Origin: Minisyncoccia bacterium | GTDB taxonomy: Bacteria; Patescibacteriota; Minisyncoccia; Phycocordibacterales; UBA9973 | Assembly (NCBI GenBank): GCA_049287045.1 | Contig: JBAQFC010000001.1 | Coordinates: 67,309-131,308, forward strand | DNA length: 64,000 nt | Reading direction: 5' to 3' | Part shown: piece after piece, positions 1 to 64,000 of the stretch | Layout of the letters: each line of letters opens with the position of its first letter | Numbering within the stretch: position 1 is the first letter of the stretch | Made by a program: the position numbers and the translations under genes | Notes under the pieces: generated by a model | Database searches by the model: none | The model's input: the letters and a program-made list of their open reading frames with translations, nothing else | Told to the model about the DNA's origin: nothing

Positions 1-246
1 CGGGTTCGAGGACCCTTTATGGTAGAGGGTGCTATTTACGGTATTATTGCTACTATTGTCACACTTATTGTTTTATTACCTTTGACTATTTGGTTTGGAC
101 GCAACATGACCGATTTCCTGGGACTTAATATGTATGATTATTTCCTTTCAAATTTCTTTCAAATTTTCGCAATTCTTTTATTATCAGGAGTATTGCTAGG
201 AATGATTTCTTCTTCTCTTGCAACACGCAGGTATTTAAATAAGTAA
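1..246 (+). CDS. C-terminal fragment of an FtsX-like ABC permease. The ORF enters from upstream of the window.
   Basis: Frame is open from base 1. The hydrophobic TM-rich tail ending ...SSLATRRYLNK resembles FtsX C-termini. Weak call. Confidence 0.4.
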   Translation, partial: RVRGPFMVEGAIYGIIATIVTLIVLLPLTIWFGRNMTDFLGLNMYDYFLSNFFQIFAILLLSGVLLGMISSSLATRRYLNK

Positions 247-252
247 AAATAT

Positions 253-1899
253 ATGGTAAACAAGGAAAATACAAAATTTATTTTTGTAGTGGGTGGAGTT
301 ATTTCTGGGGTAGGAAAAGGTATTACTTCATCTTCCCTTGGACTCATTTTAAAAAATCGTGGTTTTTCTGTTACTTCAATTAAAATAGACCCTTATATCA
401 ATGTCGATGCTGGTACAATGAACCCCACAGAACACGGTGAGGTTTTTGTGCTTTCAGATGGTGATGAAACGGATCAAGACATGGGAAACTACGAAAGATT
501 TCTCGATGTTAATTTAACTCGTATAAACTATATGACGACTGGCCGAGTGTACCAGACAGTTATTGAAAAAGAACGCAATCTAGAATACAAAGGTAAATGT
601 GTGGAGGTGGTTCCGCATATCCCATATGAAGTCATCAGGCGTATCAAAGAAGCAGGCAAAAAAGCTGAAGCAGATATTGTGATTGTGGAAGTTGGAGGTA
701 CTATTGGTGAATATCAAAATATGCTTTTCTTGGAAGCGGCTAGAATGTTGAAAATAGAACACCCAAGAGATGTCATCTTTGTAATGGTTTCTTATCTTCC
801 AATTCCTTCCAAAGTAGGTGAGATGAAAACCAAACCTACTCAACATGCTTCGAGACTTCTAAACGGTTCTGGAATTCAAGCAGATATTTTAATAGCACGT
901 GCTGAAACCAAGCTTGATGAAAAGAGAAAAGAAAAAATAGCACTTTCCTGTAATATTTTACCTGAGAGAATTATTTCAGCTCCAGATGTGGATTCTATTT
1001 ACGACATACCTTTAAATTTTGAAAAAGAAAATCTTTCTGATCGTATTTGTGATTTACTGGGAGTTACTTGTAAAAAACCAGATCCAAAAAAATGGAACGC
1101 TTGGAAAAATTTTGTTAAAAAAACACACAACAGTAAAGGAGTAGTAAAGATTGCCATGATTGGAAAATATTTTGAGACAGGGGATTTCGTTTTATCTGAT
1201 TCATATCTTTCTGTTATTGAAGCAATAAAATATTCCGCATATGCACAAGGAAAGAAGCCAGTTTTTTCTTGGCTTAACTCTGTTGAATATGAGACTAACC
1301 CAGCTAAACTAAAAGAACTTAAAAAATATGATGGTATTGTCGTTCCTGGAGGATTCGGCTCACGCGGAGTAGAAGGAATATTATCTGCAGTAAAATATGC
1401 ACGTTTGAACAAGATTCCATATTTCGGACTTTGTTATGGTATGCAAATGGTTGTGATTGAATATGCCAGAAATGTTTTGGGTTTGAAAGATGCGAATACT
1501 AAGGAAGTAAATCCTGATTCAAAAAATATTGTTATTGATGTAATGGAATCTCAGAAAGAACATTTAAAAAACAATTCTTACGGTGGGTCCATGCGTTTAG
1601 GGGCTTATAAAGCAGTTCTAAAAGATGGCACAGTCGCTCGTAGTGCTTATGGTAAGAAAGAAGTCATAGAAAGACATAGACACCGATATGAGGTGAATCC
1701 AGCCTATATCGAGGCTCTAGAGGCCAAAGGATTGGTGTTCTCTGGACGTTCCCCAGAAGGAAGTTTGATGGAGATTGCAGAGCTTCCAAAGACCAAACAC
1801 CCGTTTTTCTTGGGTACTCAGTTTCACCCAGAATTTCTTGCGCACCCTCTGTCACCACATCCACTTTTCAATGCCTTTATCAAAGCTTGTATTAAATAA
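253..1899 (+). CDS. pyrG: CTP synthase
   Basis: 548 aa with an N-terminal synthetase domain (GGVISGVGKGITSSSLG) and a C-terminal class-I glutamine amidotransferase domain (GLCYGMQ, HPEF). Confidence 0.95.
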   Translation: MVNKENTKFIFVVGGVISGVGKGITSSSLGLILKNRGFSVTSIKIDPYINVDAGTMNPTEHGEVFVLSDGDETDQDMGNYERFLDVNLTRINYMTTGRVYQTVIEKERNLEYKGKCVEVVPHIPYEVIRRIKEAGKKAEADIVIVEVGGTIGEYQNMLFLEAARMLKIEHPRDVIFVMVSYLPIPSKVGEMKTKPTQHASRLLNGSGIQADILIARAETKLDEKRKEKIALSCNILPERIISAPDVDSIYDIPLNFEKENLSDRICDLLGVTCKKPDPKKWNAWKNFVKKTHNSKGVVKIAMIGKYFETGDFVLSDSYLSVIEAIKYSAYAQGKKPVFSWLNSVEYETNPAKLKELKKYDGIVVPGGFGSRGVEGILSAVKYARLNKIPYFGLCYGMQMVVIEYARNVLGLKDANTKEVNPDSKNIVIDVMESQKEHLKNNSYGGSMRLGAYKAVLKDGTVARSAYGKKEVIERHRHRYEVNPAYIEALEAKGLVFSGRSPEGSLMEIAELPKTKHPFFLGTQFHPEFLAHPLSPHPLFNAFIKACIK

Positions 1900-1916
1900 T
1901 AATAATAATAAAATTT

Positions 1917-2528
1917 ATGTTTAATAATTTTTTTAATAGATTTAGTAAAAAAACAGAAGAAGTTAAAGAAGAAGATAAAAGAATAAATGAAAATGATTTA
2001 AAAGGTCATTTAAGAAAATATGTTCCTGTTGAAGATATATCTTCAGGTGATGAATGGGAAAGATATGGTGAGGATTCAGACAATCCTGAGGATGAAGAAA
2101 AGGCTAAATATGAATCAGTATTAACTTCTGACTCTCCATTGGAAGATCACGAGGAAGCATTTTTACATTCTTTAAAAGAAGAAACTGAAAATTCAATAGA
2201 GGTCAACGAAAAATTGATTGAAGAAGAAAGACAAAAATTATTTTCGCAGTTCGTAAAAGATGAAGAAAATAAAAATGGTTTTACAAAAATTGAAAATCTT
2301 AAAAAAGATTTTATTCCTGAGGAGAGACAAGAAAAAATAAATATAAAGGAAGAAAGAAAAATACAAACAACAATGAGTCCTTTGAAAAGAGTTTCTTCAC
2401 AGCAAGATGTTAGAAAAGAATTATGGCCTCGTTCTAAAAAGGATAATCTAAAAACAATGAATGATAAAAAGAAAGAAAGAGTAACTAGAGCTAAAATAGC
2501 TAAAATATTAGATTCTCAGCAGGGTTAA
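1917..2528 (+). CDS. Hypothetical acidic, K/E-rich protein
   Basis: 203 aa ORF of highly charged low-complexity composition with no recognisable domain. It follows pyrG after a (TAA)n run. Confidence 0.45.
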   Translation: MFNNFFNRFSKKTEEVKEEDKRINENDLKGHLRKYVPVEDISSGDEWERYGEDSDNPEDEEKAKYESVLTSDSPLEDHEEAFLHSLKEETENSIEVNEKLIEEERQKLFSQFVKDEENKNGFTKIENLKKDFIPEERQEKINIKEERKIQTTMSPLKRVSSQQDVRKELWPRSKKDNLKTMNDKKKERVTRAKIAKILDSQQG

Positions 2529-2544
2529 ATTAATAACTTAATTG

Positions 2545-2615
2545 TTGCGAGACTTGGACTCGAACCAAGATAACCTCCTCCAGAGGGAGGTGTCCTACCA
2601 TTAGACGATCTCGCA
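2545..2615 (-). tRNA. tRNA-Gln (anticodon CUG)
   Basis: The plus strand carries ggactcgaacc, the reverse complement of a T-arm GGTTCGAGTCC. On the minus strand a cloverleaf folds with a 7-bp acceptor stem TGCGAGA/TCTCGCA, D-arm GTCT..GGAC, anticodon stem CCTCC/GGAGG and loop CUCUGGA, giving anticodon CUG. Confidence 0.65.
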
Positions 2616-2656
2616 ATACGTATAGACTACCGTAAAATTTATATTTTTTCAAGTTA

Positions 2657-3121
2657 ATGACAAGGTTGAACCTTGTCAAAAAATATATGATTCATCTACA
2701 AAAACCAGAAAAATTCAATAGTAAATTTGAAGTTGTAAGTTGTTTCTTTGAACAGGATGGCAAGATTTTGTTGTTGCACCGTCAGGATCATAAGCCTCAA
2801 GGAAATACTTGGGGAGTTCCAGCTGGAAAAGTTGAAGATGGAGAAAATCCATTACAGGCAATAGTTCGAGAACTTGAAGAAGAAACTGGATATGGTGCGG
2901 ATGAAGACCAGTTTAAATTACTTGGTACAGTTTTTGTTCAATATCCAGATTATGATTTTATTTATTATACATTCTATTTTCCATTAACAGGAAATTACGA
3001 GGTAAAAATAGAATCAAAAGCTCATAAGGCTTTTGAGTGGATGACACCCGAAGATGCTCTAAATAAAGACTTGATTCCTGATTTGGATAATTGTATTAAA
3101 CTTTATTATAATCTTTCCTAA
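2657..3121 (+). CDS. Nudix hydrolase. The true start may be the ATG at 2687.
   Basis: Nudix box GKVEDGENPLQAIVRELEEETG. The first 10 codons overlap the 19-bp palindrome at 2659-2677. Confidence 0.8.
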   Translation: MTRLNLVKKYMIHLQKPEKFNSKFEVVSCFFEQDGKILLLHRQDHKPQGNTWGVPAGKVEDGENPLQAIVRELEEETGYGADEDQFKLLGTVFVQYPDYDFIYYTFYFPLTGNYEVKIESKAHKAFEWMTPEDALNKDLIPDLDNCIKLYYNLS

Positions 3122-3124
3122 TAT

Positions 3125-3149
3125 ACATAGGAAACTCCTATGTAGTCTA
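3125..3149. repeat. 25-bp hairpin-containing direct repeat ACATAGGAAACTCCTATGTAGTCTA, copy 1
   Basis: Identical to 3379-3403. Contains the palindrome CATAGG-AAACT-CCTATG. Confidence 0.8.
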
Positions 3150-3168
3150 GATAGTAATATTAAAAATC

Positions 3169-3384
3169 ATGAATAATAAAATACAATTAGGTAAATACGA
3201 ACATTATAAAGGAAATCAGTATGAAGTTATTGGAGTTGCGAAACACAGTGAGACTTTAGAAGATCTGGTTGTATATCGTGCTTTATATGGTGAAAATGAA
3301 TTGTGGGTCAGGCCATTAAAGATGTTTTTAGAAACAGTAGAAGTTGAAGGTAAACAAATTCCAAGGTTTAAGCTAATTACATAG
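3169..3384 (+). CDS. DUF1653 family small protein
   Basis: 71 aa with the signature YEHYKGNQYEV...HSET...VVYRALYG...WVRP typical of DUF1653. Confidence 0.65.
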   Translation: MNNKIQLGKYEHYKGNQYEVIGVAKHSETLEDLVVYRALYGENELWVRPLKMFLETVEVEGKQIPRFKLIT

Positions 3385-3403
3385 GAAACTCCTATGTAGT
3401 CTA
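3379..3403. repeat. 25-bp hairpin-containing direct repeat, copy 2
   Basis: Identical to 3125-3149. Overlaps the stop codon of the DUF1653 gene. Confidence 0.8.
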
Positions 3404-3417
3404 TGTAGTAAACAAAT

Positions 3418-3633
3418 ATGAAACAATTTATTATAATCCTACTGGCTATTATTTGTATTGCAGGCATTGTCGGCGCATTTTGGGCTGTTTTAGGACCTAC
3501 GCCTTTTAAGGCAATTGATAAGGATATTAACTTGGTTACAAAATCAATTAATATTATTTCTGGTAAAAATTCTCAACAGATTAAAAAAACTTCTGGTAAT
3601 AATACCAATATTATCAGTCCTATAAAGCAATAA
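3418..3633 (+). CDS. Small membrane-anchored hypothetical protein
   Basis: 71 aa ORF with an N-terminal TM helix. Confidence 0.35.
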   Translation: MKQFIIILLAIICIAGIVGAFWAVLGPTPFKAIDKDINLVTKSINIISGKNSQQIKKTSGNNTNIISPIKQ

Positions 3634-3650
3634 AGTTGCTTGTCATTTAA

Positions 3651-3669
3651 GACAAGGTTGAACCTTGTC
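3651..3669. promoter_or_regulatory. 19-bp perfect palindrome GACAAGGTTGAACCTTGTC. It also occurs at 2659-2677 and is a candidate operator.
   Basis: Exact duplicate of the site at 2659-2677 within conserved flanks (A(T/A)GACAAGGTTGAACCTTGTCAAAAA). Both lie immediately upstream of plus-strand genes. Confidence 0.5.
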
Positions 3670-3737
3670 AAAAACTTAATACTGAAAAACTTTCATGTTA
3701 TAATATATATATTATTAATTAGTTAAAAATAATTTTT

Positions 3738-4238
3738 ATGAATTTATCAAAAAGTTTTTGGGTTGTTGTAGCAATTGCTATTATTATTTTAAGTGGTTGG
3801 TATTTTATGTCGATGAAGTCTATACAAACAGAAGTGTATATGCCTTCTAGTACAGTTTTGAATACTATACCAGCTAAAACAACTAATGAGCCAATAGTTG
3901 CCGTATCAATTGTTACAGTTTCTTCTAGTTCAAAATTGGGTAGTTATTTAGTAGCGTCAAATGGAATGACATTGTATACATACGCCAAAGATACTGCGAA
4001 TGTAAGTAATTGTTCAGGTTCATGTGCTGTCAATTGGCCACCTTATTCTCCTTCAGCCAGCCAATCTATTGATTCCAATAATTCTATGAACGGTCAGCTT
4101 TCCACTATTAATCGTGCGGATGGTACTAAGCAATTCGCATACAAAGGAGCTCCTATTTATTTCTGGAAGAATGATACAAAACCAGGAGATACAACAGGAC
4201 AAGGTGTCGGTGGTATCTGGTATATTGTTCAACCCTAA
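3738..4238 (+). CDS. Secreted or lipoprotein-like protein with two PF03640-type (Yx[FWY]xxD) secreted repeats
   Basis: N-terminal TM/signal, then LGSYLVASNGMTLYTYAKD...CSGSCAVNWPP and a second GTKQFAYKGAPIYFWKND repeat. An extended -10 (TGTTATAAT) lies at 3696-3704. Confidence 0.55.
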   Translation: MNLSKSFWVVVAIAIIILSGWYFMSMKSIQTEVYMPSSTVLNTIPAKTTNEPIVAVSIVTVSSSSKLGSYLVASNGMTLYTYAKDTANVSNCSGSCAVNWPPYSPSASQSIDSNNSMNGQLSTINRADGTKQFAYKGAPIYFWKNDTKPGDTTGQGVGGIWYIVQP

Positions 4239-4267
4239 TTATTATTAGAAATTAATTATTTTATTTT

Positions 4268-4453
4268 ATGATGAAACTTGCTTGTAAAGATTTAAACCCT
4301 TCCACTACTTGTGCTTTTGAATCTACTGGAGATACAAAAGAAGAAGTAGCTAGTAGAATGATGGTTCATGCTAAGGTGGTTCATGCGGATGATTTAAAAA
4401 ATATGTCTGATGAGGATATCATAAAAATGATGGAATCAAAAGTTCACGAATAG
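4268..4453 (+). CDS. DUF1059 family small protein
   Basis: 61 aa; MKLACKDL...C.FE.TGDT.EEV...HAK.VH matches the DUF1059 pattern. Confidence 0.6.
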   Translation: MMKLACKDLNPSTTCAFESTGDTKEEVASRMMVHAKVVHADDLKNMSDEDIIKMMESKVHE

Positions 4454-4475
4454 TTTTTAAAATCAAGAATAAAAA

Positions 4476-4511
4476 CAGCCAGCACTCGAAAGAACGCTGG
4501 CTATTTTTATT
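4476..4511. terminator. Rho-independent terminator between convergent genes
   Basis: Hairpin CAGCCAGC-N12-GCTGGCT followed by ATTTTTATTT. Confidence 0.7.
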
Positions 4512-5154
4512 TAATAAACAATTTATGCAAGAATTTTAATATAGAAATAATTATTATCAGAACAATTTGGAAGATTATATTGATCAAAATAAGAGATATG
4601 GCGAGTAATCCTAGGTGAGTAAAGAAAGGCCAGGGGATGAATATTAAAATGATTATTAAAAACCATACATTTTTTAAGTCCTGCCACGATGGTCCTATCA
4701 TCGCTCCTATGTTCAAAAATAAAAATATTGTCACTAAATTTTTCCAATTTAGAATATTGATTTGTTTCAAAAAATTTAGAGAATCGGTCAATAAAAGTTT
4801 CCAGTTAGAAAATTCAGGCATGTGATAGATATTTATAAAAAAATATTCTCGGACAAAAAATAGAACTATTAATCCTCCAAAAATTGGAGCAATTGCAATC
4901 AGTAAATTGCCTAATATTGGTAACTTGGAACTAGAGTAAGAGACGCGTGGTTGATCTACAATAACTTTGTATTCACTAATTCTAGCACCAGTCAAAAGAC
5001 ACATAAGAGCATGAGAACTTTCGTGAATAAAAGCTCCGAAATAATAGAGTAAATAATTTATTTTGTAATTCAAAAAACGCCAATTCAGCCAGTTACTAAT
5101 ATAACCCAGAGTGCTGATTATTATGATAATTATTCCGATAGTCATCTCTTTCAC
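4507..5154 (-). CDS. Polytopic membrane protein with an HExxH motif, a putative membrane-embedded zinc metallopeptidase (DUF3267-like)
   Basis: 215 aa with multiple TM segments and FIHESSHALM (HExxH). Confidence 0.45.
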   Translation of the reverse strand: MKEMTIGIIIIIISTLGYISNWLNWRFLNYKINYLLYYFGAFIHESSHALMCLLTGARISEYKVIVDQPRVSYSSSKLPILGNLLIAIAPIFGGLIVLFFVREYFFINIYHMPEFSNWKLLLTDSLNFLKQINILNWKNLVTIFLFLNIGAMIGPSWQDLKNVWFLIIILIFIPWPFFTHLGLLAISLILINIIFQIVLIIIISILKFLHKLFIK

Positions 5155-5194
5155 AATATAAGGTTATCTGATTCAGTGTGATATAGCAAGAATT

Positions 5195-5230
5195 AAAAAA
5201 CTCTTCTAGTAATAAGAAGAGTTTTTTAAT
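5195..5230 (-). terminator. Rho-independent terminator for the minus-strand gene 5243-5623
   Basis: Hairpin AAAAAACTCTTC-N9-GAAGAGTTTTTT with a U-run on the minus strand. Confidence 0.6.
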
Positions 5231-5242
5231 TTATATATAAGA

Positions 5243-5623
5243 TTATTTTTTAGCTATTTTCTTAACAGCTTTTTTAACTTGTTTTTGGGCACCTTTCCAT
5301 TCGCTCTTTAGTTGTTTAGCAAAAGCTTTTATTTCAGGAGCATGTTCTTTGTATTGTTTACCATAACTTGCTGTAATAGCGTCTACTGCTTTATGATAAA
5401 CTGGTTCGGTAGCATTTTTGATTGTTGTTATTTTCTTTGCGACTTCTTTTTTCATGCTGGCCATCCAAACAGCAGCTTTCTTTTGATTCTTTTTACCGTT
5501 TGGTCCAAGGAAATAATAAGCTCCTGCTCCTAATGCTGCAACTCCTGCTCCTATTGCTAGTACTTTACCAGTTGATATTCCACTTTTCTTTGCTACTTTC
5601 TTTGCTACTTTTTTTTGTGCCAT
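5243..5623 (-). CDS. Hypothetical Lys/Ala-rich protein with one TM segment
   Basis: 126 aa ORF with KK-rich termini and a central hydrophobic segment. Confidence 0.4.
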   Translation of the reverse strand: MAQKKVAKKVAKKSGISTGKVLAIGAGVAALGAGAYYFLGPNGKKNQKKAAVWMASMKKEVAKKITTIKNATEPVYHKAVDAITASYGKQYKEHAPEIKAFAKQLKSEWKGAQKQVKKAVKKIAKK

Positions 5624-5662
5624 GATTTTAATTTATATTAATTATATTAAATGATTGTAATA

Positions 5663-5929
5663 TTATGATTTTGTTTTGGTTGCTTTTCGACCTTTTCTCT
5701 TTTTACCAAAAAGAAATTGAAACACTGCACTCTCTTGTATATCTAGAAATATATCTTTTGCTGTACCACTGATTGTATCTGCGTCTTTTTCTACTTTCTT
5801 TAAGATTCGTGAAAAGATGTGCATTATATTTATAAGATATAATAAAAATATTATAGCTAAAATCCACAACATAAAAAACCCGGCTGAAGAAATTAGAAAA
5901 AAAATCTCTGACTGTGCGTTTGTATTCAT
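5663..5929 (-). CDS. Small membrane hypothetical protein
   Basis: 88 aa with one TM helix and a basic C-terminus. Confidence 0.3.
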   Translation of the reverse strand: MNTNAQSEIFFLISSAGFFMLWILAIIFLLYLINIMHIFSRILKKVEKDADTISGTAKDIFLDIQESAVFQFLFGKKRKGRKATKTKS

Positions 5930-5964
5930 AGTTTTATTATACTACTTGTTTAATAAAAGGGGAA

Positions 5965-6972
5965 TTAGTTTATTTCGATATCAACATATAAAATCTGGGG
6001 GAATTTTTCTCGGATTCTTTTTTCTATTTTATCTATATGGTTGCCGACTAGTCGAGGGACACGGTCAGTCATTTTAAACATTAGTTTTGTAAATTCACTA
6101 AAATCATCTTTGATTTCATCAAATTCTTCTTTTAAATCACCGGCTCTATAGATTTCTTCATAAAGAGGTGAGCCATTCCATTCAACTGTGGCGTATATTC
6201 TGTATTGATTAATATCGACAGCAACAGATTTGAAATCTGAAATGTTTTCAATACAAGGATCCTCTAGTAAAAGTTCTGTTATCTCTTCTACAACTTCTTC
6301 GCTCAATGATTTACCTATGATATATTGATGATTCTTTTTAATTAGAAGAACAGCTAAAAATCCAAGAATCAGACCGATTATTATTCCACCGATTGCGTCA
6401 AAAACATTATTTCCTGTAAGGTACATCAAAAATTGAGCAAGCAAAGCAACTAAAACACCAATGACGGCCGCTCCATCTTCATAAACAACTGCCAAAGTAA
6501 CAGGATCAGCATCCTCAAAAATTTTCTTTGTAAATTTATCTTTACCCTTTAGTTCTTTAAAAGCAATAATTAAAGTAATTCCCTCGATTACAAAAGAAAT
6601 ACATAAAACAGAAATTATAAAATAGTTCAAACCAGAGACTTCACTACTATTATAGTGAATTAAAGAGTCTATTGAATGATACACAGTGATACCTGCACCA
6701 ATAAAAAGAATTCCACAGGCAGATATTAAAGACCAAAAAAATCTCTCAATACCGTAACCATACCCTCTAGAACTGTCCGCTGGTTTTTTAGATCTTTTTA
6801 AACCAACCAATAAAAGAGATTGATTGAGAGTATCAGCGAAACTATGCACGCTTTCAGCAAACATACTGGCAGATCCAGAAAAAAGGGCAACTATTGTCTT
6901 CATAATGGTGACAAAAATGTTGCCCAAAAGAGCTGCGATGACTGATTTATTACCTTGAGTTTTGTGTGACAT
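5965..6972 (-). CDS. Cation diffusion facilitator (CDF) family metal efflux transporter
   Basis: 335 aa; the N-terminal TM domain carries the HSFADTLNQ signature, and there is a C-terminal cytoplasmic domain. Confidence 0.85.
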   Translation of the reverse strand: MSHKTQGNKSVIAALLGNIFVTIMKTIVALFSGSASMFAESVHSFADTLNQSLLLVGLKRSKKPADSSRGYGYGIERFFWSLISACGILFIGAGITVYHSIDSLIHYNSSEVSGLNYFIISVLCISFVIEGITLIIAFKELKGKDKFTKKIFEDADPVTLAVVYEDGAAVIGVLVALLAQFLMYLTGNNVFDAIGGIIIGLILGFLAVLLIKKNHQYIIGKSLSEEVVEEITELLLEDPCIENISDFKSVAVDINQYRIYATVEWNGSPLYEEIYRAGDLKEEFDEIKDDFSEFTKLMFKMTDRVPRLVGNHIDKIEKRIREKFPQILYVDIEIN

Positions 6973-7047
6973 GACTTGAATTGTAGCACATTTATTGTTT
7001 TTTACACTCGCTTTAACTGGTTTTTTCTAGTAAAATTAAGATTATAT

Positions 7048-7449
7048 ATGGAATCAAATTTAAAAGAACAAATTTCACCTATAGCATCAACACCAACTAT
7101 TAGTATCTGTCCGGTTTGTCACCAGCCGGTAATTTCTCAGTATTTTTTTTGCCCCAATTGTGGTACTGAATTAACCTCTGCTAAACTTTCTACAACTGTA
7201 GTAACTCAAGCATGGATATACATATTCAGTATTATTCTGCCTATGATTGGTTTTATTTTTGTAAAAAAGTGGCCAGGTACAAAATATTTTAAATCTGATG
7301 ACCCAAAAGCAAAAGTAATAGGCCAGGTTGCTTGGGTGATATTACTGCTTTCTACAATCATTACAGTTTGGCTCGCAATCACTTGGACACAAAAAACCAT
7401 CCAGTCTTCACTCGATAGTATCAATATTGATTTGGGTTCAGGTTTTTAA
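7048..7449 (+). CDS. Zinc-ribbon membrane protein. The ORF opens at 6976, but a start at M25 (7048) is more likely.
   Basis: CPVCHQ...CPNCG zinc-ribbon followed by two TM helices. Confidence 0.4.
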   Translation: MESNLKEQISPIASTPTISICPVCHQPVISQYFFCPNCGTELTSAKLSTTVVTQAWIYIFSIILPMIGFIFVKKWPGTKYFKSDDPKAKVIGQVAWVILLLSTIITVWLAITWTQKTIQSSLDSINIDLGSGF

Positions 7450-7477
7450 AAGTATCAAGAATCATTCATATAATATT

Positions 7478-8518
7478 ATGAGAAAAATATCCAAAAATTT
7501 TATCATCTTGCTGTTTTTCTTTACCTTTTTATTTTTTGGGGTTTTGTTTGTAAATGCACAAAATACTCAACAAACTACTGCATTACCAGTAGTCCTCCCA
7601 ACTATTCCACCGACAACACCTGTGCTTGTTCCAGATAGATTTATTGTTCCATTGAATATGACTTTTGATCAGATAGTTCAAAATCTTTTAGAACAAAATT
7701 ATATTAAAAATAAAGATGATTTTACTTTAGTATTTTCAAAAACAAAAGGTGGTATTGTACCAGGAGCATATAAAATAAATACCACCATGACAATTAATAA
7801 TATTTCTAAAATATTACATACCAAGCCATATATGAAATGGGTCGTTATTCCTCCTGGTTTACGCAAAGAGGAAATTGCTGAACTTTTAGCTACTAATTTA
7901 GGTTGGACAAAATTACAAAAAAATAATTGGATAAATATTTATACAAAAATGAAATACGATTATGTTGAGGGAGTTTATTTTCCTGACACATATTTGATTC
8001 CAGTGAGTGAGACACCTCAAGCTGTATCTAAAAGATTAATTTCTAAATTTAATGAAAAGTTTACACCATATTTACCTCAGTTTCAGACTCAAAATATACA
8101 ATGGACCAAAGGACTCACTATTGCTTCTATTGTTCAGAGAGAGGCTTCTAGTGATGCAGATATGCCTTTAATTGCTGGTATTTTATTGAATCGTTTGAAT
8201 CAAAAAATACCTCTTTCTGTCGATGCGACTTTGCAGTATGTTCGTGGAAATAAAGGAAAGGGTTGGTGGAGTTCGATTAGTATTGCTGATAAAAAAACTG
8301 ATTCACCTTACAACACATATAGACATGCAGGACTTCCTCCACACCCGATTTCTAACCCTGGAATACCTGCAATTGAAGCAGTCTTGAATCCAACTAAAAC
8401 AGATTGTCTTTATTATTTGCATGATAGGGAGCATATTACACATTGTGCGGTGACGTACGATGAACACAAGGCAAATGTTGAGAAGTATCTGAAAAAACCG
8501 TTAAATAACAATATATAA
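7478..8518 (+). CDS. mltG: Endolytic murein transglycosylase MltG (YceG family). The ORF opens at 7427.
   Basis: N-terminal TM, then the YceG signature ...SPYNTYRHAGLPPHPISNPGIPAIEAVLNP...LYYLHD. Confidence 0.75.
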   Translation: MRKISKNFIILLFFFTFLFFGVLFVNAQNTQQTTALPVVLPTIPPTTPVLVPDRFIVPLNMTFDQIVQNLLEQNYIKNKDDFTLVFSKTKGGIVPGAYKINTTMTINNISKILHTKPYMKWVVIPPGLRKEEIAELLATNLGWTKLQKNNWINIYTKMKYDYVEGVYFPDTYLIPVSETPQAVSKRLISKFNEKFTPYLPQFQTQNIQWTKGLTIASIVQREASSDADMPLIAGILLNRLNQKIPLSVDATLQYVRGNKGKGWWSSISIADKKTDSPYNTYRHAGLPPHPISNPGIPAIEAVLNPTKTDCLYYLHDREHITHCAVTYDEHKANVEKYLKKPLNNNI

Positions 8519-8534
8519 CTCGTTTTTTATTCTA

Positions 8535-8563
8535 TTGACAAATAGCCTTATTTGCGCTATAAT
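8535..8563 (+). promoter_or_regulatory. Consensus sigma70 promoter TTGACA-17-TATAAT
   Basis: TTGACA at 8535-8540, a 17-nt spacer and TATAAT at 8558-8563, upstream of the gene at 8620. Confidence 0.6.
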
Positions 8564-8619
8564 TAAGGGGTAATATAGACCTTTAACAATTCAAAAAATA
8601 ATCTAAATCTTTCCAGAAA

Positions 8620-9183
8620 ATGAAAACAAGAGAAATAATGAACTACCCGATAATAGTTGCGGTGGGACAAGGAATAGAAAACTTTAATAAAGAAACAGGT
8701 TCTTATGATATTGAATCTTGTGAAAATAAAGTTTTTAAATACATAGTAATTCATAACCCAGCTTTAGGGGAAAATGCTTTACAATTATTAATCTTTCAAG
8801 AAAGTAAACCATATTGTTTGCATGCTGCAGCTGTATGGGCTTATATGAGAGAAAATAATATAACCACTTTGACGATAAATGGTGGAGGTAAAGTTTCCTT
8901 TTTAAAGAAAAAGGATGGACCATTTGAAATAACATTTCACGGTGAGTCTGGTTCTTTTAAAAAATCATCAATAGAGGATTTTATTTCTATCGTTGAAAAA
9001 TTAGAAGAGATTTATACTGAAAAAGATAGAACTCCTGAAATTACTATTTCTAATATTTCTAACAGAAAATCATTCGAACTTGATGGTATATCTTTAAATC
9101 AAGATGATGTTCTGAAGGAAATAAAAAAATGTTCCATGTTGGAGTATACAGTCCTTACTTTGAACCCTCTTTCTGATTTATGA
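8620..9183 (+). CDS. Hypothetical protein
   Basis: 187 aa ORF preceded by a consensus promoter. No recognisable domain. Confidence 0.45.
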   Translation: MKTREIMNYPIIVAVGQGIENFNKETGSYDIESCENKVFKYIVIHNPALGENALQLLIFQESKPYCLHAAAVWAYMRENNITTLTINGGGKVSFLKKKDGPFEITFHGESGSFKKSSIEDFISIVEKLEEIYTEKDRTPEITISNISNRKSFELDGISLNQDDVLKEIKKCSMLEYTVLTLNPLSDL

Positions 9184-9225
9184 AGAAAGTATTAAATATA
9201 TATTTAAACTAATAAATTATAAATT

Positions 9226-9648
9226 ATGGGAAAAAAAGTTAAATCAGAACACTTTTTGTTATTCGTAGATTTTTCAAATTCATTTTCTTATTCTGCCGTT
9301 ATGTTAGAAAGAGGGCAGGAAATGTCAGAAAAATTAAGAAAATTAGAAGAATTTTATTCGTCACGTTTTGTGGATAACAAATTGTCATTTGTAGATTCCT
9401 TGGTTCGTCTTGAAGAAAAGATGAGGTTTAATAATCATCAACATCCAAAGGACTTCAATTCTAAGGTTTTTGAGAAAAAAGTTGAGGAGATTAATAATCT
9501 TATTGATAAATATAATAAGGTTGTAAAATCTTCTCTAACTCCAGAGAGATTAAAAAATCAAAAGAGTTTGTTGAATGATATCCGTATATTGTCTTGCGGT
9601 ACCGAAGTGATAAAAAAAGAAAATTATCCTTTTCCAATATTTGTTTAA
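9226..9648 (+). CDS. Hypothetical protein
   Basis: 140 aa ORF followed by a terminator hairpin. Confidence 0.45.
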   Translation: MGKKVKSEHFLLFVDFSNSFSYSAVMLERGQEMSEKLRKLEEFYSSRFVDNKLSFVDSLVRLEEKMRFNNHQHPKDFNSKVFEKKVEEINNLIDKYNKVVKSSLTPERLKNQKSLLNDIRILSCGTEVIKKENYPFPIFV

Positions 9649-9669
9649 AATGATTAAATAAAAAATAAA

Positions 9670-9706
9670 AAGACCTGAACTCTATGAGCTCAGGTCTTTT
9701 CTTTTT
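9670..9706. terminator. Bidirectional rho-independent terminator
   Basis: Hairpin AGACCTGA..TCAGGTCT followed by TTTTCTTTTT, between convergent genes. Confidence 0.65.
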
Positions 9707-9731
9707 GTCTTTAATGACAAAAAGCTTTTTG

Positions 9732-10322
9732 TTAAACCCCTAAATATGGAGCAAAAATTTCTTCTCTTTTCCAGATAACTTTCTTTTTTATGTTTCTATC
9801 TCTTCCAATCTCTTCGGTTATTGGATTCGGTCTGGGGTTTCTTAAAAGAATATTAAAATTACCGTTAGTAAATTCAAAAAGATAGTAGTAGGAAATATAG
9901 GTTTCTTTTCTAGGTTTCACCGTCTTGACCGGATAAAGTTTTTGATTAAATCTTCCTTCTTTGTTGTGACCTAATGTTCCAGTTTTGTATCCATTTGTTA
10001 AAAGATTATTTACTACTCTGGTCACAGATGGTTTGAAATCAAAGAAAGCCAATTCTATTAAACTAGGTTCAACTAGTCCCGTTTCTTCTAGAATTTCTTT
10101 CATTATTTCTATCTTTTCATCTTCCGGTTTATTACCTGTGAATCTGGCAACATGAAAATCAACTTGCTCGGTTTTTTTTGTTCGAAATTTTTCCTCATTT
10201 TCTTTTCGAATTTCTTCTCCTTCATCTTTTACGAATTGTACTGTTTTGCACATTTCATCAAATGTTCTGTAATCTAACTTTTGCGTAATTTTTCCGCTGA
10301 TACTAAAAATTCCTCTGTTCAT
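9732..10322 (-). CDS. Hypothetical protein
   Basis: 196 aa ORF with no recognisable domain. Confidence 0.45.
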   Translation of the reverse strand: MNRGIFSISGKITQKLDYRTFDEMCKTVQFVKDEGEEIRKENEEKFRTKKTEQVDFHVARFTGNKPEDEKIEIMKEILEETGLVEPSLIELAFFDFKPSVTRVVNNLLTNGYKTGTLGHNKEGRFNQKLYPVKTVKPRKETYISYYYLFEFTNGNFNILLRNPRPNPITEEIGRDRNIKKKVIWKREEIFAPYLGV

Positions 10323-10469
10323 TCTTTTAGTTTTTAAGGGTTAATATTATTTTGTAAATGTACTAATTTAGCTGAGTAGACAGGATATCAAGATTAAATT
10401 ATCTTGTCAATAAAAATTTAATTACAGCTTAGTTTCCTTTATAGAATGTTATAATAAGATTATAAAAAT

Positions 10470-10694
10470 ATGTATATCAAAATAATAGTCATTAGTGGAG
10501 CCAAAAAGGAAAAAATCATTGAAAAATCAAAAGATCATTTTGATGTTTCGGTAAAAGAAAAAGCGGAAAAGAACATGGCCAACAAAAGAGCTATTGAACT
10601 TTTATCCTTACATTTTAAGGTGCCGACAGCAAAGGTTCGCATTGTAAATGGGCATCATCACCCTCACAAGCTTTTGGTAATAGATGTAGAATAA
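10470..10694 (+). CDS. DUF167 (YggU-like) family protein
   Basis: 74 aa; ...GAKKEKI....V.V.EKAEKNMANKRAIELLS..FKVPTAKVRIV.G matches the DUF167 pattern. Confidence 0.6.
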   Translation: MYIKIIVISGAKKEKIIEKSKDHFDVSVKEKAEKNMANKRAIELLSLHFKVPTAKVRIVNGHHHPHKLLVIDVE

Positions 10695-10709
10695 TGATAT
10701 AATAGCGGT

Positions 10710-11720
10710 ATGAAAATCACTTTTTTTGAGGTTTCTAAAGAGGAGCAAGATGTTCTAACCGCGTCTTTTTCTGGTTTAGATTTTAATATTTCTTTTTTTG
10801 AAGAAAAAATTAACGAAGAAAATGCACATTTAGCCCAAGATGCCGAAGTAGTTTCTGTTTTCGTTAATTCTGAGGTTAATAAAGAGATTATTGATCAACT
10901 TTCTAATCTTAAATTTATAGCGACACGTTCGACTGGTTTTGATCATATTGATGTTGGTTATTGTAATTCTAAAGGAATCCAAGTTTCAAACGTTCCTTCT
11001 TATGGGTCACGCACTGTTGCGGAGTTTGCTTTTAGTTTATTACTTTCAATTTCAAGAAAAGCCAGTATTGCCGGAAGACAGGTTTGTGATAAGAATGATT
11101 TTTCGCAAAATGGTTTCGAAGGTTTTGATCTTTTTGGTAAAACAATCGGTATTATAGGAACTGGTAAAATAGGTAAGAATGCTGCACGAATCGCCAAGGG
11201 TTTCGGTATGAGAGTATTAGCAACAGATCTTTACCCTGATAGTGTTTTTGGAGAAGAGGAAGGTGTTGAATATATACCTCTTCCAGAGCTTCTTTCTGCG
11301 TCAGATATTGTGACCATTCATGCCCCATACAATGAGACTACATTTCATTTGATAAATAAAGAAAATATTAAACAGTTTAAAAAAGGTGCATATTTGATTA
11401 ACACTGCACGCGGTGAAATCATTGAGACAGAAGCTCTATTGATGGGACTAAAAGAAGGTGTTCTTGCAGGTGCAGGTCTTGATGTTCTAGAGTCAGAAAG
11501 GAAATTAAAAGATGAAGTTAAGTTTCTTGCAAGTGGAAAAGCAACCGAAGAAGATAAAAAAATCCTTAGTTTAAATCATGAACTAATAAAAATGTCGAAT
11601 GTTATCATCACCCCACACATCGCTTTTTATACCAAGGAAGCTGTAGCTGATATCTTAAAAACAGCAGCTCAAAATATAAAAGACTTTGTTGACGGTAATC
11701 CAAACAATTTAGTTAAATAA
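10710..11720 (+). CDS. D-isomer-specific 2-hydroxyacid dehydrogenase (glycerate/hydroxypyruvate reductase or D-lactate dehydrogenase type)
   Basis: NAD-binding GKTIGIIGTGKIGKNAARIAKGFGMRVLATD and a catalytic His region TPHIAFYT. Confidence 0.85.
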   Translation: MKITFFEVSKEEQDVLTASFSGLDFNISFFEEKINEENAHLAQDAEVVSVFVNSEVNKEIIDQLSNLKFIATRSTGFDHIDVGYCNSKGIQVSNVPSYGSRTVAEFAFSLLLSISRKASIAGRQVCDKNDFSQNGFEGFDLFGKTIGIIGTGKIGKNAARIAKGFGMRVLATDLYPDSVFGEEEGVEYIPLPELLSASDIVTIHAPYNETTFHLINKENIKQFKKGAYLINTARGEIIETEALLMGLKEGVLAGAGLDVLESERKLKDEVKFLASGKATEEDKKILSLNHELIKMSNVIITPHIAFYTKEAVADILKTAAQNIKDFVDGNPNNLVK

Positions 11721-11721
11721 T

Positions 11722-13020
11722 ATGATAAAAAAGTGGATAAAAAATTCAGATGAATTACTTACCTCAAAAGGTGCTGATGGGGCAATCATAGAAAATCGTA
11801 AATTAGCCTTAGAGATAGCAGAAGCTGGGCTTGAATCAATAAATACTGAAAAAGTAATAATTAATTCTATTAAGTTAGAGAATAATATTTTATCTATTTT
11901 AGATCAGGATTTTGATTTAACTAAATTTAAGAGGATCAAGGTTGTTGGTTTTGGTAAGGCATCTTGTGAGGCGGCCTCTGCCTTTGAAAAAATATTAGGC
12001 TCAAAAATTAATGAAGGTGCAGTTATTGGATTAAATAAAATAACTTGTGATTATATTCAAACTTTTGCCGGAACACACCCTCGTCCTTCCGAAGTAAACA
12101 TTGAGGCTGGAAAGAAAATATACGAAATAGCTGATGGGTCAAAAGAAGATGATCTCTTGATTGCTATTGTTTCTGGTGGTGGATCAGCACTTCTTTGTTA
12201 TCCTGAGAGTGAGTGTACTCAAGGAAGAGAACTGTATGATGTTTTTTTGAAATGTGGACAAACAATTACAGAAATAAATACAATTAGAAAACATCTGTCT
12301 TTTTTGAAAGGTGGCGGTCTTGCTAAAATGGCTTATCCAGCGACAGTTATCGGCCTTATTTTTTCTGATGTCCCCGGAGACCGTTTTGAAGATGTAGCAT
12401 CAGGTCCGACTTACAAAGATGAGAGTACTATTCACCAGGCAGAGATGATTATTCATGAGCATAATTTGGGAAAATTTATTTTGTTTGAAACACCCAAGGA
12501 TGATAAATATTTTACGAAGGTCCATAATTTTGTTCTTGTTTCAAATAAGACAGCAGTAGAAGCGATGGCAGAAAAAGCAAAAGAGCTTGGTTTCGAGGCC
12601 AATATAATTTCTACAGAAATGTATGAGGAGGTGGATGAGTCTCTTAAAAAACTTTTTGCTGCAGAGAAAAACAATACAGTTGTGTTGGCTGCAGGTGAAC
12701 CAAAACTTGAAGTAAAGACAAAGGGTGGTAGTGGAGGACGAAGTCTTTTTATGGGGCTTCGAGCAGTTAAAGAAAAAATGACCAACACGGGTTCTGTTTT
12801 GATTCCACTTGCGTCAGATGGTATGGATAATTGTGATGCAGCTGGTGCAGTAATAGATAAAAGCACAATAGAAAAAATAGAAAAATTGGGATTAGATCTT
12901 GATGATTATCAATCTCGTTTTGATGCTTATCCGATTTTCCAAAAATCCGGTGATATGATTATGACCGGTGCTACTGGAGCAAATGTTTCAGATTTAATGA
13001 TTCTTTTAACAAAAAAATAA
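11722..13020 (+). CDS. Glycerate 2-kinase (MOFRL family)
   Basis: 432 aa with DUF4147/MOFRL-like motifs (LAAGEPKLEVKTKGGSGGRSLFMGLRAV). It sits 2 nt after the dehydrogenase gene. Confidence 0.75.
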   Translation: MIKKWIKNSDELLTSKGADGAIIENRKLALEIAEAGLESINTEKVIINSIKLENNILSILDQDFDLTKFKRIKVVGFGKASCEAASAFEKILGSKINEGAVIGLNKITCDYIQTFAGTHPRPSEVNIEAGKKIYEIADGSKEDDLLIAIVSGGGSALLCYPESECTQGRELYDVFLKCGQTITEINTIRKHLSFLKGGGLAKMAYPATVIGLIFSDVPGDRFEDVASGPTYKDESTIHQAEMIIHEHNLGKFILFETPKDDKYFTKVHNFVLVSNKTAVEAMAEKAKELGFEANIISTEMYEEVDESLKKLFAAEKNNTVVLAAGEPKLEVKTKGGSGGRSLFMGLRAVKEKMTNTGSVLIPLASDGMDNCDAAGAVIDKSTIEKIEKLGLDLDDYQSRFDAYPIFQKSGDMIMTGATGANVSDLMILLTKK

Positions 13021-13021
13021 A

Positions 13022-15094
13022 ATGGATAAAAAAATTACAAAAATAGAGGCAGAAGAAATAAAAGACTCACGAGGAACACCGACAATTAAAGTCACAGTTT
13101 GGGTGGGAGATAATTTCGCCAGTTTTTCTGTTCCGTCTGGAGCAAGTACCGGTGTTCATGAAGCACATGAACTTCGTGATGAAGATGGCAAAGGGGTAAA
13201 AAATGCTATTGGGAAGATAAATACTATTATTTCCGAGGCTTTAATTGGTAAAGATGTTCAAAATCAAAATGAAATAGATAGAATAATGATTAAGTTGGAC
13301 GGAACACCTAATAAAGACAACCTAGGTAGTAACTCCATGATTGGTGTCAGTATTGCGTGTGCTAAAGCTGCAGCAAAAGTTTTAGACATGGAAGTTTTTG
13401 AATACCTTAGGGCTCTTCCACTGGGCGCAGGGGAAGCGGTTAAAGAAATAAAGCCATCTAGAGCTGTGCCTTACTTGTACATGAATTTAATCAACGGTGG
13501 TAAACATGCAAAAAATGACTTAGCTTTTCAAGAATATCATATTGTGCCTGATACAAAAGACATAACAGAATCAGTTGAAATTGGTATTAAAATACAAAAT
13601 ACACTAAAAGAAATCATCGGTGGCGAATTGGGTCTTGAGTCTCTTTCATTGGGAGATGAAGGAGGTCTTGCTCCTAAAGTAAGTGATATCAGAAAACCTC
13701 TCGAATATTTGACTGAAGCATTAAAGAGAAATAATCTTTCGAACAAAGTTAGATTCGCGTTAGATGTTGCAGCTTCTTCTTTTTATATCGATGGTATGTA
13801 TAAGATTGGTGATAAAAAAGTTTCCAAAGATGAGCTTATGGAAATTTATAAAAAATTCATTCTCGAGTTCAACCTACTTTCTATTGAAGATCCTTTTGAT
13901 GAAGAAGATTTTGAAAGTTTCAGAAAACTAAAAGAAGAAAATAATAATTTATTGGTTGTTGGTGATGATTTGACTGTGACCAATAAAGTTCTTCTAAAAG
14001 AAGCTTTAGAAAAGGGAAGTGTTAATACAATAATCATAAAGCCGAACCAAATAGGTACTTTATCTGAAACACTAGAAACAATGCAATTAGCACGCGAAAA
14101 TAATATTAATATTATTGTCAGTCACCGTAGTGGAGAAACAGGTGATGATTTTATTGCTGACTTAGCTTACGCGTATGGTTGTTTTGGTCTTAAATCTGGT
14201 TCCCCAGTAAACCCGGAAAGAATGGTGAAGTATCAGAGATTAATAAAGATAACTCAAAAATATTTTTTAATGAAAGGGTCAAAGGCTCAAATAGTCGCGA
14301 CGATAGGACCTGCTTCTGGTGATAAAGAAATGATAAGAGACATGGTTAAACACCAGGCTGATGTCTTTCGTTTAAATTTCTCATGGGGTACATACGAAGA
14401 ACATGCTGTATATATAAAAAATATCCGTGAAGTATCAGAAGATTTAGCAAAAAGAATTCCAATAATTCAAGATTTGTCTGGTCCGAGAGTTCAAGAAAAG
14501 TCTGGTCATGAATTCAATAAAGAATCTGTGACACTTCTTTCACAAAAAGATATAGCTGATTTAATTTTTGGTATTGGACAAGGAGTTGACTATGTTGCTA
14601 TGTCTTATGTTGGAAGTGCAAAAGATGTTTTGGAGTTACGAGAAAAAATAAAAGAACTTACCCCTGTCCGTCCAGGTGGAGTTGTAAAAGTTACTCCAAT
14701 TATTGCTAAAATTGAACGTAAAGTTGCATTAGATAATATTGATGAAATTATAGAAGTTGCGGATGCGATAATGATAGCTAGAGGGGATATGGGTAATGAG
14801 GTTCCTCTTGAAAAGATCCCTTTTATAGAAAAGGAAATTATCGAGAAAGCTAAAAAAGCCGGTAAACCAGTAATCGTTGCTACTCAAATGATGCTTTCTA
14901 TGACTGAAAATAAGCTTCCAACACGCGCCGAAGTGACCGATGTAGCATATGCAATAATTTCTGGTGCTGATGCCGTCATGCTCTCAGAGGAAAGTGCGTC
15001 TGGAAAGCATCCTTTAGAAGCTGTTGAAATGATGGAAAAAGGAGTTTTTGAGGCTGAAAAACATATCAAAAATTTAGTGATTAATGCATTATAG
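13022..15094 (+). CDS. eno: Fused enolase (about 410 aa) plus a minimal pyruvate kinase catalytic barrel (about 275 aa)
   Basis: Enolase is supported by SHRSGETGDDFIADLAYAYG. Pyruvate kinase is supported by IVATIGPAS...FRLNFSWG...IARGDMGNEVP...TQMMLSM...PTRAEVTDVAYA...MLSEESASGKHP. The result is a single uninterrupted 690 aa ORF. Confidence 0.85.
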   Translation: MDKKITKIEAEEIKDSRGTPTIKVTVWVGDNFASFSVPSGASTGVHEAHELRDEDGKGVKNAIGKINTIISEALIGKDVQNQNEIDRIMIKLDGTPNKDNLGSNSMIGVSIACAKAAAKVLDMEVFEYLRALPLGAGEAVKEIKPSRAVPYLYMNLINGGKHAKNDLAFQEYHIVPDTKDITESVEIGIKIQNTLKEIIGGELGLESLSLGDEGGLAPKVSDIRKPLEYLTEALKRNNLSNKVRFALDVAASSFYIDGMYKIGDKKVSKDELMEIYKKFILEFNLLSIEDPFDEEDFESFRKLKEENNNLLVVGDDLTVTNKVLLKEALEKGSVNTIIIKPNQIGTLSETLETMQLARENNINIIVSHRSGETGDDFIADLAYAYGCFGLKSGSPVNPERMVKYQRLIKITQKYFLMKGSKAQIVATIGPASGDKEMIRDMVKHQADVFRLNFSWGTYEEHAVYIKNIREVSEDLAKRIPIIQDLSGPRVQEKSGHEFNKESVTLLSQKDIADLIFGIGQGVDYVAMSYVGSAKDVLELREKIKELTPVRPGGVVKVTPIIAKIERKVALDNIDEIIEVADAIMIARGDMGNEVPLEKIPFIEKEIIEKAKKAGKPVIVATQMMLSMTENKLPTRAEVTDVAYAIISGADAVMLSEESASGKHPLEAVEMMEKGVFEAEKHIKNLVINAL

Positions 15095-15131
15095 AAGTTT
15101 TTTTATTAAAAAAATATGATACAATAAATAT

Positions 15132-15518
15132 ATGAAAATAAATCTTCAAGCAAAGAATATGGAGTTAACACCAGCAATACATGATTATGTATTGGAAAGA
15201 GTCACCAATTTAGGAAAATTACTTTCTAAAATGGAAGAAAAAGGTGGGGAAGTTTTAGTAGTTTTTGATGTTGCTAAAACAACCAATCATCACAAGGCAG
15301 GAGAAATCTTTCGTGCCGACTGTACTATCACTGTGGATGGAAATAAATTTTATTCAAGTTCTGATAAGTCAGATCTTTACGCTGCAGTAGATGATGTAAA
15401 GGAAAATATTTTCCATGAAATAACTCGTGCTAAAGCAAAGAAACAACATCTATTCCGTCGTGGTGCACAAAAGGTAAAGGACCTAATGAAAGGCTTTACT
15501 TCTTTTGGGAAGAAATAA
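15132..15518 (+). CDS. hpf: Ribosome hibernation promoting factor (short HPF/RaiA)
   Basis: 128 aa; MKINLQAKNMELTPAIHDYVLERV.. is typical of the sigma54-modulation/YfiA family. Confidence 0.8.
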   Translation: MKINLQAKNMELTPAIHDYVLERVTNLGKLLSKMEEKGGEVLVVFDVAKTTNHHKAGEIFRADCTITVDGNKFYSSSDKSDLYAAVDDVKENIFHEITRAKAKKQHLFRRGAQKVKDLMKGFTSFGKK

Positions 15519-16341
15519 AAACAGAATATTCCATTTCTTTTTTTCCTTCAGGCAACACTCTTTTTATTACAAAAAGGGTGTTTTCTATTGTGGCATCAGT
15601 GATGATAATTCTTTTACCTCCATTGATAAAAAAAGTTCTTGGCCAAACATAATAAGCTTTAAACTTATTAAAGTTTTTAATAGGGTCATCAGACAAGTTT
15701 ATCAATCCATCTTCTTTCTTTATTTTTTTAGTATAAGTTGCTTTTGTCTCATCCTGTGGAGTAGATTTTATTTTTTCATCTATAATATTTGGTAAAATTT
15801 TAACAAGAAGCTCTCCGCCTGTTTTTATTAAACGTTCTCGTAGTTCAAAAGCTTTTTCGAGGCTGTGTATTGGTACTTTTTCTTCGGTAATGATTGGTCC
15901 GGCATCCATTTTATATTCCATTTTTTGAATACTAATACCAGTCTGTTCATCTCCGTTTAGAATTGCTGATTCCACGGGTGAGGCTCCTCGATACTTTGGA
16001 AGTAGAGAATAATGAATATTTATGGAGCCTAATCTAGGTGCATTTATTATCTCTTCAGGCATTATTTTTCCATAAGCGACAACAATACTAATGTCAGATT
16101 TTTGTAGTAAAGGAAGATCACTTTTTAGTTCATCTAATTTTTCTGGTTGTAGATATGGAATGTTGTTTGCTATTGCCCATGTCTTTGTGGGTGGAGGAGT
16201 TATAATCATTTTACGTCCTTGTGGTTTGTCAGGGGAAGTAATAATGAGGGATGGCAAAAAACCATTTTGTTTTAAAATCTCTAAAGTATCTCTAGCCACA
16301 TCTGGTGTGCCCCAAAAAATAAAGTTTATTTTTTTACTCAT
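15496..16341 (-). CDS. fmt: Methionyl-tRNA formyltransferase. The start is set at the internal Met that overlaps the def stop; the ORF extends to 16476.
   Basis: MSKKINFIFWGTPDVA... formyltransferase N-domain. The gene overlaps the def stop by 8 nt. Confidence 0.85.
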   Translation of the reverse strand: MSKKINFIFWGTPDVARDTLEILKQNGFLPSLIITSPDKPQGRKMIITPPPTKTWAIANNIPYLQPEKLDELKSDLPLLQKSDISIVVAYGKIMPEEIINAPRLGSINIHYSLLPKYRGASPVESAILNGDEQTGISIQKMEYKMDAGPIITEEKVPIHSLEKAFELRERLIKTGGELLVKILPNIIDEKIKSTPQDETKATYTKKIKKEDGLINLSDDPIKNFNKFKAYYVWPRTFFINGGKRIIITDATIENTLFVIKRVLPEGKKEMEYSVFISSQKK

Positions 16342-16876
16342 AGGTTGGTTTTTCTTCCTTGATATCTTTAGCATGGTCGATAAAAAGAGTGCCATCGAGA
16401 TGGTCTGTTTCATGTTGAAAGATCTGGGCCAAAAGACCAGATGCCCCTCTGGTAAATTTTTTACCATTTTCATCATAAGCAGTTACTGTCGCTTTTTTTG
16501 ATCGAAAAGTTTTTCCATAAAGCCAACGTACAGAGAGACATCCTTCTGGTACCCAGTCTTTTTCTTGAGATAGTTTAGATATTTTTGGGTTTATAAAAAC
16601 AAGGTCTGGTGTCTTACCTGTTTTTTCTTTTTGAAACTCAGGTGAATCTTCACCTCCTATGAATTCCTGATCAAAAATCTTACCGGATACGACGAATATA
16701 CGCAAAGAATATCCAATCTGTGGAGCTGCTATTGCTACTCCATCACTCTGGCTTTTTAGAGAGTCAGACATTTCCTTTAATATCTTTTTTATTTTAGGAC
16801 TTCCTATTTGGTCAAGAGAGACTTCTTCTGCTTTTTGACGCAAAACTTTATCTTCTTTTTGTACTATATTCTTCAT
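16334..16876 (-). CDS. def: Peptide deformylase
   Basis: Motifs GCLS and QHETDHLDG. Confidence 0.9.
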   Translation of the reverse strand: MKNIVQKEDKVLRQKAEEVSLDQIGSPKIKKILKEMSDSLKSQSDGVAIAAPQIGYSLRIFVVSGKIFDQEFIGGEDSPEFQKEKTGKTPDLVFINPKISKLSQEKDWVPEGCLSVRWLYGKTFRSKKATVTAYDENGKKFTRGASGLLAQIFQHETDHLDGTLFIDHAKDIKEEKPTYE

Positions 16877-16888
16877 ATTGTTTAGTTT

Positions 16889-18214
16889 TTATTTGGTATC
16901 TTTCAAGTATTCTATAAGTTTGTCTAGTTTCACAGTGTCTTGAGATCTGTTTGACATATCACGCACAATAACCGAGTTCTCTAGAGCTTCTTTTTGTCCA
17001 AAGATAAGTGCATATGGAATCTGTAATTTTTCGGCAATAGCTAATTGAGCACCAATACTATCTTTTGATAAAGATTGTGCTATTGGAACATGTGCTTTGC
17101 GTAGTATTTCGATAATATTTAGACTCTTTAATTTTGCTTCAGATCCAAGTTGGATAAAGTAAAGCTTTGGTTTTTTTATAATACGAGGTGAAAGTTTTTT
17201 GTACCAAGTTGACCCAACAATTCTATCAACACCCATAGAAAATCCTACAGCAGGTACGTCTTTTTTACCTCCGATTTGGCGTGCCAAGTAATCGTATCTT
17301 CCTCCAGAAGCAATCGTAAGAGGTGAGCCATCTTCTGCTGCACCTTGTTCTATTACTTCAAAAACAGTACGAGTGTAGTATGAAAGTCCACGAACTAAAT
17401 TTTTGTTGATGTTATATTGAATACCCATTGCTTCTAAGTATTCCAAGACCTCTTTGAAGTGTTTCTTACAAGAAGGGCATAGGAAAGAAACTGCATCAGG
17501 AGCACTGATGTTTATTTCTTTTGTTTTTTCTTCTTTAGAATCCAAGATACGAAGTGGGTTTGTTTTTAGACGGTCACGGTCGATACTAGGAAGTTGGTTT
17601 AAATGTTTTCGGTAATAAGCTGTAAGTTCCTTTATGTATCCACCTCGACACTCTTTGTCCCCAATTGAGTTTATTTCAATAGTAAGATTTTCTGCACCTG
17701 CTTCTTCTAAAATACTCATTCCTGTTTTGATTACCAAAGCATCCATGATACTTTTATCACTTCCAAGAGAATCTAAATCAAACTGTGAAAACTGACGGTA
17801 ACGTCCACGCTGAGGTTTATCATGTCTAAATACTGGTCCGTATTTATAAAACATAACAGGTTGAGGCATTGTTTGCATTCCATGTTCAATATAAGCACGC
17901 ATCAATGCTGCTGTGTGTTCTGGGCGAAGAGCTAGGTGGTCTCCACCTTTTGTTTTTAGAGTGTACATTTCTTTGTCGATAATATCTGTACCTTCACCAA
18001 TACTAGAGGTGAACACTTCTTCGTGTTCTAGAATCGGAGTTTCAATTGGTTTGAAACCATAATAAACCGCGACTTCTTGTGCTTTCTCAAAAAAACCTTG
18101 GAAAGCATAATACTCATCATTCATAATATCTCTCATTCCTTTTGGAGAGGAGAGATCTTTTTTTGTTGATTTTTTTGCTGTATCTGCGGTTGTAGTTGTT
18201 TTAATTTTGTTCAT
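16889..18214 (-). CDS. hisS: Histidyl-tRNA synthetase
   Basis: 441 aa class II aaRS with the HisRS N-terminal motifs (KGMRD...) and an anticodon-binding domain. Confidence 0.9.
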   Translation of the reverse strand: MNKIKTTTTADTAKKSTKKDLSSPKGMRDIMNDEYYAFQGFFEKAQEVAVYYGFKPIETPILEHEEVFTSSIGEGTDIIDKEMYTLKTKGGDHLALRPEHTAALMRAYIEHGMQTMPQPVMFYKYGPVFRHDKPQRGRYRQFSQFDLDSLGSDKSIMDALVIKTGMSILEEAGAENLTIEINSIGDKECRGGYIKELTAYYRKHLNQLPSIDRDRLKTNPLRILDSKEEKTKEINISAPDAVSFLCPSCKKHFKEVLEYLEAMGIQYNINKNLVRGLSYYTRTVFEVIEQGAAEDGSPLTIASGGRYDYLARQIGGKKDVPAVGFSMGVDRIVGSTWYKKLSPRIIKKPKLYFIQLGSEAKLKSLNIIEILRKAHVPIAQSLSKDSIGAQLAIAEKLQIPYALIFGQKEALENSVIVRDMSNRSQDTVKLDKLIEYLKDTK

Positions 18215-18228
18215 ATCTTTTTAAAAAA

Positions 18229-18837
18229 TTATTCAGCTTGTTGATAATTACCTGGAAAAATATTTATTTTATTTACTGGTAGTAATCTTATTAATGCTCT
18301 ACCTACCATAAGATCTTTTGGTACTGCACCCCAATATCTGGAGTCAGAACTTTGGGATCTATTGTCTCCCATTACAAAATATTCATCATCTTTTAATTCA
18401 AAATGTAAAACATCACTGGACTCATTTTTAACAAAGGGTTGACCAAGGACGAATCCATCTGGGTGCTCTTTGTTTGTTATGGTAACTGCACTTCCTTTTA
18501 TATCGACTATTTCACCAGGAAGACCGATTATTCTCTTTATAAAAAATTTAGTGGTGTCTTTAGGATAATGGAAAACGACAACATCATCACGTTTTATATT
18601 ACCCAAACGATATGAGATCTCGTCTATTACAAGATACTGTCCGTCTTGGAAGGTAGGAACCATTGAAGATCCTGAAACGATAAATGGTTGAGCTATGAAA
18701 ACTCTGATAGGGATGACGATGATTACAGCTATAATTGCAAAGCGCACAAATTCCCAAATTGATTGCCATAAACTTTCTTTTTTTTCAGGAATAGGTGTTT
18801 TAACAATTTCTTCTTTTTGCTCTTTTTCATTTTCCAT
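18229..18837 (-). CDS. lepB: Signal peptidase I
   Basis: Box B GSSMVPTF and box E GDNRSQSSDSRYWG, with an N-terminal TM anchor. Confidence 0.85.
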   Translation of the reverse strand: MENEKEQKEEIVKTPIPEKKESLWQSIWEFVRFAIIAVIIVIPIRVFIAQPFIVSGSSMVPTFQDGQYLVIDEISYRLGNIKRDDVVVFHYPKDTTKFFIKRIIGLPGEIVDIKGSAVTITNKEHPDGFVLGQPFVKNESSDVLHFELKDDEYFVMGDNRSQSSDSRYWGAVPKDLMVGRALIRLLPVNKINIFPGNYQQAE

Positions 18838-18913
18838 GGTTCTATTCTATCATACAAATTACTTGACACAACTGTAAAATTTGTTTCTTAATATATTAAA
18901 TATATAAATTAAT

Positions 18914-19462
18914 ATGCTAAAATATTTAAATATGAAATTAGTAGTTGGTTTAGGAAACCCAGGAAAAGAATACGAAAAGACAAGACATAATGCTGGACGC
19001 ATTATGGTTTCTTTGATTTCTGAAAAAGTGGATCCAAAAAATAAAATTAAATTTATCACTCCAGATACTTTTATGAATAATTCCGGTAAGGCTATCATAC
19101 CTTTTATAAAATCAAAAAAAGATTTAGCTAGTTTGGTTGTTATTTATGATGATATTGATTTACCAATTGGTAGAATTAAAATTTCTTTTAACAGGTCTTC
19201 TGGGGGACACAATGGGGTAGAGTCCATTATTAAACACGTGAAGTCTCAAGAATTTTTAAGAATCAGAATTGGAGTCTCTCCAGAGACGCCAGGCGGAAAA
19301 CTCAGAAAACCATCAGGGGAGAAAGCAGTCTTAAATTTCTTGCTCGGTGAATTCAAAAAGAGCGAACTAGACGAACTCAAAAAACTTTCTAAAAAAGTAG
19401 CAGAAGCAGTAGATATGTTTTACTCGGAAGGTATGGGTAAGACAATGAGCTTATTTAATTAA
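18914..19462 (+). CDS. pth: Peptidyl-tRNA hydrolase
   Basis: MKLVVGLGNPGKEYEKTRHNAG. Confidence 0.9.
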   Translation: MLKYLNMKLVVGLGNPGKEYEKTRHNAGRIMVSLISEKVDPKNKIKFITPDTFMNNSGKAIIPFIKSKKDLASLVVIYDDIDLPIGRIKISFNRSSGGHNGVESIIKHVKSQEFLRIRIGVSPETPGGKLRKPSGEKAVLNFLLGEFKKSELDELKKLSKKVAEAVDMFYSEGMGKTMSLFN

Positions 19463-19464
19463 TT

Positions 19465-19485
19465 CCCACATGTCGGACATGTGGG
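19465..19485. repeat. Palindromic repeat CCCACATGTCGGACATGTGGG. The same family occurs at 43177-43221 and 44983-45023.
   Basis: 21-nt perfect palindrome immediately after the pth stop, followed by AATTTTGTT. It may double as a terminator. Confidence 0.75.
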
Positions 19486-19492
19486 AATTTTG

Positions 19493-19521
19493 TTGACAAA
19501 CAAGTTGTGATTCTTTATCAT
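19493..19521 (+). promoter_or_regulatory. Putative sigma70 promoter TTGACA-17-TATCAT
   Basis: Sequence match only. It lies about 125 nt upstream of the ORF at 19646. Confidence 0.35.
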
Positions 19522-19645
19522 GGTACTTCTGTATTGTTCTTTCAAAAAAATTTTTGTTTTTAATAAATTTGTTTGCTCTCTTGAGGGATTTTAGATCTTT
19601 TAGGAGAATAAATAAATTTAATATAAACAAACTAAAAACTAAAAA

Positions 19646-20173
19646 ATGAAACTAAGACCACAAGCACACGAAAAAATACTCAGAGGAATTTATGCCAATA
19701 ATGGTACAAAATTAGACCTAAAAATGTATTTTGATGAAAAAATGGCAAGAAGAGTTGGTAAAGAGATTGCTGAATTTTCAAAAAAAATTAGTCTTTCAAA
19801 TCCAATCTTCAGAGTGTATCCAGTTAATGATATCCAGGGTAATTTGGATAAATTTGATACACAGTGCCATCCTTCACTTAAAAAAGAAGGGGTTAAGTTC
19901 TCTTTGGAAAGTAAAAATATTCCCGCGTACATTGAATTAATTAAGTGTAAGCCCACAGAGGAATATCAGAGTATTCTAAAAGAAATTAAGGAAAGGTCAT
20001 TTTTCCCTGCACCGTCACCATATGTTTATGGTTTGGGAATACAACACAAAAATATTATTGAAGAATCTTTTGGGTGTATTTTTTCTCCTGATAAAAAAAT
20101 ATATTTAAAGACGAGCACGGTGATTCGTGTTTTATGGGTATTGATTCTTGCAACAACTACAAAGCCACTTTGA
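19646..20173 (+). CDS. Hypothetical protein
   Basis: 175 aa ORF with no recognisable domain. Confidence 0.4.
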   Translation: MKLRPQAHEKILRGIYANNGTKLDLKMYFDEKMARRVGKEIAEFSKKISLSNPIFRVYPVNDIQGNLDKFDTQCHPSLKKEGVKFSLESKNIPAYIELIKCKPTEEYQSILKEIKERSFFPAPSPYVYGLGIQHKNIIEESFGCIFSPDKKIYLKTSTVIRVLWVLILATTTKPL

Positions 20174-20253
20174 TTAAAAGTTCAGGTCACTTTTCTTATA
20201 ATTACTGGTACGCTGTTGTTCGATGATCTTAGTAACATTAATTTTTATTATTT

Positions 20254-20282
20254 AACACCCCAAATATTGGGGTGTTTTTTAT
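20254..20282 (+). terminator. Rho-independent terminator
   Basis: ACACCCC-AAATATT-GGGGTGT followed by TTTTTT. Confidence 0.7.
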
Positions 20283-20311
20283 TTGACAAAATAGCATAAA
20301 TATGCTAGTAT
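20283..20311 (+). promoter_or_regulatory. Sigma70-type promoter TTGACA-17-TAGTAT
   Basis: It lies directly after the terminator. Its extended sequence TTATTTGACAAAAT..CATAAA.AT..GCTA.TAT is nearly identical to the promoter at 61666. Confidence 0.5.
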
Positions 20312-20400
20312 CATAACGAATAAAGTTGTTTTAAAAAAAGTTTTGATTGGTTTCAAAAGTGCCTGTGGGGAATTTTTGAAACCAATTTAAACTAATAAAA

Positions 20401-22224
20401 ATGGAAACAATGGAAATAGTAAAAACAAAAGTTATCTCAATTAATGAGAACTCAGAAATTCTGATACCTTATGATTACCAAGAACCAGTAATTGAAAAAT
20501 TAATGGATTTTGTACAGGAAAATGAAAATAAACCATTCGCAACAGGATTCGTGGTTATGCCAGGAGGTTCTGGTAAAACTGTAATTTTTGCTCATTTGGT
20601 TAAAAGATTAAACCATCGTGTTATTATTGCTTCTCCGACTTTGACTATTTCAGATCAAAATCTTGAAACAATCAGACAAGTAAACCCTGGTCTTAAAATT
20701 AGTGTTTACTATGATGGTGAAAGGGATTTAACAGGTGATGTAATTTTTATTACATATCATTCTCTTATGAGAGTTTTGGCTAGCGAATCAATACCTCGTG
20801 ATTTTGCGAGATATGTTTTATTTGATGAGGCGCATAGAGCGCTTTCACCAGCTAGGTCTAAAATTATTGAAAAGCTGAATGCAGTATGTATTGGTTTTAC
20901 AGCGACTGATAAATTTTCTGAACAAAAAAATGTTGAGAAAAATTTCAAAAATGAAATCTACCGGATGTCTTTAAAAGAGGCTATTGAAATGGGAATTTTG
21001 CTGCCGCTTCGTGGGTATATTGTAGAAACTCAAATTAATTTGAGAGGAGTTCAGTTATCACACAGAAATCAACTTAATGAAAAAGCAGCAGAAAAATATT
21101 TAAACATTGCAGCTAGAAATCAGGTTGCTAGAGATTTTTATTTAAAAAATTTCAAAGGTATACCTGCTGTAGCTTTTTGTATAAGTATTAATCATGCGGT
21201 AGAGCTTGCAAAGTATTTTTCTTTATCTGGTATCAAAGCAGTGGCTGTTCATTCTAAAATCACTAAAGACAAAAGACGTGAAATCTTTTCTGAATATAGA
21301 AAAGGTAATATAGATGTTTTGTGTTCGTGTGATTTATTAATTGAAGGCTGGAATTCTAAGCGTGTTACAGTCGAACTCAATCTAAGACCTACTTATTCTT
21401 GGGTTTTGGCTGAACAAAGAGCTTGCAGAGTAATTAGACCTTTTATTGGGAAAGAAGCTGGAATCATCGTGGAGTTTCAAGATATCTATAGTAAAAAAGA
21501 TCAACATATTTTAGTTCATCATTTATTTGGAAATCGAGAGTATACCCAAGGTGGTTACATTGCTGCACCTAGTAAAATAATGCGAGCAGAAAGGCAAATG
21601 CTGGAAAATAATAATCCAGTTTATGTTTTTGATAACCTAAAAGTTTCTTCTATTGTCCGTGAGGTTGTAAATTTAAAACCAATTATCTCTGATAAAGCCT
21701 TCGGGAACAAAGAGTTGATTAAAGAAATTTTACTTTCTCGCGCAGATGTAAACTACAACGATTTGAAAGTTAGAGCTTTTATGGATCTCGAGTTCAATCA
21801 TTGGCTTTTCAAAGGTAAAGGGCAGTCTCTTATGAAAAAACATCTTGGAATGTTATGGCAAGGTTCTAAAGAAGATTATGAACTTTTTATGTATGACATT
21901 TTGGGTGTGCATCTCTTTAATGAAACTTTTTCTTTGCTTGGAGAAGATATAGAAAATGTGGCTGAAACTTTTGACCCATTAAAAACGAGTATGGACAAGG
22001 AAGTAATACGCAGGTTTGTTAATTTAATCTATAACGACAAAGAGAAACGTATAATTAAATTATACTTTGGTTTTGAATCTGTTAATGGTGAAGGAATGGA
22101 ATTAGAAGAAATAGGAGAAATACTTTCCTTAACAAGAGAAAGAGTGAGGCAAATTAAAGAAAGAGGTATAAGAAATCTTAGAAGATACTTTAAAGAACAT
22201 AAAGTTGGTATTGTTTCAATTTAA
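20401..22224 (+). CDS. SF2 DEAH-type helicase fused to a C-terminal sigma70 region-4-like HTH
   Basis: Helicase motifs I (GGSGKT), II (DEAH), III (TAT) and VI (QRACRVIR). The last 70 aa, ...GMELEEIGEILSLTRERVRQIKERGIRNLRRY, match sigma70 region 4.2. Confidence 0.7.
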   Translation: METMEIVKTKVISINENSEILIPYDYQEPVIEKLMDFVQENENKPFATGFVVMPGGSGKTVIFAHLVKRLNHRVIIASPTLTISDQNLETIRQVNPGLKISVYYDGERDLTGDVIFITYHSLMRVLASESIPRDFARYVLFDEAHRALSPARSKIIEKLNAVCIGFTATDKFSEQKNVEKNFKNEIYRMSLKEAIEMGILLPLRGYIVETQINLRGVQLSHRNQLNEKAAEKYLNIAARNQVARDFYLKNFKGIPAVAFCISINHAVELAKYFSLSGIKAVAVHSKITKDKRREIFSEYRKGNIDVLCSCDLLIEGWNSKRVTVELNLRPTYSWVLAEQRACRVIRPFIGKEAGIIVEFQDIYSKKDQHILVHHLFGNREYTQGGYIAAPSKIMRAERQMLENNNPVYVFDNLKVSSIVREVVNLKPIISDKAFGNKELIKEILLSRADVNYNDLKVRAFMDLEFNHWLFKGKGQSLMKKHLGMLWQGSKEDYELFMYDILGVHLFNETFSLLGEDIENVAETFDPLKTSMDKEVIRRFVNLIYNDKEKRIIKLYFGFESVNGEGMELEEIGEILSLTRERVRQIKERGIRNLRRYFKEHKVGIVSI

Positions 22225-22227
22225 TCA

Positions 22228-22262
22228 AACACCCGTTCTGTAATACAGAACGGGTGTTTTTA
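22228..22262 (+). terminator. Rho-independent terminator
   Basis: ACACCCGTTCTG-TAAT-ACAGAACGGGTGT followed by TTTTTAT. Confidence 0.75.
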
Positions 22263-22380
22263 TATTTCCTTTACTGCTTCTATCAGAACACTTTTTTCAC
22301 CATTATGCACAGAGACTTTGTCGGAGAAAGCTATGCATTTTTCTGGAACCAAAATATCTTTTGAGACTGCAAATATTTTT
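22260..22380 (-). pseudogene. Orphan duplicate of the dnaE 3' end (the last 39 codons and stop, about 90% identical to 24337-24456)
   Basis: A 120-bp segment aligns base-for-base with the real dnaE terminus 2076 bp downstream. It has no start codon and abuts the REP hairpin at 22381. Confidence 0.7.
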
Positions 22381-23155
22381 CTGCGTTAGGTCTTGCCTAA
22401 CGCAGAACTTTGTAATTTAGCCAATCAAAAATTTCTTTCATAAAATACTCCTTTTTTGGAAAATAATTTGGGAAAGATTTTATATCTATTATTTTATTCT
22501 GTGGTCTTTTCTTTTCAATAAAATCTAGATAACTTGAGTAACTATAATTACTTAAATATATTATAGATTCTATTTTATTTTTTATTTCTTTTTCTTTCCA
22601 GTCTTTATCTATCAATTTTATTGGATTTAAATGAATATATGAAAATAAGTATTTTAAATAATTATCATTGTCTGCATGCTCAGATTTAAACTTTCCTTCA
22701 AAAAGTCCACCAGTTCTTTTGTATTTATTATTGTAGTACATAGCATAAGCTGTGCTTAATTTTTGCATAAATTTACTTATTCCACCTTCAATTTTTTCTG
22801 TTATTAAAATATGAAAATGATTCGGCATTAGACAATATGCACCAATGGCAACTAAATTATTTATTCTTTCAATTTCATAAATATCAAAATCTTTATTTCT
22901 TTTAAGATCATATAAATTAAAATTTTGATCTGTATTTGATATGAAAAGTAAACTTATAAAATAATTATAATCTTGTTTGTCTTGGAATATTCTTTGTTTA
23001 CTATTACCACGATTATATATATGATAATATTCGCCTTCAACAAAATTTACTTTGCGTATAGACATACAATAAATTTATCATAATCACTCCGCATTAGGCA
23101 ATTTACGTTAGGCAAGACCTAACGCAGCATTACGAACAGAGACCTAACGCAGACT
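22381..23155 (-). mobile_element. IS200/IS605-type or RAYT-like element: a Y1 HUH transposase gene bounded by inverted REP-type hairpins
   Basis: The left end is CTGCGTTAGG-TCTTG-CCTAACGCAG (22381-22405). The right end is its reverse complement CGTTAGG-CAAGA-CCTAACGCAG (23106-23127), with partial extra copies at 23089-23101 and 23140-23155. Confidence 0.7.
22397..23065 (-). CDS. IS200-like/REP-associated tyrosine (Y1, HUH) transposase
   Basis: GEYYHIYNRGNSKQRIF...AYCLMPNHFHILI (HuH motif), with the catalytic Tyr region in the C-terminal half. Confidence 0.8.
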   Translation of the reverse strand: MSIRKVNFVEGEYYHIYNRGNSKQRIFQDKQDYNYFISLLFISNTDQNFNLYDLKRNKDFDIYEIERINNLVAIGAYCLMPNHFHILITEKIEGGISKFMQKLSTAYAMYYNNKYKRTGGLFEGKFKSEHADNDNYLKYLFSYIHLNPIKLIDKDWKEKEIKNKIESIIYLSNYSYSSYLDFIEKKRPQNKIIDIKSFPNYFPKKEYFMKEIFDWLNYKVLR

Positions 23156-23211
23156 TATTAAAATAAAAAGCCGTTGTAATTTTACAACGGCTTTCAAAAA
23201 AATAATTTTTA

Positions 23212-24240
23212 TTAACCCTTTTTGAATAAACCAATAATGTCTTCTTTAGAAAGCACCCCTCTTGAGGATGGATCAATAAGAATGATTTTACCGGCATTCA
23301 ATTTTTCCCAAGCAAATTCGGCAACCAATTCCGGATATATCTTTAATAAATCCGGAATCAATTTTTTAAACTTCGTTTCCAGTTCACTTGGAGAACTTGA
23401 TACCTGCTGTGTCTTAATAGTTTTATTTTTAGGTACGACAGCAGGTTTATTGGTTAAAATTTTATTTGTTTTATTAATTACATTACCCTGAGGATAAACA
23501 GAAAGAATTTTTATAGTTTTTACACCTTCTTCTTTCTGAGTTTCATAACCGGCATCTTTTAATCTTTTTAATGCTTTTTCACAATCAGTTTTTTTCTTGA
23601 GGGCTAAAGAAAAACTTTCAGGATTTTTTCTGAAAGTTTTTCTGTAGACTGTATTAATTATAGGCAAACCCTTCAGTACTTTTTTTCGTATGTTATCTAT
23701 TTCTTGCAACCTCTTTTGAAGTTCATCTTCTATAGAATCTTCGCTTAAAAATAAAAAAATACTTAAGCCTTTCTGAAAACAAAAAAAATTATTTTCGCGC
23801 AGCATGGAAACTACATTTTCAATATTTTCTGAAGTAGCAAATTCTGCTCGCGCCATCGACATTTGTTTTTGAGAAGAAAAAAGTGTTTTATATCCAAATT
23901 TCATCTCCCCGGTTGATTTAGGCATCTTAATATCATCAATAATGATACTGTTGGCTTTTTCAACCAAGATAGTGCCTTCCTTTCTTTCTTGTTCGCTTTC
24001 ATTAAGGTTTGGTAAAAGAATATGGAGATGTTTCTCGTTTTCTTTGCAAGAAAGTATTTCATTTCTCATAAGAATTTCCTCTGCTACTTCAGCAGAATCT
24101 TTTGAATCAAATTCCATAACTAAATAATTTGGAATGAATTCATTTGTTAGCACTTTTGCTATGATTTTTGAAAGCAGGTTTGCAATTTTTGAATAAAATT
24201 CTCTGTACCTCGTTGGTACAATTTTTATTGGGTTTTCCAT
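23212..24240 (-). CDS. Hypothetical protein lying inside the segment bounded by the duplicated dnaE ends
   Basis: 342 aa ORF with no recognisable domain. Confidence 0.45.
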   Translation of the reverse strand: MENPIKIVPTRYREFYSKIANLLSKIIAKVLTNEFIPNYLVMEFDSKDSAEVAEEILMRNEILSCKENEKHLHILLPNLNESEQERKEGTILVEKANSIIIDDIKMPKSTGEMKFGYKTLFSSQKQMSMARAEFATSENIENVVSMLRENNFFCFQKGLSIFLFLSEDSIEDELQKRLQEIDNIRKKVLKGLPIINTVYRKTFRKNPESFSLALKKKTDCEKALKRLKDAGYETQKEEGVKTIKILSVYPQGNVINKTNKILTNKPAVVPKNKTIKTQQVSSSPSELETKFKKLIPDLLKIYPELVAEFAWEKLNAGKIILIDPSSRGVLSKEDIIGLFKKG

Positions 24241-24335
24241 TAGCTTTGGGTTTTAAGGGTTTATAGATTTTTTAAAAAACTTTTTTATTAATCTATCATA
24301 CAATACAGACTATGTCAATAGTATGTATTGTAAAT

Positions 24336-27300
24336 TTATATTTCCTTTACCGCTTCAATCAGAACACTTTTTTCACCATTTCGTACAGATACTTTACCCG
24401 AGAATGCTATACATTTTTCTGGAACTAAAATATCTTTTGAGACTGCAAATATTTTTGGAAAAGCGACAGCTTCTATCGAACCGGTAAAATCTGAAATTTT
24501 AATGAAGGCCATCTGGTCATTTTTCTTGGTTGTGACAAGCCTAGAGATTTCGATGATTCCGGCAAGCGTAACAGTCATATCATTTCCAATTCTTTCTAAT
24601 ACTTTTTTAATATTCATATCACGACTTTCTATTTTTTCACGTAGTCTGTCGAGGGGGTGTCCGGAAACATATAACCCTAGAAGTTCTTTTTCCCAAAGTA
24701 ATTTTTCTGCTTGAGTTGCAGCAGGTGCTGGTTTTAGAGTGAGTGCTTGGAATTCTGTTACTGGTAATGTACCAAAAAGTGAAACCTGATTGGCTGCTTG
24801 TTTGGAGTTCTCACGGATATAAGCAAGCATATCTTCTAGGTTCGCTAGAAGTAAACCACGTTCTCCAAAGTCATCCATGCTACCTGTTTTTATTAAAGCT
24901 TCCATGGATTTTTTGTTTAAATTTTTACTTTTGACTCTATCTAGGAAATCAGTGATAGATTTGAATTTACCATTATTCTTTCTCTCTTCAATCAAAGCTT
25001 CTCCTATTTCGGCGCCAAAATTTTTTATTGTATAAAGTCCGAAGCGAATTGTTTTGTCGTCAATACGAGTAAAACCTTGGAAACTTTCATTTACATGTGG
25101 AGGCAAGACTTTGATTCCCATTTTTTCACATTCACGAGTAATCTCAGAAATTTTCTCTACATCTCCGGATTCAGCTGTGAGTACTGCACACATGTATTCG
25201 ACAGGGAAGTTGGCTTTCATATAAGCTGTTTGGTAAGCGACGCGTCCGTAACTCGCTGAGTGTGCTTTGTTGAAACCATACGCAGCAAAAGGTTCGATTT
25301 GTTTCCAAAGTTCTTGAGCTTTTTTGAGTGGCCATTTACTGTGTTCCACACAACCCGTGATGAAGTGGTCTTTTTGTTTTTCCATTTCCTCAGGAATTTT
25401 TTTACCGACAGCCTTTCTAAACTTGTCGGCTTCACCCCAACTATACCCGGCGATATGAATAGAAATAAGCAAGAGGTCATCTTGGTAAACAAGCACACCA
25501 TAAGTTTGTTTTAGGATTGGCTCGAGCATCGGGTCGAGATATTTTACGAGACTCGGATTATGTTTACGCTCGATATAGAGAGGAATGAATTGAATAGGTC
25601 CTGGACGATATAGAGCCACCATCGCATTGATATCGTGTATAGAAGTTGGTTTTAATTGTTTCAAATAAGCAGTCATACCACCACCGTTCAATTGGAAAAG
25701 TCCCATTGTCTCACCACGAGCTAGCATTTCAAAAGTTTTTTTATCAGCTACGTCTACATAATCAAGATCAACTTTTATGTTGTGAACTTTTTCTGTAATC
25801 TTCACCGCATCAGCAAGGATTGCTAGGTTTTTAATACCAAGAAAATCAAATTTTGGCAGACCGACATCTTCGATCTGATACATATCATACTGAGTAATTA
25901 TTTCTCCACCTTTAGGGTCGTATTGAATCGGTGTGAATTCATAAAGTGGTCGGGGAGCGATGACGATACCTGCAGCATGGACAGAGACGTGTCTAACACA
26001 GCCTTCCATTTTTTTTGCCAAATCAATAATTTCTTTTGTGATAGGTTCTTTTTTGTATGCTTCTTTCAGTTCCGGTACGAGCTTCATTGCGTTGTCTATT
26101 GTCATAGCAGTACCTTGAGAGCCGAGCGGAATTAAACTAGACAATCGATCACCAATAGCATACTCGTAGCCAAGTGCTCGAGCGACGTCACGCACGGAAC
26201 CTTTGGCCATCATTGTTCCAAATGTTCCTATCTGAGCAACACGGTCTTTACCATATTTTTCTTTTGTGTAGGCAATCATTTCTGCTCTACGATTGTCGGC
26301 GAAGTCCATATCAATATCGGGTAGAGAGGGACGCTCTGGGTTCAAGAATCTTTCGAAAGGGAGTTTGTATTCAAGTGGATCGACGTTGGTAATACCGAGC
26401 AAGTATGTCGTCAGAGATCCGGCGACAGATCCTCGAATATTTGTGAAGATATCATTCTCACGAGCGAAACGTAAAAGATCTCCCACAACTAAAAAGTAAG
26501 TAGGGTAACCTTTTTGTTTAATAATACCGAGCTCATATTCAAGTCTGTCCACATACTCTTTGTTCTGTGGTAATTTTCTAAATTCAAAACCTTTATATGC
26601 CAATTCTTTCAAGACTTCATTCGGATCTTTGTCGCCTTCGATTTTAAATTCAGGGAAGTATGCTTTACCCAATTCTATTTCATAATCTTCACACAAGTCA
26701 GATACGAGCATAGTGTTACCGACTGCATCAGGTACATCTTTAAAATATTCTTTTGCTGTTTTCTCATCAATAAAAGAAAAATCATCATCAGAGAATTCAA
26801 ATTTTCCTGTATCTTTTCCTTCAGCACCTGTATTTACCTGGAGCAGGGTATGGTGCGCTTTATGATCATCTTTACATGGGTAGTGTGAGTCTTGAGTAGC
26901 AACGATAGGTATATCGAATTTTTTTCCTAATTTTACTAGTTCATTACGAAGCTCTTGGTCTCTCTCTATGTGTGGGTGAGATTGTACTTCGATAAAATAA
27001 TTTTTACCAAAAATATCAACATGTTCTTTTATTATTGCTTCAGTTTTTTCAACATTTCCAGCAAGTATGGCACGAGAAAGTTTACCTCCCATACATCCTG
27101 AAAGACAAATGATTCCTTCACTGTATTTTTTTAATAGTTCTTCATCAACACGGGGCTTGTAATAATATCCTTCGAGGTTTGCAATCGTGACGATACGCAT
27201 CAAATTTTTATACCCCTGCAAATTTTTTGCGAGCAGTATTAGGTGATATCTTTTATTATCGATGCCTGCTTCCTTGTCAGTTAATTTTCTTTCTGCAACA

Positions 27301-27509
27301 TAGACTTCACACCCGATGATTGGTTTGATCTCATTTTTTTTACATTCTTTATAAAATTCAATTGCTCCGTACATATTGCCATGGTCAGTTATTGCTACAG
27401 CGGGCATATTGAACTTCTTGGCTAGTTTTACCATATCTTCCACCTTAGAAAGCCCATCCAATAGGGAATAGTGCGAATGGTTATGAAGGTGGACGAATTT
27501 GGATGCCAT
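24336..27509 (-). CDS. dnaE: DNA polymerase III alpha subunit
   Basis: 1057 aa with an N-terminal PHP domain ([13 protein letters not shown]), a polymerase core and a C-terminal OB fold. Confidence 0.95.
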
Positions 27510-27716
27510 ATTTGTATAATAGCATAAAAATAACCCCTCAAAGCCTCCCCTTTATAATGGAGGGTAAACAATACCCCGTTTAATACCTTATGGAATAACA
27601 CGAAAATCCAATCTGAAAAGACTTGACTTCTATACCAAAAGGTGTATAATAAGCAAGTAGTACAAATTGAACCTTTAAATAAACGAGTAATATACACCTA
27701 ACCCCAAAAACCAGCT

Positions 27717-28367
27717 ATGAAAAGATTTAGATTTATTATTGTAATCGGTTTAATACTGGTTGCTAATTTTGTTAGTGGACAGGATTCCACGGATACTTCA
27801 GTACCCACAAAAATCCCAATCGGTGAAAGGAAGTTAACATTCTATGCTGCAGGCATTTATAATGCCTATGAGTATGGTGGTTGGAACCTAGGATTAAACA
27901 TCCAAAATATTCCAACAGAAATGCGAATCTTCCAAAGAGTTTACTTGGGACTTGAAATTACCAGGAATGCTCAACTTGGTTTAGAAATGGGAGTGAGACC
28001 TTTGAAGAAAAGTTGGGGCAAAGTTAATTACGCCAACAAAATCGGAATAGTCTTTCACGACCGTAACAATGTTTTTACTCCTCATGACTCTTTGGTTTCA
28101 GGATCAATTGGTGCTCCCGGTAAAATGATTATTGCTTTTCAATTAGGCTGTAGTCTTGAAATAATAAACCGGTTTGGCTTCTTTGCAACTTTTAACCCAG
28201 GGATATCCTTTCGTCCTGACTCCAAATTCAATTGGGGCCATAATGGCTACTGGTACTGGGGGTATGAAGGTGGATTCTACTTTAATTTTGGCGGAATGAA
28301 GAAAATTAAAGATGTAACTATGAATAATAGTTACATCAATCAATTTCAATTTTATTCATGGTCATAA
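27717..28367 (+). CDS. Secreted hypothetical protein, aromatic- and Gly-rich, possibly a beta-barrel
   Basis: Signal peptide followed by alternating aromatic/Gly segments. A TTGACT-16-TATAAT promoter lies upstream. Confidence 0.4.
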   Translation: MKRFRFIIVIGLILVANFVSGQDSTDTSVPTKIPIGERKLTFYAAGIYNAYEYGGWNLGLNIQNIPTEMRIFQRVYLGLEITRNAQLGLEMGVRPLKKSWGKVNYANKIGIVFHDRNNVFTPHDSLVSGSIGAPGKMIIAFQLGCSLEIINRFGFFATFNPGISFRPDSKFNWGHNGYWYWGYEGGFYFNFGGMKKIKDVTMNNSYINQFQFYSWS

Positions 28368-28414
28368 ATTTACTACACAAATCTTAAAATGCACAATATT
28401 ATTGTGCATTTTTT

Positions 28415-29182
28415 TTATTTCAAATTTACACTGAGATAAGTCGCTACTATCGCGGCTGTTTCTCCTCGAAGAGTGAGTTGACCCAATGAAGCTATTTTAA
28501 ATCCAGCATCTTTTGCTTTCTGACTTTCTTCTGGTGTCCAGCCTCCTTCAGGTCCGATGAAGATGCAGGGTGAAGATTTCTCTTTTAAAACGCACCCATA
28601 AAATTCTGCTGAATTTTTGCTCGTGCTCGCGCCGTCGCGCTCCCAAGGCGTTTGAAAAGAGAAATCTTCACCGCCTGCATCGAAAAATATATTACATTCG
28701 TTATCCTTTACCATTTCTAAACTTTGTTCAAAAGAAATTGGTTCCATAATTTCAGGAATAAAACTTCGGCCAGATTGTTCAGAGGCTTCTTTAGCTATTT
28801 TTTGTAATCTTTCCATGTTGAGTCCGGTCTTCACTGTGCGTGTGGTTATGATTGGAATTATTTTATTTACTCCGCACTCGGTAGTTTTTTGGACAACAAG
28901 TTCAAAATTTTCTTTTTTCAAAACTGCACAAAATAGGGTAACACCCCTAGTGTCAAGGTTAAGCCTTGACACTTTTTCTATTTTTAATTTAACAGTATTT
29001 TTATTTATTTCTTCAATACGTGCTATAGCAGAAATTCCTTTACCATCGCAAAGTTCCACTTGTTCATTTATTTCAAGTTTTAATACTTTTGCCATCTGGT
29101 GCGCTATTTCGCCTGTGATTTCTATTTCTTTGTCTGCTTGTGAAAAGTTGAAATTATCTATGAATCTGTGGATTTTTGCCAT
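28415..29182 (-). CDS. rsmE: 16S rRNA (uracil1498-N3)-methyltransferase, RsmE family
   Basis: 255 aa with a PUA-like N-domain (HRF...) and a C-terminal SPOUT-like domain (GPEGGWT.EE). Confidence 0.6.
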   Translation of the reverse strand: MAKIHRFIDNFNFSQADKEIEITGEIAHQMAKVLKLEINEQVELCDGKGISAIARIEEINKNTVKLKIEKVSRLNLDTRGVTLFCAVLKKENFELVVQKTTECGVNKIIPIITTRTVKTGLNMERLQKIAKEASEQSGRSFIPEIMEPISFEQSLEMVKDNECNIFFDAGGEDFSFQTPWERDGASTSKNSAEFYGCVLKEKSSPCIFIGPEGGWTPEESQKAKDAGFKIASLGQLTLRGETAAIVATYLSVNLK

Positions 29183-29256
29183 AAATAAAGTCTAGCACAT
29201 TTTTGTTTTATTTTTGATACAATGAATGTATTAAAAATTTATTGAAATAAAATACA

Positions 29257-30285
29257 ATGGCAAAGACAATAAAAGTAGGAATAAACGGTTTTGGAAGAAT
29301 AGGACGAGCATTTTTAAAAATTGCTTGGGACAGACCCGAAATAGAAATAGTTGCAGTCAATGATCTGGGTGATGTTGCCAATATGGCGTACCTTTTGAAA
29401 TACGATACAGTTTATCGAACATGGAAGCATGACATAAAAGCTGAAGGTAACGAACTTGTTATTGATGGAAAAAGAATCAAAGTTCTTGCCGAGAGAGACC
29501 CAGCGGTATTGCCTTGGGGAGCTTTAGGTGTGGATGTTGTAGTTGAATCAACTGGACTTTTCACTACATATGACAAAGCCAATGCTCACATTACAGCGGG
29601 TGCGAAAAAAGTAGTCATTTCTGCTCCAGCCAAAGAGGGCGATGGTACGGTGAATGGTGCAACTATCTTGATGGCAATTAATGAAGAAAAATTCGGCACT
29701 TGTGATATTACTTCCAATGCTTCTTGTACAACTAATGCTGCAAGTCCTTTGATTGGGATTTTACACGAAGCTCTTGGTATTGAAAAAGCATTACTCAATA
29801 CTGTACATGGATACACTGCTTCTCAGAGTATTGTCGATGGACCAAATAAAAAAGATTTTCGTGAGGGACGAGCAGCAGCGCAAAATATCGTGCCATCTTC
29901 CACCGGTGCAGCTATCGCTGTGACCAAAGCATTTCCAGAATTAACAAATCTTTTTGATGGCATCTCAATGCGTGTGCCAGTACCTGCTGGAAGTATTGTT
30001 GATATCACTTTTATTTCTAAAAAACCTACAACTGCAGAAGAAGTAAATGCAATTCTTAAAAAGGCGAGCCAGGACCCAAAGTGGAGTACTGTTTTTTCGG
30101 TGACCGAAGAAGATTTAGTTTCATCCGACATTTTAGGAGAATCCCATGGTTCAATTGCTGATTTAAAAATGACTCGTGTTGTCGGTGGTAATCTTGTAAA
30201 AGTAATGGGCTGGTACGACAACGAAATGGGGTACACTCATACTCTTGTTGATCATGTTATTAAAACAGGAAATACTATAAAATAA
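29257..30285 (+). CDS. gap: Glyceraldehyde-3-phosphate dehydrogenase
   Basis: GINGFGRIGR and the catalytic SNASCTTN motif. Confidence 0.95.
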   Translation: MAKTIKVGINGFGRIGRAFLKIAWDRPEIEIVAVNDLGDVANMAYLLKYDTVYRTWKHDIKAEGNELVIDGKRIKVLAERDPAVLPWGALGVDVVVESTGLFTTYDKANAHITAGAKKVVISAPAKEGDGTVNGATILMAINEEKFGTCDITSNASCTTNAASPLIGILHEALGIEKALLNTVHGYTASQSIVDGPNKKDFREGRAAAQNIVPSSTGAAIAVTKAFPELTNLFDGISMRVPVPAGSIVDITFISKKPTTAEEVNAILKKASQDPKWSTVFSVTEEDLVSSDILGESHGSIADLKMTRVVGGNLVKVMGWYDNEMGYTHTLVDHVIKTGNTIK

Positions 30286-30286
30286 T

Positions 30287-30781
30287 ATGAAAATATTTAT
30301 CGCATCAGATCATGCTGGTTATGATTTAAAAGAAAAACTTCGAGATTTTTTAGTTGATCTTGGACATGAAGCTGAGGACAAGGGTCCTTTGATTTTTGAT
30401 GCGAATGATGATTATCCTGATTATATAAAACTAGTTGCTGAGGCTGTCGCTAGAAATCCAGAAGGAAGTTTTGGTATTGTTATTGGTGGTAGTGGGCAAG
30501 GGGAAGCGATAGTTGCCAATCGGGTACCGGGTGTTCGTGCAATGACTTTTTATGGACCAAGACTTCCATTAGGAGATATCAATATTGAAGGACATCACAG
30601 TGATGATCCATATGAAATAGTCAGACTTGCACGACAGCACAACGATGCAAATATTTTATCCATTGGTGCACGTTTTGTTTCTGAAGAAGAAGCGAGACAA
30701 GCGATTTTGATTTTTATGGATACAGAATTTTCAAACGAAGAAAGACATTTTAGAAGAATTAAAAAAATAGATAACAAATAA
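30287..30781 (+). CDS. rpiB: Ribose-5-phosphate isomerase B
   Basis: MKIFIASDHAGYDLKE..., RpiB/LacA family. Confidence 0.9.
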   Translation: MKIFIASDHAGYDLKEKLRDFLVDLGHEAEDKGPLIFDANDDYPDYIKLVAEAVARNPEGSFGIVIGGSGQGEAIVANRVPGVRAMTFYGPRLPLGDINIEGHHSDDPYEIVRLARQHNDANILSIGARFVSEEEARQAILIFMDTEFSNEERHFRRIKKIDNK

Positions 30782-30784
30782 TAT

Positions 30785-31501
30785 ATGCCTGAAATAATAC
30801 CCGCAGTCCTTACAAAAAATTACGATGATTTAAAAAATAAAATAGCACTTGTACGTGGAGTTACTCCAATAGTGCAGGTGGATATTTGTGATGGAGTTTA
30901 CACTCAAAATTATACTTGGCCTTTTCGTTCGACAGGATCAGATAGAGAAGTAGCTGAGTTGGATTTTCATGCACAAGACATTTTAGGTGAGCGCGAAGGT
31001 CTTCCTTTTTGGGAAGATATTGAATTCGAGTTGGACTTGATGGTGATGGATGCTGTAGATAATTTTGATTTTTATATGAAGTTTGGACCCAAGAGAGTTG
31101 TTTTCCATCTTGAGGCACAAAGAGATTTAGATTCTTTTAGAGATTTTCTAGAAGGTATGGATATGTATATTAGAGAGACGATACAGGTGGGTGTGGCAAT
31201 AAAACCAGGTACACCATTGGAAAATATTTTACCAATCGTTCCTTTCATTGATTTCGTACAATGCATGGGTATTGAAAAAGTTGGTTTTCAAGGACAAGAT
31301 TTTGATGAACGTGTTTTAGACCAAATAAAAAATTTGAAAGAAAAATTTCCAGAGCTTACTGTTAGTGTTGATGGGGGAGTCAATGTAGATACAGCTCAAG
31401 AACTTGTGAGTGCTGGTGCAGATAGATTAGTCATCGGTAGTGCTATTTTTAATACCAGTGACATCATCGGTACTGTTGAGATGTTTGAGAATTTGGTATA
31501 A
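30785..31501 (+). CDS. rpe: Ribulose-phosphate 3-epimerase-like TIM-barrel protein
   Basis: N-terminal I.PAVL...VDICDG and C-terminal VDGGVNVDTAQELVSAGADRLVIGSAIF motifs. It sits within the pentose-phosphate operon. Confidence 0.65.
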   Translation: MPEIIPAVLTKNYDDLKNKIALVRGVTPIVQVDICDGVYTQNYTWPFRSTGSDREVAELDFHAQDILGEREGLPFWEDIEFELDLMVMDAVDNFDFYMKFGPKRVVFHLEAQRDLDSFRDFLEGMDMYIRETIQVGVAIKPGTPLENILPIVPFIDFVQCMGIEKVGFQGQDFDERVLDQIKNLKEKFPELTVSVDGGVNVDTAQELVSAGADRLVIGSAIFNTSDIIGTVEMFENLV

Positions 31502-31510
31502 TAATACTAA

Positions 31511-32404
31511 ATGATTTTAACTCAAGAAAAAATTTGGAAGCTACAAGAAACTGCGAATAATATTCGTGTCTCTATTATTGAATCTTTAATTGAAGCAAAG
31601 TCTGGTCACACTGCTGGACCTCTCGGTATGGCAGATATTTTTACTCTTTTTTATTTTCATATTTTGCGTCATGATCCGAAAAATCCTGCATGGCCCGAGC
31701 GTGATAGATTTGTACTTTCCAATGGTCACATTTGCCCGGTACTTTATGCCACGATGGCACACTCAGGATATTTCCCTGTAGAAGAATTGAAAACTTTAAG
31801 AAAATTCGGTTCACGTTTACAAGGTCACCCTCATCGAGAATATTTACCATATGTAGAGACTTCTTCCGGACCTCTTGGTCTTGGGCTTTCTCAAGCTGTC
31901 GGTATGGCTTTGGCAGACAGGATAGATAATGGTGCTGGCACTGATAGATTTATTTATTGCTTTATGTCTGATGGTGAACATAACGAAGGAAATACTTGGG
32001 AAGCGATGATGCTTGCCGGAAAAAATAAACTAAGAAATCTTATTGCAGTTGTGGACAGAAATAATATTCAGATTGATGGCTTCACTGAAAATATCATGCC
32101 TCTAGAGCCCCTGGCTGACAAATGGCGATCTTTCGGTTGGCATGTGATAGAAGTCTCTGGTCACGATTTTCAGGCTTTAAATGAAGCTGTAGAAGAAGCA
32201 CAGGCTGTCTATGAAAAGCCTTCCGTTATCATTGCTCATACAATACCCGGTAAAGGTGTGAAAGAATTTGAGAGGGATTATCGTTGGCACGGAACACCTC
32301 CTGGTACAGGCCCAGAGGACAAAATTAAAAAAGACAAACAAGGTGAAGTCGCATTAGCAGAACTTCGTACTTTAGGTGGACAAATTAGAAGTGAACATCA
32401 ATAG
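31511..32404 (+). CDS. Transketolase, N-terminal (ThDP-binding) subunit
   Basis: GHTAGPLGMADI...SNGH...GPLGLGLSQAVGMA; split-gene architecture. Confidence 0.9.
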   Translation: MILTQEKIWKLQETANNIRVSIIESLIEAKSGHTAGPLGMADIFTLFYFHILRHDPKNPAWPERDRFVLSNGHICPVLYATMAHSGYFPVEELKTLRKFGSRLQGHPHREYLPYVETSSGPLGLGLSQAVGMALADRIDNGAGTDRFIYCFMSDGEHNEGNTWEAMMLAGKNKLRNLIAVVDRNNIQIDGFTENIMPLEPLADKWRSFGWHVIEVSGHDFQALNEAVEEAQAVYEKPSVIIAHTIPGKGVKEFERDYRWHGTPPGTGPEDKIKKDKQGEVALAELRTLGGQIRSEHQ

Positions 32405-32431
32405 TTCGGCAAGCTCACTATAAATAAATTT

Positions 32432-33430
32432 ATGTTAAACCCAGAATTAAAATTAAACTCAAAACTTTTTGCTCTAGACGTTGAGCAAGTTCCAATTCGT
32501 AAAGGATTCGGTCAGGGACTTTTGGCTGCAGGTGAGTTGGATAAAAATATTGTCGGTCTTTGTGCAGATTTGACCGAGAGTACTCAGATGAATTTATTCG
32601 CAGAAAAATTTCCAGAAAGATTTATAGAGATAGGAGTTGCCGAACAAAATCTAGCAGCTGTCGCTTCGGGTATGGCAGCGATGGGCAAGATCCCTTTTAT
32701 TTCTTCGTACGCTATGTTTTCTCCAGGTAGAAACTGGGAGCAGATCCGTACTACTATTTGTTATAACAATCGACCGGTCAAAATTGCGGGATCTCATGCT
32801 GGAGTTTCTGTTGGTCCTGACGGTGGCACGCATCAAGCTATCGAGGATATTGCCATCACTCGTGTTATTCCCAATATGCATGTTATATCTCCTTGTGATG
32901 CAATAGAAGCAAAGAAAGCTACATTGGCATTGGCCAAGACAACCTTTCCTACTTATTTACGATTGGTTCGTGAAAAGACTCCAATCATCACTACCGAAGA
33001 AACTCCATATGAGGCAGGTAAAGCACAAATTTATTGGATGCCTGATATTGGTTTGGCTCAGGTTGGAATAGTTGCCACAGGCGCACTTCTTTATAAAGCA
33101 CTATTGGCAGCGAAAGAATTGGAAGCTGAAGGGATAAAAGTAAAAGTTATGAATTTGTCTTCGATTAAGCCGATTGATGCTGAGGCTCTGACAATTTTAG
33201 CTAAAGAAACAAAAGCAATCGTGACAGTTGAAGAACACCAGATAGCTGGGGGAATGGGTTCTGCTGTAGCAGAAGTTCTAGCCCAAAATTATCCTGTGCC
33301 GATAGAATTCGTTGGTGTACATGATAGATTTGGTCAGTCGGGTACTCCAGAAGAACTCATAGAGCACTATGGTATGGGTAAAGATTCTATTAAAGAGGCG
33401 GTGAAGAAAGTTTTAAAGAGAAAAATTTAG
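32432..33430 (+). CDS. Transketolase, C-terminal (pyrimidine-binding) subunit
   Basis: GVAEQNLAAVASGMA...SSYAMF and a C-terminal TKC domain. Confidence 0.9.
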   Translation: MLNPELKLNSKLFALDVEQVPIRKGFGQGLLAAGELDKNIVGLCADLTESTQMNLFAEKFPERFIEIGVAEQNLAAVASGMAAMGKIPFISSYAMFSPGRNWEQIRTTICYNNRPVKIAGSHAGVSVGPDGGTHQAIEDIAITRVIPNMHVISPCDAIEAKKATLALAKTTFPTYLRLVREKTPIITTEETPYEAGKAQIYWMPDIGLAQVGIVATGALLYKALLAAKELEAEGIKVKVMNLSSIKPIDAEALTILAKETKAIVTVEEHQIAGGMGSAVAEVLAQNYPVPIEFVGVHDRFGQSGTPEELIEHYGMGKDSIKEAVKKVLKRKI

Positions 33431-33777
33431 TTCAATCTTATTACATTTTCTATTTCAGACAAAGTTTCTTTGATTTTTGTTTTTGTTTCCTCTGATTGTT
33501 CCATTTCTTTCAATTTTATTAAATCTTTATTTAAATTATTTAATCTTTGAACAGAATTTTCAGTATCACCTGTCTTTGATAAAGATTCTTTCTCTATAAT
33601 TTCATTCTGCATTTCGTTTGCTATTCCTTCCAATATTTGATTGTTATCTTTTTTAGCTACAAAAAATAAACCGTCTTTAAATCCTTCTTTTAAAGGCTGA
33701 TTTTTCGTATATTCTTCAATCTTAGATCTTTCTTCTATTGGGATACTCTTGTTCCATATTGATTCTCCTTTTTCCAT
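33427..33777 (-). CDS. Small coiled-coil hypothetical protein (third gene of a three-gene set)
   Basis: 116 aa, E/K-rich with a heptad pattern. Confidence 0.35.
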   Translation of the reverse strand: MEKGESIWNKSIPIEERSKIEEYTKNQPLKEGFKDGLFFVAKKDNNQILEGIANEMQNEIIEKESLSKTGDTENSVQRLNNLNKDLIKLKEMEQSEETKTKIKETLSEIENVIRLN

Positions 33778-33798
33778 ATATTTATTTTCGTTTAATTA

Positions 33799-34161
33799 TT
33801 AATTTTCTTGGTTAGTTTTGATTAAATCGTTTCTTCTTTCTCTGTTTGTTTCTATGATTACTATTTCTTTGTTAAGTCTGATAATATCTTCTTTTAGTTT
33901 TCTGTGATCTTCTTGCATTTCTCTATAAGCAATCCCATCAAGCTTATTTAAAAATTCAAGATCTTTGTCGTCCTTTTCTATCTCTAAAGTAGGGAATTTT
34001 GTTTTAAATTCTTTTTCATTCTTATCCTTCCAATTTTCGCAATCCGCAAGTGTTTTATAGCACAAGTCTCTAATAAATTTTTCACTTTCTAGTTTCTGAG
34101 TTTTCATTTTCTCATTGTCCTCAAAAGCACTCTTTAGTTTTATTGCCGGAATTTTTTCCAT
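33799..34161 (-). CDS. Small coiled-coil hypothetical protein (second gene of the set)
   Basis: 120 aa, E/K-rich. Confidence 0.35.
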   Translation of the reverse strand: MEKIPAIKLKSAFEDNEKMKTQKLESEKFIRDLCYKTLADCENWKDKNEKEFKTKFPTLEIEKDDKDLEFLNKLDGIAYREMQEDHRKLKEDIIRLNKEIVIIETNRERRNDLIKTNQEN

Positions 34162-34173
34162 ATTTTTTAGGGT

Positions 34174-34686
34174 TTAATTTTTACTAATATCTCCTCCTGG
34201 AGTTCGTGGCTTTATATATTCTTTATTGCTAATGCTTTCCATTTGAGCTAATGCTAGACTAGCATCACTTCTTACTATTGTCTGTATTTTTTCCAATCCA
34301 ACAAGTTGTTTTTTGAGTTCTTCTTTTTTAACAGGCAGGATACCACCAGCATTTATTTTTTCTTGTAGTTCAGTGATTGATGTTTCAAGTTTATTTACAA
34401 CGTTTTGTAATCTTTTTACTTCAGCAGTTTTTTCTTCTAAATCAGTTTCTTTTTTGTTTCTATTTTCTATAAATTTTTCGTTAAGATTTAGGTCAGCCCA
34501 AAATGTCATCTTTTGGATTTCTGGATCAGCTTCTCCTATTTGTTTGATTCCTCTACCATAGATGCCTTCTTGATACTCGAAATGTTTACTAGCATTTTCA
34601 GCACGTAATTTTTCGTCCGAAGTCATTTGCATTATATTTTCTATTTGCTTACTTGCTTGTGGTATTTTTATGTTTTTTCCTTCCAT
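34174..34686 (-). CDS. Small coiled-coil hypothetical protein (first gene of the set)
   Basis: 170 aa, E/K/Q-rich. Confidence 0.35.
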   Translation of the reverse strand: MEGKNIKIPQASKQIENIMQMTSDEKLRAENASKHFEYQEGIYGRGIKQIGEADPEIQKMTFWADLNLNEKFIENRNKKETDLEEKTAEVKRLQNVVNKLETSITELQEKINAGGILPVKKEELKKQLVGLEKIQTIVRSDASLALAQMESISNKEYIKPRTPGGDISKN

Positions 34687-34704
34687 ATAATATATATATT
34701 TTTA

Positions 34705-35736
34705 TTATTTTAATATCTTTATTTTATAACTCTCAGGGGATTTTGTCAAATATTCTTCAAGTTTTTCTTTGGACAATAATCCAGCTTGTGCACCGACATA
34801 TTCCACGACAGACATTGAATTTATTGGTCCCCAGGCCAAAGCTTCAGGAATACTTTTACCCAATGCTATTGCTGTGGTAAAGGTTGATGAATAAGCATCA
34901 CCTGCACCTGTACGGTCTATTGGCGTTCCGACATCTGGATACATCGGTATAGACCAGATGTTTGTACCGTCAGATGCAATCGCGCCATTTGGTCCATCAC
35001 TGATAGATACGATTTTAGGTCCAAGAGCATGGATGCCTTTGGCTAATATTGAAACATCTTTAGTCTTAATATTCAATATTTTTTCCGCTTCTTCAGTATT
35101 ACAAAAGAAAATTTCTGTGTGGGCATAGATATCTTTTAATAATTCTGTACCGAGTTTTATTTGGAATGTTCCGGGCTGGAAAGCGAGTTTTGTCTCTGGG
35201 TGATTCTTTAAAAATTCAGCGATTTCTAGTTGGTATGGTAGGGAATTGTCAGCAAGTGAACTCAAATAAATCCAACCGATTTCTGGTAATTCTGTCGCTG
35301 GAAATTTATAATTAAATTCAGTATGTTTGATTAGGATAGTACGTTCAACACCATACCAAAGTACATAGTGATAGTTGGTTAGTTTGCCATTTTCTGTCTG
35401 TACGAAATCTGTAATGATTTTTTCTTTTTTAAGAGCAGCCAAGCAATCTGCTCCATTCAGATCATCACCGATATTGGTCAAAACAGCCGAAGAAAGTCCG
35501 AGTCTCGCAGCTGCGACAGCAGCATTGGGACTGTTGCCAACAGCACAAATTACATCGACTGATTCGTAAGGTACCTTATCTCCGAAACGCAGGCAGAGTT
35601 CTGAACTTTCAGAATCATCTAGGCCCTTGTGCACATGAGCGTCTTTAAGTTTAATAAAAGCGTCTGTGACAATATCCCCAATTGCTAAAAAATCTATTTT
35701 GCTCTTTATTTCAGTCATGATACGATTATATAACAT
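34705..35736 (-). CDS. PfkB-family carbohydrate kinase (ribokinase-like)
   Basis: N-terminal LAIGDIVTD and C-terminal GAGDAYSS anion-hole motif. Confidence 0.8.
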   Translation of the reverse strand: MLYNRIMTEIKSKIDFLAIGDIVTDAFIKLKDAHVHKGLDDSESSELCLRFGDKVPYESVDVICAVGNSPNAAVAAARLGLSSAVLTNIGDDLNGADCLAALKKEKIITDFVQTENGKLTNYHYVLWYGVERTILIKHTEFNYKFPATELPEIGWIYLSSLADNSLPYQLEIAEFLKNHPETKLAFQPGTFQIKLGTELLKDIYAHTEIFFCNTEEAEKILNIKTKDVSILAKGIHALGPKIVSISDGPNGAIASDGTNIWSIPMYPDVGTPIDRTGAGDAYSSTFTTAIALGKSIPEALAWGPINSMSVVEYVGAQAGLLSKEKLEEYLTKSPESYKIKILK

Positions 35737-35761
35737 TCGGTAAAATTTTAAAAATATTTTT

Positions 35762-37303
35762 ATGTCTAAAAAGATAATCTTTCTTTTGGTAGTTTTATTT
35801 TTATTTTCTAGATCTCATCTAGTTTTTGGTAGTCCCGTGATAAATGAATTGATGTATGATCTAGATGGTGCTGATATTGATTGGGTGGAAATTTACAATC
35901 CGAATAGTGAAGATGTTGATTTAACAAGCTTGAAACTTTTAGTTAGTAATTCGACTTCCAATCATGGAATAGTCAAACATTCTGGTTCAGAAATTCTTCA
36001 TCAAGGTGAGTACGGTATCATCGTGCCAAGTTCAGATATTGAAGCTTTTACAAACAAGTGGGGGAACTCGGGTAATATTTTTACCGCGAGTTTTTCTTTG
36101 CCCAATGAGACCGAAAAAGTTGAAATAAATAATGGAGACAAAACTTCTTCTTTGTCTTCGGTCACTTATAATTCCACGCAAGGAGCTTCGGGTGATGGTA
36201 ATTCCTTACAGCTGATAAATGGTACATGGAAAGCTGCTTTACCGACGCTCGGGTCTACAAATAATATTTCAGTTTCTACTATATCGTCCACTTCAACAAC
36301 TTCTTCCAATAGTTCAGTATCGAATAGTTCAAACAACGAGAGTTCTTATGTTCAAAATACTTCGACAATAACAAAAACTAAAATATCTGAAGAGCCTAAA
36401 ATCAAGACAAAAATTCTTTCTAAGAATTTAGTCTTTGCAGGTGTACCAGTTGAGTTTCAAGTAAAGACGACAGGGTATTCAGGTGAGACACTTTCCTCTG
36501 GAAAATATTTTTGGAATTTTGGTGACGGAGATTCTAGAGAAGCCAGTGGAACAGATAGATTTACCCATGTATATGCTTATTCAGGTGAATATGTCGTGTC
36601 TCTGGAATATTATATGAATGTTTATATTTCAGAACCAATTGCAGTTGATAAGATTACGATCAAGGTAGTACCAATACAGGTATCAATATCAAAAGTTGGA
36701 AATGAAAAAGATTTTTTTATAGAGCTTTCCAATAGTTCTGAATATGAGATAGATATTTCTAAATGGATTCTTTCTTCAGGGGAAAAGAAATTTATTTTTC
36801 CTAAAAACAGTATTATTATGCCGAAAAGATCAATAATACTTTCAGACAAGATTACGCAATTTGTTTCAAGTGATGCGAGAAATTTGAAATTAGTTCTCTC
36901 GACAGGTGAAGTTGCTTATGACTACGGTGTTTCATTGGCACCAATCGAAGTTGTAGTAAAAAATGAGATTTCCGTACAAGCCCCAGCCCCAGTTTTAGAA
37001 AAAACTACAATAAATATAAAAACAATAGAACCTGTCCAAAGTATTTCACAAAGTAATACAAGTGAGGATAAAAATATAAAAATAGAAAAAAATGTTTCTG
37101 TACCAGCTGTACAAAAAGCTAGCAAAAATTTATCAGCCTCCGCCGTAGAGAGTGGTGTGTTGCCGGGTAGTTCAAAGAATTTATATCTTTCTTTTATTGG
37201 ACTAGTTGTTTTTCTTGGGTTTAGTGCGGGTAGTGTTTATTTTATTCGTCGGAATAGAGTTGCCTTAGAAGACGGTGAAGATTTTGAAATAATCGATGAA
37301 TAA
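35762..37303 (+). CDS. Lamin-tail-domain (LTD) surface protein with a C-terminal TM anchor
   Basis: Signal peptide; LTD signature SPVINELMYDLDGADIDWVEIYNPNSEDVDLTSLKL; Ser-rich linker; C-terminal hydrophobic segment plus RRNR. Confidence 0.65.
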   Translation: MSKKIIFLLVVLFLFSRSHLVFGSPVINELMYDLDGADIDWVEIYNPNSEDVDLTSLKLLVSNSTSNHGIVKHSGSEILHQGEYGIIVPSSDIEAFTNKWGNSGNIFTASFSLPNETEKVEINNGDKTSSLSSVTYNSTQGASGDGNSLQLINGTWKAALPTLGSTNNISVSTISSTSTTSSNSSVSNSSNNESSYVQNTSTITKTKISEEPKIKTKILSKNLVFAGVPVEFQVKTTGYSGETLSSGKYFWNFGDGDSREASGTDRFTHVYAYSGEYVVSLEYYMNVYISEPIAVDKITIKVVPIQVSISKVGNEKDFFIELSNSSEYEIDISKWILSSGEKKFIFPKNSIIMPKRSIILSDKITQFVSSDARNLKLVLSTGEVAYDYGVSLAPIEVVVKNEISVQAPAPVLEKTTINIKTIEPVQSISQSNTSEDKNIKIEKNVSVPAVQKASKNLSASAVESGVLPGSSKNLYLSFIGLVVFLGFSAGSVYFIRRNRVALEDGEDFEIIDE

Positions 37304-37364
37304 ATTTGCATCTTGGCTTTAGATTTATTATGCTGTACTTGTCTTATTAATAATAATCCGAATT

Positions 37365-37415
37365 GCGTCGCGCTTCAATGGACGATTGCGCGACATGATT
37401 TCGCTAAATCAAAAA
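37365..37415 (+). promoter_or_regulatory. Conserved hairpin-containing leader motif GTCGCGC-N13-GCGCGAC-ATGATTT(C/T)GC(T/A)AAATCAAA, copy 1
   Basis: About 85% identical to 48954-49001, which lies upstream of the giant gene. Both copies contain the 7-bp stem GTCGCGC/GCGCGAC. Confidence 0.5.
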
Positions 37416-37446
37416 TCAAATGTTTAAAAACTTTTTACTTAAAAAA

Positions 37447-37635
37447 ATGCTTCGTCTCCAAGGTGTACCAGAAGCGCAGATCGATATGGTTATCAATATG
37501 ATGGAGAAAGATCCAGAGCTCTTCAAGAAAATTGCGGCTGAAGTCCAAGAAAAAATAAAAAAGGGGATGGATCAGAATGCCGCTTCAATGGAAGTAATGC
37601 AAAAGTACCAGGAAGAATTAAAAAAGCTAGCTTAG
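37447..37635 (+). CDS. Small helical hypothetical protein. The ORF opens at 37420.
   Basis: About 62 aa, K/E-rich. Confidence 0.3.
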   Translation: MLRLQGVPEAQIDMVINMMEKDPELFKKIAAEVQEKIKKGMDQNAASMEVMQKYQEELKKLA

Positions 37636-37657
37636 ACTATCTTTAATCTTCAGAAAA

Positions 37658-37688
37658 AGAGCCCTATAAATAGGGCTCTTTTTGTTCT
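37658..37688 (+). terminator. Rho-independent terminator
   Basis: AGAGCCCTA-TAAA-TAGGGCTCT followed by TTTTTGTT. Confidence 0.75.
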
Positions 37689-37775
37689 TGACATATATAC
37701 TGTAGTATGCTATACTTTGTGCATAGTTTAATTATTTTGTTCATCTAAAAATAAGTCTCAAGGAGGGGCTTCAAA

Positions 37776-38279
37776 ATGAGAAAAAAAATTATTATCGCAA
37801 TCACCGCATGTGTTGCAGTTGCAGGCTTAGCACTACTTAATGTTTTTAATGCTAATGCTAATGCTGGTTCTGGCTCAGCTAAAACATCACATGTCAAAAA
37901 ACCTGTGCAAACAGGAACAGGAACAGGAATGATTTACCGAACCAATTCAGTAACTTACCCATTGGAAAATGGAAAGTTGTTAACTGTAAAGACAACCACA
38001 CCATATATAGATGTGGTGCTGCCGGCAAAGGACACATTCTTTGTTCAAAGAAAAGAAACCTTTAAAAAGGTTATGGCAAATTACACCGACTGCAAAGGCA
38101 CTCCACAGGAATATGAAAAAACTGTCGTGGGACCTGCGCAAATAAAGTTGGTTAAGCTTCGTTTAGCTGGGAGAACAATCACTGTTCCGTTACATAAACT
38201 TGAGAAAAAAGAATATGTGACATCGGACAAACCTGCACAGCTCTGTGAAGCGACCATAGTTACGCTGAAGTATAAATAA
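37776..38279 (+). CDS. Secreted hypothetical protein
   Basis: A strong SD sequence AAGGAGGGG lies 6 nt upstream. There is a signal peptide, and two Cys residues could form a disulfide. Confidence 0.5.
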   Translation: MRKKIIIAITACVAVAGLALLNVFNANANAGSGSAKTSHVKKPVQTGTGTGMIYRTNSVTYPLENGKLLTVKTTTPYIDVVLPAKDTFFVQRKETFKKVMANYTDCKGTPQEYEKTVVGPAQIKLVKLRLAGRTITVPLHKLEKKEYVTSDKPAQLCEATIVTLKYK

Positions 38280-38300
38280 TTTTTTTCAAAATTCATCTTG

Positions 38301-38337
38301 ATAGCACCTGAATAATTTTGGGTGCTATTTTTTTTGT
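38301..38337 (+). terminator. Rho-independent terminator
   Basis: ATAGCACC-N12-GGTGCTAT followed by TTTTTTTT. Confidence 0.7.
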
Positions 38338-38358
38338 TCCAAATTAGAAATTTATTAT

Positions 38359-38634
38359 TTATTGCACAGTGTCCGGTATTTTTATATCTGAGGAGTTTAC
38401 TGGTAGGTTTAATTTTTTTTCTACTAGCAGATATCTGGTAATATCGAGACCTTGGACATCTTCGCCTTTACTTTCGGTAAAAATTTTATTTACATTTTTT
38501 ACAATAAAACCCGTTGAATAAAAAAACAAGACTACTGTTATAACAAGAAACAAAAAAATAACACCTAAATAAATTAGATCGATACGTTCTATTTTTCTTG
38601 AAATTTTTGTAATGTTTGTGTCTTTCGGGTCCAT
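38359..38634 (-). CDS. Small single-TM protein, the last gene of the minus-strand pilus-assembly operon
   Basis: 91 aa with a central TM helix. Confidence 0.3.
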   Translation of the reverse strand: MDPKDTNITKISRKIERIDLIYLGVIFLFLVITVVLFFYSTGFIVKNVNKIFTESKGEDVQGLDITRYLLVEKKLNLPVNSSDIKIPDTVQ

Positions 38635-38638
38635 AATA

Positions 38639-39199
38639 TTATTGAGATTTTTCTGTTATTAATGTTGCTTTGTATGATATAGAACATGTTCCTGTCCATC
38701 CGGATTTTTCTTGTGATGAAATATTTAAACTTTCTATTTTAGTAAAATACGGCATGCTCTCGAATTTTTGTAAATAATTTGAAAAATTATGGACATTTGT
38801 CGTTAGACTATTTGAATATGCAATTGTTGAAAGAGGGAATGCTTCTGAAGCTGCCAGTGATACTGGTGTTTCAAAACGATAGGATTGCGACACTCCATTA
38901 CTAGATGCAAGGTTGTCTAGTGCATTTATAAATGTAGAAATATTATCTGAAGGTAGGAAAGCATTACTTATCAGAACATCATTATTTCCTACTATTTGTG
39001 CATCGTGTTTGATTACAGAAAGAAGCTCAGTTCTTTTTTTAAGTTCTGTCTCGAGTTTGTTATTGAAAACAATATTGTCAGTGACAGATTCTATCTCTCT
39101 TTTTATGAAAAAAATTATTAAAATAGTAACAAGAATGACACCCAGTGAAATAAGTGCGTTACGTCCGATATACATTAATAAATTTTTTGATGTAAACAT
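38639..39199 (-). CDS. PilO-like type IV pilus assembly protein
   Basis: 186 aa with an N-terminal TM followed by a coiled coil, positioned downstream of the pilM/N-like gene. Confidence 0.4.
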   Translation of the reverse strand: MFTSKNLLMYIGRNALISLGVILVTILIIFFIKREIESVTDNIVFNNKLETELKKRTELLSVIKHDAQIVGNNDVLISNAFLPSDNISTFINALDNLASSNGVSQSYRFETPVSLAASEAFPLSTIAYSNSLTTNVHNFSNYLQKFESMPYFTKIESLNISSQEKSGWTGTCSISYKATLITEKSQ

Positions 39200-39200
39200 A

Positions 39201-40658
39201 TTATTTATAGTACAACATACTTGGGTCTTTAAGATGAAATGAAATTGAAAATGGAATATCTGCTTTTTGTTCCAGGTTTGTAATAGGTAAATCTACCTCA
39301 GTAAAATATGTAGATGCTTGAAATGATTTTTTGAATTGATTAAGAGTATCACGATTTTTGGCAGTACCGGTTACAAACATCATATCACTTAATGATGGTG
39401 CTCCAAAACTCGATATTGTGATTCCTGGAATAACGCGAGAATTGATTTCGTCAATCAAGATACTCCAGTTGGGTGTGTTGGACAAAATAGATTGAGAGAC
39501 AAGGGTCAGAGAATTTACTTTTTTTATCAAGGATTCTTTTTGGATTATATCTGACGTAACAGGGAATGTAGAAAGAATAGAACTTTCATTTTGAATTATT
39601 TGTGATACTGAAAAAATATAAAGATAAGCTGCAATAAAAGTAAACAAAAAGAATAAAGATACTACTATCAACAAGTTGCGAGTAAGTTTTGTGAATGTTT
39701 TTATATTGTGGTATTTGTAAGTTTCGGCAATCCCAACAGGTAGTAAACTTATTTGATCGTCTTGTCCTTGTGAGATTTCTCCACGCACTACCGCACCGAC
39801 AGGGATGAGCCATTTGGATTGTGGTTCCAAGTTGGAAATATTTTCCAAATATTTTAAGAATTTGTCTCTGATTGTTGTTTCTGTAAAAGAAACTTCATGA
39901 ATTGTTTCTTTGAGTTCAGATTCGAGTGAATTCTTTATTTTGTTTGTCTCATCTTTCAAGAAATTTTCTTCTTTAATAAAGAGAGCTGGAAGCGTTCTGG
40001 AAAATTGAAGAATATTATCTTTCACTGTAAAGATGGTCACGCTGTCCTGATTCTTTTTTGTTAACAAACTCAATTCTCCTGGTTGTAGTTTTGCTGATCG
40101 AGCAATACTTGCGATATGAGATTCAAGAGCAAAAGTATTCACCCCGGCTTCTTCCAGAGTTTTGATATAGTCGTCTGCGATATTTTTAGGAATCGTAGAA
40201 ACGAGAACTTTGTTGGTATCACCAGAACCATCTGTATCCTCCCATCCTATATACACAGTGTCTCTCTTAAAAGGGAGTTGGAAATCAATCGCGAGGTCTA
40301 TTGCTTCTTCTAGATGTAAATTAGTGATAGTTTTAGGGAAAGGAAAAATATGAGAATAAATTTTGTCTTCTGGTATGGAAATAACAGCATAACTTCCGTA
40401 AAGTTTTTCTCTTTTCCAGATGTCCTTTATAGTTTTTTTGAAAAGTTCTTTATCTACTATCGCCCCATTTGATATTATATTTTCAGGTATTGATTCTTCT
40501 ATTAGAATAAGTTCGTTTTCTAAATTATCGGTAATACTTTTTAATATTTGTTTTGTTGCTTTTTTCTTTGGACGGAAATAAGCAATGCGTATATTTAAGT
40601 CGCTGATTTCAACTCCAGTAAAATACTTTTTCTTTGTTAGAAGATTTAAAATGTTCAC
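39201..40658 (-). CDS. PilM-like actin-fold domain fused to a TM plus PilN-like periplasmic region
   Basis: 485 aa. The N-terminal 320 aa are cytoplasmic (..FTGVEISDLNIRIAYF..), followed by a single TM (LLIVVSLFFLFTFIAAYLYIF) and a periplasmic tail. Confidence 0.45.
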   Translation of the reverse strand: MNILNLLTKKKYFTGVEISDLNIRIAYFRPKKKATKQILKSITDNLENELILIEESIPENIISNGAIVDKELFKKTIKDIWKREKLYGSYAVISIPEDKIYSHIFPFPKTITNLHLEEAIDLAIDFQLPFKRDTVYIGWEDTDGSGDTNKVLVSTIPKNIADDYIKTLEEAGVNTFALESHIASIARSAKLQPGELSLLTKKNQDSVTIFTVKDNILQFSRTLPALFIKEENFLKDETNKIKNSLESELKETIHEVSFTETTIRDKFLKYLENISNLEPQSKWLIPVGAVVRGEISQGQDDQISLLPVGIAETYKYHNIKTFTKLTRNLLIVVSLFFLFTFIAAYLYIFSVSQIIQNESSILSTFPVTSDIIQKESLIKKVNSLTLVSQSILSNTPNWSILIDEINSRVIPGITISSFGAPSLSDMMFVTGTAKNRDTLNQFKKSFQASTYFTEVDLPITNLEQKADIPFSISFHLKDPSMLYYK

Positions 40659-40896
40659 GATGTTTTTATTATATCAAGTTTTATATTTTGATGCTATATA
40701 ATTTTTTTTGATTCTGCATTTTCCCCTGTCCCCGGTTTAGGGGATTTCCCCTAAACCGGGTATCGGGGAAAGTGTCAGAGATACTACAAGTTATCCACTA
40801 TTAGGTTTACTTATTTGTTTTTTAAAAAAACTTCTGATATAATTTAGGCATAAAGGTTTTAATAGATTATTAATTTTATTTAAAAGTATAAATTTT

Positions 40897-41622
40897 ATGA
40901 ATATGAATTTTGTGAAGAAAAATAAAAATCGTGGTTTCACTTTGCTTGAGCTCTTGATCGTTATCGCGATCATCGCTATTTTGTCTGTTGCACTTGTTCT
41001 AGTTTTGAACCCAGCAGAAACTTTAAAGAAGGCTCGAGATGCTCAGCGTATCTCTGACCTTGCTACACTTAAAACTGCGATAGGACTTTATTTGACGAGT
41101 GTCTCCCCAGCATACTTGGGTGGAGTGGCTGATAACAATTTCTGTAAACCTACTCCAGCAACTGCATGGGGCGACGGTTCGTTCACATACAAGATTTCTT
41201 ACTCGACTCCTATTGCCGTCCCAATCACTGATGCAGTCGAAGATGGTAGTACTGGTGTTATCAAAAGACAAGCAGCTGTGAATCCAAGTCTTACAGATGG
41301 TACTGGTTGGATTCCTGTTAAGTTTGATAACATTACAGGAGGATCTCCAATTTCAAACATTCCTCTTGATCCAACAAACAATATCGTAAGCACTTTGAGT
41401 ACTGCTGCTTCTGTAAGAAGTGATGCTCTAGTCTATCGTTATGCATGTGCAATAACTCCACTTACTTTTGAAATCGATGCTCAACTAGAAAGTGATGCTT
41501 ATACTGTTACTGACGACAAAAGAGCAAGTGATGGTGGAAATAGTACACTTTATTATGAAGTTGGTACAAGTCTATCAATCATGACTGCTGCTTCTCCTTC
41601 TGCAGTTGGAACAGATATCTAA
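40897..41622 (+). CDS. Type IV pilin, paralogue 1
   Basis: Prepilin leader KNRG|FTLLELLIVIAIIAILS, with Glu at +5. Confidence 0.8.
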   Translation: MNMNFVKKNKNRGFTLLELLIVIAIIAILSVALVLVLNPAETLKKARDAQRISDLATLKTAIGLYLTSVSPAYLGGVADNNFCKPTPATAWGDGSFTYKISYSTPIAVPITDAVEDGSTGVIKRQAAVNPSLTDGTGWIPVKFDNITGGSPISNIPLDPTNNIVSTLSTAASVRSDALVYRYACAITPLTFEIDAQLESDAYTVTDDKRASDGGNSTLYYEVGTSLSIMTAASPSAVGTDI

Positions 41623-41643
41623 TCATTTAGCTAATAAAATAAA

Positions 41644-41676
41644 AACACCTCGGTTTTACACTGAGGTGTTTTTATT
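41644..41676 (+). terminator. Rho-independent terminator
   Basis: ACACCTCGG..CTGAGGTGT followed by TTTTTATTTT. Confidence 0.7.
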
Positions 41677-41768
41677 TTATTAGATTTGTCTCAAAAATAC
41701 TTGCTTGTTTTTTTTATATTTAGTAAAATTATATAAGCTATTATTATTTTATAAAAAACTATATATTT

Positions 41769-42449
41769 ATGAATATGAATTTTGTGAAGAAAAATAAAAA
41801 TCGTGGTTTCACTTTGCTTGAGCTTTTGATCGTTATCGCGATCATCGCTATTTTGTCTGTCGCACTCGTTCTAGTTTTGAACCCTGCAGAAACTTTGAAG
41901 AAGGCCCGAGATGCTCAGCGTATTTCTGACCTTAATACAATCAAAACTGCAATCGGACTTTATATGACGACAGTAGCACCGGTGTATTTAGGAGGAACAT
42001 CCTCCAACGCCGAATGTCAGGCTGTGACAGGTACTTGGGCAGGTACAAACAAGATTTTTTATTCTCTTCCTGTTGCTAGTGTTATTACTGACGTGGTATT
42101 GGATGGTGTTGGTGGTGCTCTAAAATTGCAGGTTGCAACTCCAAGTCTTACAGACAGTACTGGTTGGATTCCTGTTGATTTCGGTAATATTGCCGGAGGT
42201 TCTCCTATCTCAAAAATTCCTGTTGATCCAATCAACACTATTACTGCTCTAGGTGCAGTTGCAAGTACAGATCTAGTATATCGTTATGGATGTGCTCAAT
42301 CCCCATTAGCTTTCGAGATTGATGCTCAATTAGAAAGTATCGCTTACACTGTTACTACTGATATGAGAGCGACTGATGGTGGTAATAATGCAGGTGTATA
42401 TGAAGATGGTACTGACTTGTTGATATTTGGAACAGGCGCAGACTTCTAA
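41769..42449 (+). CDS. Type IV pilin, paralogue 2
   Basis: The first 60 aa are nearly identical to paralogue 1, and the C-terminal globular part diverges. Confidence 0.8.
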   Translation: MNMNFVKKNKNRGFTLLELLIVIAIIAILSVALVLVLNPAETLKKARDAQRISDLNTIKTAIGLYMTTVAPVYLGGTSSNAECQAVTGTWAGTNKIFYSLPVASVITDVVLDGVGGALKLQVATPSLTDSTGWIPVDFGNIAGGSPISKIPVDPINTITALGAVASTDLVYRYGCAQSPLAFEIDAQLESIAYTVTTDMRATDGGNNAGVYEDGTDLLIFGTGADF

Positions 42450-42471
42450 TTTTACTCAACTTTTTATTAAA

Positions 42472-42507
42472 AAATACCTCGGCTTTACGCTGAGGTATTT
42501 TTTTTAT
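42472..42507 (+). terminator. Rho-independent terminator, a homologue of the one at 41644
   Basis: AATACCTCGG..CTGAGGTATT followed by TTTTTTTT. Confidence 0.7.
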
Positions 42508-42520
42508 ATAATAGTTTACT

Positions 42521-43159
42521 ATGATACTAAATTTTATATTTTCACATTTAAATACGATTGCTTTAGGGGTATGGGTGGCATTTTTGGTGGTTATTGCTAT
42601 TCGTTTTTTCCGACCAGCTTGGTTGAGAAATATTTCTTATTCAAAACTTATTTTAGTTGCTATAGGATTAAATATTTTTTATGGTTTGTTTGTGAGTTGG
42701 GGACAATATCATGTATGGGCATCAGCCAATGATTTTACCAGATCACTTGTAAATTTACCTTTACCAAAAGAGGTGCCAATGTCTTATCTTTTTGAATGGA
42801 CAAGACCATTATTTCAGAATCATTTAGGATATTTCCTGTATTATATTATAGGACGTGTTTGGTTAAATATTTTCGTCTCATTTTTAATTTCAGGAGCAGT
42901 TTATCTTCTATTTAGAATTTGGAATTCTTACCGTGGTGGTTTTATAGAAAAAGGTCCTGAATTATTATTAATTTTGATGTTGATTTCTGGTTTTCCAGAT
43001 ATTATGATTTTAATTCCTCTTGGTTTTATTTTTGCAATTTTTTTGTTTACTTTTTACTATTTTAAAAAGGGTCACAAGAATGTAGAAATTGAACCAGCTT
43101 TTATTTTTGCAACTCTTTTCGCTTTATTATTTACAAATATTATTTTGAGTTTGATTTAG
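42521..43159 (+). CDS. Polytopic membrane protein of unknown function in the pilus locus
   Basis: 212 aa with about 6 TM helices. Confidence 0.4.
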   Translation: MILNFIFSHLNTIALGVWVAFLVVIAIRFFRPAWLRNISYSKLILVAIGLNIFYGLFVSWGQYHVWASANDFTRSLVNLPLPKEVPMSYLFEWTRPLFQNHLGYFLYYIIGRVWLNIFVSFLISGAVYLLFRIWNSYRGGFIEKGPELLLILMLISGFPDIMILIPLGFIFAIFLFTFYYFKKGHKNVEIEPAFIFATLFALLFTNIILSLI

Positions 43160-43176
43160 TAAAAGATGCCACTTGA

Positions 43177-43221
43177 CCCACATGTCCGACATGTGGGATC
43201 CCCACATGTCGGACATGTGGG
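43177..43221. repeat. Two tandem copies of the 21-nt palindromic repeat CCCACATGTC(C/G)GACATGTGGG immediately upstream of the pilB promoter
   Basis: Copies at 43177-43197 and 43201-43221, separated by 3 nt. Same family as 19465-19485. Confidence 0.75.
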
Positions 43222-43272
43222 TTTATGAAGGTTTGTCTTTTATATTTTGCTGTAAATTGGTATAATCTCTTC

Positions 43273-44982
43273 ATGCACATAAGCGAAGAAAAATTAAAGT
43301 CGATTTTACTTGAATCGGGTCTCGTCACTGATGACGATTTTAATTTAGCTCGCGAAGAATCTAAAAGAAGTGGTCAGACCATTTCTGATGTTTTGATCGG
43401 TAATGAAAAAATTACCGAAGATTACCTTGTAGAACTTTTAGCTCCATATTATGGTGTTCCGATTATCAATCTTAAAAAAGAACAGATTGATCCTGCTGCT
43501 TTGGAGTTGATTCCGGAAGTTTATGCAAAATCAAAGAACGTAATAATGTTTGGTTATGATAAAGAAAAGGGGATAATAAAGCTGGCAATGCTTGATCCTC
43601 TTGATTACGATACTATTGAATACATCCGAATAAAATTCAACGCTTGGGTGGAAGCATACCTGACGACTTACTCAAGTTTGCGTTATGGTTTTAGACAATA
43701 TAAACAAAAAATAAATGTAGGCTTCGAACAACTTATTTCAGAAAACATAGAACAGTCTCTTTCTCTTGCCAATGAAAAAGATTTATCAAAGACAGCGACT
43801 GCTGTCCCTATCGTCACTATTCTAGATAATATTATCGAGCAAGCAATAGCCTTGAATTCTTCTGATATTCACTTTGAGCCACTTGAAAATGCTCTTCTTG
43901 TTCGTTTTCGTATTGATGGTGTTATGTCAGAAATTTTAAGTTTGCCCCAAGCGATAGCTTCGATCCTCGTCGCTCGTGTAAAGATTCTCGGCAATCTGCA
44001 GATTGATGAACACCGCGCTCCTCAAGACGGACGTTTTAGTTTCAAAATGCAAGATGGCACAAACATCGATGTTCGCGTGAATATCATGCCTATTTTTCAT
44101 GGTGAAAAAGTTGAAATGAGATTACTAAAAAGTTCTATTCGCCCGCTCTCTTTAAAAGATCTTGGTTTTTCAGATATTGCGAGTAGAGTTCTCGGTGAAG
44201 AAATCAAAAAACCTCACGGAATGATTCTTGTGACTGGACCGACTGGTCACGGTAAGACTACGACTCTTTACGCAATATTACATATTTTAAATACACCTTT
44301 GGTGAACATTACGACGATTGAAGACCCTATCGAGTACGAGTTTCCAAGAGTAAATCAAACACAAGTAAATACAAAAACAGGAATCACTTTTGCAAACGGT
44401 CTGAGGTCTCTTCTTCGTCAAAATCCAGACATAATCATGATCGGAGAGATACGTGACAATGAAACAGTTGAGATTGCGGTTCAGGCTGCCTTGACGGGTC
44501 ACCTTGTTTTATCTTCACTCCATACCAATGATGCTCCGTCTGCTATTCCTCGTCTGCTCGACATGAAGGCTCCAGCCTTTTTACTTTCTTCCACTATCAA
44601 TGCGATCATCGCCCAGCGTCTTGTCAGAAAAATCTGCACACAATGTATCGGATCATATGAGATAACACCTGAAATAAATATTACCATAAGAGAACAGGTC
44701 AAAATTTCTGGAGGTGATGAAAAAAATATACCCAAGACTCTTTATAAAGGACGCGGTTGTAATGTTTGTGGAAATTCAGGATATTTTGGACAAATAGGAA
44801 TCTTTGAAGTTATGGTTATAACCGAAGGTATTCGTGAGATGATTATCGCTGGCGCAGAAGTATCAACATTGAGAAAGACAGCCATTGCCAATGGTATGAT
44901 TTCTATGTTTATGGATGGTTTGGATAAAGTTGAAAAGGGGATTACAACAATAGAAGAAATTACTCGTGTGGTTAATGAATAA
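43273..44982 (+). CDS. pilB: Type IV pilus assembly ATPase PilB (GspE family). The ORF opens at 43225.
   Basis: T2SSE N-domain, then Walker A GPTGHGKTT, a Walker B region and the C-terminal tetracysteine motif CTQC...CNVC. An extended -10 TGGTATAAT lies at 43258-43266. Confidence 0.9.
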   Translation: MHISEEKLKSILLESGLVTDDDFNLAREESKRSGQTISDVLIGNEKITEDYLVELLAPYYGVPIINLKKEQIDPAALELIPEVYAKSKNVIMFGYDKEKGIIKLAMLDPLDYDTIEYIRIKFNAWVEAYLTTYSSLRYGFRQYKQKINVGFEQLISENIEQSLSLANEKDLSKTATAVPIVTILDNIIEQAIALNSSDIHFEPLENALLVRFRIDGVMSEILSLPQAIASILVARVKILGNLQIDEHRAPQDGRFSFKMQDGTNIDVRVNIMPIFHGEKVEMRLLKSSIRPLSLKDLGFSDIASRVLGEEIKKPHGMILVTGPTGHGKTTTLYAILHILNTPLVNITTIEDPIEYEFPRVNQTQVNTKTGITFANGLRSLLRQNPDIIMIGEIRDNETVEIAVQAALTGHLVLSSLHTNDAPSAIPRLLDMKAPAFLLSSTINAIIAQRLVRKICTQCIGSYEITPEINITIREQVKISGGDEKNIPKTLYKGRGCNVCGNSGYFGQIGIFEVMVITEGIREMIIAGAEVSTLRKTAIANGMISMFMDGLDKVEKGITTIEEITRVVNE

Positions 44983-45023
44983 CCACATATCGGACATGAG
45001 GGAATCTCATGTCCGATATGTGG
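44983..45023. repeat. 41-nt perfect palindrome CCACATATCGGACATGAG-GGAAT-CTCATGTCCGATATGTGG, a variant of the CCCACATGTCSGACATGTGGG family
   Basis: It starts 1 nt after the pilB stop codon. Its half-sites resemble the 21-nt repeat. Confidence 0.7.
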
Positions 45024-45053
45024 ACGACGTGTTATTAATGAATAATAATTTTT

Positions 45054-46262
45054 ATGATATATACATACAAAGCATACAATAAAGATAATAAAATAATAGA
45101 TGGAGAATATGAAGCATCTTCCAACCAAGAAGTCGTAGAATATTTGGCTAAAATTTCTCTAACACCGGTCTCTGTTCATGCGATAAGTACAAGCAAAAAA
45201 ATTCTATCAATCGAACTATTTGACAGCATCACATCTATTGATATTGTTTTTCTAATACGTAACCTGGCGACCACAATCAAAGCGGGATTATCTATTGTTG
45301 AATCCATTGATATCTTGATCAAAGATACCAAAAAAAATTCAATGAGAAAAATCCTTCAAGGGGTCAAAGCCAAGATTGAAAACGGACAGACTCTTTCTTC
45401 TGGTTTTGAAGCTTACAAAGAATCTTTTCCACCGATTTTTATCGGTATGGTAAAAGCTGGTGAGGTCTCCGGTCAGCTTGGTAAATCTTTGTCAGAACTC
45501 GCTCGTTATCTTTCAAAAGAATATACACTTCGAAGTAAAATAAAATCAGCTCTTACTTATCCGATTATTCTTCTTATTGCTTCAGCTTTGGTTGTGACAT
45601 TGATGTTGGTTTTCGTTCTTCCAAAGCTTACTCAATCATTTGCTCAAAGTGGAGTGACACTACCTTGGATTACCAAAGCTTTTCTTTTTGTTTCTCAGAT
45701 GCTTACCTATAGTTTTATTTTGGACTTGGTTGTTCTCGGAGCGATAGTATTTTTCTTTACTTATTTCCGTAAGACAGCGACAGGAAAAAAGTTTTTCTTT
45801 TTTGTTACTTCACATACACCAGTCGCAAAGGATTTGATAAAGAAGATAGCTGTTGTTCGTTTTGCTCATACCTTTGGTAATCTGATAGGTAGTGGTCTGT
45901 CTGTTGTTGAATCTCTTTCAATCTCTTCACAGTCGATAAACAACCAGAGTTATACTGATGCGATTGATAAATCAATCGAGGATATCAAAAATGGTATCTC
46001 TGTTTCAGAAGCGCTTAGTAAATATCCGAAACTTTTCCCCAGTCTTTTGATAAGTCTTATTATGGTTGGTGAGCGTACTGGATCCCTCCAGGAAATTCTT
46101 ATGACTTTTGCAGATTTTTATGAAGAAGAAGTTGATAATACATTAAAAGAATTGACTGCAGTCTTGGAACCTGTTTTGCTTATCATTATGGGTCTGATGA
46201 TTGGTGCTATTGCTGTATCGATAATCCTTCCTATTTATCAATTAGTCGGACACTTTATTTAA
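45054..46262 (+). CDS. pilC: Type IV pilus inner-membrane platform protein PilC (GspF family)
   Basis: 402 aa with two T2SSF repeats and three TM segments. Confidence 0.85.
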   Translation: MIYTYKAYNKDNKIIDGEYEASSNQEVVEYLAKISLTPVSVHAISTSKKILSIELFDSITSIDIVFLIRNLATTIKAGLSIVESIDILIKDTKKNSMRKILQGVKAKIENGQTLSSGFEAYKESFPPIFIGMVKAGEVSGQLGKSLSELARYLSKEYTLRSKIKSALTYPIILLIASALVVTLMLVFVLPKLTQSFAQSGVTLPWITKAFLFVSQMLTYSFILDLVVLGAIVFFFTYFRKTATGKKFFFFVTSHTPVAKDLIKKIAVVRFAHTFGNLIGSGLSVVESLSISSQSINNQSYTDAIDKSIEDIKNGISVSEALSKYPKLFPSLLISLIMVGERTGSLQEILMTFADFYEEEVDNTLKELTAVLEPVLLIIMGLMIGAIAVSIILPIYQLVGHFI

Positions 46263-46263
46263 T

Positions 46264-47574
46264 ATGAAGTACTTCCGTGGCCGTCATGTCCTGAGCTTGT
46301 CGAAGGGTTTCACGATGCTTGAATTGTTGATCACTACCGCAATAGTGGTGACAGTAGCTTCAGCAGGTATTGGTTTTTATATAAATTATGGCAAGAGTGT
46401 CGACCTAAATTCTGTTGTTCAAATTTTAGCTTCTGATTTAAAACAAGCACAATCGAGATCTATGATAGGTGAGGGAGGTTTCAAATGGGGAGTGCATCTA
46501 GTGAATGGAACAAAAGATTATTATGAAATATTTTCTACCCCGGATGTTTATAGTAATGGTGCAAAAGTTATCCTCTCAACAACCTATCTATCCAGTGGTG
46601 TTACTTTTTCCAGTCCATCATCCGGTACGTCTTCGGATATTATTTTTAATAAAATATCAGGAGGAACAACTCCGTCTTTTGTTGGATTAACTTCAGGTAG
46701 TATTACTGAAAGAATCGGTCTTTCAAGTATTGGAAGTATTGAAATTGCTGAGGTTGCAATTAAAACGTTGATTGTCGCAGGCGGCGGTGGTGGCGGTGGT
46801 AATTGTAATTCTTGTGGTGGTGCAGGCGGCGGTGGTGCCGGTGGTTTGGTTTATGTACCATCGCTTGTTGTCACAAGTGGTTCAATGTCAGTCCTTGTTG
46901 GTGCAGGAGGTGCGGGTGGTGCCAATAATACCAATGGCTCATCGGCCAATGGAGTTGCTGGAACAAATTCATCATTTGGTGGTTATATTGCAACGGGTGG
47001 CGGAGGTGGCCGACCACAGAGTGGTGTCGCGGGTGGCAATGGAGGTTCTGGTGGTGGAGGCTCAGGTGGTGGTAGTCCTGTTGCTGGTGCTGGTGGTCTT
47101 GGTATATTTGGACAAGGAAATAATGGTGGTGCAGGTATTAGTTCACCTCATGGCGGAGGCGGCGGCGGAGGTGCTGGTGGCCCAGGCAGTACAGGTAGTA
47201 CGAAAGCTGGTGGTATTGGTCTTTCTTATTCTCTTAGTGGTTCAAGTATTTATTATGCTGGCGGCGGTGGTGGTGGTACATACACTTCAGGTACTGGAGG
47301 TACAGGGGGATTGGGTGGTGGTGGTAATGGTGTAAATAGTACTACTAACAATGGTTATGGTTTTTCTGGAACAGTGAATACTGGCGGTGGTGGCGGGGGA
47401 GCCAATGGAGCGCCCGTTGGTGGAGGTGGAGGAACTGGTGGTTCAGGAATAGTCATAATTAGTTACTCGACAGCTTCTGGTATAACAGCTACCGGTGGTA
47501 CAATAACTACAGTCGGTGCAAACACAGTTCACACATTTACTTCAAGCGGGACTTTTATTGTCACAGTACCGTAG
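46264..47574 (+). CDS. Pilin-like protein with a prepilin N-terminus and a 250-aa glycine-rich low-complexity domain
   Basis: KGFTMLELLITTAIVV prepilin signal, then a GGGGGGGNCNSCGGAGGGGAGG...-type region encoded by (GGT/GGC)n, and a short C-terminal beta-rich tail. Confidence 0.55.
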   Translation: MKYFRGRHVLSLSKGFTMLELLITTAIVVTVASAGIGFYINYGKSVDLNSVVQILASDLKQAQSRSMIGEGGFKWGVHLVNGTKDYYEIFSTPDVYSNGAKVILSTTYLSSGVTFSSPSSGTSSDIIFNKISGGTTPSFVGLTSGSITERIGLSSIGSIEIAEVAIKTLIVAGGGGGGGNCNSCGGAGGGGAGGLVYVPSLVVTSGSMSVLVGAGGAGGANNTNGSSANGVAGTNSSFGGYIATGGGGGRPQSGVAGGNGGSGGGGSGGGSPVAGAGGLGIFGQGNNGGAGISSPHGGGGGGGAGGPGSTGSTKAGGIGLSYSLSGSSIYYAGGGGGGTYTSGTGGTGGLGGGGNGVNSTTNNGYGFSGTVNTGGGGGGANGAPVGGGGGTGGSGIVIISYSTASGITATGGTITTVGANTVHTFTSSGTFIVTVP

Positions 47575-47580
47575 AATTTT

Positions 47581-47621
47581 GACCAGTGCTTTAGGCGCTC
47601 GGAGCGCCTAAAGCACTGGTC
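47581..47621. repeat. 41-nt perfect palindrome GACCAGTGCTTTAGGCGCTC-G-GAGCGCCTAAAGCACTGGTC (REP-like, with no U-run)
   Basis: Perfect 20-bp arms. It shares the 12-mer CCAGTGCTTTAG with the hairpin cluster at 63766-63786. Confidence 0.7.
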
Positions 47622-47640
47622 TAGTCCATACTAAATTTTC

Positions 47641-48315
47641 ATGAAAAATTTTTTCAAAAATAAAAAAATATCTTTAAACAAAGGAGCACTCTTGCTCGAA
47701 CTTTTGATTGTTATTTCATTGCTCGCGGTGATTCTTTCTTTCGGAATCAATGCGATGTTTTTGAGTTTAAAAAGTAACAGAGTCTCTGGTGAACGCGACA
47801 TTGCGAATGCATTGGCGACAGAATCCTTGGAAGCAGTGAGAGCGACAGTCGAAGAAAATTGGCAAAATATTTATGCTCCCTCTGGAATAGTAAAAGGAAC
47901 CACACATTATTACCCAAAACAATCTCTAGGAAAGTGGGTCCTTACTACCGTATCAGGAGACGGAGTTATCACCATCGGTGGTGTTGTTTTTACCAGATAT
48001 GTCATCATCGATGATGTGTGTCGAGACAACTCAACTCGTGAAGTGACAGGTGTCACACCTTGTACTATTCCGAGTACTCAATCAGATGATCCGAGTACAC
48101 AGAGAGTCTCATCAATAGTGTCTTGGCCAGGTGCAGATCCAGTCACAATGTACGAATATTTTTTTCGTTGGAAAAATAAAGTATGTACTCAAGGCGGATG
48201 GGTTGCAGGAGTACCAGGAAATTCTACGCAAGATTGCACCGGTGCTGGCACCAATTATGATTCAAAAGAAGACACAGTTTTTATCGATCCAAATGGTTCA
48301 TTTAAGCTTCAGTAA
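47641..48315 (+). CDS. Minor pilin or pseudopilin
   Basis: Prepilin motif KG|ALLLELLIVISLL with Glu at +5. Confidence 0.6.
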   Translation: MKNFFKNKKISLNKGALLLELLIVISLLAVILSFGINAMFLSLKSNRVSGERDIANALATESLEAVRATVEENWQNIYAPSGIVKGTTHYYPKQSLGKWVLTTVSGDGVITIGGVVFTRYVIIDDVCRDNSTREVTGVTPCTIPSTQSDDPSTQRVSSIVSWPGADPVTMYEYFFRWKNKVCTQGGWVAGVPGNSTQDCTGAGTNYDSKEDTVFIDPNGSFKLQ

Positions 48316-48347
48316 ATTATTTTAGCTAAGTTGGTTAAGTTGATTAT

Positions 48348-48587
48348 ATGTGGTATGATAAAGTTATGAAAAATATTCTTCAATTTTCAATTTCAAAAGG
48401 GGAAAATAATTACATAGCGCAAGCTGTTGGTTTTCCTATTTTTACTCAAGCAGAAAGTTTAGATCAGCTTATTGAAAATATAAAAGAAGCTACGGGTTTA
48501 CATTTCAAAGATGAGGATTTATCTGAATACGGATTTGTTCCTAAGCCATCTTTATTGATAAATTTCGAGGTTCCTCAGTATGCCTAA
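48348..48587 (+). CDS. hicB: HicB-family antitoxin (UPF0150-like)
   Basis: 79 aa; ...YIAQAVGFPIFTQAESLDQLIENIKEATGLHF... RNase-H-like fold pattern. It overlaps hicA by 8 nt. Confidence 0.55.
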   Translation: MWYDKVMKNILQFSISKGENNYIAQAVGFPIFTQAESLDQLIENIKEATGLHFKDEDLSEYGFVPKPSLLINFEVPQYA

Positions 48588-48822
48588 GTTGAAAGTTTTA
48601 TCTGGAAAAGATTTAATTGATATTTTTGCTTCTTTTGGTTTTCATATTATTGGTCAAACTGGCAGTCATGTAAAAATGCGCTGCCATAAAGATAACAATA
48701 AACAAACACTCACCATACCTCTACATAAAGAAATCGATAAAGGTCTTTTGAAAGCAATTTTTAATCAAGGTTCTATGTATATTTCAGAACAAGAGTTAAA
48801 GAAATATTTCTTTACAGAATAA
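48580..48822 (+). CDS. hicA: HicA-family mRNA interferase toxin
   Basis: 80 aa; KVLSGKDLIDIFASFGF...GSHVKM....TIPLHKEIDKGLLKAI. Confidence 0.65.
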   Translation: MPKLKVLSGKDLIDIFASFGFHIIGQTGSHVKMRCHKDNNKQTLTIPLHKEIDKGLLKAIFNQGSMYISEQELKKYFFTE

Positions 48823-48827
48823 AAAAA

Positions 48828-48855
48828 GCGCCCTCCTAGTAAGGAGGGCGCTTTC
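48828..48855 (+). terminator. Terminator hairpin with a weak U-run
   Basis: GCGCCCTCCT-AGTA-AGGAGGGCGC followed by TTTC. Confidence 0.5.
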
Positions 48856-48953
48856 AATCTTATCCACTGTTTTACTTGTTGCAGTTAATTATTAAAAGAA
48901 GTAAAATATAGGGGAGTATTCTACCGATTTTTCTGCAGACTTTTTTCAGACAT

Positions 48954-49001
48954 GAGTCGCGCTTCAACGGACACTGCGCGACATGATTTTGCAAAATCAA
49001 A
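48954..49001 (+). promoter_or_regulatory. Conserved hairpin-containing leader motif, copy 2, lying 40 nt upstream of the giant gene
   Basis: GAGTCGCGCTTCAACGGACACTGCGCGACATGATTTTGCAAAATCAAA; see 37365-37415. Confidence 0.5.
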
Positions 49002-49041
49002 TTATTTATTTTTAATGTTCTCAAGTAGCTAGTAAAGTCGA

Positions 49042-52000
49042 ATGAAAAAAATTATAAAAAAAATAAATTTAAGTCGGTTTAATTTATTCTTGGTAGTTCT
49101 ACTTCTTGGAGTAGTTTCTTTTTCATTCGTGAAACTTGTTTTTGCATCCACTCCGGATACCACTAAACCGAATCCTGGACAAGCATGGAATGAGATCGGC
49201 AACGGAAGTTTTCAGATCAGCGGACCTACTGGTGGACCCACAGTTCCCAAAACTTTTATTTTTCCTGATGTTGATAATACTTATGTCATCACTGCACCGA
49301 CTCCGGTTGGAACAACAGGACAAGTTCTTACTTCCACAGGAGCTCTCGGTCAACAATCCTGGGCGACACCAACTTTCGGTAATGTCAATGGTACTGGTAC
49401 GACAAATTTTATAACCAAGTGGAACGATGCTGTCGGTACTTTAGTAAATTCTTTAATTTTTGATAATGGAACAAATGTCGGTATCGGAACAACAGCACCA
49501 GCTACACCTTTTCAAGTTGGACAAAGTGGTACAAATAAAAATTCAAGATTTTGGGGGAACATAGATGTAAATGGAGGAGGTTCATTAACTTTTGGATCTG
49601 GAGATTCTTCTATCGGATATCCTTCTGGTTATAATTTGGCTTTCAATACTTACAACGGAAGTCTGACCGAAAAAATGAGAATCACGTCCGTTGGTAATGT
49701 TGGTATTGGAACCACGAATCCATCAATGTCACTAGATGTAAAAGGTTCAGGTGCTGGACACGTTATAATGGGTAGTTGGGCTTCAAATGGAGCTTACGGA
49801 GTACTTAGTCTGAATGGTTTAAATGATACAGGTTCCAATTTTTATAGTGCAGCAGGAGGTCCTCTTTATATTAATCGTCCAACAGGACAAGGTCTATATT
49901 TTAGAGAAAATAATGCTGATCAAATGACCATTCTAAATGGTGGCAATGTTGGTATTGGAACAGTAACTCCAGGAGCAAAATTGGACGTAGAAAATCTTTC
50001 TGCTGGAATCAACGAAGGGATTCGATTATCTCATGCAAATGCTTATGATGCAGGATCCAAGATTTCTTGGTGGATGGATAATGCTTCAGAAAGTGCAAAT
50101 ATCAAAAGTGCATGGTATCCGACTCCTACATCGAAATCGTATATTGCACTCTCTACCTATGGCCCGTCATTACTTGAGAGAATGAGAATAAATGGTGATG
50201 GTAATGTCGGTATTGGATCAACAGCACCAAACGAAAAGCTGGATGTTAAATCCGGTAATATTTCTATTTCTGATTCTGCTGGAAACGAACGCGGAAGATT
50301 TTGGAGTACAGATACAGGTGGTTCACCTTATGAAACAGGATTACAAACAAGTAATTATCACCTTGTGTTAGATGCTTCCGGTTCTGGACAAAATAATATT
50401 ATTATGCGAACAGGTTCAAGTACTGTTGGTACTGGTACTGAAAAATTAAGAATTACAGGTGCAGGTCTTGTCGGTATTGGAACATCAGCTCCTGCACAGC
50501 TTCTTCAAGTTGGTAGTGCGACTTCAACAGCCAATCAGTATTCAAGAATTGATTCCGCGGCAGCATATGATGCAGGATTAGAACTCGCATCTGCTGGTGC
50601 ATCAAAATGGACTATTTACAGACCAGGAGGTACAAATGATTTGAGGTTTTATGATGCTACTGCTACTGCAGGAGATAGGCTAACTATAAAAGCAAGCACT
50701 GGTAACGTCGGCATAGGCACCACAGCACCCACTGCAAAATTAGAACTCGGAGGTACGTCAGGTGTAGACGGTTTGAAATTCCCTGACGGAACTCTTCAGG
50801 TTACCGGAGCTTCTAGTGGAGTCAAATTACTTTCGAGTGGTACTGGCCTGACAATCAACGGAAATTCTGTAACGAGAACTGCAGTTAATGCTTGGGATGC
50901 TGAAGTATATAGTCAAGACGGTTATTCTGGTGGAGCCTATGCGTCTTATGTAGTTCGCAATCTGACTGGTGTTTATTATATGGTTGGTTTGAATACAGAC
51001 CCGACTTTAAATCCTAGTTACACTAGTATAGATTATGCTTGGTATGTGCTCAATAGTACAAGTGCTTCGATTTATGAAAGTGGTACCAACATTGCTCCTG
51101 CAATCACTACTATCGCTGTAGGTGATGTGCTTGCTGTGACTTATGATGGATCAAATATCAGATATCTCCAAAACGGAGTCGTAAAAAGAACAGTGCCGGT
51201 CATTATAACTCTTCCTCTTTATTTAGATTCTTCTTTCCACAGTGGAGCTGCGACACCGGATATTAGCAATATTCAATTCGGACCTATGAGTACTGGTTCT
51301 CAATGGGCTGCAAACGGAACAAGTATTTATTACAACGGTGGTAATGTTGGAATTGGAGTTACTGCACCAAGCAATAAATTAGAAATCAGTGGAGGAGATC
51401 TTATGGTTAACGGAGCTGGAGCTTCAAAAAGCCTATACTTAAATTATGATAAGACTAGCTTTCCAAATTATGCGAGTTCATTAACTCAAACAGGTGCTGC
51501 TGATGTTTCAGGTACGCGTGGACTTGTAATAAATGCTAACAGTGGTCAAGCAGTAACAAATTATGGTATTGGTTTTGCGATTGATGGGGCTAATAAAATG
51601 TTCCTCCAAGGAAGTAGCGGCAATGTCGGTATTGGTACTACAGCACCAACATCTAAATTAGAGGTATCAGCTGGAAATATTCAAATGAGTGATGGGTATC
51701 CAGTAACTTGGGGTGATACAGTCACACCTAGAGGTCAAATAGTTACTTTTTCAGCTTCTCCTGATAGAGGCTTAAGATACACTGCACAACCAGGAGGTGT
51801 TGGATGGTTTGGAGTTCACGATTTTTATGCGGCTGACGGAGTTGCTGGAACTACACCTACATTGGCAATGAGAATAAAAGATGGCAAAGTCGGCATTGGA
51901 ACGTCGGCACCGGTTGGCAAACTTAATGTAGTCGCTGCTTCTTCTAATGTATCACAGTCTGGGCAAGCTATCGGTTTTGGAAGTACGGCAGTTCCATCTG

Positions 52001-55000
52001 GTGTAACAATGGGTTGGAATGATAATAATTACGGATGGCTCCAGTCATGGAGCAGTACGCCACTCTATGTTAATGCGTTAGGAAATGATGTCATATTCAA
52101 TAGAGATAGTGGCAAAGTCGGTATTGGAAACACTGCACCATCCGAAAAGCTCGATGTCACAGGCAATGTTGAATTCTCAGGTGCTTTGATGCCAAACAAT
52201 CTTCCAGGATCTTCTGGTCAATTTTTGACCTCTGGTGGTGCTGGAGTTGCTCCAACATGGATTGCTGGTGTGACAGGAAGTGGCACGACCAATTATGTTA
52301 CAAAATGGACACCAAACGGTACCACTCTTGGTAATTCTTTGATTTTTGATAATGGTACAAATGTCGGTATCGGTACAACAACACCAGGAGCACAACTAGA
52401 AGTAAAGGGAAACGGAACCGCCAAAATATTAATTGGAGATATGAGCTATTCTAATTATGCTGGAATTTCATTAACTGGATTAACAACTGCTGGGAATTAC
52501 ACGTTATTAACGAGAGCTGCGGACCCTGATTTGTATATCAACAGACCATCTGGTTATGCAATGCAGTTTTCAGAAGCAAACGGTGTTCCTCAGATGTTTA
52601 TTAAAACCGGTGGTAACGTCGGTATTGGAACAACAGTACCAACTCAAAAATTAACCGTGAATGGTGCGATTACTCAAGGAACCAACGGAGCTTCTTGGAC
52701 TTTAGATACTTCCGTCGTTGCAAACGATTGGACAATGATTGGTTCCTCTGACTCTGTTACTCAGAGATATTTACACTTTGGTTATAGAGCAGCTGATGCA
52801 ATAGGAGGTGCATACACTGATAGTGCAAAAATAAACTTCTACACAGGAGGAGCTATTCTTGGAATCAACGGTGGTAAAGTTGGTGTTGGTGTAGCATTAC
52901 CTACAGCCAAGTTCCAAGTCGGAACATCTTCTTCTTCTGCGGGTGTAGATGTGTCAGTTATAGGTTCATTTGGAGGTAGTGTTGTAGGATCAGCTTATCC
53001 TCTAACTGTTTCAAATACTGCTGCTATAACCGTAGGAAATAAAGCATTGATGACGTATGTCATGGGACCTGCTTGGTCTTCTACTGCTTATGCTGGTGCA
53101 TATCTTGAAAACGTAGATGCGTCTACCTCATATGTTATTGGAACTTATCGTCCTTCTGATTCTCTAGCAGAAAGAATGAGAGTCACATCCAATGGAAATG
53201 TCGGAATTGGAAATACAGCACCACTTAATAAACTTACCGTAACAGCTTCCACTATGCCTACTGGACAAGGTGCATTTTCTGCATCAAACACTTCAACTTC
53301 TGGAACTCAATATGGTCTTGCTGGTACAGCAACTGGTGCTAGTACGACAAATGTTGCTGGTTACTTTAGTGCCTCAGGTGCGACAAACAATTATGGTTTA
53401 ATTGTTAATAGTGGTCTTGTTGGTATTGGTACACAAACACCATCTTTTCCTTTGGAAATTGTCAAAGCTGCACCTCTTGGTACACAATTGGCTTTAACTC
53501 AATCTGCTGGAAATACAACAGGATTGTTGGCATGGACTGGTGGATCTTTTTATATACAAACAGGTTCGAAATATGATTCGTCTGCTGCTTGGGTTAGTAC
53601 CAACGGCACAACAGTCGGTAACCAAGGGTATTCTTATTTCGGTCAAGACGGGTCTGTTTCACTCGGTATGGTTTCTAGTGCTCTTACTGGTACTACTATT
53701 TCTTCATGGAGAACTTCTCCATTTCAGTTGACTGCTGCAGGCAATCTAGGTCTTGGTGGTATTACTCCAACAGTTGCACTTGAAGTTTTAGGTAGTACCA
53801 CAAACAGTTCTGTAAAAGTTCGTGGAATAGAAATACAAGGTTATGCAGTGAACAATGAATGGATAGGTGAAAATATTTATTATAGTGGAGGATGGAAATA
53901 TCGAGCTAACGGTTTTGGAAATCAGATATATTTCGGTGGTAGTGCTACCGGCGATATTTCATTTTACACTGCGCCAAATAATGTCGGTGGTGCAGGTGCA
54001 GCTGCTACTCTTACAAATCGTTTTACAATTACTCCTGGTGGCAGTATCGGTATAGGTACAACAAACCCAGGTGCAGCCCTAGAAGTAAATGGTCAAGTGA
54101 AAATCACCGGAGGTACTCCAGGTGCTGGCGAAGTTCTTACTTCAGATGCAGTTGGTTTAGCTACATGGGTTCTTCCCGTAGCATCAGTCACAGGTACAGG
54201 TACACAAAATTATGTAACTAAATGGAATAATGCAGGAGGTACTGCTATTGGTAACTCTTTGGTTTTTGATAATGGAACAAATGTTGGTATAGGTACAACA
54301 GCACCAGGATATAAATTAGATGTTTCAACAACTGGACCTGGTGGAATGCATGTTGCTACAAACACTTCTACTGCTGCTAATCCATCATTTTATTTGACAG
54401 ATGCAGCTGCGAGTTATTCTGATTTTGAAATTTATTCTGATGCTACTAATGTTAAATTAGGACCTTATCTTGATAAGGGTATTCAGTTTGTTGGTAATGC
54501 CGGAACTGAAACAAAAATGACAATTGATAGCTCAGGCAACGTAGGTATAGGCACAACAGCAGCAACACTACTAGATGTAAAAGGTGCTTCACCTATAATC
54601 CAGGTACAAGATAATGCCGCAGGTTATGCTATCACTCGTTACCGAGCTGGTGGTTCTGGAGTAAGTGATGCTTATTTTGGAGTTGATGCTGGAGTCGTGG
54701 GTTTGATTACTGGTGGCGGAGGAATTCCTTATGCTGCTGTTATCTCTCGTCAGGGCGCATACCCAGTGCAATTTGGAACAAACAACCTTGCTCGAATGAC
54801 GATAAGTAGTGCTGGACTTGTTGGTATTGGATTAACAAACCCAACAGCTCCTCTAGAAATAAACGATAGTACATGGACCACTGCTTCTGTCCGACCAACT
54901 GTTTTGAAACTAGGTTCTTATACTGATGCTGCAAACGAAGGTCCATTTATAGACTTCACTTCACGATGGACTGGTCTTTATCAGGATTGGGTTGTAGGAC

Positions 55001-58000
55001 GTATCGGTGGCGTCTATGATAATTCTGTTGCAAACGGTGGAGCATTAGTTTTCTATACAAACTACGGTGTTGGAGCAGCCAGTGCGACAGTGAAAGAACA
55101 AATGAGAATTAATCCACTCGGCAATGTTGGTATTGGTACATCATTACCTGATGTACTTGGTTTAGCAGCAGGTCATACTTCTCTTACCCTTGCAGGAGCT
55201 ACTGGTGATTTTTATGCAAATTTTGAGCTTCAAGGACACAGAGGTGTAGGAGGTAACCAGGTTGGTACAATATCTTTCTTTCAAGACACAACTAGAACCG
55301 CATTGATTAGTGTTAATAATGGAGTCTCTGCTTTAGATGAAAGTTCTATGACATTTTTTACTAAAACAACTGGTGTTGCAATGGGAGAAAGAATGAGAAT
55401 TGATAAAGCAGGCAACGTCGGTATTAGAAATACAGCACCATTAGAACTCTTATCTCTCGGAACAGCTGGAACAACAGCTGGTATATTGTCTTTTGCAGGA
55501 GCGACTTCCGGTAAAGCAATCCTTCAAGCAACAGCAGCAGCTGGCACTCCCACTCTCAATCTTCCAACCACATCTGGAACACTTGCTCTTACATCCGATG
55601 TACCAGGAACAATCTACGATTCTACATGGCAGAGAATAGTAAATCCTGGTGGAGCATATTATTCTTCAACCGGATCTTTGGGAACTGGTGCAATAGCCAT
55701 CAATCTTCCTGTCGGAATGGGAAACCAAATGATCAGTATGACCATAAAGGTTTATGAATACGCGACCAACGAGTCATTTGAAATTCATGCTGGAGGATAT
55801 ATGTACACCTCAGGTAATACCTGGGCAAATAATCCATTTGCTTATATCGTAGGAAATCCAGGAGTTGATAGAAGATTTACAGTAAGATTTGGTTATACAG
55901 CTGGAGGTAAAGCTGTTGTTTATATTGGTGAGACTGGATCCACATGGGCATATCCTCAGGTGGCAGTCACCGATGTCTTTGTTGGTTTCCAGGGTCAATC
56001 AGTTGCTCTTACTACTGGTTGGTCAGTTGGTTTTGCAACTGCTTTTGAAAACGTTACAGCTACTGTTACTAACACTCAGGTTGGTTATGCTCTTAGTACC
56101 AACACAGCCAATACCACTGTATTGCGAGATGCTTCAGGCAATTTCGCTGCTGGAGTTATAACTGCTAATTTAAGCGGTTATAAAAACATAGATAATGGTA
56201 ATGAGATAACCATTGCTAATGGTTTCGCTGGTGGTGCTTTATATTTGAACTATCGTGGTGCTTCTAGTGCAATTACTTCATTAAATATTATGAATGGTAT
56301 GTCAGGTGGCGTTTATGCAAATGTTCAGGCATTAGCTTTCGTAAAATCAGGAGGTACAGCTGCTCAGTTTTTAAAAGCAGACGGAAGTGTTGATTCAAAT
56401 GTGTACATGACTTCTGGTAGTCAATGGACAACTTCAGGAACAAATCTTTACGATTCTTTGGCAGGCAATGTTGGTATTGGATCAACAAACCCAGTTAATA
56501 AACTTGAGGTAGCATCTTCCACTATGCCTACTGGGCAAGGTATAATTACTGCGTCAAATACTTCAACAGCAGGAACTCAATATGGTATTGCTGGTACAGC
56601 AACTGGTGCTAGTACGACAAACGTTGCAGGCTACTTTAGCGCCTCGGGTGCTACAAATAATTATGGTTTGATTGTTAACGGTGGTCTTGTGGGTATAGGA
56701 ACACAAACACCAACTTATCCACTTTCAATCGTATCAAGCACAGCTGGTAAAGCTTATGGTGATTTAGAGATTCAAGATACGGGCACGGACGGTCCATATT
56801 TAACTTTCCATGACCCAGGTTCTATGGCATGGTCTATGGGAGTCACAAACAGTACACAAAATTTATCTATAAGACAAAATAATATAACTGGAACTGCAGC
56901 AATGACTATTCTAAATACGAGTGGCAACGTCGGTGTTGGTGTATCTCCATCAGAAAAGTTAGATGTTTATGGAAATGCTATATTTGGAAGTAACGCTGCA
57001 AACTCATATATTGGAATAAGAAGACCCGACGGTTCGGTTACCGCAACATTTAAAATAGCTACTGATACTGCAGGACTTTTAATTAAGCAAGGTGGTGGTG
57101 GTTCTTATATCGATTTTAGTACAAATGCCACAACAAACGCAGTTAGAATTATAGATAATGGCTACGTCGGTATCGGAACGACGGCGCCAACCAATAACCT
57201 GCATGTTCTAGGTGTCGGTCCTGGACACCTCATCCGTTCTGAAACTACCGCAGCGACTGGAGATGGTTACAGTGGTATTCAATTGACTGCAGGAAGCCGC
57301 TCAGGGTATTTGTTTGTTGCAAATCAAACTGGTACGAGTTATGGAGGTGACGGTGGCTTAAATATGTACAGTTCCAATGGTCCATTATTGTTCTGGCCAG
57401 GTGCTGTTGAGAAGATGAGGATTTTAGCAAACGGTAATGTCGGTATTGGAGTCACAGCTCCACCAGTTAAATTATCCGTCGGTGCGGTTACTTCAGGATA
57501 CGGAATGATTGGAGTAAAACAAACAAGTCCATTGAACTACAATGGTATCTGGGTTGAATCTTCAACAAATTCTAAATCTGTAACTATTGGTCATACTGGT
57601 GTTTATGGTTCAATTGGCACGAACTATGCTACTGGTGGTGATGCCCCTTATTCAAACTTAGTTCTTAATGAAGGTGGCGGCAACGTCGGTATTAGAAATA
57701 CAGCACCATTGGAACTCTTGTCTATTGGAACCTCTGGAACAACGGCTGGTGTATTATCCCTTGCCGGAGCAACATCCGGTAAAGCAATCATTAATGTTCT
57801 AGCAGCAGCTGGCACTCCCACCCTCACTCTTCCCACAACAACCGGAACTTTGGCTCTTTTGACTGATATGCCAGCTAATATATCTTTGGTTACTACAGGA
57901 GGTGCGACAGTAAATGGTAACGATGTAACAAATGGTGGAGCTGGATCTTGGACTAGTGATGTATATAGTAAAGATGGTTTTGTCGGTGGAGCATATGTAT

Positions 58001-61000
58001 CAGCTGTAGTTGATTCTATTGCTACTTCATATATGATTGCTCTTAATACTGATCCAACTCTAAACAATTCTTATACTTCTTTGGATTATGCTTGGTATGT
58101 GACAAGTAGTTCCAATGGTTATATTTATGAAAGTGGAGTAAATCCTCAAACAGGTATTACTCTAGCTGTCGGAGATGTTTTGGCTATTGTCTATGATGGT
58201 ACCAATGTTAAGTATCTACGAAATGGAGTTGTCCAAAGAACTGTTGCTGCAGTCATAACAGCTCCACTTTATTTTGATTCCTCTTTCGGTACTGTAAGTC
58301 CTACTTCTACATTTAGTCATATTCAAATTGGATCAATGAGTGTTGGCTCTCAATGGGCTGCAAACGGAACAAGTATTTATTACAACGGTGGCTACGTAGG
58401 TATTGGAACTTCAACACCAGATGCACCACTACACGCAAAAGGTGGTACAGCAATGTCGTCTGGTTGGAATAGAACAGCGACATTAGAAGCCACATTTCCT
58501 GGCCTTATATTTAACAGTAATAATACAAAATGGGGTGGTATTGTGTATGATTACAGTTCAAACATGATTATTAGAGTTGGAGCAACAAGTAATGATATTA
58601 TGGGAACTGGAGTAAGTGCTTTGAGCTTTAATGCAACAACAGGCGCAGCATCTTTTGGGTCAACTATTACATCTGGTTTAATCAACGGACAAACAATCTC
58701 AAGTGCTGCGAATTTTACGGGTACATTGGCTGCAGCGACATCCGTTAATACTAATAATTTTATCGTGAATACAGGAACCGGGTATGGTCTTTGTTTCTGG
58801 TCTAGTTGTGCTAATTGGAACATTAGTATGGGAAATACAGCAGAGTATCATTATGGACCAGTAACAGATTACGCTATAAAAACGAGCATGGATAGTGTAG
58901 CAGGAAGAGGTTGGACATGGGGAACAGTCGGTGTGATTCCTGTAGCTGCCTTGAGTAATACTGGAGTAATGCAAATAGCTGGAACAATGACTGCATCGTC
59001 TTTGATTAAATCAGGAGGTACAGCTGCTCAGTTCTTGAAAGCTGATGGATCTGTTGATTCTTCAACTTATATAACCGCTTCTGCTCTTTCCGGTTATGTC
59101 ACTTCCGCAGCTCCGTCATTCTCCGGATCTTTGAAACGTACAGCACCTGGAACAGGTTATCTAGACGGAAACGGTGTTGAAGTACCGAGCGTAAACACTG
59201 GTGTTATTTATTCTGCTAATCCTTCTCCAGTTGGTGGTAATGCACCTACAGCAACATCTTTAAATACAATGATTGGTATGGGCTTTACAACCGGAAATAT
59301 CGCTGGTATTAGTGCAACTTACGCTGGAACTGCAGCTCATTGGGGTCAATATGTCGTTGCTAATCAAACTGGTATAGTTTTCTTGGATGCAACAGATGGA
59401 AATATTTATAATACTGGTGGTATGGTCAACGGACAAACTATCACAAGTGCTGCGAACTTTACAGGTTCTTTGACTGTTGCTGGTAATACTACATTGGGAG
59501 GTACTTCTAACTTTACAGTAAATAGTGCTAGATCTTCAGGTATGTTCTTGAAAGCTGATACTATTGATTCTCAAGCTTCAGGTGATCCATTAGAACTTCA
59601 ATACGGAATTCCAGGAGACGTTGTTGTGTTTGGTACCGATAGTAACTTACAAGTTCAAGGTACAGGTACTTCTGCTTTTGCTGGAGTTGTTACTGTTAGT
59701 GGTCTTACTTTAAATACTAATCGTGTGAATATGACAAGTGGAACCAATCTTCATCTTGACCCATTTTCTACTGGAGCTGTTTACCTAGCTTATTATACTG
59801 GAACAGGAGGAACAGTGTTTGGAAATGGTGCAAATGGTGCAAGTGGTGCAAATGTTTCTTCTACTGGTGTAGTCACTGGAACAAACTTTTCCGGTCCTGG
59901 AACAGGTCTTACAGGTACAGCAGCGAGTTTGACTACTGGATATATATCATCTCCTGATGGAGATCGTGTTGCTGGTAATAAATTACCTACAACTACTCCA
60001 CAGGCAGTTAGATTTGACTTTTCTACTGCTGCTTCTGCTGGTATGCCAGGTGGAAACTATGCAGGTGTTATGACATATGCTGTTTGGACTGGAACAACTG
60101 CTTCGACAGGGGATGCATCATACCAATTAGCTTTCGGTAGTACGGCTGCGAATGGTGGTGGAACTCCAGTATTAAATATTCGAAAGGGTATAGATAGTAC
60201 ATGGAACTCTTGGTATAACATTATTACTTCTGCGAACATTGCCTCTCAAGCAGTAGGTACTGCAACCAATGCAACTAACGCAAGCACTATATTGTCAACT
60301 ACAGATTCAACAACTAACTCACTTATCCCTGTACTTTTTGGGGGAAGTTGGATGACTACTGGTCAAGTAAACGTAAAAAATAATCCATACCTTTACTATA
60401 ATCCAAGTACCAGTACATTTTATACTCCTAATGAAGAAATTGGAACCAGTTCTATGACATCTCTTAATGTTACAAGTGATTATCTTGGTAATAATAAAAG
60501 AATGTTTGCAACTGCTGACTCTTGGCTTCGTTTTAACGGTAGTAATGATTTCACTTCCGGTATTTATGCTGGTACAGGAATTTTTAGAACTGACGGAAAT
60601 CTACAAGTAGGATCAGGCGGTGCTTCATTTAATGTTACTGCTGCTGGTGCAGTCACTGTTCTTGGTGGTATTGCTCTTAATACCAACGGAGCATCTGGTG
60701 TTGGTTTAAAGTTGGGTGCCACAGGTTCTGAAGCAAGTATTATTTCCAATTCATCTACAGGTCATTTGGATATTACTCCACGTTCTGGCTATAATGCAAT
60801 TTTTACTGCTGGTAAGGTTACTATGGGATCTACATCATCACCAGCAAGTAATAGTACGCTAAATGTCTTTACTCCTGCTGCTACTGGTGGTGGTGTTAGA
60901 ATTGATAAAATATCAGGTTATCAAACAGTATTTTTGGGTGATGGTGGAAGTGCCACTTCTCATGGTGTTCTTCAATTGTATACATCAGGAACAATGTCTA

Positions 61001-61602
61001 CTCAAATTTATGCAGGAGGAAATTCATTCTTTAATTCGTCAGGTAACCTTGGTGTTGGTATTACTGCTCCAACTGATAAATTGAGTGTTGTTGGTAATAT
61101 TAGAACAACAGGTTGTTTATATTATGCGTCTTCATCATTAGGTACTTGTGCATCTGATAAACAAATTAAAAAAGATATTCATCCATACAATCTTGGTCTT
61201 AATGCTTTACTCGGTATTAATCCTGTGCAGTTTAAATACAATGGTCTAGGTGGTTTCCAAGATGATGGTAGTACACAACTCGGAGTTGTTGCCCAAGATA
61301 TTGAAAAAACAACACCTGATTTGGTTAAAAGCTTAATGGTCCAACTTCATAAGGATGATAAAAATCAAACAGAGATAAAGTCGGTTGATTACGGTGCTTT
61401 CACTTATGTTATTATTAATTCTATTAAAGAATTTTATGTTAAGTTTACAAATGAAGTAGCAAGTATCTCTGATAAACTTGTTGCGATAGTTAATCGTATC
61501 AATGGTCACGATATAAAAATTAAAGAACTTGAGAAACAAAACAATGATCTTAAATCTCTAGTTTGTATAGATCATCCAACAGCAGCAATCTGTAAAAAAT
61601 AA
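49042..61602 (+). CDS. Giant (4186 aa) secreted fibrous repeat protein with a C-terminal peptidase-S74-type intramolecular chaperone/auto-processing domain (phage tail-fibre or endosialidase type)
   Basis: N-terminal signal/TM. More than 40 copies of a module ending ...GNVGIGTT(A/N)P...KL(D/E)V. Two copies of a 140-aa jelly-roll-like domain (DYAWYV...GDVLA..YDG.N..YL.NGV). The C-terminus, ASDKQIKKDI.PYNLGLNALLGINPVQFKY...LGVVAQDIEKTTPDLV...VDYGAFTYVIINSIKEF....E...L, matches the S74 intramolecular chaperone autocleavage domain. Confidence 0.85.
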   Translation: MKKIIKKINLSRFNLFLVVLLLGVVSFSFVKLVFASTPDTTKPNPGQAWNEIGNGSFQISGPTGGPTVPKTFIFPDVDNTYVITAPTPVGTTGQVLTSTGALGQQSWATPTFGNVNGTGTTNFITKWNDAVGTLVNSLIFDNGTNVGIGTTAPATPFQVGQSGTNKNSRFWGNIDVNGGGSLTFGSGDSSIGYPSGYNLAFNTYNGSLTEKMRITSVGNVGIGTTNPSMSLDVKGSGAGHVIMGSWASNGAYGVLSLNGLNDTGSNFYSAAGGPLYINRPTGQGLYFRENNADQMTILNGGNVGIGTVTPGAKLDVENLSAGINEGIRLSHANAYDAGSKISWWMDNASESANIKSAWYPTPTSKSYIALSTYGPSLLERMRINGDGNVGIGSTAPNEKLDVKSGNISISDSAGNERGRFWSTDTGGSPYETGLQTSNYHLVLDASGSGQNNIIMRTGSSTVGTGTEKLRITGAGLVGIGTSAPAQLLQVGSATSTANQYSRIDSAAAYDAGLELASAGASKWTIYRPGGTNDLRFYDATATAGDRLTIKASTGNVGIGTTAPTAKLELGGTSGVDGLKFPDGTLQVTGASSGVKLLSSGTGLTINGNSVTRTAVNAWDAEVYSQDGYSGGAYASYVVRNLTGVYYMVGLNTDPTLNPSYTSIDYAWYVLNSTSASIYESGTNIAPAITTIAVGDVLAVTYDGSNIRYLQNGVVKRTVPVIITLPLYLDSSFHSGAATPDISNIQFGPMSTGSQWAANGTSIYYNGGNVGIGVTAPSNKLEISGGDLMVNGAGASKSLYLNYDKTSFPNYASSLTQTGAADVSGTRGLVINANSGQAVTNYGIGFAIDGANKMFLQGSSGNVGIGTTAPTSKLEVSAGNIQMSDGYPVTWGDTVTPRGQIVTFSASPDRGLRYTAQPGGVGWFGVHDFYAADGVAGTTPTLAMRIKDGKVGIGTSAPVGKLNVVAASSNVSQSGQAIGFGSTAVPSGVTMGWNDNNYGWLQSWSSTPLYVNALGNDVIFNRDSGKVGIGNTAPSEKLDVTGNVEFSGALMPNNLPGSSGQFLTSGGAGVAPTWIAGVTGSGTTNYVTKWTPNGTTLGNSLIFDNGTNVGIGTTTPGAQLEVKGNGTAKILIGDMSYSNYAGISLTGLTTAGNYTLLTRAADPDLYINRPSGYAMQFSEANGVPQMFIKTGGNVGIGTTVPTQKLTVNGAITQGTNGASWTLDTSVVANDWTMIGSSDSVTQRYLHFGYRAADAIGGAYTDSAKINFYTGGAILGINGGKVGVGVALPTAKFQVGTSSSSAGVDVSVIGSFGGSVVGSAYPLTVSNTAAITVGNKALMTYVMGPAWSSTAYAGAYLENVDASTSYVIGTYRPSDSLAERMRVTSNGNVGIGNTAPLNKLTVTASTMPTGQGAFSASNTSTSGTQYGLAGTATGASTTNVAGYFSASGATNNYGLIVNSGLVGIGTQTPSFPLEIVKAAPLGTQLALTQSAGNTTGLLAWTGGSFYIQTGSKYDSSAAWVSTNGTTVGNQGYSYFGQDGSVSLGMVSSALTGTTISSWRTSPFQLTAAGNLGLGGITPTVALEVLGSTTNSSVKVRGIEIQGYAVNNEWIGENIYYSGGWKYRANGFGNQIYFGGSATGDISFYTAPNNVGGAGAAATLTNRFTITPGGSIGIGTTNPGAALEVNGQVKITGGTPGAGEVLTSDAVGLATWVLPVASVTGTGTQNYVTKWNNAGGTAIGNSLVFDNGTNVGIGTTAPGYKLDVSTTGPGGMHVATNTSTAANPSFYLTDAAASYSDFEIYSDATNVKLGPYLDKGIQFVGNAGTETKMTIDSSGNVGIGTTAATLLDVKGASPIIQVQDNAAGYAITRYRAGGSGVSDAYFGVDAGVVGLITGGGGIPYAAVISRQGAYPVQFGTNNLARMTISSAGLVGIGLTNPTAPLEINDSTWTTASVRPTVLKLGSYTDAANEGPFIDFTSRWTGLYQDWVVGRIGGVYDNSVANGGALVFYTNYGVGAASATVKEQMRINPLGNVGIGTSLPDVLGLAAGHTSLTLAGATGDFYANFELQGHRGVGGNQVGTISFFQDTTRTALISVNNGVSALDESSMTFFTKTTGVAMGERMRIDKAGNVGIRNTAPLELLSLGTAGTTAGILSFAGATSGKAILQATAAAGTPTLNLPTTSGTLALTSDVPGTIYDSTWQRIVNPGGAYYSSTGSLGTGAIAINLPVGMGNQMISMTIKVYEYATNESFEIHAGGYMYTSGNTWANNPFAYIVGNPGVDRRFTVRFGYTAGGKAVVYIGETGSTWAYPQVAVTDVFVGFQGQSVALTTGWSVGFATAFENVTATVTNTQVGYALSTNTANTTVLRDASGNFAAGVITANLSGYKNIDNGNEITIANGFAGGALYLNYRGASSAITSLNIMNGMSGGVYANVQALAFVKSGGTAAQFLKADGSVDSNVYMTSGSQWTTSGTNLYDSLAGNVGIGSTNPVNKLEVASSTMPTGQGIITASNTSTAGTQYGIAGTATGASTTNVAGYFSASGATNNYGLIVNGGLVGIGTQTPTYPLSIVSSTAGKAYGDLEIQDTGTDGPYLTFHDPGSMAWSMGVTNSTQNLSIRQNNITGTAAMTILNTSGNVGVGVSPSEKLDVYGNAIFGSNAANSYIGIRRPDGSVTATFKIATDTAGLLIKQGGGGSYIDFSTNATTNAVRIIDNGYVGIGTTAPTNNLHVLGVGPGHLIRSETTAATGDGYSGIQLTAGSRSGYLFVANQTGTSYGGDGGLNMYSSNGPLLFWPGAVEKMRILANGNVGIGVTAPPVKLSVGAVTSGYGMIGVKQTSPLNYNGIWVESSTNSKSVTIGHTGVYGSIGTNYATGGDAPYSNLVLNEGGGNVGIRNTAPLELLSIGTSGTTAGVLSLAGATSGKAIINVLAAAGTPTLTLPTTTGTLALLTDMPANISLVTTGGATVNGNDVTNGGAGSWTSDVYSKDGFVGGAYVSAVVDSIATSYMIALNTDPTLNNSYTSLDYAWYVTSSSNGYIYESGVNPQTGITLAVGDVLAIVYDGTNVKYLRNGVVQRTVAAVITAPLYFDSSFGTVSPTSTFSHIQIGSMSVGSQWAANGTSIYYNGGYVGIGTSTPDAPLHAKGGTAMSSGWNRTATLEATFPGLIFNSNNTKWGGIVYDYSSNMIIRVGATSNDIMGTGVSALSFNATTGAASFGSTITSGLINGQTISSAANFTGTLAAATSVNTNNFIVNTGTGYGLCFWSSCANWNISMGNTAEYHYGPVTDYAIKTSMDSVAGRGWTWGTVGVIPVAALSNTGVMQIAGTMTASSLIKSGGTAAQFLKADGSVDSSTYITASALSGYVTSAAPSFSGSLKRTAPGTGYLDGNGVEVPSVNTGVIYSANPSPVGGNAPTATSLNTMIGMGFTTGNIAGISATYAGTAAHWGQYVVANQTGIVFLDATDGNIYNTGGMVNGQTITSAANFTGSLTVAGNTTLGGTSNFTVNSARSSGMFLKADTIDSQASGDPLELQYGIPGDVVVFGTDSNLQVQGTGTSAFAGVVTVSGLTLNTNRVNMTSGTNLHLDPFSTGAVYLAYYTGTGGTVFGNGANGASGANVSSTGVVTGTNFSGPGTGLTGTAASLTTGYISSPDGDRVAGNKLPTTTPQAVRFDFSTAASAGMPGGNYAGVMTYAVWTGTTASTGDASYQLAFGSTAANGGGTPVLNIRKGIDSTWNSWYNIITSANIASQAVGTATNATNASTILSTTDSTTNSLIPVLFGGSWMTTGQVNVKNNPYLYYNPSTSTFYTPNEEIGTSSMTSLNVTSDYLGNNKRMFATADSWLRFNGSNDFTSGIYAGTGIFRTDGNLQVGSGGASFNVTAAGAVTVLGGIALNTNGASGVGLKLGATGSEASIISNSSTGHLDITPRSGYNAIFTAGKVTMGSTSSPASNSTLNVFTPAATGGGVRIDKISGYQTVFLGDGGSATSHGVLQLYTSGTMSTQIYAGGNSFFNSSGNLGVGITAPTDKLSVVGNIRTTGCLYYASSSLGTCASDKQIKKDIHPYNLGLNALLGINPVQFKYNGLGGFQDDGSTQLGVVAQDIEKTTPDLVKSLMVQLHKDDKNQTEIKSVDYGAFTYVIINSIKEFYVKFTNEVASISDKLVAIVNRINGHDIKIKELEKQNNDLKSLVCIDHPTAAICKK

Positions 61603-61630
61603 TCTAAAATTAAAAAATACTATTAAAAAT

Positions 61631-61665
61631 AGGCTAGATTCTGAAAAGAATCTAGCCTATTTTAT
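61631..61665 (+). terminator. Rho-independent terminator of the giant gene
   Basis: AGGCTAGATTC-TGAAAA-GAATCTAGCCT followed by ATTTTATTT. Confidence 0.75.
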
Positions 61666-61694
61666 TTGACAAAATCATAAAATATTGCTATTAT
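61666..61694 (+). promoter_or_regulatory. Sigma70 promoter TTGACA-17-TATTAT
   Basis: TTGACA at 61666-61671 and TATTAT at 61689-61694. The extended sequence is nearly identical to the promoter at 20283. Confidence 0.55.
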
Positions 61695-61752
61695 TTAGGT
61701 AATTAAATTTTCTTTTACAAAAAAATAACTAACCCTAAAAAACTCAGAAACG

Positions 61753-63675
61753 ATGAAAACTAAAAGAATGTTACTCGTAGTTGCTTTCGCAACTCTAAAT
61801 TTTCAATTTTTAAACACATTAAAAGCTCAAGTTAGTTTTTCTTCTCCTGCAACTTTTGCAGTAGGAGGTCAACCTTTTTCACCCGTTAGCGCAGATTTTA
61901 ATGGAGACGGTAATCTTGATTTAGCTGCAACTAATAATAATAGCAATGATGTTCAAATATTACTAGGTAATGGTACAGGTGGATTCGGTGCTGCTTCTAG
62001 TTTTATTATTTCTTCTTATTCTGTTTCAATCACAAGTGCAGATTTCAATGGAGACGGCAAGGCTGATTTAGCGACTGCTAATCAAGGTTCAAATAGTGTT
62101 TCTGTTTTATTCGGTAATGGTTTAGGTGGTTTTGATACTGCTACTAATTTTACTGTTGGTAGCGGACCTATTTGGATTATTAATACAGATCTCAATGGAG
62201 ACGGTAAAGTTGACTTAGTAATAGTTAACCAAAATTCAAACAATGTTTCCGTGTTAATGAATGATAGTACAGGTGGATTTGGTATTGCTACTAATTTTTT
62301 GGTAGGTTCCAATCCATATTCAGTCACAAGTGCAGATTTCAATGGAGACGGCAAAGCTGATTTAGCGACTGTTAATCAAGGAGCAAACAATGTATCAATT
62401 TTGTTAGGTGATAGTACAGGTGGATTTGGTATTGCTACTAATTTTTCAGTAGGCACTTCTCCTATGGGGATTACTAGTGCGGACTTTAACGGAGATGGAA
62501 AAATTGATTTAGTAACAGCTAATTCAAATAATAATAATGTTTCTATCTTATTAGGTACTGGGTCAGGTAGTTTTAGTTCTGCTATTAATTTTTTAGTTGG
62601 TACTACTCCTTTTTCAATTTCAAATGCGGACTTTAACGGAGATGGAAAAATTGATTTAGTTACTGCCAACCAAGGTTCGAATGATGTCTCAATATTACTA
62701 GGTAATGGTACAGGTAGTTTTGGTACTACTAATAACTTTTCAGCATGTAGTAGTCCTCGTTCAGTTATTTGTGCAGATTTCAATGGAGATGGAAATATAG
62801 ATTTGTCTGTAGGAACTCAGTATTCTAATAATATTTCTATATTGTTTAATACCTCTCTTCCAACTAGTGCTCCAATCTGTTTAATTACCGTAGACCCAAC
62901 AAACACTCACAATGTAATTGTTTGGGAAAAAAGTAGTTTGAATTTAGCACCGATTGATAGCTTCATTGTTTACCGTGAAATTTCTACTAACGATTATCAG
63001 CAAATAGGAGCTGTATCAAAGGATTCTTTAAGTGTTTTTAATGATATTGTAAATCCGTCAACGACGGGTTATCGATACAAATTAAAAGTAAAGAACACCT
63101 CGGGTATCAGTTCCAATTTCAGCAGTTATCATAATACTATTTATCTCACCAATATCGGCCCCAACTTCAGTTGGACACCGTATCAGGTAGAGAACAATAC
63201 GACACCGGTAGCCAATTACAATGTCTACCGAGATGATAGCTTATCTGGAGTTTTCAATCTGATAGGGAACACGACCGGTAACCAGTTTGGTTATACTGAT
63301 GTAAATTTTTCTTCTTTCCCGTATGCGCAGTATTATGTAGAAGCTGTGATGGTATCTGGATCTTGTTTTCCGACCAGATCAGGTTTCGGTACTGCCCGTA
63401 GTAATATCAAAGGTTTTGGAATTACTGGATTGCAGGAATTACCTTTTGCGAAAGTAAAAGTGTACCCGAATCCCACCAGAGATATTTTAAATATCGAAGG
63501 TATTACCGACAAAACTATACTGCATTTATATGATGTAGTAGGGAAGTTAGTAATGGAGAAAGAAGTAGAAAACAACACTACGATAAACACAAGTGAACTC
63601 GTAGATGGGATCTATACACTTTCAACAGAAACTAAAGGGGGTAGAATATTTAATAAAATAGTGGTAAACCACTAA
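61753..63675 (+). CDS. Secreted FG-GAP/VCBS-repeat protein with an Ig/FN3-like region and a T9SS-type C-terminal sorting domain (Por_Secre_tail-like)
   Basis: Signal peptide; at least 9 repeats of ADFNGDGK.DL..AN.GSN.VS.LLG (FG-GAP). The C-terminal 80 aa, KVYPNPTRDILNIEG....LHLYDVVGKLVMEKEV......NTSELVDGIYTLS.ETKGGRIFNKIVV, matches the CTD pattern. Confidence 0.75.
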   Translation: MKTKRMLLVVAFATLNFQFLNTLKAQVSFSSPATFAVGGQPFSPVSADFNGDGNLDLAATNNNSNDVQILLGNGTGGFGAASSFIISSYSVSITSADFNGDGKADLATANQGSNSVSVLFGNGLGGFDTATNFTVGSGPIWIINTDLNGDGKVDLVIVNQNSNNVSVLMNDSTGGFGIATNFLVGSNPYSVTSADFNGDGKADLATVNQGANNVSILLGDSTGGFGIATNFSVGTSPMGITSADFNGDGKIDLVTANSNNNNVSILLGTGSGSFSSAINFLVGTTPFSISNADFNGDGKIDLVTANQGSNDVSILLGNGTGSFGTTNNFSACSSPRSVICADFNGDGNIDLSVGTQYSNNISILFNTSLPTSAPICLITVDPTNTHNVIVWEKSSLNLAPIDSFIVYREISTNDYQQIGAVSKDSLSVFNDIVNPSTTGYRYKLKVKNTSGISSNFSSYHNTIYLTNIGPNFSWTPYQVENNTTPVANYNVYRDDSLSGVFNLIGNTTGNQFGYTDVNFSSFPYAQYYVEAVMVSGSCFPTRSGFGTARSNIKGFGITGLQELPFAKVKVYPNPTRDILNIEGITDKTILHLYDVVGKLVMEKEVENNTTINTSELVDGIYTLSTETKGGRIFNKIVVNH

Positions 63676-63679
63676 ATCT

Positions 63680-63801
63680 CCCAGCCAGCGCCTAAGGCGC
63701 TGGCTAAACAATACTAATCCCTTAAACTTAAAAAAGTTTAAGGGATTTTTTATTTCATCTTTACAGCCAGTGCTTTAGACTCTGGCCGGCGCTGGCTGGG
63801 G
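63680..63801. repeat. Cluster of REP-like hairpins between the FG-GAP gene and the second transposase, including one canonical terminator
   Basis: Hairpin AGCCAGCGCC-TAA-GGCGCTGGCT (63683-63705); terminator TCCCTTAAACTT-AAAA-AAGTTTAAGGGA followed by TTTTTT (63716-63752); GCCAG-N11-CTGGC (63766-63786); and GGCGCTGGCTGGG (63788-63800), which is complementary to 63680-63692. Confidence 0.65.
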
Positions 63802-63829
63802 ATATTTAGCATTATGATATAATTATTTT

Positions 63830-64000
63830 GTGAGAAAACAACCTCTTATAACAGGAGAATATTATCACATATATAATCGCGGCGTGGATAAACGTGATAT
63901 TTTTAACGATAAAAATGATGTTTATCGTTTTATTGAAAGTATGTCTGAGTTTAATCAAATTGATACGATAGGAAGTATAAGAGATAAAAGAAAGAATAAT
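63830..64000 (+). CDS. N-terminal part of a second IS200-like/RAYT-type Y1 transposase (GTG start). It runs off the window.
   Basis: The translation ...GEYYHIYNRGVDKRDIFNDKNDVYRFIE... parallels the N-terminus of the 22397-23065 transposase (GEYYHIYNRGNSKQRIFQDKQDYNYFIS). Confidence 0.6.
   Translation, partial: MRKQPLITGEYYHIYNRGVDKRDIFNDKNDVYRFIESMSEFNQIDTIGSIRDKRKNN

What the first reader, a model, noticed from the sequence alone, without database searches (positions are those of the whole stretch)
22260..24456. A Y1 (HUH) transposase bounded by inverted REP hairpins sits in an insert marked by a 120-bp duplication of the dnaE 3' end
The IS200/RAYT-like gene (22397-23065) is flanked by 25-nt hairpins. 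The left one is CTGCGTTAGG-TCTTG-CCTAACGCAG, and the right one is its reverse complement plus partial extra copies. This is the REP/BIME-like arrangement typical of REP-associated tyrosine transposases. Immediately left of the left hairpin lies an orphan 120-bp copy (22261-22380) of the last 39 codons plus stop of dnaE. The true dnaE end is 2076 bp to the right (24337-24456), at about 90% identity. The segment between the two copies carries the transposase and a 342-aa hypothetical gene (23212-24240). That gene is therefore probably cargo brought in with, or trapped by, the element. The 10% divergence argues for an old event, or for recombination with a diverged dnaE allele, rather than a fresh target-site duplication.
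Basis: seen in the sequence. Interest (0 to 1): 0.65.

Follow-up and report, generated by a model that had tools for sequence, protein, structure and literature searches.

The report
REP-flanked tyrosine transposase beside displaced dnaE end
A domesticated-looking single-strand DNA transposase gene with its own 25-base hairpins, plus one unknown gene, sits just after the DNA polymerase gene dnaE of a candidate-phyla-radiation bacterium, and a spare, diverged copy of the dnaE tail shows that the DNA arrived by recombination with a relative rather than by ordinary transposition.

Summary
A 122-nt direct repeat (22259-22380 and 24335-24456, 90% identical) brackets a Y1/HUH transposase gene with inverted 25-nt hairpins and a 342-aa ORF.

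The host is a Minisyncoccia (candidate phyla radiation) MAG. Its closest relatives have empty sites: dnaE, then a terminator, then pth. The window carries 4,054 extra bases here (20281-24334), so the dnaE-pth gap is a variable hot spot. The helicase gene is also non-ancestral.

The Y1 protein belongs to a large, conserved Patescibacteria family. Its HUH and Tyr motifs are intact. It matches only the REP-associated tyrosine transposase (RAYT) profile, below that profile's cut-off. The same hairpin flanks relatives' genes and also occurs as solitary dispersed copies.

The two dnaE ends differ mainly at third codon positions (10 of 12; omega 0.056; dS 0.50). They are therefore two diverged alleles, not an in-situ duplication.

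My inferred mechanism has one homologous crossover in dnaE and one illegitimate joint exactly at a hairpin foot. The 342-aa gene is non-ancestral here, but nothing shows that the transposase moved it.

This is a divergent RAYT/REP variant plus a recombination scar. Interest is moderate.

The parts
20281..24334 (.). Whole segment absent from the closest relative (4,054 bp) in the dnaE-pth gap
   Evidence: BLAST against L012 (GCA_036169735.1). Window 24335-29242 matches L012 up to the dnaE stop. Window 20280 downward continues directly after that stop.
20254..20276 (.). Terminator hairpin A (AACACCCCAAATATTGGGGTGTT). It corresponds to the hairpin that directly follows the dnaE stop in L012 (same stem, one loop base different).
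   Evidence: It is one of only two AACACCC...GGGTGTT hairpins in the window.
20283..20311 (+). Promoter-like site of the helicase cassette (TTGACA-17-TAGTAT with TG)
   Evidence: consensus match only.
20401..22224 (+). 607-aa SF2 helicase fused to sigma-70 region 4. It is part of the variable segment.
   Evidence: Pfam ResIII, Helicase_C and Sigma70_r4. PADLOC mREase_IV 4.5e-18 and MzaA 8.7e-8. PHROG_16 4e-53. Absent from L012 and L013.
22227..22259 (.). Terminator hairpin B. It follows the helicase stop and abuts the stop codon of the orphan dnaE end.
   Evidence: (I9). It shares the outer arms AACACCC/GGGTGTT with hairpin A.
22260..22380 (-). Orphan copy of the last 39 codons plus stop of dnaE (repeat copy 22259-22380)
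   Evidence: The frame is intact. Both amino-acid changes (G to D, R to H) are unique to this copy when compared with the window, L012 and L013 dnaE genes.
22381..22405 (.). 25-nt REP-like hairpin downstream of the Y1 gene. It supplies the last two codons and the stop codon of Y1. Its outer foot is the junction with the orphan dnaE end.
22397..23065 (-). 222-aa Y1 (HUH) tyrosine transposase gene of RAYT type
   Evidence: Pfam Y1_Tnp 5.5e-10. NCBIfam REP_Tyr_transpos 1.7e-10, 40.9 bits against a cut-off of 80. The HUH motif (H83-F84-H85) is invariant and Y143 in SYIHLNP is conserved in at least 90% of 26 aligned relatives.
23089..23152 (.). Upstream hairpin cluster. An older hairpin (arms 23089-23098 and 23143-23152) is split in its loop by 12 nt plus a full inverted copy at 23103-23127.
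23155..24321 (-). 342-aa gene cassette: promoter-like site 24290-24318, ORF 23212-24240, terminator 23166-23195
   Evidence: 78.5% DNA identity to L002 8879-10038 over exactly this span. Promoter and terminator scan. No Pfam, NCBIfam, PADLOC, PHROG or PDB match. AlphaFold2 pLDDT 39-51.
24335..24456 (-). Repeat copy that forms the functional 3' end of dnaE
24336..27509 (-). dnaE (DNA polymerase III alpha), 1057 aa
   Evidence: 98% amino-acid identity to P0126.

Best explanation
The gap between dnaE and pth in this Minisyncoccia lineage is a recombination hot spot that holds different cargo in each close relative. In this genome it holds three units.

1. A helicase-sigma cassette. It ends in a terminator that directly abuts a dnaE stop codon.
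2. A 772-bp RAYT module. This is a Y1/HUH tyrosine transposase gene bounded on both sides by its cognate 25-nt hairpin in inverted orientation.
3. A self-contained cassette for a 342-aa protein of unknown function.

The Y1 gene is a housekeeping-like (domesticated) member of a Patescibacteria-wide RAYT-type family. Its hairpins are a REP-like dispersed repeat.

The 122-nt duplication is not a target-site duplication. It consists of two different dnaE alleles. DNA from a relative about 10% diverged entered carrying a dnaE 3' portion with the 342-aa cassette and the RAYT module downstream of it. One end recombined homologously inside dnaE. The other end was joined illegitimately, exactly at the outer foot of the hairpin, to codon -39 of the resident dnaE. 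This is homology-facilitated illegitimate recombination. The displaced resident tail remains as a decaying orphan next to its old terminator.

Shown: the anatomy, the empty sites, the allelic nature of the two copies, the family and the hairpin dispersal.

Inferred: the order of events, the recombination route, and any role of the Y1 enzyme or of hairpin structure in making the junction.
For: - Empty and differently filled sites. L012 (dnaE 98% aa) has the dnaE stop, hairpin A, a 193-aa gene, then pth. L013 (94%) has pth 26 bp after dnaE. The genome holding P0128 (91%) has DUF6922, RadC and Cas1 genes in the gap.
- Allelic divergence. The 12 differences fall 10 at third, 2 at second and 0 at first codon positions. 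dS is 0.50 and omega 0.056. This is the same range as between functional dnaE ends of different genomes (omega 0.016-0.077) and matches the whole-gene dS of 0.53 against L012. In-situ duplication with a neutral orphan is disfavoured: P = 0.007 for the third-position share and 0.001-0.008 for the nonsynonymous count.
- Both amino-acid changes are specific to the orphan, which suggests recent decay.
- The orphan is followed directly by a terminator, as dnaE is in L012.
- Flank asymmetry against L012. The pth side is 97-98% identical right up to the junction. The dnaE 3' side is 88-90% identical, and dS rises from 0.26 at the 5' end to about 0.8 at the 3' end.
- RAYT reading. The HUH and Tyr motifs are conserved. 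All 26 of 26 relatives hit REP_Tyr_transpos and none hit IS200. More than 7,900 homologues at 65-77% identity are nearly all from Patescibacteria, and most clusters are seen on only one or a few contigs. They sit among housekeeping genes.
- Hairpins in relatives. The same hairpin flanks relatives' genes, with a compensatory stem variant in L010.
- Hairpin dispersal. There are 89 matching stretches in GTDB genomes. About 80 of 99 hairpins are solitary, and one Nomurabacteria MAG has at least 13 copies.
- Both module boundaries are exact hairpin feet, at 22380/22381 and 23152/23153.
Against: - No donor-type arrangement (dnaE followed by 342 and Y1 without an orphan) was found. No intermediate (helicase, terminator B, intact dnaE) was found either.
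- The orphan is no closer to L012 than the functional copy is (15 against 13 differences). So 'resident' and 'incoming' cannot be assigned, and at least two imports are needed.
- Identity to L012 is mosaic across the whole region, so the flank asymmetry is only suggestive.
- No other hairpin copy lies in this 64-kb window. Dispersal in this particular genome is therefore untested.
- The match to the RAYT profile is below NCBI's cut-off, and no solved Y1 structure is found by sequence.
- A junction exactly at a hairpin foot is also what a Y1-made circle would give.
Confidence: 0.55

Rival explanations
1. Campbell-type integration of a 2,076-bp circle. A circle was cut out of a donor, possibly as single-stranded DNA by the Y1 enzyme. 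One cut was at the hairpin foot and the other inside dnaE. The circle comprised the hairpin, Y1, the upstream hairpins, the 342 cassette and 122 nt of dnaE. It then integrated by a single homologous crossover within the 122-nt dnaE segment, which duplicated that segment.
For: - The final architecture is exactly what one crossover of such a circle predicts: a repeat, one unit, then the repeat again, with the junction hairpin-foot|AAAAATATTT.
- Y1 transposases of the IS200/IS605 family work through single-stranded circles. This rests on established knowledge; see the PMC6006769 abstract.
- A similar layout exists in L044. A repeat of at least 46 nt at 91% identity brackets a hairpin plus a hicBA-like cassette, with the hairpin 3 nt from the left repeat.
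- The two copies being different alleles fits this model as well.
Against: - Only 122 nt at 90% identity is available for the crossover, and the longest perfect block is 30 nt.
- No second copy of the unit or of the 342 gene exists with hairpins anywhere in 5.8 billion proteins.
- Hairpin polarity relative to the repeat differs between the window and L044.
- Other Y1 modules carry no such repeats.
- There is no evidence that RAYT-type enzymes excise long segments.
Confidence: 0.2
2. The Y1 element is an active IS200-like transposon that moved here carrying or trapping the 342-aa gene as cargo.
For: - There is a Y1_Tnp domain with terminal hairpins. The 342 cassette ends 2-3 nt from a hairpin foot.
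- Y1 modules sit in different gene contexts in different genomes.
Against: - The 342 cassette occurs elsewhere without Y1 or any hairpin.
- The family looks single-copy and evolves about as slowly as dnaE (65-77% against 72-83% identity among top hits).
- Profiles favour RAYT over IS200.
- The hairpins are inverted rather than direct as in IS200/IS605.
- IS200/IS605 elements make no duplications. This rests on established knowledge.
- The repeat copies are diverged alleles.
Confidence: 0.1
3. In-situ duplication of the dnaE tail, for example a long target duplication or replication slippage at insertion, followed by slow divergence.
For: - The two copies are direct repeats that flank the insert.
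- The orphan carries two unique nonsynonymous changes.
Against: - Ten of 12 differences are at third codon positions and omega is 0.056. Under this model P is 0.007 for the third-position share and 0.001-0.008 for the nonsynonymous count.
- dS of 0.50 equals the divergence between species-level relatives. Yet the orphan frame is intact. The latter point is weak, because P is 0.63 even after 10 random hits.
Confidence: 0.05
4. Assembly chimera of two co-existing strains.
For: - The source is a metagenome-assembled genome. The region is a strain-variable hot spot.
Against: - A second assembly (Logan, SRR28062879) gives an unbranched 3,043-bp contig identical through both copies and all junctions.
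- The junction at 22380/22381 has no long shared k-mer that could cause a false join.
Confidence: 0.05

Closest known systems
RAYT / TnpA_REP with REP sequences (Nunvar 2010; Bertels & Rainey 2011, PMC3116915; Ton-Hoang 2012; Bertels 2017, PMC5581495)
   Same: - It is a Y1 HUH enzyme with the catalytic Tyr.
- Its distribution is apparently single-copy and housekeeping-like.
- The gene is bracketed by short GC-rich hairpins in inverted orientation.
- The same hairpin is dispersed elsewhere in related genomes.
   Different: - The protein is about 220 aa and scores only half of NCBI's RAYT cut-off.
- The host is Patescibacteria. I found no paper describing RAYT/REP there.
- The hairpins are singlets, not REPIN doublets.
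- There is no conserved tetranucleotide outside the stem.
- Copy numbers are low (13 or fewer exact copies per MAG).
- 28 of 104 copies in related genomes lie in frame inside genes, so they are not strictly extragenic.
IS200/IS605 family TnpA elements (IS200, IS608, ISDra2)
   Same: - The Pfam domain is the same (Y1_Tnp).
- The unit is about 0.75 kb, a single gene with subterminal hairpins.
- There is no short target duplication.
   Different: - The hairpins are inverted rather than in the same orientation.
- There is no sign of multiple near-identical copies.
- No match to an IS200 profile was found.
- Protein conservation looks like that of a vertically inherited gene.
Homology-facilitated illegitimate recombination in naturally transformable bacteria (de Vries & Wackernagel 2002; Prudhomme et al. 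2002; cited from my own knowledge)
   Same: - One end is anchored by homology (dnaE).
- The other end is joined without homology.
- Foreign DNA is inserted next to the anchor, and the anchor comes from a diverged donor allele.
   Different: - Here the illegitimate joint sits exactly at a hairpin foot.
- It leaves a 122-nt displaced gene tail.
- Nothing is known about transformation in this organism, and the event is inferred only from its scar.
Integrative elements that target the 3' end of a gene and carry a replacement end (att-site duplications of tRNA or protein genes)
   Same: - A diverged duplicate of the gene tail brackets the insert, and the gene stays intact.
   Different: - There is no integrase of the tyrosine- or serine-recombinase type in the insert.
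- The insert is only 2 kb.
- The element is not seen at the dnaE ends of other genomes.
Rickettsia palindromic elements (Ogata et al. 2000; cited from my own knowledge). This comparison concerns the side observation only.
   Same: - Short palindromic repeats are inserted in frame into essential protein-coding genes of a reduced genome.
   Different: - The unit is 25 nt rather than about 100-150 nt.
- It is linked to a Y1 gene.
- It was seen in relatives, not in this window.

Membership tests
RAYT (REP-associated tyrosine transposase) | Y1 HUH nuclease domain with the His-hydrophobic-His motif and the catalytic Tyr | tested here: met
   Pfam Y1_Tnp 5.5e-10. H83-F84-H85 is invariant and Y143 (SYIHLNP) is conserved in at least 90% of 26 aligned family members.
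RAYT (REP-associated tyrosine transposase) | Sequence membership by curated profile (NCBIfam NF047646, cut-off 80 bits) | tested here: not met
   40.9 bits. All 26 relatives hit this model and no IS200 model, but all hits are weak (best E 1.4e-12). No solved Y1 structure was found by sequence.
RAYT (REP-associated tyrosine transposase) | Gene flanked by REP hairpins in inverted orientation | tested here: met
   Window 22381-22405 and 23103-23127. The same holds in L004 and L007 and in L020, L025, L037, L042, L079 and L087. L010 has a direct pair.
RAYT (REP-associated tyrosine transposase) | Flanking repeat over-represented elsewhere in the same genome (criterion of PMC5581495) | tested here: inconclusive
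   No further copy lies in this 64-kb window, and the rest of the MAG is not available. In related genomes the criterion is met: 89 stretches, about 80 solitary copies, and at least 13 exact copies in one Nomurabacteria MAG. One solitary copy lies in the closest relative (L048).
RAYT (REP-associated tyrosine transposase) | About one copy per genome with no near-identical duplicates; housekeeping-like inheritance | tested here: inconclusive
   There is one copy in the window. Most homologue clusters are seen on only one or a few contigs, and identity is 65-77% across the clade. Neighbours are housekeeping genes. No whole genome was counted. One MAG (ELA077) shows two fragments.
REP / REPIN repeats | Extragenic location and occurrence as inverted doublets (REPINs) | tested here: not met
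   28 of 104 copies lie inside long ORFs. Ten of these host ORFs were checked, and every copy reads (S/C)VRQDLTQ. The copies are singlets, and no close inverted pair occurs away from Y1 genes.
REP / REPIN repeats | Conserved guide tetranucleotide 5' of the hairpin foot (as described in PMC6006769) | tested here: not met
   No conserved position lies outside the 25-nt unit in 106 copies.
IS200/IS605 insertion sequence | Multiple near-identical copies; end hairpins in the same orientation; IS200-type TnpA | tested here: not met
   There is a single copy in the window. The hairpins are inverted. No IS200 profile hit was found.
Site-specific integrative element with a duplicated gene end | Encodes an integrase and recurs at the same gene end in other genomes | tested here: not met
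   There is no recombinase domain apart from Y1. The dnaE ends of relatives carry other cargo or none.

The most novel reading that the evidence does not exclude
The Patescibacteria RAYT and its 25-nt hairpin may form an active single-strand cut-and-join system. It would fuse the hairpin foot to foreign DNA and so capture and move neighbouring gene cassettes. This would leave cassettes that are bounded by a hairpin and bracketed by diverged repeats of the target, as in this window and in L044. The same system would seed hairpins in frame into essential genes such as LeuRS, ArgRS, LigA, RuvB and TruB.
Probability: 0.12. Interest if true: 0.75.

Novelty: new variant of a known kind. Interest (0 to 1): 0.45.

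Why it matters
**Gene flow in reduced genomes.** Candidate-phyla-radiation bacteria have tiny genomes, few recognised mobile elements and no genetics. This locus shows a concrete route by which they gain genes. It is a hot spot after dnaE that is refilled from diverged relatives. The displaced gene tail records the event and gives an internal measure of how diverged the donor was.

**A wider RAYT/REP range.** The data also show that a RAYT-type enzyme with its own hairpin repeat is conserved across thousands of Patescibacteria. In related genomes those hairpins sit inside essential genes. RAYT/REP systems have been studied almost only in Proteobacteria. A compact, conserved 25-nt system in very small genomes would be a useful place to ask what these domesticated transposases do.

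Tried and rejected
- **A link between the 342-aa gene and DNA polymerase genes.** The gene follows dnaE here and polA in L002. I considered a functional link and dropped it, because the distant homologue P0123 lies between a xerC-like gene and rpsO.
- **Search for the intermediate or donor arrangement.** A metagenome scan with the helicase protein found no relatives. A scan with a conserved 26-nt dnaE-tail pattern gave 0 hits. An exact look-up of the helicase found nothing on record.
- **Duplication as a regular by-product of Y1-module insertion.** A self-BLAST of about 100 hairpin loci found only L044 as a real analogue. L047 and L053 are tandem or paralogous coding repeats. L024 has a duplicated gene end, but the hairpin lies outside the repeat pair.
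- **A hairpin-like target in dnaE at codon -39.** There are 11 matches in 19 positions to the hairpin sequence (read). This is too weak to use.
- **Known RNA elements.** Rfam and tRNA scans found nothing in the region.
- **Literature.** Searches found no description of RAYT/REP in Patescibacteria.

Full report
**1. What is in the sequence**

- Positions 22259-22380 and 24335-24456 form a 122-nt direct repeat. It is 90.2% identical, with 12 substitutions and no gaps, and the copies are 2,076 bp apart (self-BLAST E 1.9e-41).
- The right copy is the last 39 codons plus stop of a complete 1057-aa dnaE on the minus strand (24336-27509). Its domains are PHP, DNA_pol3_alpha, finger, HHH_6 and OB.
- The left copy still translates as 39 codons plus stop, with two amino-acid changes.
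- Between the copies lie a 222-aa ORF with a Pfam Y1_Tnp domain (22397-23065, minus; 5.5e-10) and a 342-aa ORF (23212-24240, minus).
- A perfect 10-bp-stem, 5-nt-loop hairpin lies at 22381-22405 (CTGCGTTAGG-TCTTG-CCTAACGCAG). It begins at the first base after the left repeat copy.
- An inverted copy with two mismatches lies at 23103-23127. No shuffle of the window gives any match, and no other copy exists in the 64 kb.
- The 'partial extra copies' are the two arms of an older hairpin (23089-23098 and 23143-23152). Its loop was split by 12 nt plus the full copy, so a hairpin is nested inside a hairpin.
- The Y1 stop codon and last two codons lie inside the downstream hairpin.
- Rfam and tRNA scans find nothing in the region.

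**2. Source and assembly**

The 342-aa protein is recorded as a hypothetical protein of a Minisyncoccia MAG, which belongs to the candidate phyla radiation. A Logan contig from run SRR28062879 is 100% identical to window 21647-24689 and spans both repeat copies and every junction. The junction at 22380/22381 has no long shared sequence that could cause a false join. A chimera is therefore unlikely. It is not excluded, because the two assemblies may share reads.

**3. Empty sites and a hot spot**

- The closest dnaE (P0126, 98% amino-acid identity, GCA_036169735.1, locus L012) is followed by a terminator hairpin, a 193-aa gene, pth, a signal peptidase gene and hisS.
- The next relative (94%, L013) has pth 26 bp after dnaE.
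- A third relative (91%) has DUF6922, RadC, Cas1 and other genes between dnaE and pth.
- DNA alignment shows that window 24335-29242 matches L012 up to the dnaE stop. Window 20280 downward continues immediately after that stop.
- The window therefore has 4,054 extra bases (20281-24334).
It is an SF2 helicase fused to sigma-70 region 4, with weak similarity to type IV restriction and MzaA defence proteins.
- The hairpin that terminates dnaE in L012 is found at window 20254-20276, with the same stem and one loop base different. That position is now upstream of the helicase gene.
- A second hairpin with the same outer arms (22227-22259) follows the helicase gene and directly abuts the stop codon of the orphan dnaE end. 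These are the only two such hairpins in the window.
- The predicted empty site (helicase, terminator, dnaE) was not found.

**4. The two dnaE ends are two alleles**

- Of the 12 differences, 10 are at third codon positions, 2 at second and none at first.
- Nei-Gojobori estimates give dS 0.50, dN 0.028 and omega 0.056. These values match comparisons between functional dnaE ends of different genomes (omega 0.016-0.077). They also match the whole-gene dS of 0.53 between the window and L012.
- Now take the alternative model: the tail was duplicated in place and the orphan then drifted neutrally. About 45% of differences should then be at third positions and about 63% should be nonsynonymous. The observed counts have P = 0.007 for the third-position share and 0.001-0.008 for the nonsynonymous count.
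- Both amino-acid changes (G to D, R to H) are unique to the orphan when compared with three functional copies. This fits a short period of decay after displacement.
- The copies therefore come from lineages about as far apart as the window and its sister species.

**5. The Y1 gene and its hairpins**

- The protein has more than 7,900 homologues. The top 120 are 217-243 aa long and 65-77% identical, and nearly all come from Patescibacteria. Most clusters are seen on only one or a few contigs.
- This conservation is close to that of dnaE in the same clade (72-83% among top hits).
- Relatives sit among housekeeping genes in varying contexts.
- The HUH motif (H83-F84-H85) is invariant and the Tyr in SYIHLNP is nearly so.
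- All 26 sampled members match NCBIfam REP_Tyr_transpos and none matches an IS200 model. The scores are about half the curated cut-off. No solved structure is detected by sequence.
- The same hairpin flanks the gene in relatives, mostly with loop TCTTG upstream and CAAGA downstream. One relative (L010) has a different, compensating stem with the same loop.
- A scan of 185,579 species genomes with a 20-nt core found 89 stretches, almost all in Nomurabacteria, Paceibacterota and related MAGs. Of 99 hairpins in the 80 loci returned, 19 flank a Y1 gene and about 80 are solitary. One MAG has at least 13 exact copies on 10 contigs.
- The closest relative's contig carries one solitary copy (L048).
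- The conserved unit is exactly 25 nt with no conserved flank.
- By the criteria of Bertels et al. 2017 (PMC5581495) this behaves as a RAYT with a REP-like repeat, not as an IS200-type insertion sequence.
- It differs from described systems. The hairpins are singlets rather than REPIN doublets. No external guide tetranucleotide is present. Copy numbers are low. Many copies are intragenic (section 8).
- Dispersal in this particular genome could not be tested beyond the window.

**6. The 342-aa gene**

- Only one close homologue exists in 5.8 billion clustered proteins (P0002, 70% identity). An exhaustive profile search adds only two distant, unannotated proteins.
- The homologue lies in GCA_023267245.1, 8 nt after the polA stop. 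It has no Y1 gene, no hairpin and no duplicated gene end.
- DNA similarity (78.5%) covers window 23155-24321. This span holds the promoter-like site, the ORF and the terminator. It stops 2-3 nt from the hairpin foot on one side and 15 nt from the dnaE stop on the other.
- dN/dS is 0.26, so it is a real gene.
- Its function stays unknown. No family or PDB match was found, structure models were poor, and the fold search was not informative.
- It is not ancestral at this site. Nothing shows that the Y1 element moved it.

**7. Mechanism**

Shown:
- The RAYT module (22381-23152) is bounded on both sides by exact hairpin feet.
- One foot is fused to codon -39 of a dnaE tail that belongs to a different allele from the one now attached to dnaE.
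- That orphan tail still sits against a terminator, as a normal dnaE end does.

Inferred:
- An ancestor had the helicase cassette's terminator abutting dnaE.
- DNA from a diverged relative then entered, carrying a dnaE 3' portion followed by the 342 cassette and the RAYT module.
- One end recombined homologously within dnaE. The other was joined without homology at the hairpin foot. This is homology-facilitated illegitimate recombination.

Consistent with this:
- Identity to L012 is 97-98% on the pth side right up to the junction but 88-90% at the dnaE 3' end.
- dS rises from 0.26 at the 5' end of dnaE to about 0.8 at the 3' end.
- The region is mosaic overall, so this is only suggestive.
- The orphan is no closer to L012 than the functional copy is. 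At least two imports are therefore needed, and their order is unresolved.

The exact placement of the joint at a hairpin foot could reflect cutting and joining by the Y1 enzyme, or breakage at a hairpin. I cannot tell which.

The main rival is a single crossover of a 2,076-bp circle, which gives the same final structure. L044 lends it some weight: there a repeat of at least 46 nt at 91% identity brackets a hairpin plus a hicBA-like cassette. However, other Y1 modules have no such repeats, and hairpin polarity differs between the two cases.

**8. Side observation**

- In the related loci, 28 of 104 distinct hairpin copies lie inside long ORFs. Ten of these host ORFs were examined, and in each the copy is read in the one open frame as (S/C)VRQDLTQ.
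- The hosts include LeuRS (three genomes, same editing-domain loop), ArgRS (two), LigA, PurH, leucyl aminopeptidase, RuvB and TruB.
- Copies at orthologous sites in different species keep the hairpin while the flanks diverge.
- This resembles the Rickettsia palindromic elements and departs from the 'extragenic' definition of REPs.

**9. Verdict**

The locus is a recombination scar at a hot spot. It contains a divergent RAYT/REP module of a Patescibacteria-wide family, which makes it a new variant of a known kind. I found no paper describing RAYT/REP in this phylum. Interest is moderate. It lies mainly in the family and its hairpins rather than in the duplication itself.

Noticed in passing
L015, L022, L036, L048, L051, L063, L067, L069, L074, L076, L082 (coordinates): In related genomes, 28 of 104 copies of the 25-nt hairpin lie inside long ORFs. 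In the ten host ORFs examined, each copy is translated as (S/C)VRQDLTQ. The hosts include LeuRS (three times, same loop), ArgRS (twice), LigA, PurH, PepA, RuvB and TruB.
   Followed up: partly
L022/L054/L096/L041; L032/L038/L081/L080/L045; L049/L060/L086: Hairpin copies sit at apparently orthologous positions in different species. The flanks have diverged but the hairpin is almost unchanged. This suggests either maintenance of the hairpin or repeated site-specific insertion.
   Followed up: no
window 23089-23152: One hairpin is inserted into the loop of another. Several solitary copies elsewhere also sit between flanks that extend the palindrome (for example L054 and L079, 9 bp). This hints that hairpin loops may be the insertion target.
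   Followed up: partly
window 20401-22224: A single 607-aa protein fuses an SF2 helicase (ResIII and Helicase_C) to sigma-70 region 4. It has weak PADLOC hits to type IV restriction enzymes and MzaA. It is absent from the closest relatives, so it may be a defence-type cargo gene.
   Followed up: partly
L044 1-740: A direct repeat of at least 46 nt (91% identical) brackets one hairpin plus a cassette that I read as hicB/hicA-like from its translation. This is the only clear analogue of the window's layout. The contig starts inside the left repeat.
   Followed up: partly
L024 1028-1743: The last ~42 codons of a 314-aa ORF are duplicated (127 nt, 83% identical) about 400 bp downstream. The copy lies 38 nt from a hairpin that carries an extra half arm.
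   Followed up: no
alignment A5: The C-terminal residues of Y1 family members are encoded by the downstream hairpin in all three frames (...LR*...ALGKT*...VRQDLTH*). The hairpin always overlaps the end of the gene, but its register drifts.
   Followed up: no
window 23155-24321 and L002 8879-10038: In both genomes that have it, the 342-aa cassette starts within 8-15 nt of the stop codon of a DNA polymerase gene (dnaE here, polA there). A distant homologue (P0123) is not next to a polymerase gene.
   Followed up: partly
window 49042-61602 and 61753-63675: A 4,186-aa ORF with several internal repeats (for example 53194-53450 and 56464-56720, 84% identical) is followed by a 640-aa ORF with tandem repeats at 61888-62846.
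   Followed up: no
window 40897-42449: Two adjacent paralogous ORFs (241 and 226 aa) show about 73% DNA identity over 700 bp.
   Followed up: no

Follow-up and report, generated by a model that had tools for sequence, protein, structure and literature searches.

The 64,000-nt stretch of Minisyncoccia DNA analysed here (the window) carries one short hairpin-forming sequence ahead of two genes with signal peptides, raising the question of whether it is a control element for secreted proteins or a sequence of another kind. The preliminary description had offered three options, a cis-regulatory RNA, an operator shared by surface-protein genes, and a small mobile or REP-like unit, of which the last proved the best fit. 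Both sequences are real and lie about 2 nt inside the limits first given to them. They differ by 6 substitutions and 1 indel, their flanks cannot be aligned, and they end 8 nt and 42 nt before the starts of the following ORFs, bearing out the picture of a discrete hairpin-containing element in leader position. Using covariance model R2 with filters off, we found the element exactly twice in the window, both times on the (+) strand (Table 1), with scores of 70.9 bits (E = 1.8e-16) for copy 1 and 70.7 bits (E = 2e-16) for copy 2. No third copy was found in this search, the next match reaching only 14.7 bits, and a weak match at 61656–61691 was rejected as a terminator plus a TTGACA promoter. Expected chance matches per window were 0.02 and 0.05 for the two halves of the element and 0.00 for the stem pattern, and the observed density is 2 per 64 kb, or about 1 per 30 kb.

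Copy 1 lies between the gene for an LTD/PKD protein and a 71-aa gene, and copy 2 lies in the leader of a giant surface-protein gene. The partial repeat of the copy 1 tail restores the AAATCA-N-ATG junction typical of the family before the 71-aa ORF, and similar tail duplications occur at four other loci (L015, L008, L058 and L059). In both copies a 10-codon ORF opens at the linker ATG, and most genes of the window lack an SD. If the weak candidate promoter upstream of copy 2 were used, this copy would start about 40 nt into the transcript.

Table 1. Coordinates of the two copies and adjoining features in the window
Feature	Position	Strand	Details
Copy 1, whole unit	37367–37411	+	45 nt, 14-nt P1 loop; sequence, R2 model
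Copy 1, hairpin P1	37367–37394	+	Arms GTCGCGC 37367–37373 / GCGCGAC 37388–37394
Copy 1, P1 loop	37374–37387	+	14 nt, TTCAATGGACGATT
Copy 1, linker A	37395	+	
Copy 1, hairpin P2	37396–37411	+	TGATTT 37396–37401, loop CGCT 37402–37405, AAATCA 37406–37411
Copy 1, loop-loop pairs	C37383:G37403 and G37384:C37402	+	Family P2/pseudoknot covariation
Partial repeat of copy 1 tail	37412–37419	+	AAAATCAA; read from sequence
71-aa ORF	37420–37635	+	Start 8 nt past copy 1
Weak candidate promoter	48879–48907	+	TTGCAG-17-TAAAAT; read from sequence, under promoter-scan threshold
Copy 2, whole unit	48956–48999	+	44 nt, 13-nt P1 loop; sequence, R2 model
Copy 2, hairpin P1	48956–48982	+	Arms 48956–48962 / 48976–48982
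Copy 2, P1 loop	48963–48975	+	13 nt, TTCAACGGACACT
Copy 2, hairpin P2	48984–48999	+	TGATTT 48984–48989, loop TGCA, AAATCA 48994–48999
Copy 2, loop-loop pairs	C48972:G48991 and A48973:T48990	+	
Spacer from copy 2 to 4186-aa ORF	49000–49041	+	42 nt, AT-rich, without SD
4186-aa ORF (giant surface protein)	49042–61602	+	ATG 42 nt past copy 2

The preliminary description had proposed looking for further copies and for compensatory changes in the stem, and both exist. A genome scan with a stem-free pattern returned 44 loci, where by our own calculation about 1 chance match is expected, and a metagenome scan with a tail-free pattern returned at least 120; combined, they yield 131 distinct copies in 1.11 Mb. 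The carriers are almost all Patescibacteria (CPR), and the unit spans several of their candidate phyla or classes. Neither pattern matched viral contigs. Rfam searched with the whole window at gathering score returned one tRNA and left the element unmatched, while at E ≤ 10 a 181-nt region gave noise only (at most 20 bits against cut-offs of 40–64). We found no published description of the element in the literature, and the four candidates returned by a concatenated protein-database query for the 15-aa peptide it encodes (see below) all failed to score.

The family unit is 44–45 nt long and consists of a hairpin P1, a single linker A, a hairpin P2 and two loop-loop base pairs. P1 has 7 GC-rich base pairs and a loop of 13–14 nt (14 nt in 26 of the 131 copies) that begins UUCAAYGGAC; this loop sequence was fixed in both search patterns, so its invariance is no independent finding. 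P2 is a 6-bp AU-rich hairpin (UGAUUU-YGNN-AAAUCA), and the two loop-loop pairs join C and R of the P1 loop to Y and G of the P2 loop. The second hairpin, formed by ATGATTTYGCNAAATCA, had been missed at first, as had the pairing of its first loop nucleotides with the loop of the first hairpin. Covariation was assessed in 71 copies whose search pattern left the tail free. In this alignment 98% of cells are paired, compensatory changes occur at three P1 pairs and three P2 pairs, and the covarying loop-loop pair is G:C in 42 copies, A:U in 28 and otherwise in 1, with copy 1 of the window in the G:C state and copy 2 in the A:U state. None of 500 shuffles reached the observed covariation value. Since the four variable pairs take up nearly all of their 16 Watson-Crick combinations within the family, the covariation is no artefact of two lineages, and it supports a defined fold. 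Mismatches in the stems, read on the sense strand, are A.C in 20 cases and G.U in 8, with no excess of G.U, and the single-sequence folding energy of the window copies is unremarkable (z = −1.2 and −2.2).

In 41 of the 131 copies (~31%) the distance from the end of the unit to a genuine, SD-less start codon is −1 to +6 nt, and in 24 of these it is exactly 1 nt; this proximity is far above that expected from random intergenic insertion. In variants with duplicated tails, it is always the last tail that adjoins the ATG. Upstream of P1, −10-like boxes end 3–5 nt away in 9 of 35 start-proximal copies, and a box ending 3 nt before P1 probably places the start of transcription inside the 5′ arm. Only at 1-nt spacing (24 of the 41 copies) does the linker ATG share the reading frame of the gene start, and a leader peptide opening there was rejected because the change in loop length and the variable spacing break a common frame across the family. 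Translational coupling to an upstream stop codon was likewise set aside, such a stop being rarely adjacent.

The genes so preceded share no function. Other copies lie ahead of dnaK, dnaJ, secE, rplV, rplF, ileS, ruvB and grx, an incoherent set of mostly cytoplasmic housekeeping genes, and about 20% of copies sit in frame within conserved genes, among them UvrD, UDG, SecA, Tdk and Pgk. All 27 sense in-frame copies use one single frame, have the 13-nt loop, measure 45 nt and are free of stops, which points to ordinary translation; they read as about 15 aa (G-R-A-S-M-D-G-A-R-H-D-F-A-K-S), and Pfam domain matches extend across the insert. Antisense in-frame copies were seen in three orthologues. 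Overall the sense orientation is favoured about 3:1, and both orientations occur. The GC skew follows gene orientation, from which strand choice is not independent, and a replication-strand bias was rejected on this ground. Scattered as it is, next to starts and in frame in essential genes, the unit is therefore no switch for secreted proteins, and the link first drawn to surface and secreted proteins does not survive these placements or the absence of the unit from orthologous loci described below. The notion that it might be a common repeat unrelated to gene starts held in essence: the unit is common and untied to these gene classes, but its preference for the position before start codons is real.

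Comparison of orthologues showed that the unit comes and goes as a block. Between two Tdk genes with 80% aa identity (L162 and L067) the difference is exactly 45 nt, with no duplication in the flanks, and the same precise presence or absence without target duplication was found in other filled and empty pairs (UDG, UvrD, two Mur ligases, an aaRS and a PALP enzyme), these orthologues being 50–80% identical. Leader copies are variably present upstream of dnaK, dnaJ, khpA, grx and ileS orthologues, and one ileS leader holds the unit in antisense. Orthologues of the window's 71-aa gene lack the unit, and no copy was found in the syntenic pilus loci of four relatives (98.8 kb, PilB 80–82% identical). 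At seven different loci an identical unit is nested within another palindromic repeat, whose loop it occupies, and some units are duplicated in tandem or in part. When 1839 nearby ORFs in 1.11 Mb were clustered all against all, no neighbouring gene recurred, be it a transposase, an integrase, an HUH-type gene or any other, and no candidate mobilising enzyme was found.

When retained, the unit is more conserved than the coding DNA around it: orthologous copies are 84–96% identical, compared with 45–81% for the 150-nt flanks. Upstream of secE it is present in all five loci seen, at 50–66% aa identity, and coding and antisense copies are as well conserved as the others. Simple selfish DNA should decay, yet these copies are conserved, which implies selection on each copy or refreshing by conversion. 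Conservation, the retention at secE, the start-codon preference and the sense bias point to a role in the host for some copies at least.

We lean, if modestly, towards reading the two window sequences as copies of a Patescibacteria-wide, apparently undescribed family of miniature structured insertion elements, which may also serve the host in translation or as DNA. On this reading both window copies are lineage-specific insertions, most likely transcribed as leader RNA. The orthologue pairs show that the unit comes and goes in one piece, with no target-site duplication, and it persists just upstream of SD-less start codons or, in its 45-nt form with a 13-nt loop, in frame in conserved proteins. 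We infer that a putative trans-acting enzyme, which would recognise the shape of the hairpin and the conserved loop, copies the unit, or once copied it, in folded single-stranded form. Each hairpin closes on itself, so that folding would bring the 5′ and 3′ ends of the unit together, and a start site or protein loop would thus be disturbed very little. Counting against an insertion element are the low copy number, the lack of a recurrent transposase-type neighbour, of terminal inverted repeats and of a conserved target sequence, the conservation of copies, the retention at secE and the preference for start codons and the sense strand.

The unit might instead be a functional module confined to Patescibacteria and held by purifying selection even in essential genes, which we regard as a serious though clearly less probable account. 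It could be an SD-independent start-site element, folded so compactly that a leadered mRNA would be handled by ribosomes like a leaderless one, or the recognition hairpin of a single-stranded DNA mobilisation or nicking system.

A rival account, to which we give slightly less credence, takes the folded unit as a cis-acting leader RNA, a functional 5′-UTR or intercistronic module of which coding and antisense copies are by-products. It might substitute for the SD in ribosome loading, stabilise the 5′ end, offer a site for a conserved RNA-binding protein, or place the AUG near the transcript 5′ end in a genome mostly using leaderless-type starts. The architecture is RNA-like, with the loop-loop pair and a T-loop-like UUCAA, the SD-less start codon follows P2 by 0–6 nt in those 41 copies, and the final duplicated tails abutting the ATG, the −10-like boxes, the mostly SD-less genes of the window, the sense bias, the deep retention at secE and the conservation in situ above that of the flanks all agree with it. 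Yet the intragenic copies (about 20%) and the antisense ones are equally well conserved, orthologous genes manage without the unit, one ileS leader carries it inverted, and the downstream genes have no coherent function. The rarity of G.U relative to A.C and the unremarkable folding energies also speak against an RNA, as does a −10 box so close to P1 that transcription would probably begin within the 5′ arm.

Almost purely Watson-Crick stems with no preference for G.U would suit a signal read as DNA, and conservation is independent of orientation to the host gene. The unit might be a non-mobile, genome-wide hairpin or cruciform that some host machinery recognises on extruded or single-stranded DNA and that selection or biased conversion maintains at every site where it is tolerated; candidates for this machinery are an HUH-type nickase or relaxase, the systems of DNA uptake or recombination, and replication. 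Its GC stem, capped by a conserved ~13-nt loop, looks like the hairpins at which HUH enzymes nick, and these organisms have competence and type IV pilus genes. We nevertheless consider such a signal unlikely: copy density is low, the pre-start-codon preference is strong, there is a sense bias, strand choice is tied to gene orientation in the GC skew, the neighbour search gave no candidate enzyme, and presence or absence looks like insertion rather than an ancient fixed signal.

The two remaining readings are already contradicted by the data. An operator through which a transcription factor co-regulates surface or secreted proteins, as first proposed, would suit the 16-bp palindrome of P2 and the signal-peptide genes downstream of both window copies; however, the P2 arms change compensatorily between copies on the same contig (L034 and L009) and family-wide, which is incompatible with a fixed code of protein-DNA recognition, the genes that follow mostly encode cytoplasmic housekeeping proteins and the unit is absent from orthologous loci, making an operator very improbable. 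Hardly credible at all are attL/attR repeats bounding an integrated 11.6-kb island, for although 37.4–49.0 kb is bracketed by two direct copies, with a HicAB toxin-antitoxin pair at one end, what they enclose is the core type IV pilus locus (PilM/N, pilins, PilB, PilC), syntenic in relatives that lack the copies, no integrase is present, and single copies of the unit stand at over 100 other, unrelated sites.

Patescibacteria make up a very large, mostly uncultured share of bacterial diversity and have strongly streamlined genomes of about 1 Mb. That a folded 45-nt unit persists in such genomes, better conserved than neighbouring genes, needs explaining. If mobile, it would be among the smallest known elements, superphylum-wide and without an identified transposase; if functional, it would bear on SD-less translation initiation in these bacteria. 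In practical terms the unit accounts for the 'GRASMDGARHDFAKS'-type inserts of 15 aa that recur in proteins of CPR bacteria, can cause gene callers to misplace start codons, and provides a compact sequence marker for Patescibacteria.

Several known classes of element can be compared with the unit. Sigma-54 promoters and CRISPR repeats do not fit in spacing or shape, nor does a tRNA fragment, ARAGORN finding only a tRNA-Gln elsewhere. No intrinsic terminator was called at either window copy, and the AUGAUUU... tail forms P2 rather than a U tract. Operators have fixed half-sites and a regulon; here the half-sites vary and no regulon is apparent. DNA-uptake sequences are very dense and lack orientation bias, whereas the unit occurs about once per 30 kb and favours sense about 3:1. 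With classical MITEs it shares presence/absence polymorphism at orthologous sites, but its ends (GTCGCGC... and ...AAATCA) are non-complementary, its inverted repeats being the internal hairpins, and there is no target-site duplication in the filled and empty Tdk genes or the other pairs. Like riboswitches and leader RNAs it has a conserved fold with covariation; it lacks their consistent sense 5′-UTR position before functionally related genes. Small pseudoknotted leader RNAs, such as preQ1-I-type riboswitches, are similar in size (~45 nt), in combining a hairpin with a short tertiary pairing and in ending at the start codon, but the unit has no coherent regulon or Rfam match, is absent from orthologous leaders, and has coding and antisense copies.

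Among insertions, yeast mitochondrial GC clusters and 'byps' are likewise GC-rich hairpins inserted into an AT-rich compact genome, coding sequences included. Byps break the reading frame and ribosomes hop over them, whereas every coding copy of the unit is 45 nt, stop-free and in a single frame. REP and IS200 elements have GC-rich hairpins kept by compensatory changes, make no target duplication and are mobilised in trans as folded single strands; REPs are extragenic, occur by the hundred in a genome and border the gene of a RAYT (HUH Y1) transposase, which mobilises them. The unit resembles REPs and REPINs in its compensatorily maintained hairpin and precise 45-nt indels without duplication, but its copies are few and also intragenic, and no recurrent transposase-like neighbour, RAYT- or TnpA-like included, was found in 1.1 Mb. 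IS200/IS605-type elements have a conserved target of 4–5 nt beside them and a Y1 transposase in the genome; for the unit no conserved target tetranucleotide was found, the flanks showing only a weak G(C/G) at −2/−1 and A at +2. Rickettsia palindromic elements (RPEs) differ in being ~100–150 bp long and confined to one genus, whereas the unit is 45 nt and found across Patescibacteria MAGs, folds into two hairpins linked by a covarying loop-loop pair, clusters immediately ahead of start codons and surpasses its flanks in conservation. RPEs are short, gene-less palindromic repeats that occupy intergenic sites and, with unusual frequency, in-frame positions within housekeeping genes of unrelated kinds, giving the encoded protein a conserved extra peptide (PMC10969869). 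The unit likewise lies in frame in unrelated conserved genes and encodes a conserved peptide, and on our best reading the behaviour of the family is closest to that of RPEs or REP elements.

Both sequences of the hairpin motif pair reported in the preliminary description are present, with true borders about 2 nt inside those first assigned. Six substitutions and one indel separate the two copies of the resulting 44–45-nt unit, in keeping with the roughly seven differences claimed, and their flanks, described as unrelated, fail to align. Chance would yield 0.02–0.05 matches per window for each half and 0.00 for the stem pattern. Directly 3′ of the GC-rich hairpin (P1) we found a second inverted repeat, TGATTT-NNNN-AAATCA (P2), and the unit folds into two adjacent hairpins on either strand; single-sequence folding energy is unremarkable (z = -1.2 and -2.2). 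A covariance model run over the window with filters off scored copies 1 and 2 at 70.9 and 70.7 bits and found no further copy there, the next match reaching 14.7 bits, and an Rfam search gave no match to the unit.

Positions of the unit copies, example -10 boxes and the associated repeat
Feature	Position	Strand	Basis or location
Unit, copy 1	37367-37411	+	pattern matches, covariance model
Unit, copy 2	48956-48999	+	pattern matches, covariance model
TGnTAnAAT-box examples	10688-10712, 15110-15134, 31489-31513, 42499-42523, 40658-40680 (-)		window
AGAGGTCGGACCTCGG/GAGGACCGACCTCT repeat	L066, L089, L104, L123, L128, L134, L156 (e.g. L156:1250-1330, ~1400-1450)		

The window comes from a Minisyncoccia (Patescibacteria/CPR) MAG, and its PilB matches an NCBI protein at 100% identity. 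Copy 1 falls between the gene for an LTD/PKD secreted protein (35762-37303) and a 71-aa ORF (37420-37635), and copy 2 lies downstream of a HicAB pair and 42 nt upstream of the gene for a 4186-aa surface protein; the 11.6 kb separating them is a type IV pilus locus. The helical 71-aa protein has no Pfam match; its family is small and conserved within Patescibacteria, and its orthologues at three compared loci (L016, L039 and L101) share the locus with a family-4 UDG gene. In a pseudopilin-like protein (46264-47574), an N-terminal helix of the methylation type precedes a very glycine-rich stretch with GGGGGG runs, which raises local GC to 43%. The giant surface protein is repetitive (49042-61602) and is followed by an FG-GAP/VCBS-repeat protein (61753-63675) whose C-terminal sorting domain, of the Por secretion type (PF18962), is unexpected in this group. 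In the window, the gene of the giant protein instead takes up the side where relatives (L165, L167, L169) carry a second PilB/PilC pair and a response regulator, ~7–9 kb downstream of the first pair.

The unit belongs to a large family. Species-representative genomes scanned with a pattern in which loop and tail were fixed and both stem arms free gave 44 loci, against about one expected by chance by our own calculation. Nearly all are titled Magasanikbacteria, Paceibacterota, Nomura-, Zambryski- or Taylorbacteria, Minisyncoccia or 'Patescibacteria group', and a few bear doubtful automatic taxon labels. With the entire tail left free, at least 120 metagenome loci matched, about 8 of them, among the matches listed, being GC-rich chance matches. 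Together with the window, these loci hold at least 131 distinct copies in 1.11 Mb; viral contigs scanned with the patterns held none. Because both patterns fixed TTCAAYGGAC, the search design itself makes the loop invariant; the covariance model also gives matches with altered loops.

Covariation was assessed in 71 copies that had been retrieved with no constraint on the tail. The compensatory stem changes sought were found in both hairpins, with standard pairs in 98% of cells: three P1 pairs alternate between C:G or G:C and U:A, and three P2 pairs vary (UGAUUU/AAAUCA, UGAUUC/GAAUCA, UGAUCC/GGAUCA, UGGUUU/AAACCA). The two loops are also joined, as the nucleotide 3′ of GGAC pairs with the first P2-loop nucleotide (G:C 42, A:U 28, other 1) beside an invariant C:G pair, and the window copies represent one state each. 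The four variable pairs show nearly all of their 16 Watson-Crick combinations, and the loop-loop pair is therefore not an artefact of two sub-lineages. None of 500 shuffles reached the observed covariation, and sliding the structure by 1–3 columns dropped pairing to 22–42%.

We found 27 sense, in-frame copies within conserved genes among the matches listed, always in a single frame and with the 13-nt loop (45 nt); the 14-nt loop occurs in 26 of 131 copies overall, again among the matches listed. The insert reads G/R-R/H-A/V-S-M/T-D-x-A/T-R-H-D-F/S-A/V-K/E-S and is spanned by Pfam matches to thymidine kinase, UDG, UvrD, SecA, ClpB-type AAA, two Mur ligases, iPGM, PGK, TatD, RecG, class-V aminotransferase, an RNase T-type exonuclease, a PLD enzyme and others. 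Stem changes switch the encoded residues between F/K and S/E; since they alter the peptide, constraint is on the nucleic acid, not the protein. Three orthologous genes carry the unit antisense, in their sole stop-free antisense frame, and about 20 intergenic copies among the matches listed point away from the next gene.

Orthologues vary in presence or absence of the unit. Between the Tdk genes of L162 and L067 (80% identity) the difference is precisely 45 nt and no flanking sequence is duplicated, and UDG, UvrD, Mur ligases, an aaRS and a PALP enzyme behave likewise (47–77% identity). Leader units come and go across dnaK, dnaJ, khpA, grx and ileS orthologues, and in one ileS leader the unit lies in reverse orientation. 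No unit accompanies orthologues of the window's 71-aa gene, and 98.8 kb from four relatives (PilB 80–82% identical, same pilus gene order) held no copy. Some copies have P1 hairpins in tandem or duplicated tails, and no recurrent transposase-like gene was seen near copies of the unit. In some metagenomes, a second family of GC-rich palindromic repeats, AGAGGTCGGACCTCGG-loop-GAGGACCGACCTCT, occupies many loci; its loop contains an identical 45-nt unit at seven different loci and elsewhere a short sequence instead.

Variant forms were also observed. Between linker ATG and tail ATTTYGNNAAATCA, metagenome loci L068, L125, L154 and L054 have an extra hairpin and AARCTTGGYA, and the tail still adjoins the start codon. 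Upstream of the glutaredoxin orthologue, the L090 leader has CATGATTTTT...AAAAATCATG with no P1 hairpin and resembles a variant or degenerate copy. At L165:14880-14955, the site in a relative that matches copy 2, past the last pseudopilin gene, two tandem GAATTACCCAGTAGGT units, each followed by a P2-like hairpin (TCATTTTGTTAAATGA, TGATTCTGATGAATCA) with P1 absent, could represent a remnant or a related module.

Among the matches listed, 41 of 131 copies have a long ORF's start codon -1 to +6 nt past their end; the commonest spacing family-wide, exactly 1 nt (24 of them), places the linker ATG in frame with the gene start. In both window copies this ATG starts a 10-codon ORF, at 37395-37427 (MISLNQKSNV) and 48983-49015 (MILQNQIIYF). 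Start-proximal genes include dnaK, dnaJ, secE, ileS, ruvB, ftsW, truB, khpA, glutaredoxin and secreted proteins, as well as rplV and rplF of one ribosomal-protein operon. No Shine-Dalgarno sequence was seen at start-proximal copies; in 9 of 35, a -10-like hexamer ends 3–5 nt upstream of P1, and there the unit appears to have been inserted between -10 box and start codon. The majority of window genes likewise have no Shine-Dalgarno sequence, the gene at 37776 (AAGGAGG) being an exception, and in several the ATG comes 6–9 nt after the end of an extended -10 box, TGnTAnAAT, the layout expected of leaderless mRNAs.

The best-supported reading is that the unit is a miniature structured insertion element. 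The data demonstrate the unit and its fold, gain and loss with no target duplicated, residence in frame within genes, and nesting inside a second repeat. The unit would be mobilised in trans as a folded single strand, and might be tolerated because the fold draws its own two ends together. At orthologous sites the unit is 84–96% identical, against 45–81% for 150-nt flanks; secE has it in 5 of 5 loci seen, and position +2 past it is A in 65–89% of copies, all of which point to constraint in addition to selfish spread. A role at the RNA level, in initiation independent of Shine-Dalgarno sequences or in mRNA stability, is kept alive by the preference for start codons and the in-situ conservation; however, among the rare stem mismatches (36 of 1560 pairs) A.C (20) exceeds G.U (8), which sense-RNA selection alone does not predict. 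The same preference and conservation keep a DNA-level signal in contention. The data contradict the operator earlier proposed, as they do a reading of the two copies as att sites.

Our literature search found no report tying such repeats to Patescibacteria, nor the insert peptide. For an insertion element of this kind, the closest parallels in behaviour are Rickettsia palindromic elements (PMC10969869) and REP/RAYT elements. The REP-like option raised initially holds for behaviour and fails on extragenic restriction and an associated transposase; from the two known groups the unit departs in part in these features and in size and host range.

Follow-up and report, generated by a model that had tools for sequence, protein, structure and literature searches.

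A modular type IV pilin with a Gly_rich_2 domain as putative surface-binding cargo in a CPR bacterium

The gene and its operon

The gene considered here is a complete coding sequence in the window (the whole 64-kb stretch of DNA that was analyzed), where it lies among genes for type IV pilus (T4P) machinery. The features that make up this setting are as follows.

39201..40658, minus strand: PilM/PilN-like fusion protein
40897..42449, plus strand: two tandem paralogous pilins of 241 and 226 aa, with strong N_methyl motifs
43225..44982, plus strand: pilB-like assembly ATPase (T2SSE plus MshEN)
45054..46262, plus strand: pilC-like platform protein (T2SSF), adjoining the modular pilin upstream
46264..47574, plus strand: modular pilin, complete CDS of 436 aa plus stop, ATG start
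46772..47335, plus strand: alternative-frame ORF of 187 aa, Val/Ala-rich, with GGN codons read out of frame
47581..47621, plus strand: hairpin with a perfect 19-bp stem and a 3-nt loop, 7 nt past the stop codon
47641..48315, plus strand: downstream pilin-like ORF of 224 aa (...NKG ahead of the predicted mature start, then ALLLELLIV), weak ComGE match

The modular-pilin ORF agrees exactly in position, strand, length and start codon with that given in the preliminary description of this DNA. Its start codon lies 1 nt past the pilC stop, and this spacing suggests that translation of the modular pilin may be coupled to that of pilC. The earlier view of the product as a prepilin-type protein with a pilin module and a large Gly-rich extension is supported, and its gene is set inside a T4P operon, in which genes for PilM/N, two pilins, PilB, PilC, the modular pilin and a further pilin-like protein are found together. 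The 241- and 226-aa tandem pilins are candidates for the major pilins. A counterpart of the 224-aa ORF, of about 216 aa, comes after the pilin in related CPR clusters, and at two CPR loci (L030 and L031) the conserved order is PilM, pilin, 211-aa protein, PilB, PilC, 154-aa pilin and 216-aa protein. The hairpin downstream of the modular pilin (dG -38.7 kcal/mol, z = -9.0) is terminator-like, without a T-run. Related GC-rich hairpins were also seen after another gene, at 63681-63782.

The possibility had been raised that the Gly-rich tract of the gene is an assembly error. The tract is genuine, as JBAQNP010000028.1, a contig of a Candidatus Moraniibacteriota MAG, reproduces the ORF base for base and, over the 2293 bp corresponding to window positions 45947-48239, differs by 1 mismatch and 0 indels. 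The overlapping ORF at 46772-47335 had been described as an antisense frame artefact. It is indeed a frame artefact, in the form of a Val/Ala-rich read-through of GGN codons, but it lies on the plus strand in another frame and is not antisense.

Leader, pilin module and Gly-rich domain

The modular pilin is made up of a leader (residues 1-15), a pilin module (16-162) and a Gly_rich_2 domain (163-436). These parts, together with two segments of the Gly-rich domain discussed below, map to the window as follows.

46264..46308, plus strand: class III signal (prepilin) leader, residues 1-15, MKYFRGRHVLSLSKG (from the sequence and TIGR02532)
46309..46749, plus strand: pilin module, residues 16-162, alpha1 helix then an 8-strand beta-sheet (from homologues, synteny and AF2)
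46750..47571, plus strand: Gly_rich_2 (PF21722) domain with C-terminal beta motif, residues 163-436 (from Pfam, phrog_2295, AF2 and Foldseek)
46801..47439, plus strand: allelic 'core cassette', residues 180-392 (213 aa), defined against sister strain L001
47440..47571, plus strand: C-terminal beta-strand motif (SGIVIISY...ATGGTITTxGxxTVHTFTSSGTF), residues 393-436 (from family-wide conservation)

The N-terminus reads MKYFRGRHVLSLSKG followed by FTMLELLITTAIVV, with Gly at -1, Glu at +5 and then a hydrophobic stretch. This is the layout of a class III signal, in which a short hydrophilic leader running to Gly leads into a hydrophobic stretch of about 20 residues and Glu occupies +5 (MKYFRGRHVLSLSKG, then FTMLELLITTAIVVTVASAG), and cleavage is predicted between G15 and F16. 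The claim of a prepilin N-terminus was borne out by TIGR02532, which scored 20.9 and so above its cut-off of 16.3; the Pfam N_methyl score of 17.8 was under the gathering cut-off of 21.2. The motif F(S/T)LLE directly after the cleavage-site Gly is common to 40+ homologues of the pilin module. We infer that the modular pilin is processed by PilD and incorporated in a pilus. No Peptidase_A24 protein (prepilin peptidase, PilD) was found among the roughly 50 ORFs scanned in the 64-kb window. A 212-aa polytopic membrane protein (42521-43159) that is conserved in the pilus cluster was considered as a divergent A24 peptidase; Pfam and the PDB gave no match to it and a 47-sequence alignment showed no invariant Asp, on which grounds it was rejected as a canonical A24 enzyme.

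What had been described as a pilin-like region of about 150 aa is a complete pilin module. Its homologues (n=48, 45-68% identity) are nearly all 145-170 aa long and end where residue 162 of the modular pilin aligns, and the module is orthologous to stand-alone CPR pilins of ~154 aa that are encoded straight after pilC. A profile of the module matched PilA (9laa) in the PDB at E=5e-10. When the pilin module and the Gly-rich module were modelled separately with AF2, the former gave a pLDDT of 90, with a helix at 18-68 and 8 strands; the model is a 'lollipop' fold, with a long alpha1 helix on a beta-sheet. The best Foldseek match of the pilin module was E. coli GspH (2knq; prob 0.99, E=0.058, TMt 0.54, identity 12%), and the NCBIfam models for ComGD (21 bits, cut-off 70) and GspH (13.6 bits, cut-off 80) matched weakly over the N-terminal ~55 residues. 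On these weak matches, the modular pilin is probably a minor pilin, GspH-like in type. The same pilin module was found with another cargo, DUF1566, in a relative (P0140).

The linker between the pilin module and the 274-residue Gly_rich_2 domain is about 5 residues long. Residues 166-401 matched positions 17-225 of the 226-position Pfam Gly_rich_2 model (PF21722) with E=6.7e-20 and 72.5 bits (cut-off 24.3), and phrog_2295 matched the domain with E=2e-54. The Gly-dominated tract noted earlier is thus a real feature: Gly makes up 43% (101/236) of residues 166-401 vs 11.5% of residues 1-165, with nine runs of >=4 Gly in the Gly-rich part, the longest of up to 7. Approximately 13 Gly-rich motifs are separated by variable loops, and per-column conservation in 120 homologues was 90-100% in the Gly motifs and 10-40% in the loops, which contain indel hot spots. 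Almost all of the invariant positions in the family alignment are Gly, and some non-Gly positions are also conserved. The domain therefore displays the alternation of Gly motifs and hypervariable segments that is typical of S16 gp38 and Pam3 gp24. The short beta-rich C-terminal tail was likewise present as described and is kept across the family; in phage proteins the same motif is also found separating tandem copies of the domain.

AF2 modelling of residues 160-436 yielded a compact fold with pLDDT >93, in which DSSP placed ~16% of residues 172-395 in helix or strand and ~84% in neither. The top Foldseek matches of the Gly-rich domain in the PDB were Bxb1 tail-tip chains (9D93; E=1e-4, TMt 0.41), followed by the Pam3 fiber protein gp24 (7YPX; E=0.019, TMt 0.37) and then by weak matches to ALK glycine-rich domains (E>1). 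Foldseek probabilities for the Bxb1 chains and Pam3 gp24 were 0.96-1.0; the fold similarity, at TM 0.37-0.41 and an rmsd of about 10 A, is modest, and S16 gp38 (6F45) was absent among the matches. No sequence relative of the Gly-rich part was found in the PDB, matches in the profile search being limited to lectin domains that occur as partners in homologues. [quoted passage not shown] The predicted packing of the Gly motifs of the modular pilin is most likely a polyglycine-II/PPII-type lattice.

The Gly_rich_2 family is large (one search gave 3606 homologues, another 10,943 cluster representatives) and is abundant in phages. The BFVD returned 97 matches of the domain at E<=1e-3, and at the viral loci inspected the Gly_rich_2 ORFs adjoin tail-fiber or tail genes; tblastn of the domain against GenBank phages gave nothing at 1e-5, probably as a result of low-complexity masking. 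A homology search for prepilin plus Gly-rich architectures, as proposed in the preliminary description, found that the combination recurs in other lineages: independent pilin-Gly_rich_2 fusions with unrelated pilin modules account for 6 of the best 120 matches and for 3/145 representatives. In giant proteins many Gly_rich_2 copies stand in tandem, and there the domain could be merely structural. Our literature search found neither a tested function for any PF21722 member nor a paper mentioning PF21722 or a pilin bearing Gly_rich_2.

Variation in the Gly-rich core

The tract had been thought to be built of GGT/GGC repeat DNA and, for this reason, to be prone to slipped-strand length variation. 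The tract is not made of such repeats: TRF reported only arrays of 2-5 copies with scores of 30-52 (none above 52), no perfect repeat was longer than (GGT)4 or a 9-mer x2, and Gly is encoded by a mixture of codons (GGT 74, GGA 26, GGC 22, GGG 3). Length variation by slippage is therefore unlikely, given that no tandem repeat exceeds (GGT)4 and that two assemblies of the same allele show 0 indels. A long perfect tandem tract inside the gene, of the kind that marks a contingency locus, is not present. What did vary between strains is the core, which is replaced in its entirety rather than changed in length by slippage.

The strain comparison involves two alleles, that of the window and that of sister strain L001, the latter from a 2.7-kb short-read contig. 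L001 retains the same in-frame pilin-Gly_rich_2 architecture, and its DNA is ~94% identical over pilC, over the segment for the pilin module and over that for the C-terminal tail. At the protein level the N part (97.8%) and the C part (97.7%) are nearly identical, whereas the core is 47.8% identical with 27 gap columns, and either core has closer relatives among unrelated family members than in the other strain. As judged from these two sequences, the difference between the strains points to cassette replacement.

Potential sources of the replaced segment were also sought. A six-frame search of the 64-kb window with the domain HMM returned this gene only, and hence no other Gly_rich_2 copies or silent donors; scanning of metagenome contigs with the pilin module for further alleles gave one 60%-identical locus only. 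Diversification of the DGR type was rejected, as the differences between the alleles include indels and involve every residue type rather than A-specific substitutions, and no reverse transcriptase was present among the window ORFs scanned. A close phage donor was likewise rejected: viral contigs gave only relatives that are 50-73% identical over short segments, and the viral-contig scans provided no evidence for a recent phage-to-pilin transfer.

A working model and its relation to known systems

With moderate confidence, we favor the possibility that this gene of a CPR bacterium (Candidatus Moraniibacteriota) encodes a modular type IV pilin whose folded Gly_rich_2 cargo serves in surface binding and whose core has been diversified by replacement. 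It is most likely a pilus-borne adhesin and a further case of the known 'modular pilin' design. We infer the adhesin function, with the extra module as a putative direct mediator of adhesion, by analogy from the tail-fiber context of the domain and from the precedents discussed below. According to this working model, a normally stand-alone pilin of ~154 aa would have acquired a C-terminal Gly_rich_2 domain in which a small beta-sheet base bears the ~13 motifs, a design like that of receptor-binding phage fiber domains. The following steps are envisaged: (i) the prepilin peptidase would take off the leader; (ii) the PilB/PilC machine would place the subunit in the pilus via the alpha1 helix, probably as a low-abundance minor pilin of the GspH/FimU class near the tip; (iii) the Gly-rich module, once displayed, would attach to a ligand on a surface, plausibly that of the host bacterium of this presumed episymbiont and (iv) recombination would diversify specificity by replacing core 180-392, which is bounded by the conserved first (VAGGGGGGG) and last (GGSGIVII) motifs.

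The explanation offered in the preliminary description was that the Gly-rich region forms a flexible polyglycine tip or sheath, the length of which varies by slipped-strand mispairing of GGT/GGC repeats. The high Gly content, the Gly runs and the small amount of helix or strand assigned by DSSP fit this idea, but we consider it largely refuted and highly improbable. Our reasoning that the Gly-rich part is not floppy polyglycine is that it belongs to a conserved domain family (PF21722) of fixed length, with invariant Gly and further conserved non-Gly positions, that its model has a pLDDT >93 and that its structural matches are folded phage Gly-rich lattices; slippage is opposed by the limit of (GGT)4, the mixed codons and the lack of indels between the two assemblies. 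Mis-assembly of the fusion or of the tract, or mis-joining of two genes, is scarcely credible. GGN-rich DNA can confuse assemblers and a related entry (P0018) resembles a chimeric PilB-Gly_rich_2 call; nevertheless, an independent assembly is identical across 2293 bp bar 1 SNP, the in-frame architecture is seen again in a second strain and recurs in other lineages.

It is also conceivable, though unlikely, that the modular pilin is a major or body-located subunit, in which case many or all pilus subunits would carry the Gly-rich domain and the filament as a whole would be thick and decorated, in place of a tip adhesin. Consistent with this, co-translation with pilC, which the gene directly follows, is probable, no pilin of the cluster is better conserved across CPR than the pilin module, and the authors of the modular-pilin survey do not exclude body locations (PMC8179133). 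However, the upstream tandem pilins with their strong N_methyl motifs are better major-pilin candidates, the best matches of the module are minor pilins of the GspH/ComGD type, and a 274-aa domain attached almost without a linker would be difficult to accommodate on each subunit. Major pilins are, moreover, usually more variable than this pilin module, which we also count against a major-subunit role. A distinctly unlikely scenario is that the protein is no pilus subunit at all and that its prepilin-like N-terminus is a membrane anchor or export signal for a surface Gly-rich protein, with a role, for example, in envelope structure or in ice or surface binding like that of PPII-bundle antifreeze proteins. 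Most Gly_rich_2 proteins are indeed non-pilin and have ordinary signal peptides or lectin partners (e.g. P0002), the ORFs scanned in the 64-kb window included no PilD and at least one pilin-Gly_rich_2 gene elsewhere lies outside a tight T4P cluster. Against this, the N-terminal 162 residues form a complete pilin fold that is the orthologue of a syntenic pilin, and the gene is inside a pilB-pilC-pilin operon.

Partner recognition and attachment in CPR/Patescibacteria are largely unknown, and the best leads are type IV pili and minor pilins with C-terminal domains (PMC12206443). The favored model, a pilus-borne adhesin with diversified cargo, would add a conserved pilC-adjacent pilin that acts as a carrier of different cargo, Gly_rich_2 here and DUF1566 in a relative. 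Fusion to a pilin and strain-level replacement of the core point to a surface-binding role for PF21722 (>10,000 clusters); if true, this would be the first functional handle on the family and would suggest a receptor-binding toolkit shared by phages and episymbionts. More tentatively, and with considerable doubt on our part, the Gly-rich module may be the partner-recognition determinant of an episymbiotic CPR bacterium, a pilus-borne receptor-binding domain of the phage polyglycine-lattice type whose specificity-determining core is swapped between strains, and possibly with phages, in the manner of tail-fiber tips, the swapping of which changes phage host range. In that event ultrasmall bacteria and phages would share a pool of receptor-binding modules for the same hosts. 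If our inference is wrong, the gene is one more among hundreds of modular-pilin architectures.

With regard to known families, the GspH/FimU/ComGD minor (pseudo)pilins are a candidate class for the protein, the best structural match of its pilin module being E. coli GspH, but its NCBIfam scores are far under the family cut-offs. Its cargo is a clear member of PF21722 / PHROG 2295 ('glycine-rich domain-containing protein'). Unlike the modular pilin, the majority of PF21722 members belong to phages or are secreted, and in them the domain is often paired with ConA-like lectin (PF13385), He_PIG, FN3 or collagen or is arrayed in tandem in giant proteins; only a few per cent have a prepilin N-terminus. 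The phage Gly-rich lattices are comparable in number of Gly motifs (~13 here, 12 in Pam3 gp24, 10 in S16 gp38), in their variable segments and in their beta-sheet base; in contrast to Pam3 gp24, S16 gp38 and the Bxb1 chains, with which there is no detectable sequence homology, the domain here sits on a pilin and not on a fiber. The pattern of variation recalls Neisseria PilE and the host-range cassettes of tail fibers, where the N-terminus and the far C-terminal end stay constant and recombination replaces the exposed interior wholesale. It differs in that the 64-kb window holds no silent donors and in that the variation is between strains only, across two alleles.

There is precedent for modular pilins acting as adhesins, namely PilB (vWA) and PilC (lectin) of Streptococcus sanguinis, and the survey of Raynaud et al. 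2021 already includes CPR examples (PMC8179133). In common with those modular pilins, the present protein has a class III signal peptide, a small pilin module, a very short linker and a bulky C-terminal signature module, its gene lies in a T4P locus and ligand binding by the filament is the proposed role (PMC8179133). It combines a complete pilin module with a domain, PF21722, that is found mostly in non-pilin and phage proteins. Points of difference are that Gly_rich_2 is not named as a cargo in the parts of the survey drawn on here (PMC8179133), that the host is a Moranbacteria-type CPR bacterium and that the core of the cargo is allelic between strains. A precedent from within CPR is the minor pilin PilX2 of TM7x (Nanosynbacter lyticus), which has a C-terminal beta-propeller and is required for host binding (PMC12206443). 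The cargo fold and CPR lineage are not the same in the two cases, and PilX2 has genetic evidence for its role, whereas the attachment role of the present protein is a proposed one; the feature that they would have in common is a CPR minor pilin with an extra C-terminal domain implicated in the attachment of an episymbiont to its host (PMC12206443).

The pilC-adjacent pilin and its surroundings

The 436-aa ORF at 46264-47574 (+) is as the preliminary description had it, and its start codon lies one base 3' of the stop codon of the T2SSF/PilC gene. The prepilin N-terminus, also borne out, consists of MKYFRGRHVLSLSKG followed directly by FTMLELLITTAIVV, with Gly at -1, Glu at +5 and a hydrophobic stretch; it scores above the TIGR02532 cut-off (20.9 bits vs 16.3) and slightly under that of Pfam N_methyl (17.8 vs 21.2). 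No A24 peptidase was found within the 64-kb window, and we infer that the pilin is processed by PilD.

The N-terminal part of the protein is a complete pilin. With residues 1-171 as query we recovered 48 homologues (45-68% identity), nearly all of them stand-alone CPR pilins of 145-170 aa, and these terminate where residue 162 of the window protein aligns. A related CPR genome has its genes in the order PilM(-), pilin, 211-aa membrane protein, PilB, PilC, 154-aa pilin and 216-aa protein, and the window agrees with it over 39201-48315, the 436-aa protein standing in place of the 154-aa pilin. Given the matching gene order and the homologue ends, the window gene is an orthologue of the conserved pilC-adjacent pilin, extended by 274 residues. 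The profile of the pilin module matches solved type IV pilins (PilA 9laa, E=5e-10), and its AlphaFold2 model has the alpha1-helix and beta-sheet of a classic pilin (pLDDT 90). Structurally the module comes closest to GspH, a minor pseudopilin (prob 0.99, E=0.058, TMt 0.54), with which the weak ComGD/GspH matches are in line; this is a hint, not proof, of minor-pilin status. In one homologue of the module, P0140, it is a DUF1566 domain that follows at this junction, and the pilC-adjacent pilin thus serves as a carrier of differing cargos.

The source organism is a Parcubacteria-group CPR bacterium. Other features of the window are as follows.

13022-15094 (+): single 690-aa ORF uniting the N and C domains of enolase with the barrel domain of pyruvate kinase; two enzymes that act consecutively in glycolysis are apparently fused
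22397-23065 (-): IS200-like Y1 transposase ORF amid an otherwise housekeeping region
31511-33430 (+): transketolase in two adjoining ORFs, one N-terminal TPP-binding, the other pyrimidine-binding and C-terminal
40897-41622 and 41769-42449 (+): two paralogous pilins in tandem, 241 and 226 aa long, identical over the first ~55 residues and divergent in their C-terminal halves; candidate major pilins or alternative alleles
42521-43159 (+): 212-aa polytopic membrane protein between these pilins and pilB
47581-47621: hairpin after the pilin stop, with a perfect, GC-rich 19-bp stem (dG -38.7, z -9) and no T-run
48348-48822 (+): small two-gene pair separating the pilus genes from the giant ORF; the downstream member (48580-48822) is of the HicA toxin family (Pfam), and the upstream 79-aa ORF, for which no family match was found, is presumed to be its HicB-like antitoxin partner
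49042-61602 (+): giant 4186-aa ORF immediately 3' of the pilus cluster, with a Sec-type signal, numerous GNVGIGT-type repeats and, near the C-terminus, a Peptidase_S74 domain (a phage tail-fibre/endosialidase intramolecular chaperone); a second phage-fibre-like element beside the pilin
61753-63675 (+): 640-aa protein with FG-GAP repeats, seven in all, and at the C-terminus a Por_Secre_tail (T9SS sorting) domain, unexpected for a CPR bacterium
63681-63782: GCGCCTAAxG-type hairpins after the FG-GAP gene at the window end, akin to that at 47581-47621, with which they may form a family of terminator or REP-like elements

The 212-aa protein is one of a family conserved in CPR, with 69 homologues at 41-98% identity, and keeps its place in the T4P clusters of other CPR. 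It had no Pfam or PDB match, and with no invariant Asp in the family it is not a canonical prepilin peptidase.

The Gly_rich_2 domain

Gly makes up 43% of residues 166-401 vs 11.5% of residues 1-165, in keeping with the Gly dominance originally reported. The tract had been taken for flexible polyglycine, a reading that is unsupported: residues 166-401 are Pfam Gly_rich_2 (PF21722, E=6.7e-20), the domain also matches phrog_2295 (E=2e-54), and AlphaFold2 modelled residues 160-436 compactly at pLDDT >93. On this model the Gly-rich part is folded, and the domain is widespread. A word-indexed search gave 3606 family matches and there are 10,943 cluster representatives at E<=1e-3, many members having tandem copies within giant proteins. 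Across 120 aligned sequences nearly all invariant columns are Gly; they fall in ~13 motifs, interspersed with indel-rich, weakly conserved loops. The beta-rich C-terminal tail noted earlier is present and, as the family-wide motif ATGGTITTxGxYTIHTFTSSGTFTV, belongs to the fold. DSSP assigned only ~16% of residues 172-395 of the model to helix or strand; high pLDDT with so little of either is the pattern expected from polyglycine-II/PPII bundles, and the Gly motifs would accordingly have PGII geometry.

No sequence-level relative of the domain was found among solved structures. In a Foldseek search of the PDB the best matches were to Bxb1 tail-tip chains (E=1e-4, TMt 0.41), followed by gp24 of the Pam3 tail fibre (E=0.019, TMt 0.37); the ALK glycine-rich domain scored lower again (E>1). 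With such modest TM-scores, the predicted likeness goes no further than fold class. In Pam3 gp24, 12 Gly-rich motifs form a lattice whose distal tip is hypervariable and is the proposed receptor binder; the protein is similar to S16 gp38 and the ALK domain (PMC9608196). PPII helical bundles are described in Pam3 and in Bxb1 gp33 and gp29 (PMC13243192). Among predicted viral structures Foldseek gave 97 matches at E<=1e-3 ('glycine-rich domain-containing proteins'). Their sources are uncultured tailed phages, cyanophages, one Pelagibacter and one haloarchaeal phage, and a prasinovirus; some of the matches carry collagen-repeat, ConA-like lectin or FN3 annotations. On viral contigs L002, L033, L034, L035/L036 and L041, Gly_rich_2 ORFs adjoin ORFs matching tail-fibre, tail or baseplate PHROGs; by guilt by association, these neighbourhoods consistently indicate host-recognition apparatus.

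Prepilin-Gly_rich_2 fusions on unrelated pilin modules were present in 6 of the 120 best matches and 3 of 145 representatives (one has two Gly_rich_2 copies and one adjoins a second Gly_rich_2 gene); the architecture thus arose several times. We found no description of it in the literature searched. A 697-aa database protein, P0018, joins the N-terminal two-thirds of a PilB-type ATPase in frame with Gly_rich_2; a chimeric assembly or a deletion is the probable cause, though the protein hints at Gly_rich_2 pilin genes near pilB in another organism too.

Two alleles of the core

The Gly-rich tract is not an assembly artefact, since the independently assembled contig L016 (JBAQNP010000028.1, a Candidatus Moraniibacteriota MAG) reproduces window 45947-48239 with one SNP and 0 indels. 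That SNP (position 47168, G to T) changes Gly302, invariant across the 120-sequence alignment, to Val; it is a rare variant or else an error of sequencing.

The closest relative, P0001, is on contig L001 from a different sample. DNA identity to L001 is ~94% from the end of pilB, across pilC and the pilin module, to ~46800, drops to ~50-55%, with indels, between ~46800 and ~47437, and resumes at ~94% to the stop codon.

Protein identity, window vs L001
Residues 1-179: 97.8%
Core (residues 180-392): 47.8%
Core without Gly-Gly columns: 24% (37/154)
C-terminal 43 residues: 97.7%

Each core resembles Gly_rich_2 domains from unrelated proteins more closely than it does the other allele's core (window core, 68% to P0002 and 61% to P0005; L001 core, 56% to P0019). 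Judged from these sequences, two alleles only and L001 a short-read contig, the core was replaced as a cassette, with the first and last motifs conserved on either side, and did not diverge by in-situ drift or slippage. Slipped-strand variation had been proposed on the view that the tract is repeat DNA, and finds no support: the DNA is not repeat-like, TRF arrays have 2-5 copies only, and no perfect repeat is longer than (GGT)4 and a 9-mer present twice. The ORF at 46772-47335, formerly called antisense, is actually an alternative frame of the same strand. No donor copy of the core was found in the window, nor any closer relative among phages or metagenomes.

A probable modular pilin

On the best-supported reading the 436-aa protein is a modular pilin as Raynaud et al. 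use the term (PMC8179133). The pilin carrier would be joined via ~5 residues to a folded Gly_rich_2 domain, and the protein would be incorporated at some place within the pilus, which would then display the domain, most likely as an adhesin that binds a ligand. On this reading the locus adds a new member to a known class of modular pilins, with a phage-associated glycine-rich domain of PF21722 as cargo, and the strain-level core swap is its most interesting extra. There is genetic precedent in CPR for a minor pilin with an extra C-terminal domain: PilX2 of TM7x, which has such a domain, is required for host binding (PMC12206443).
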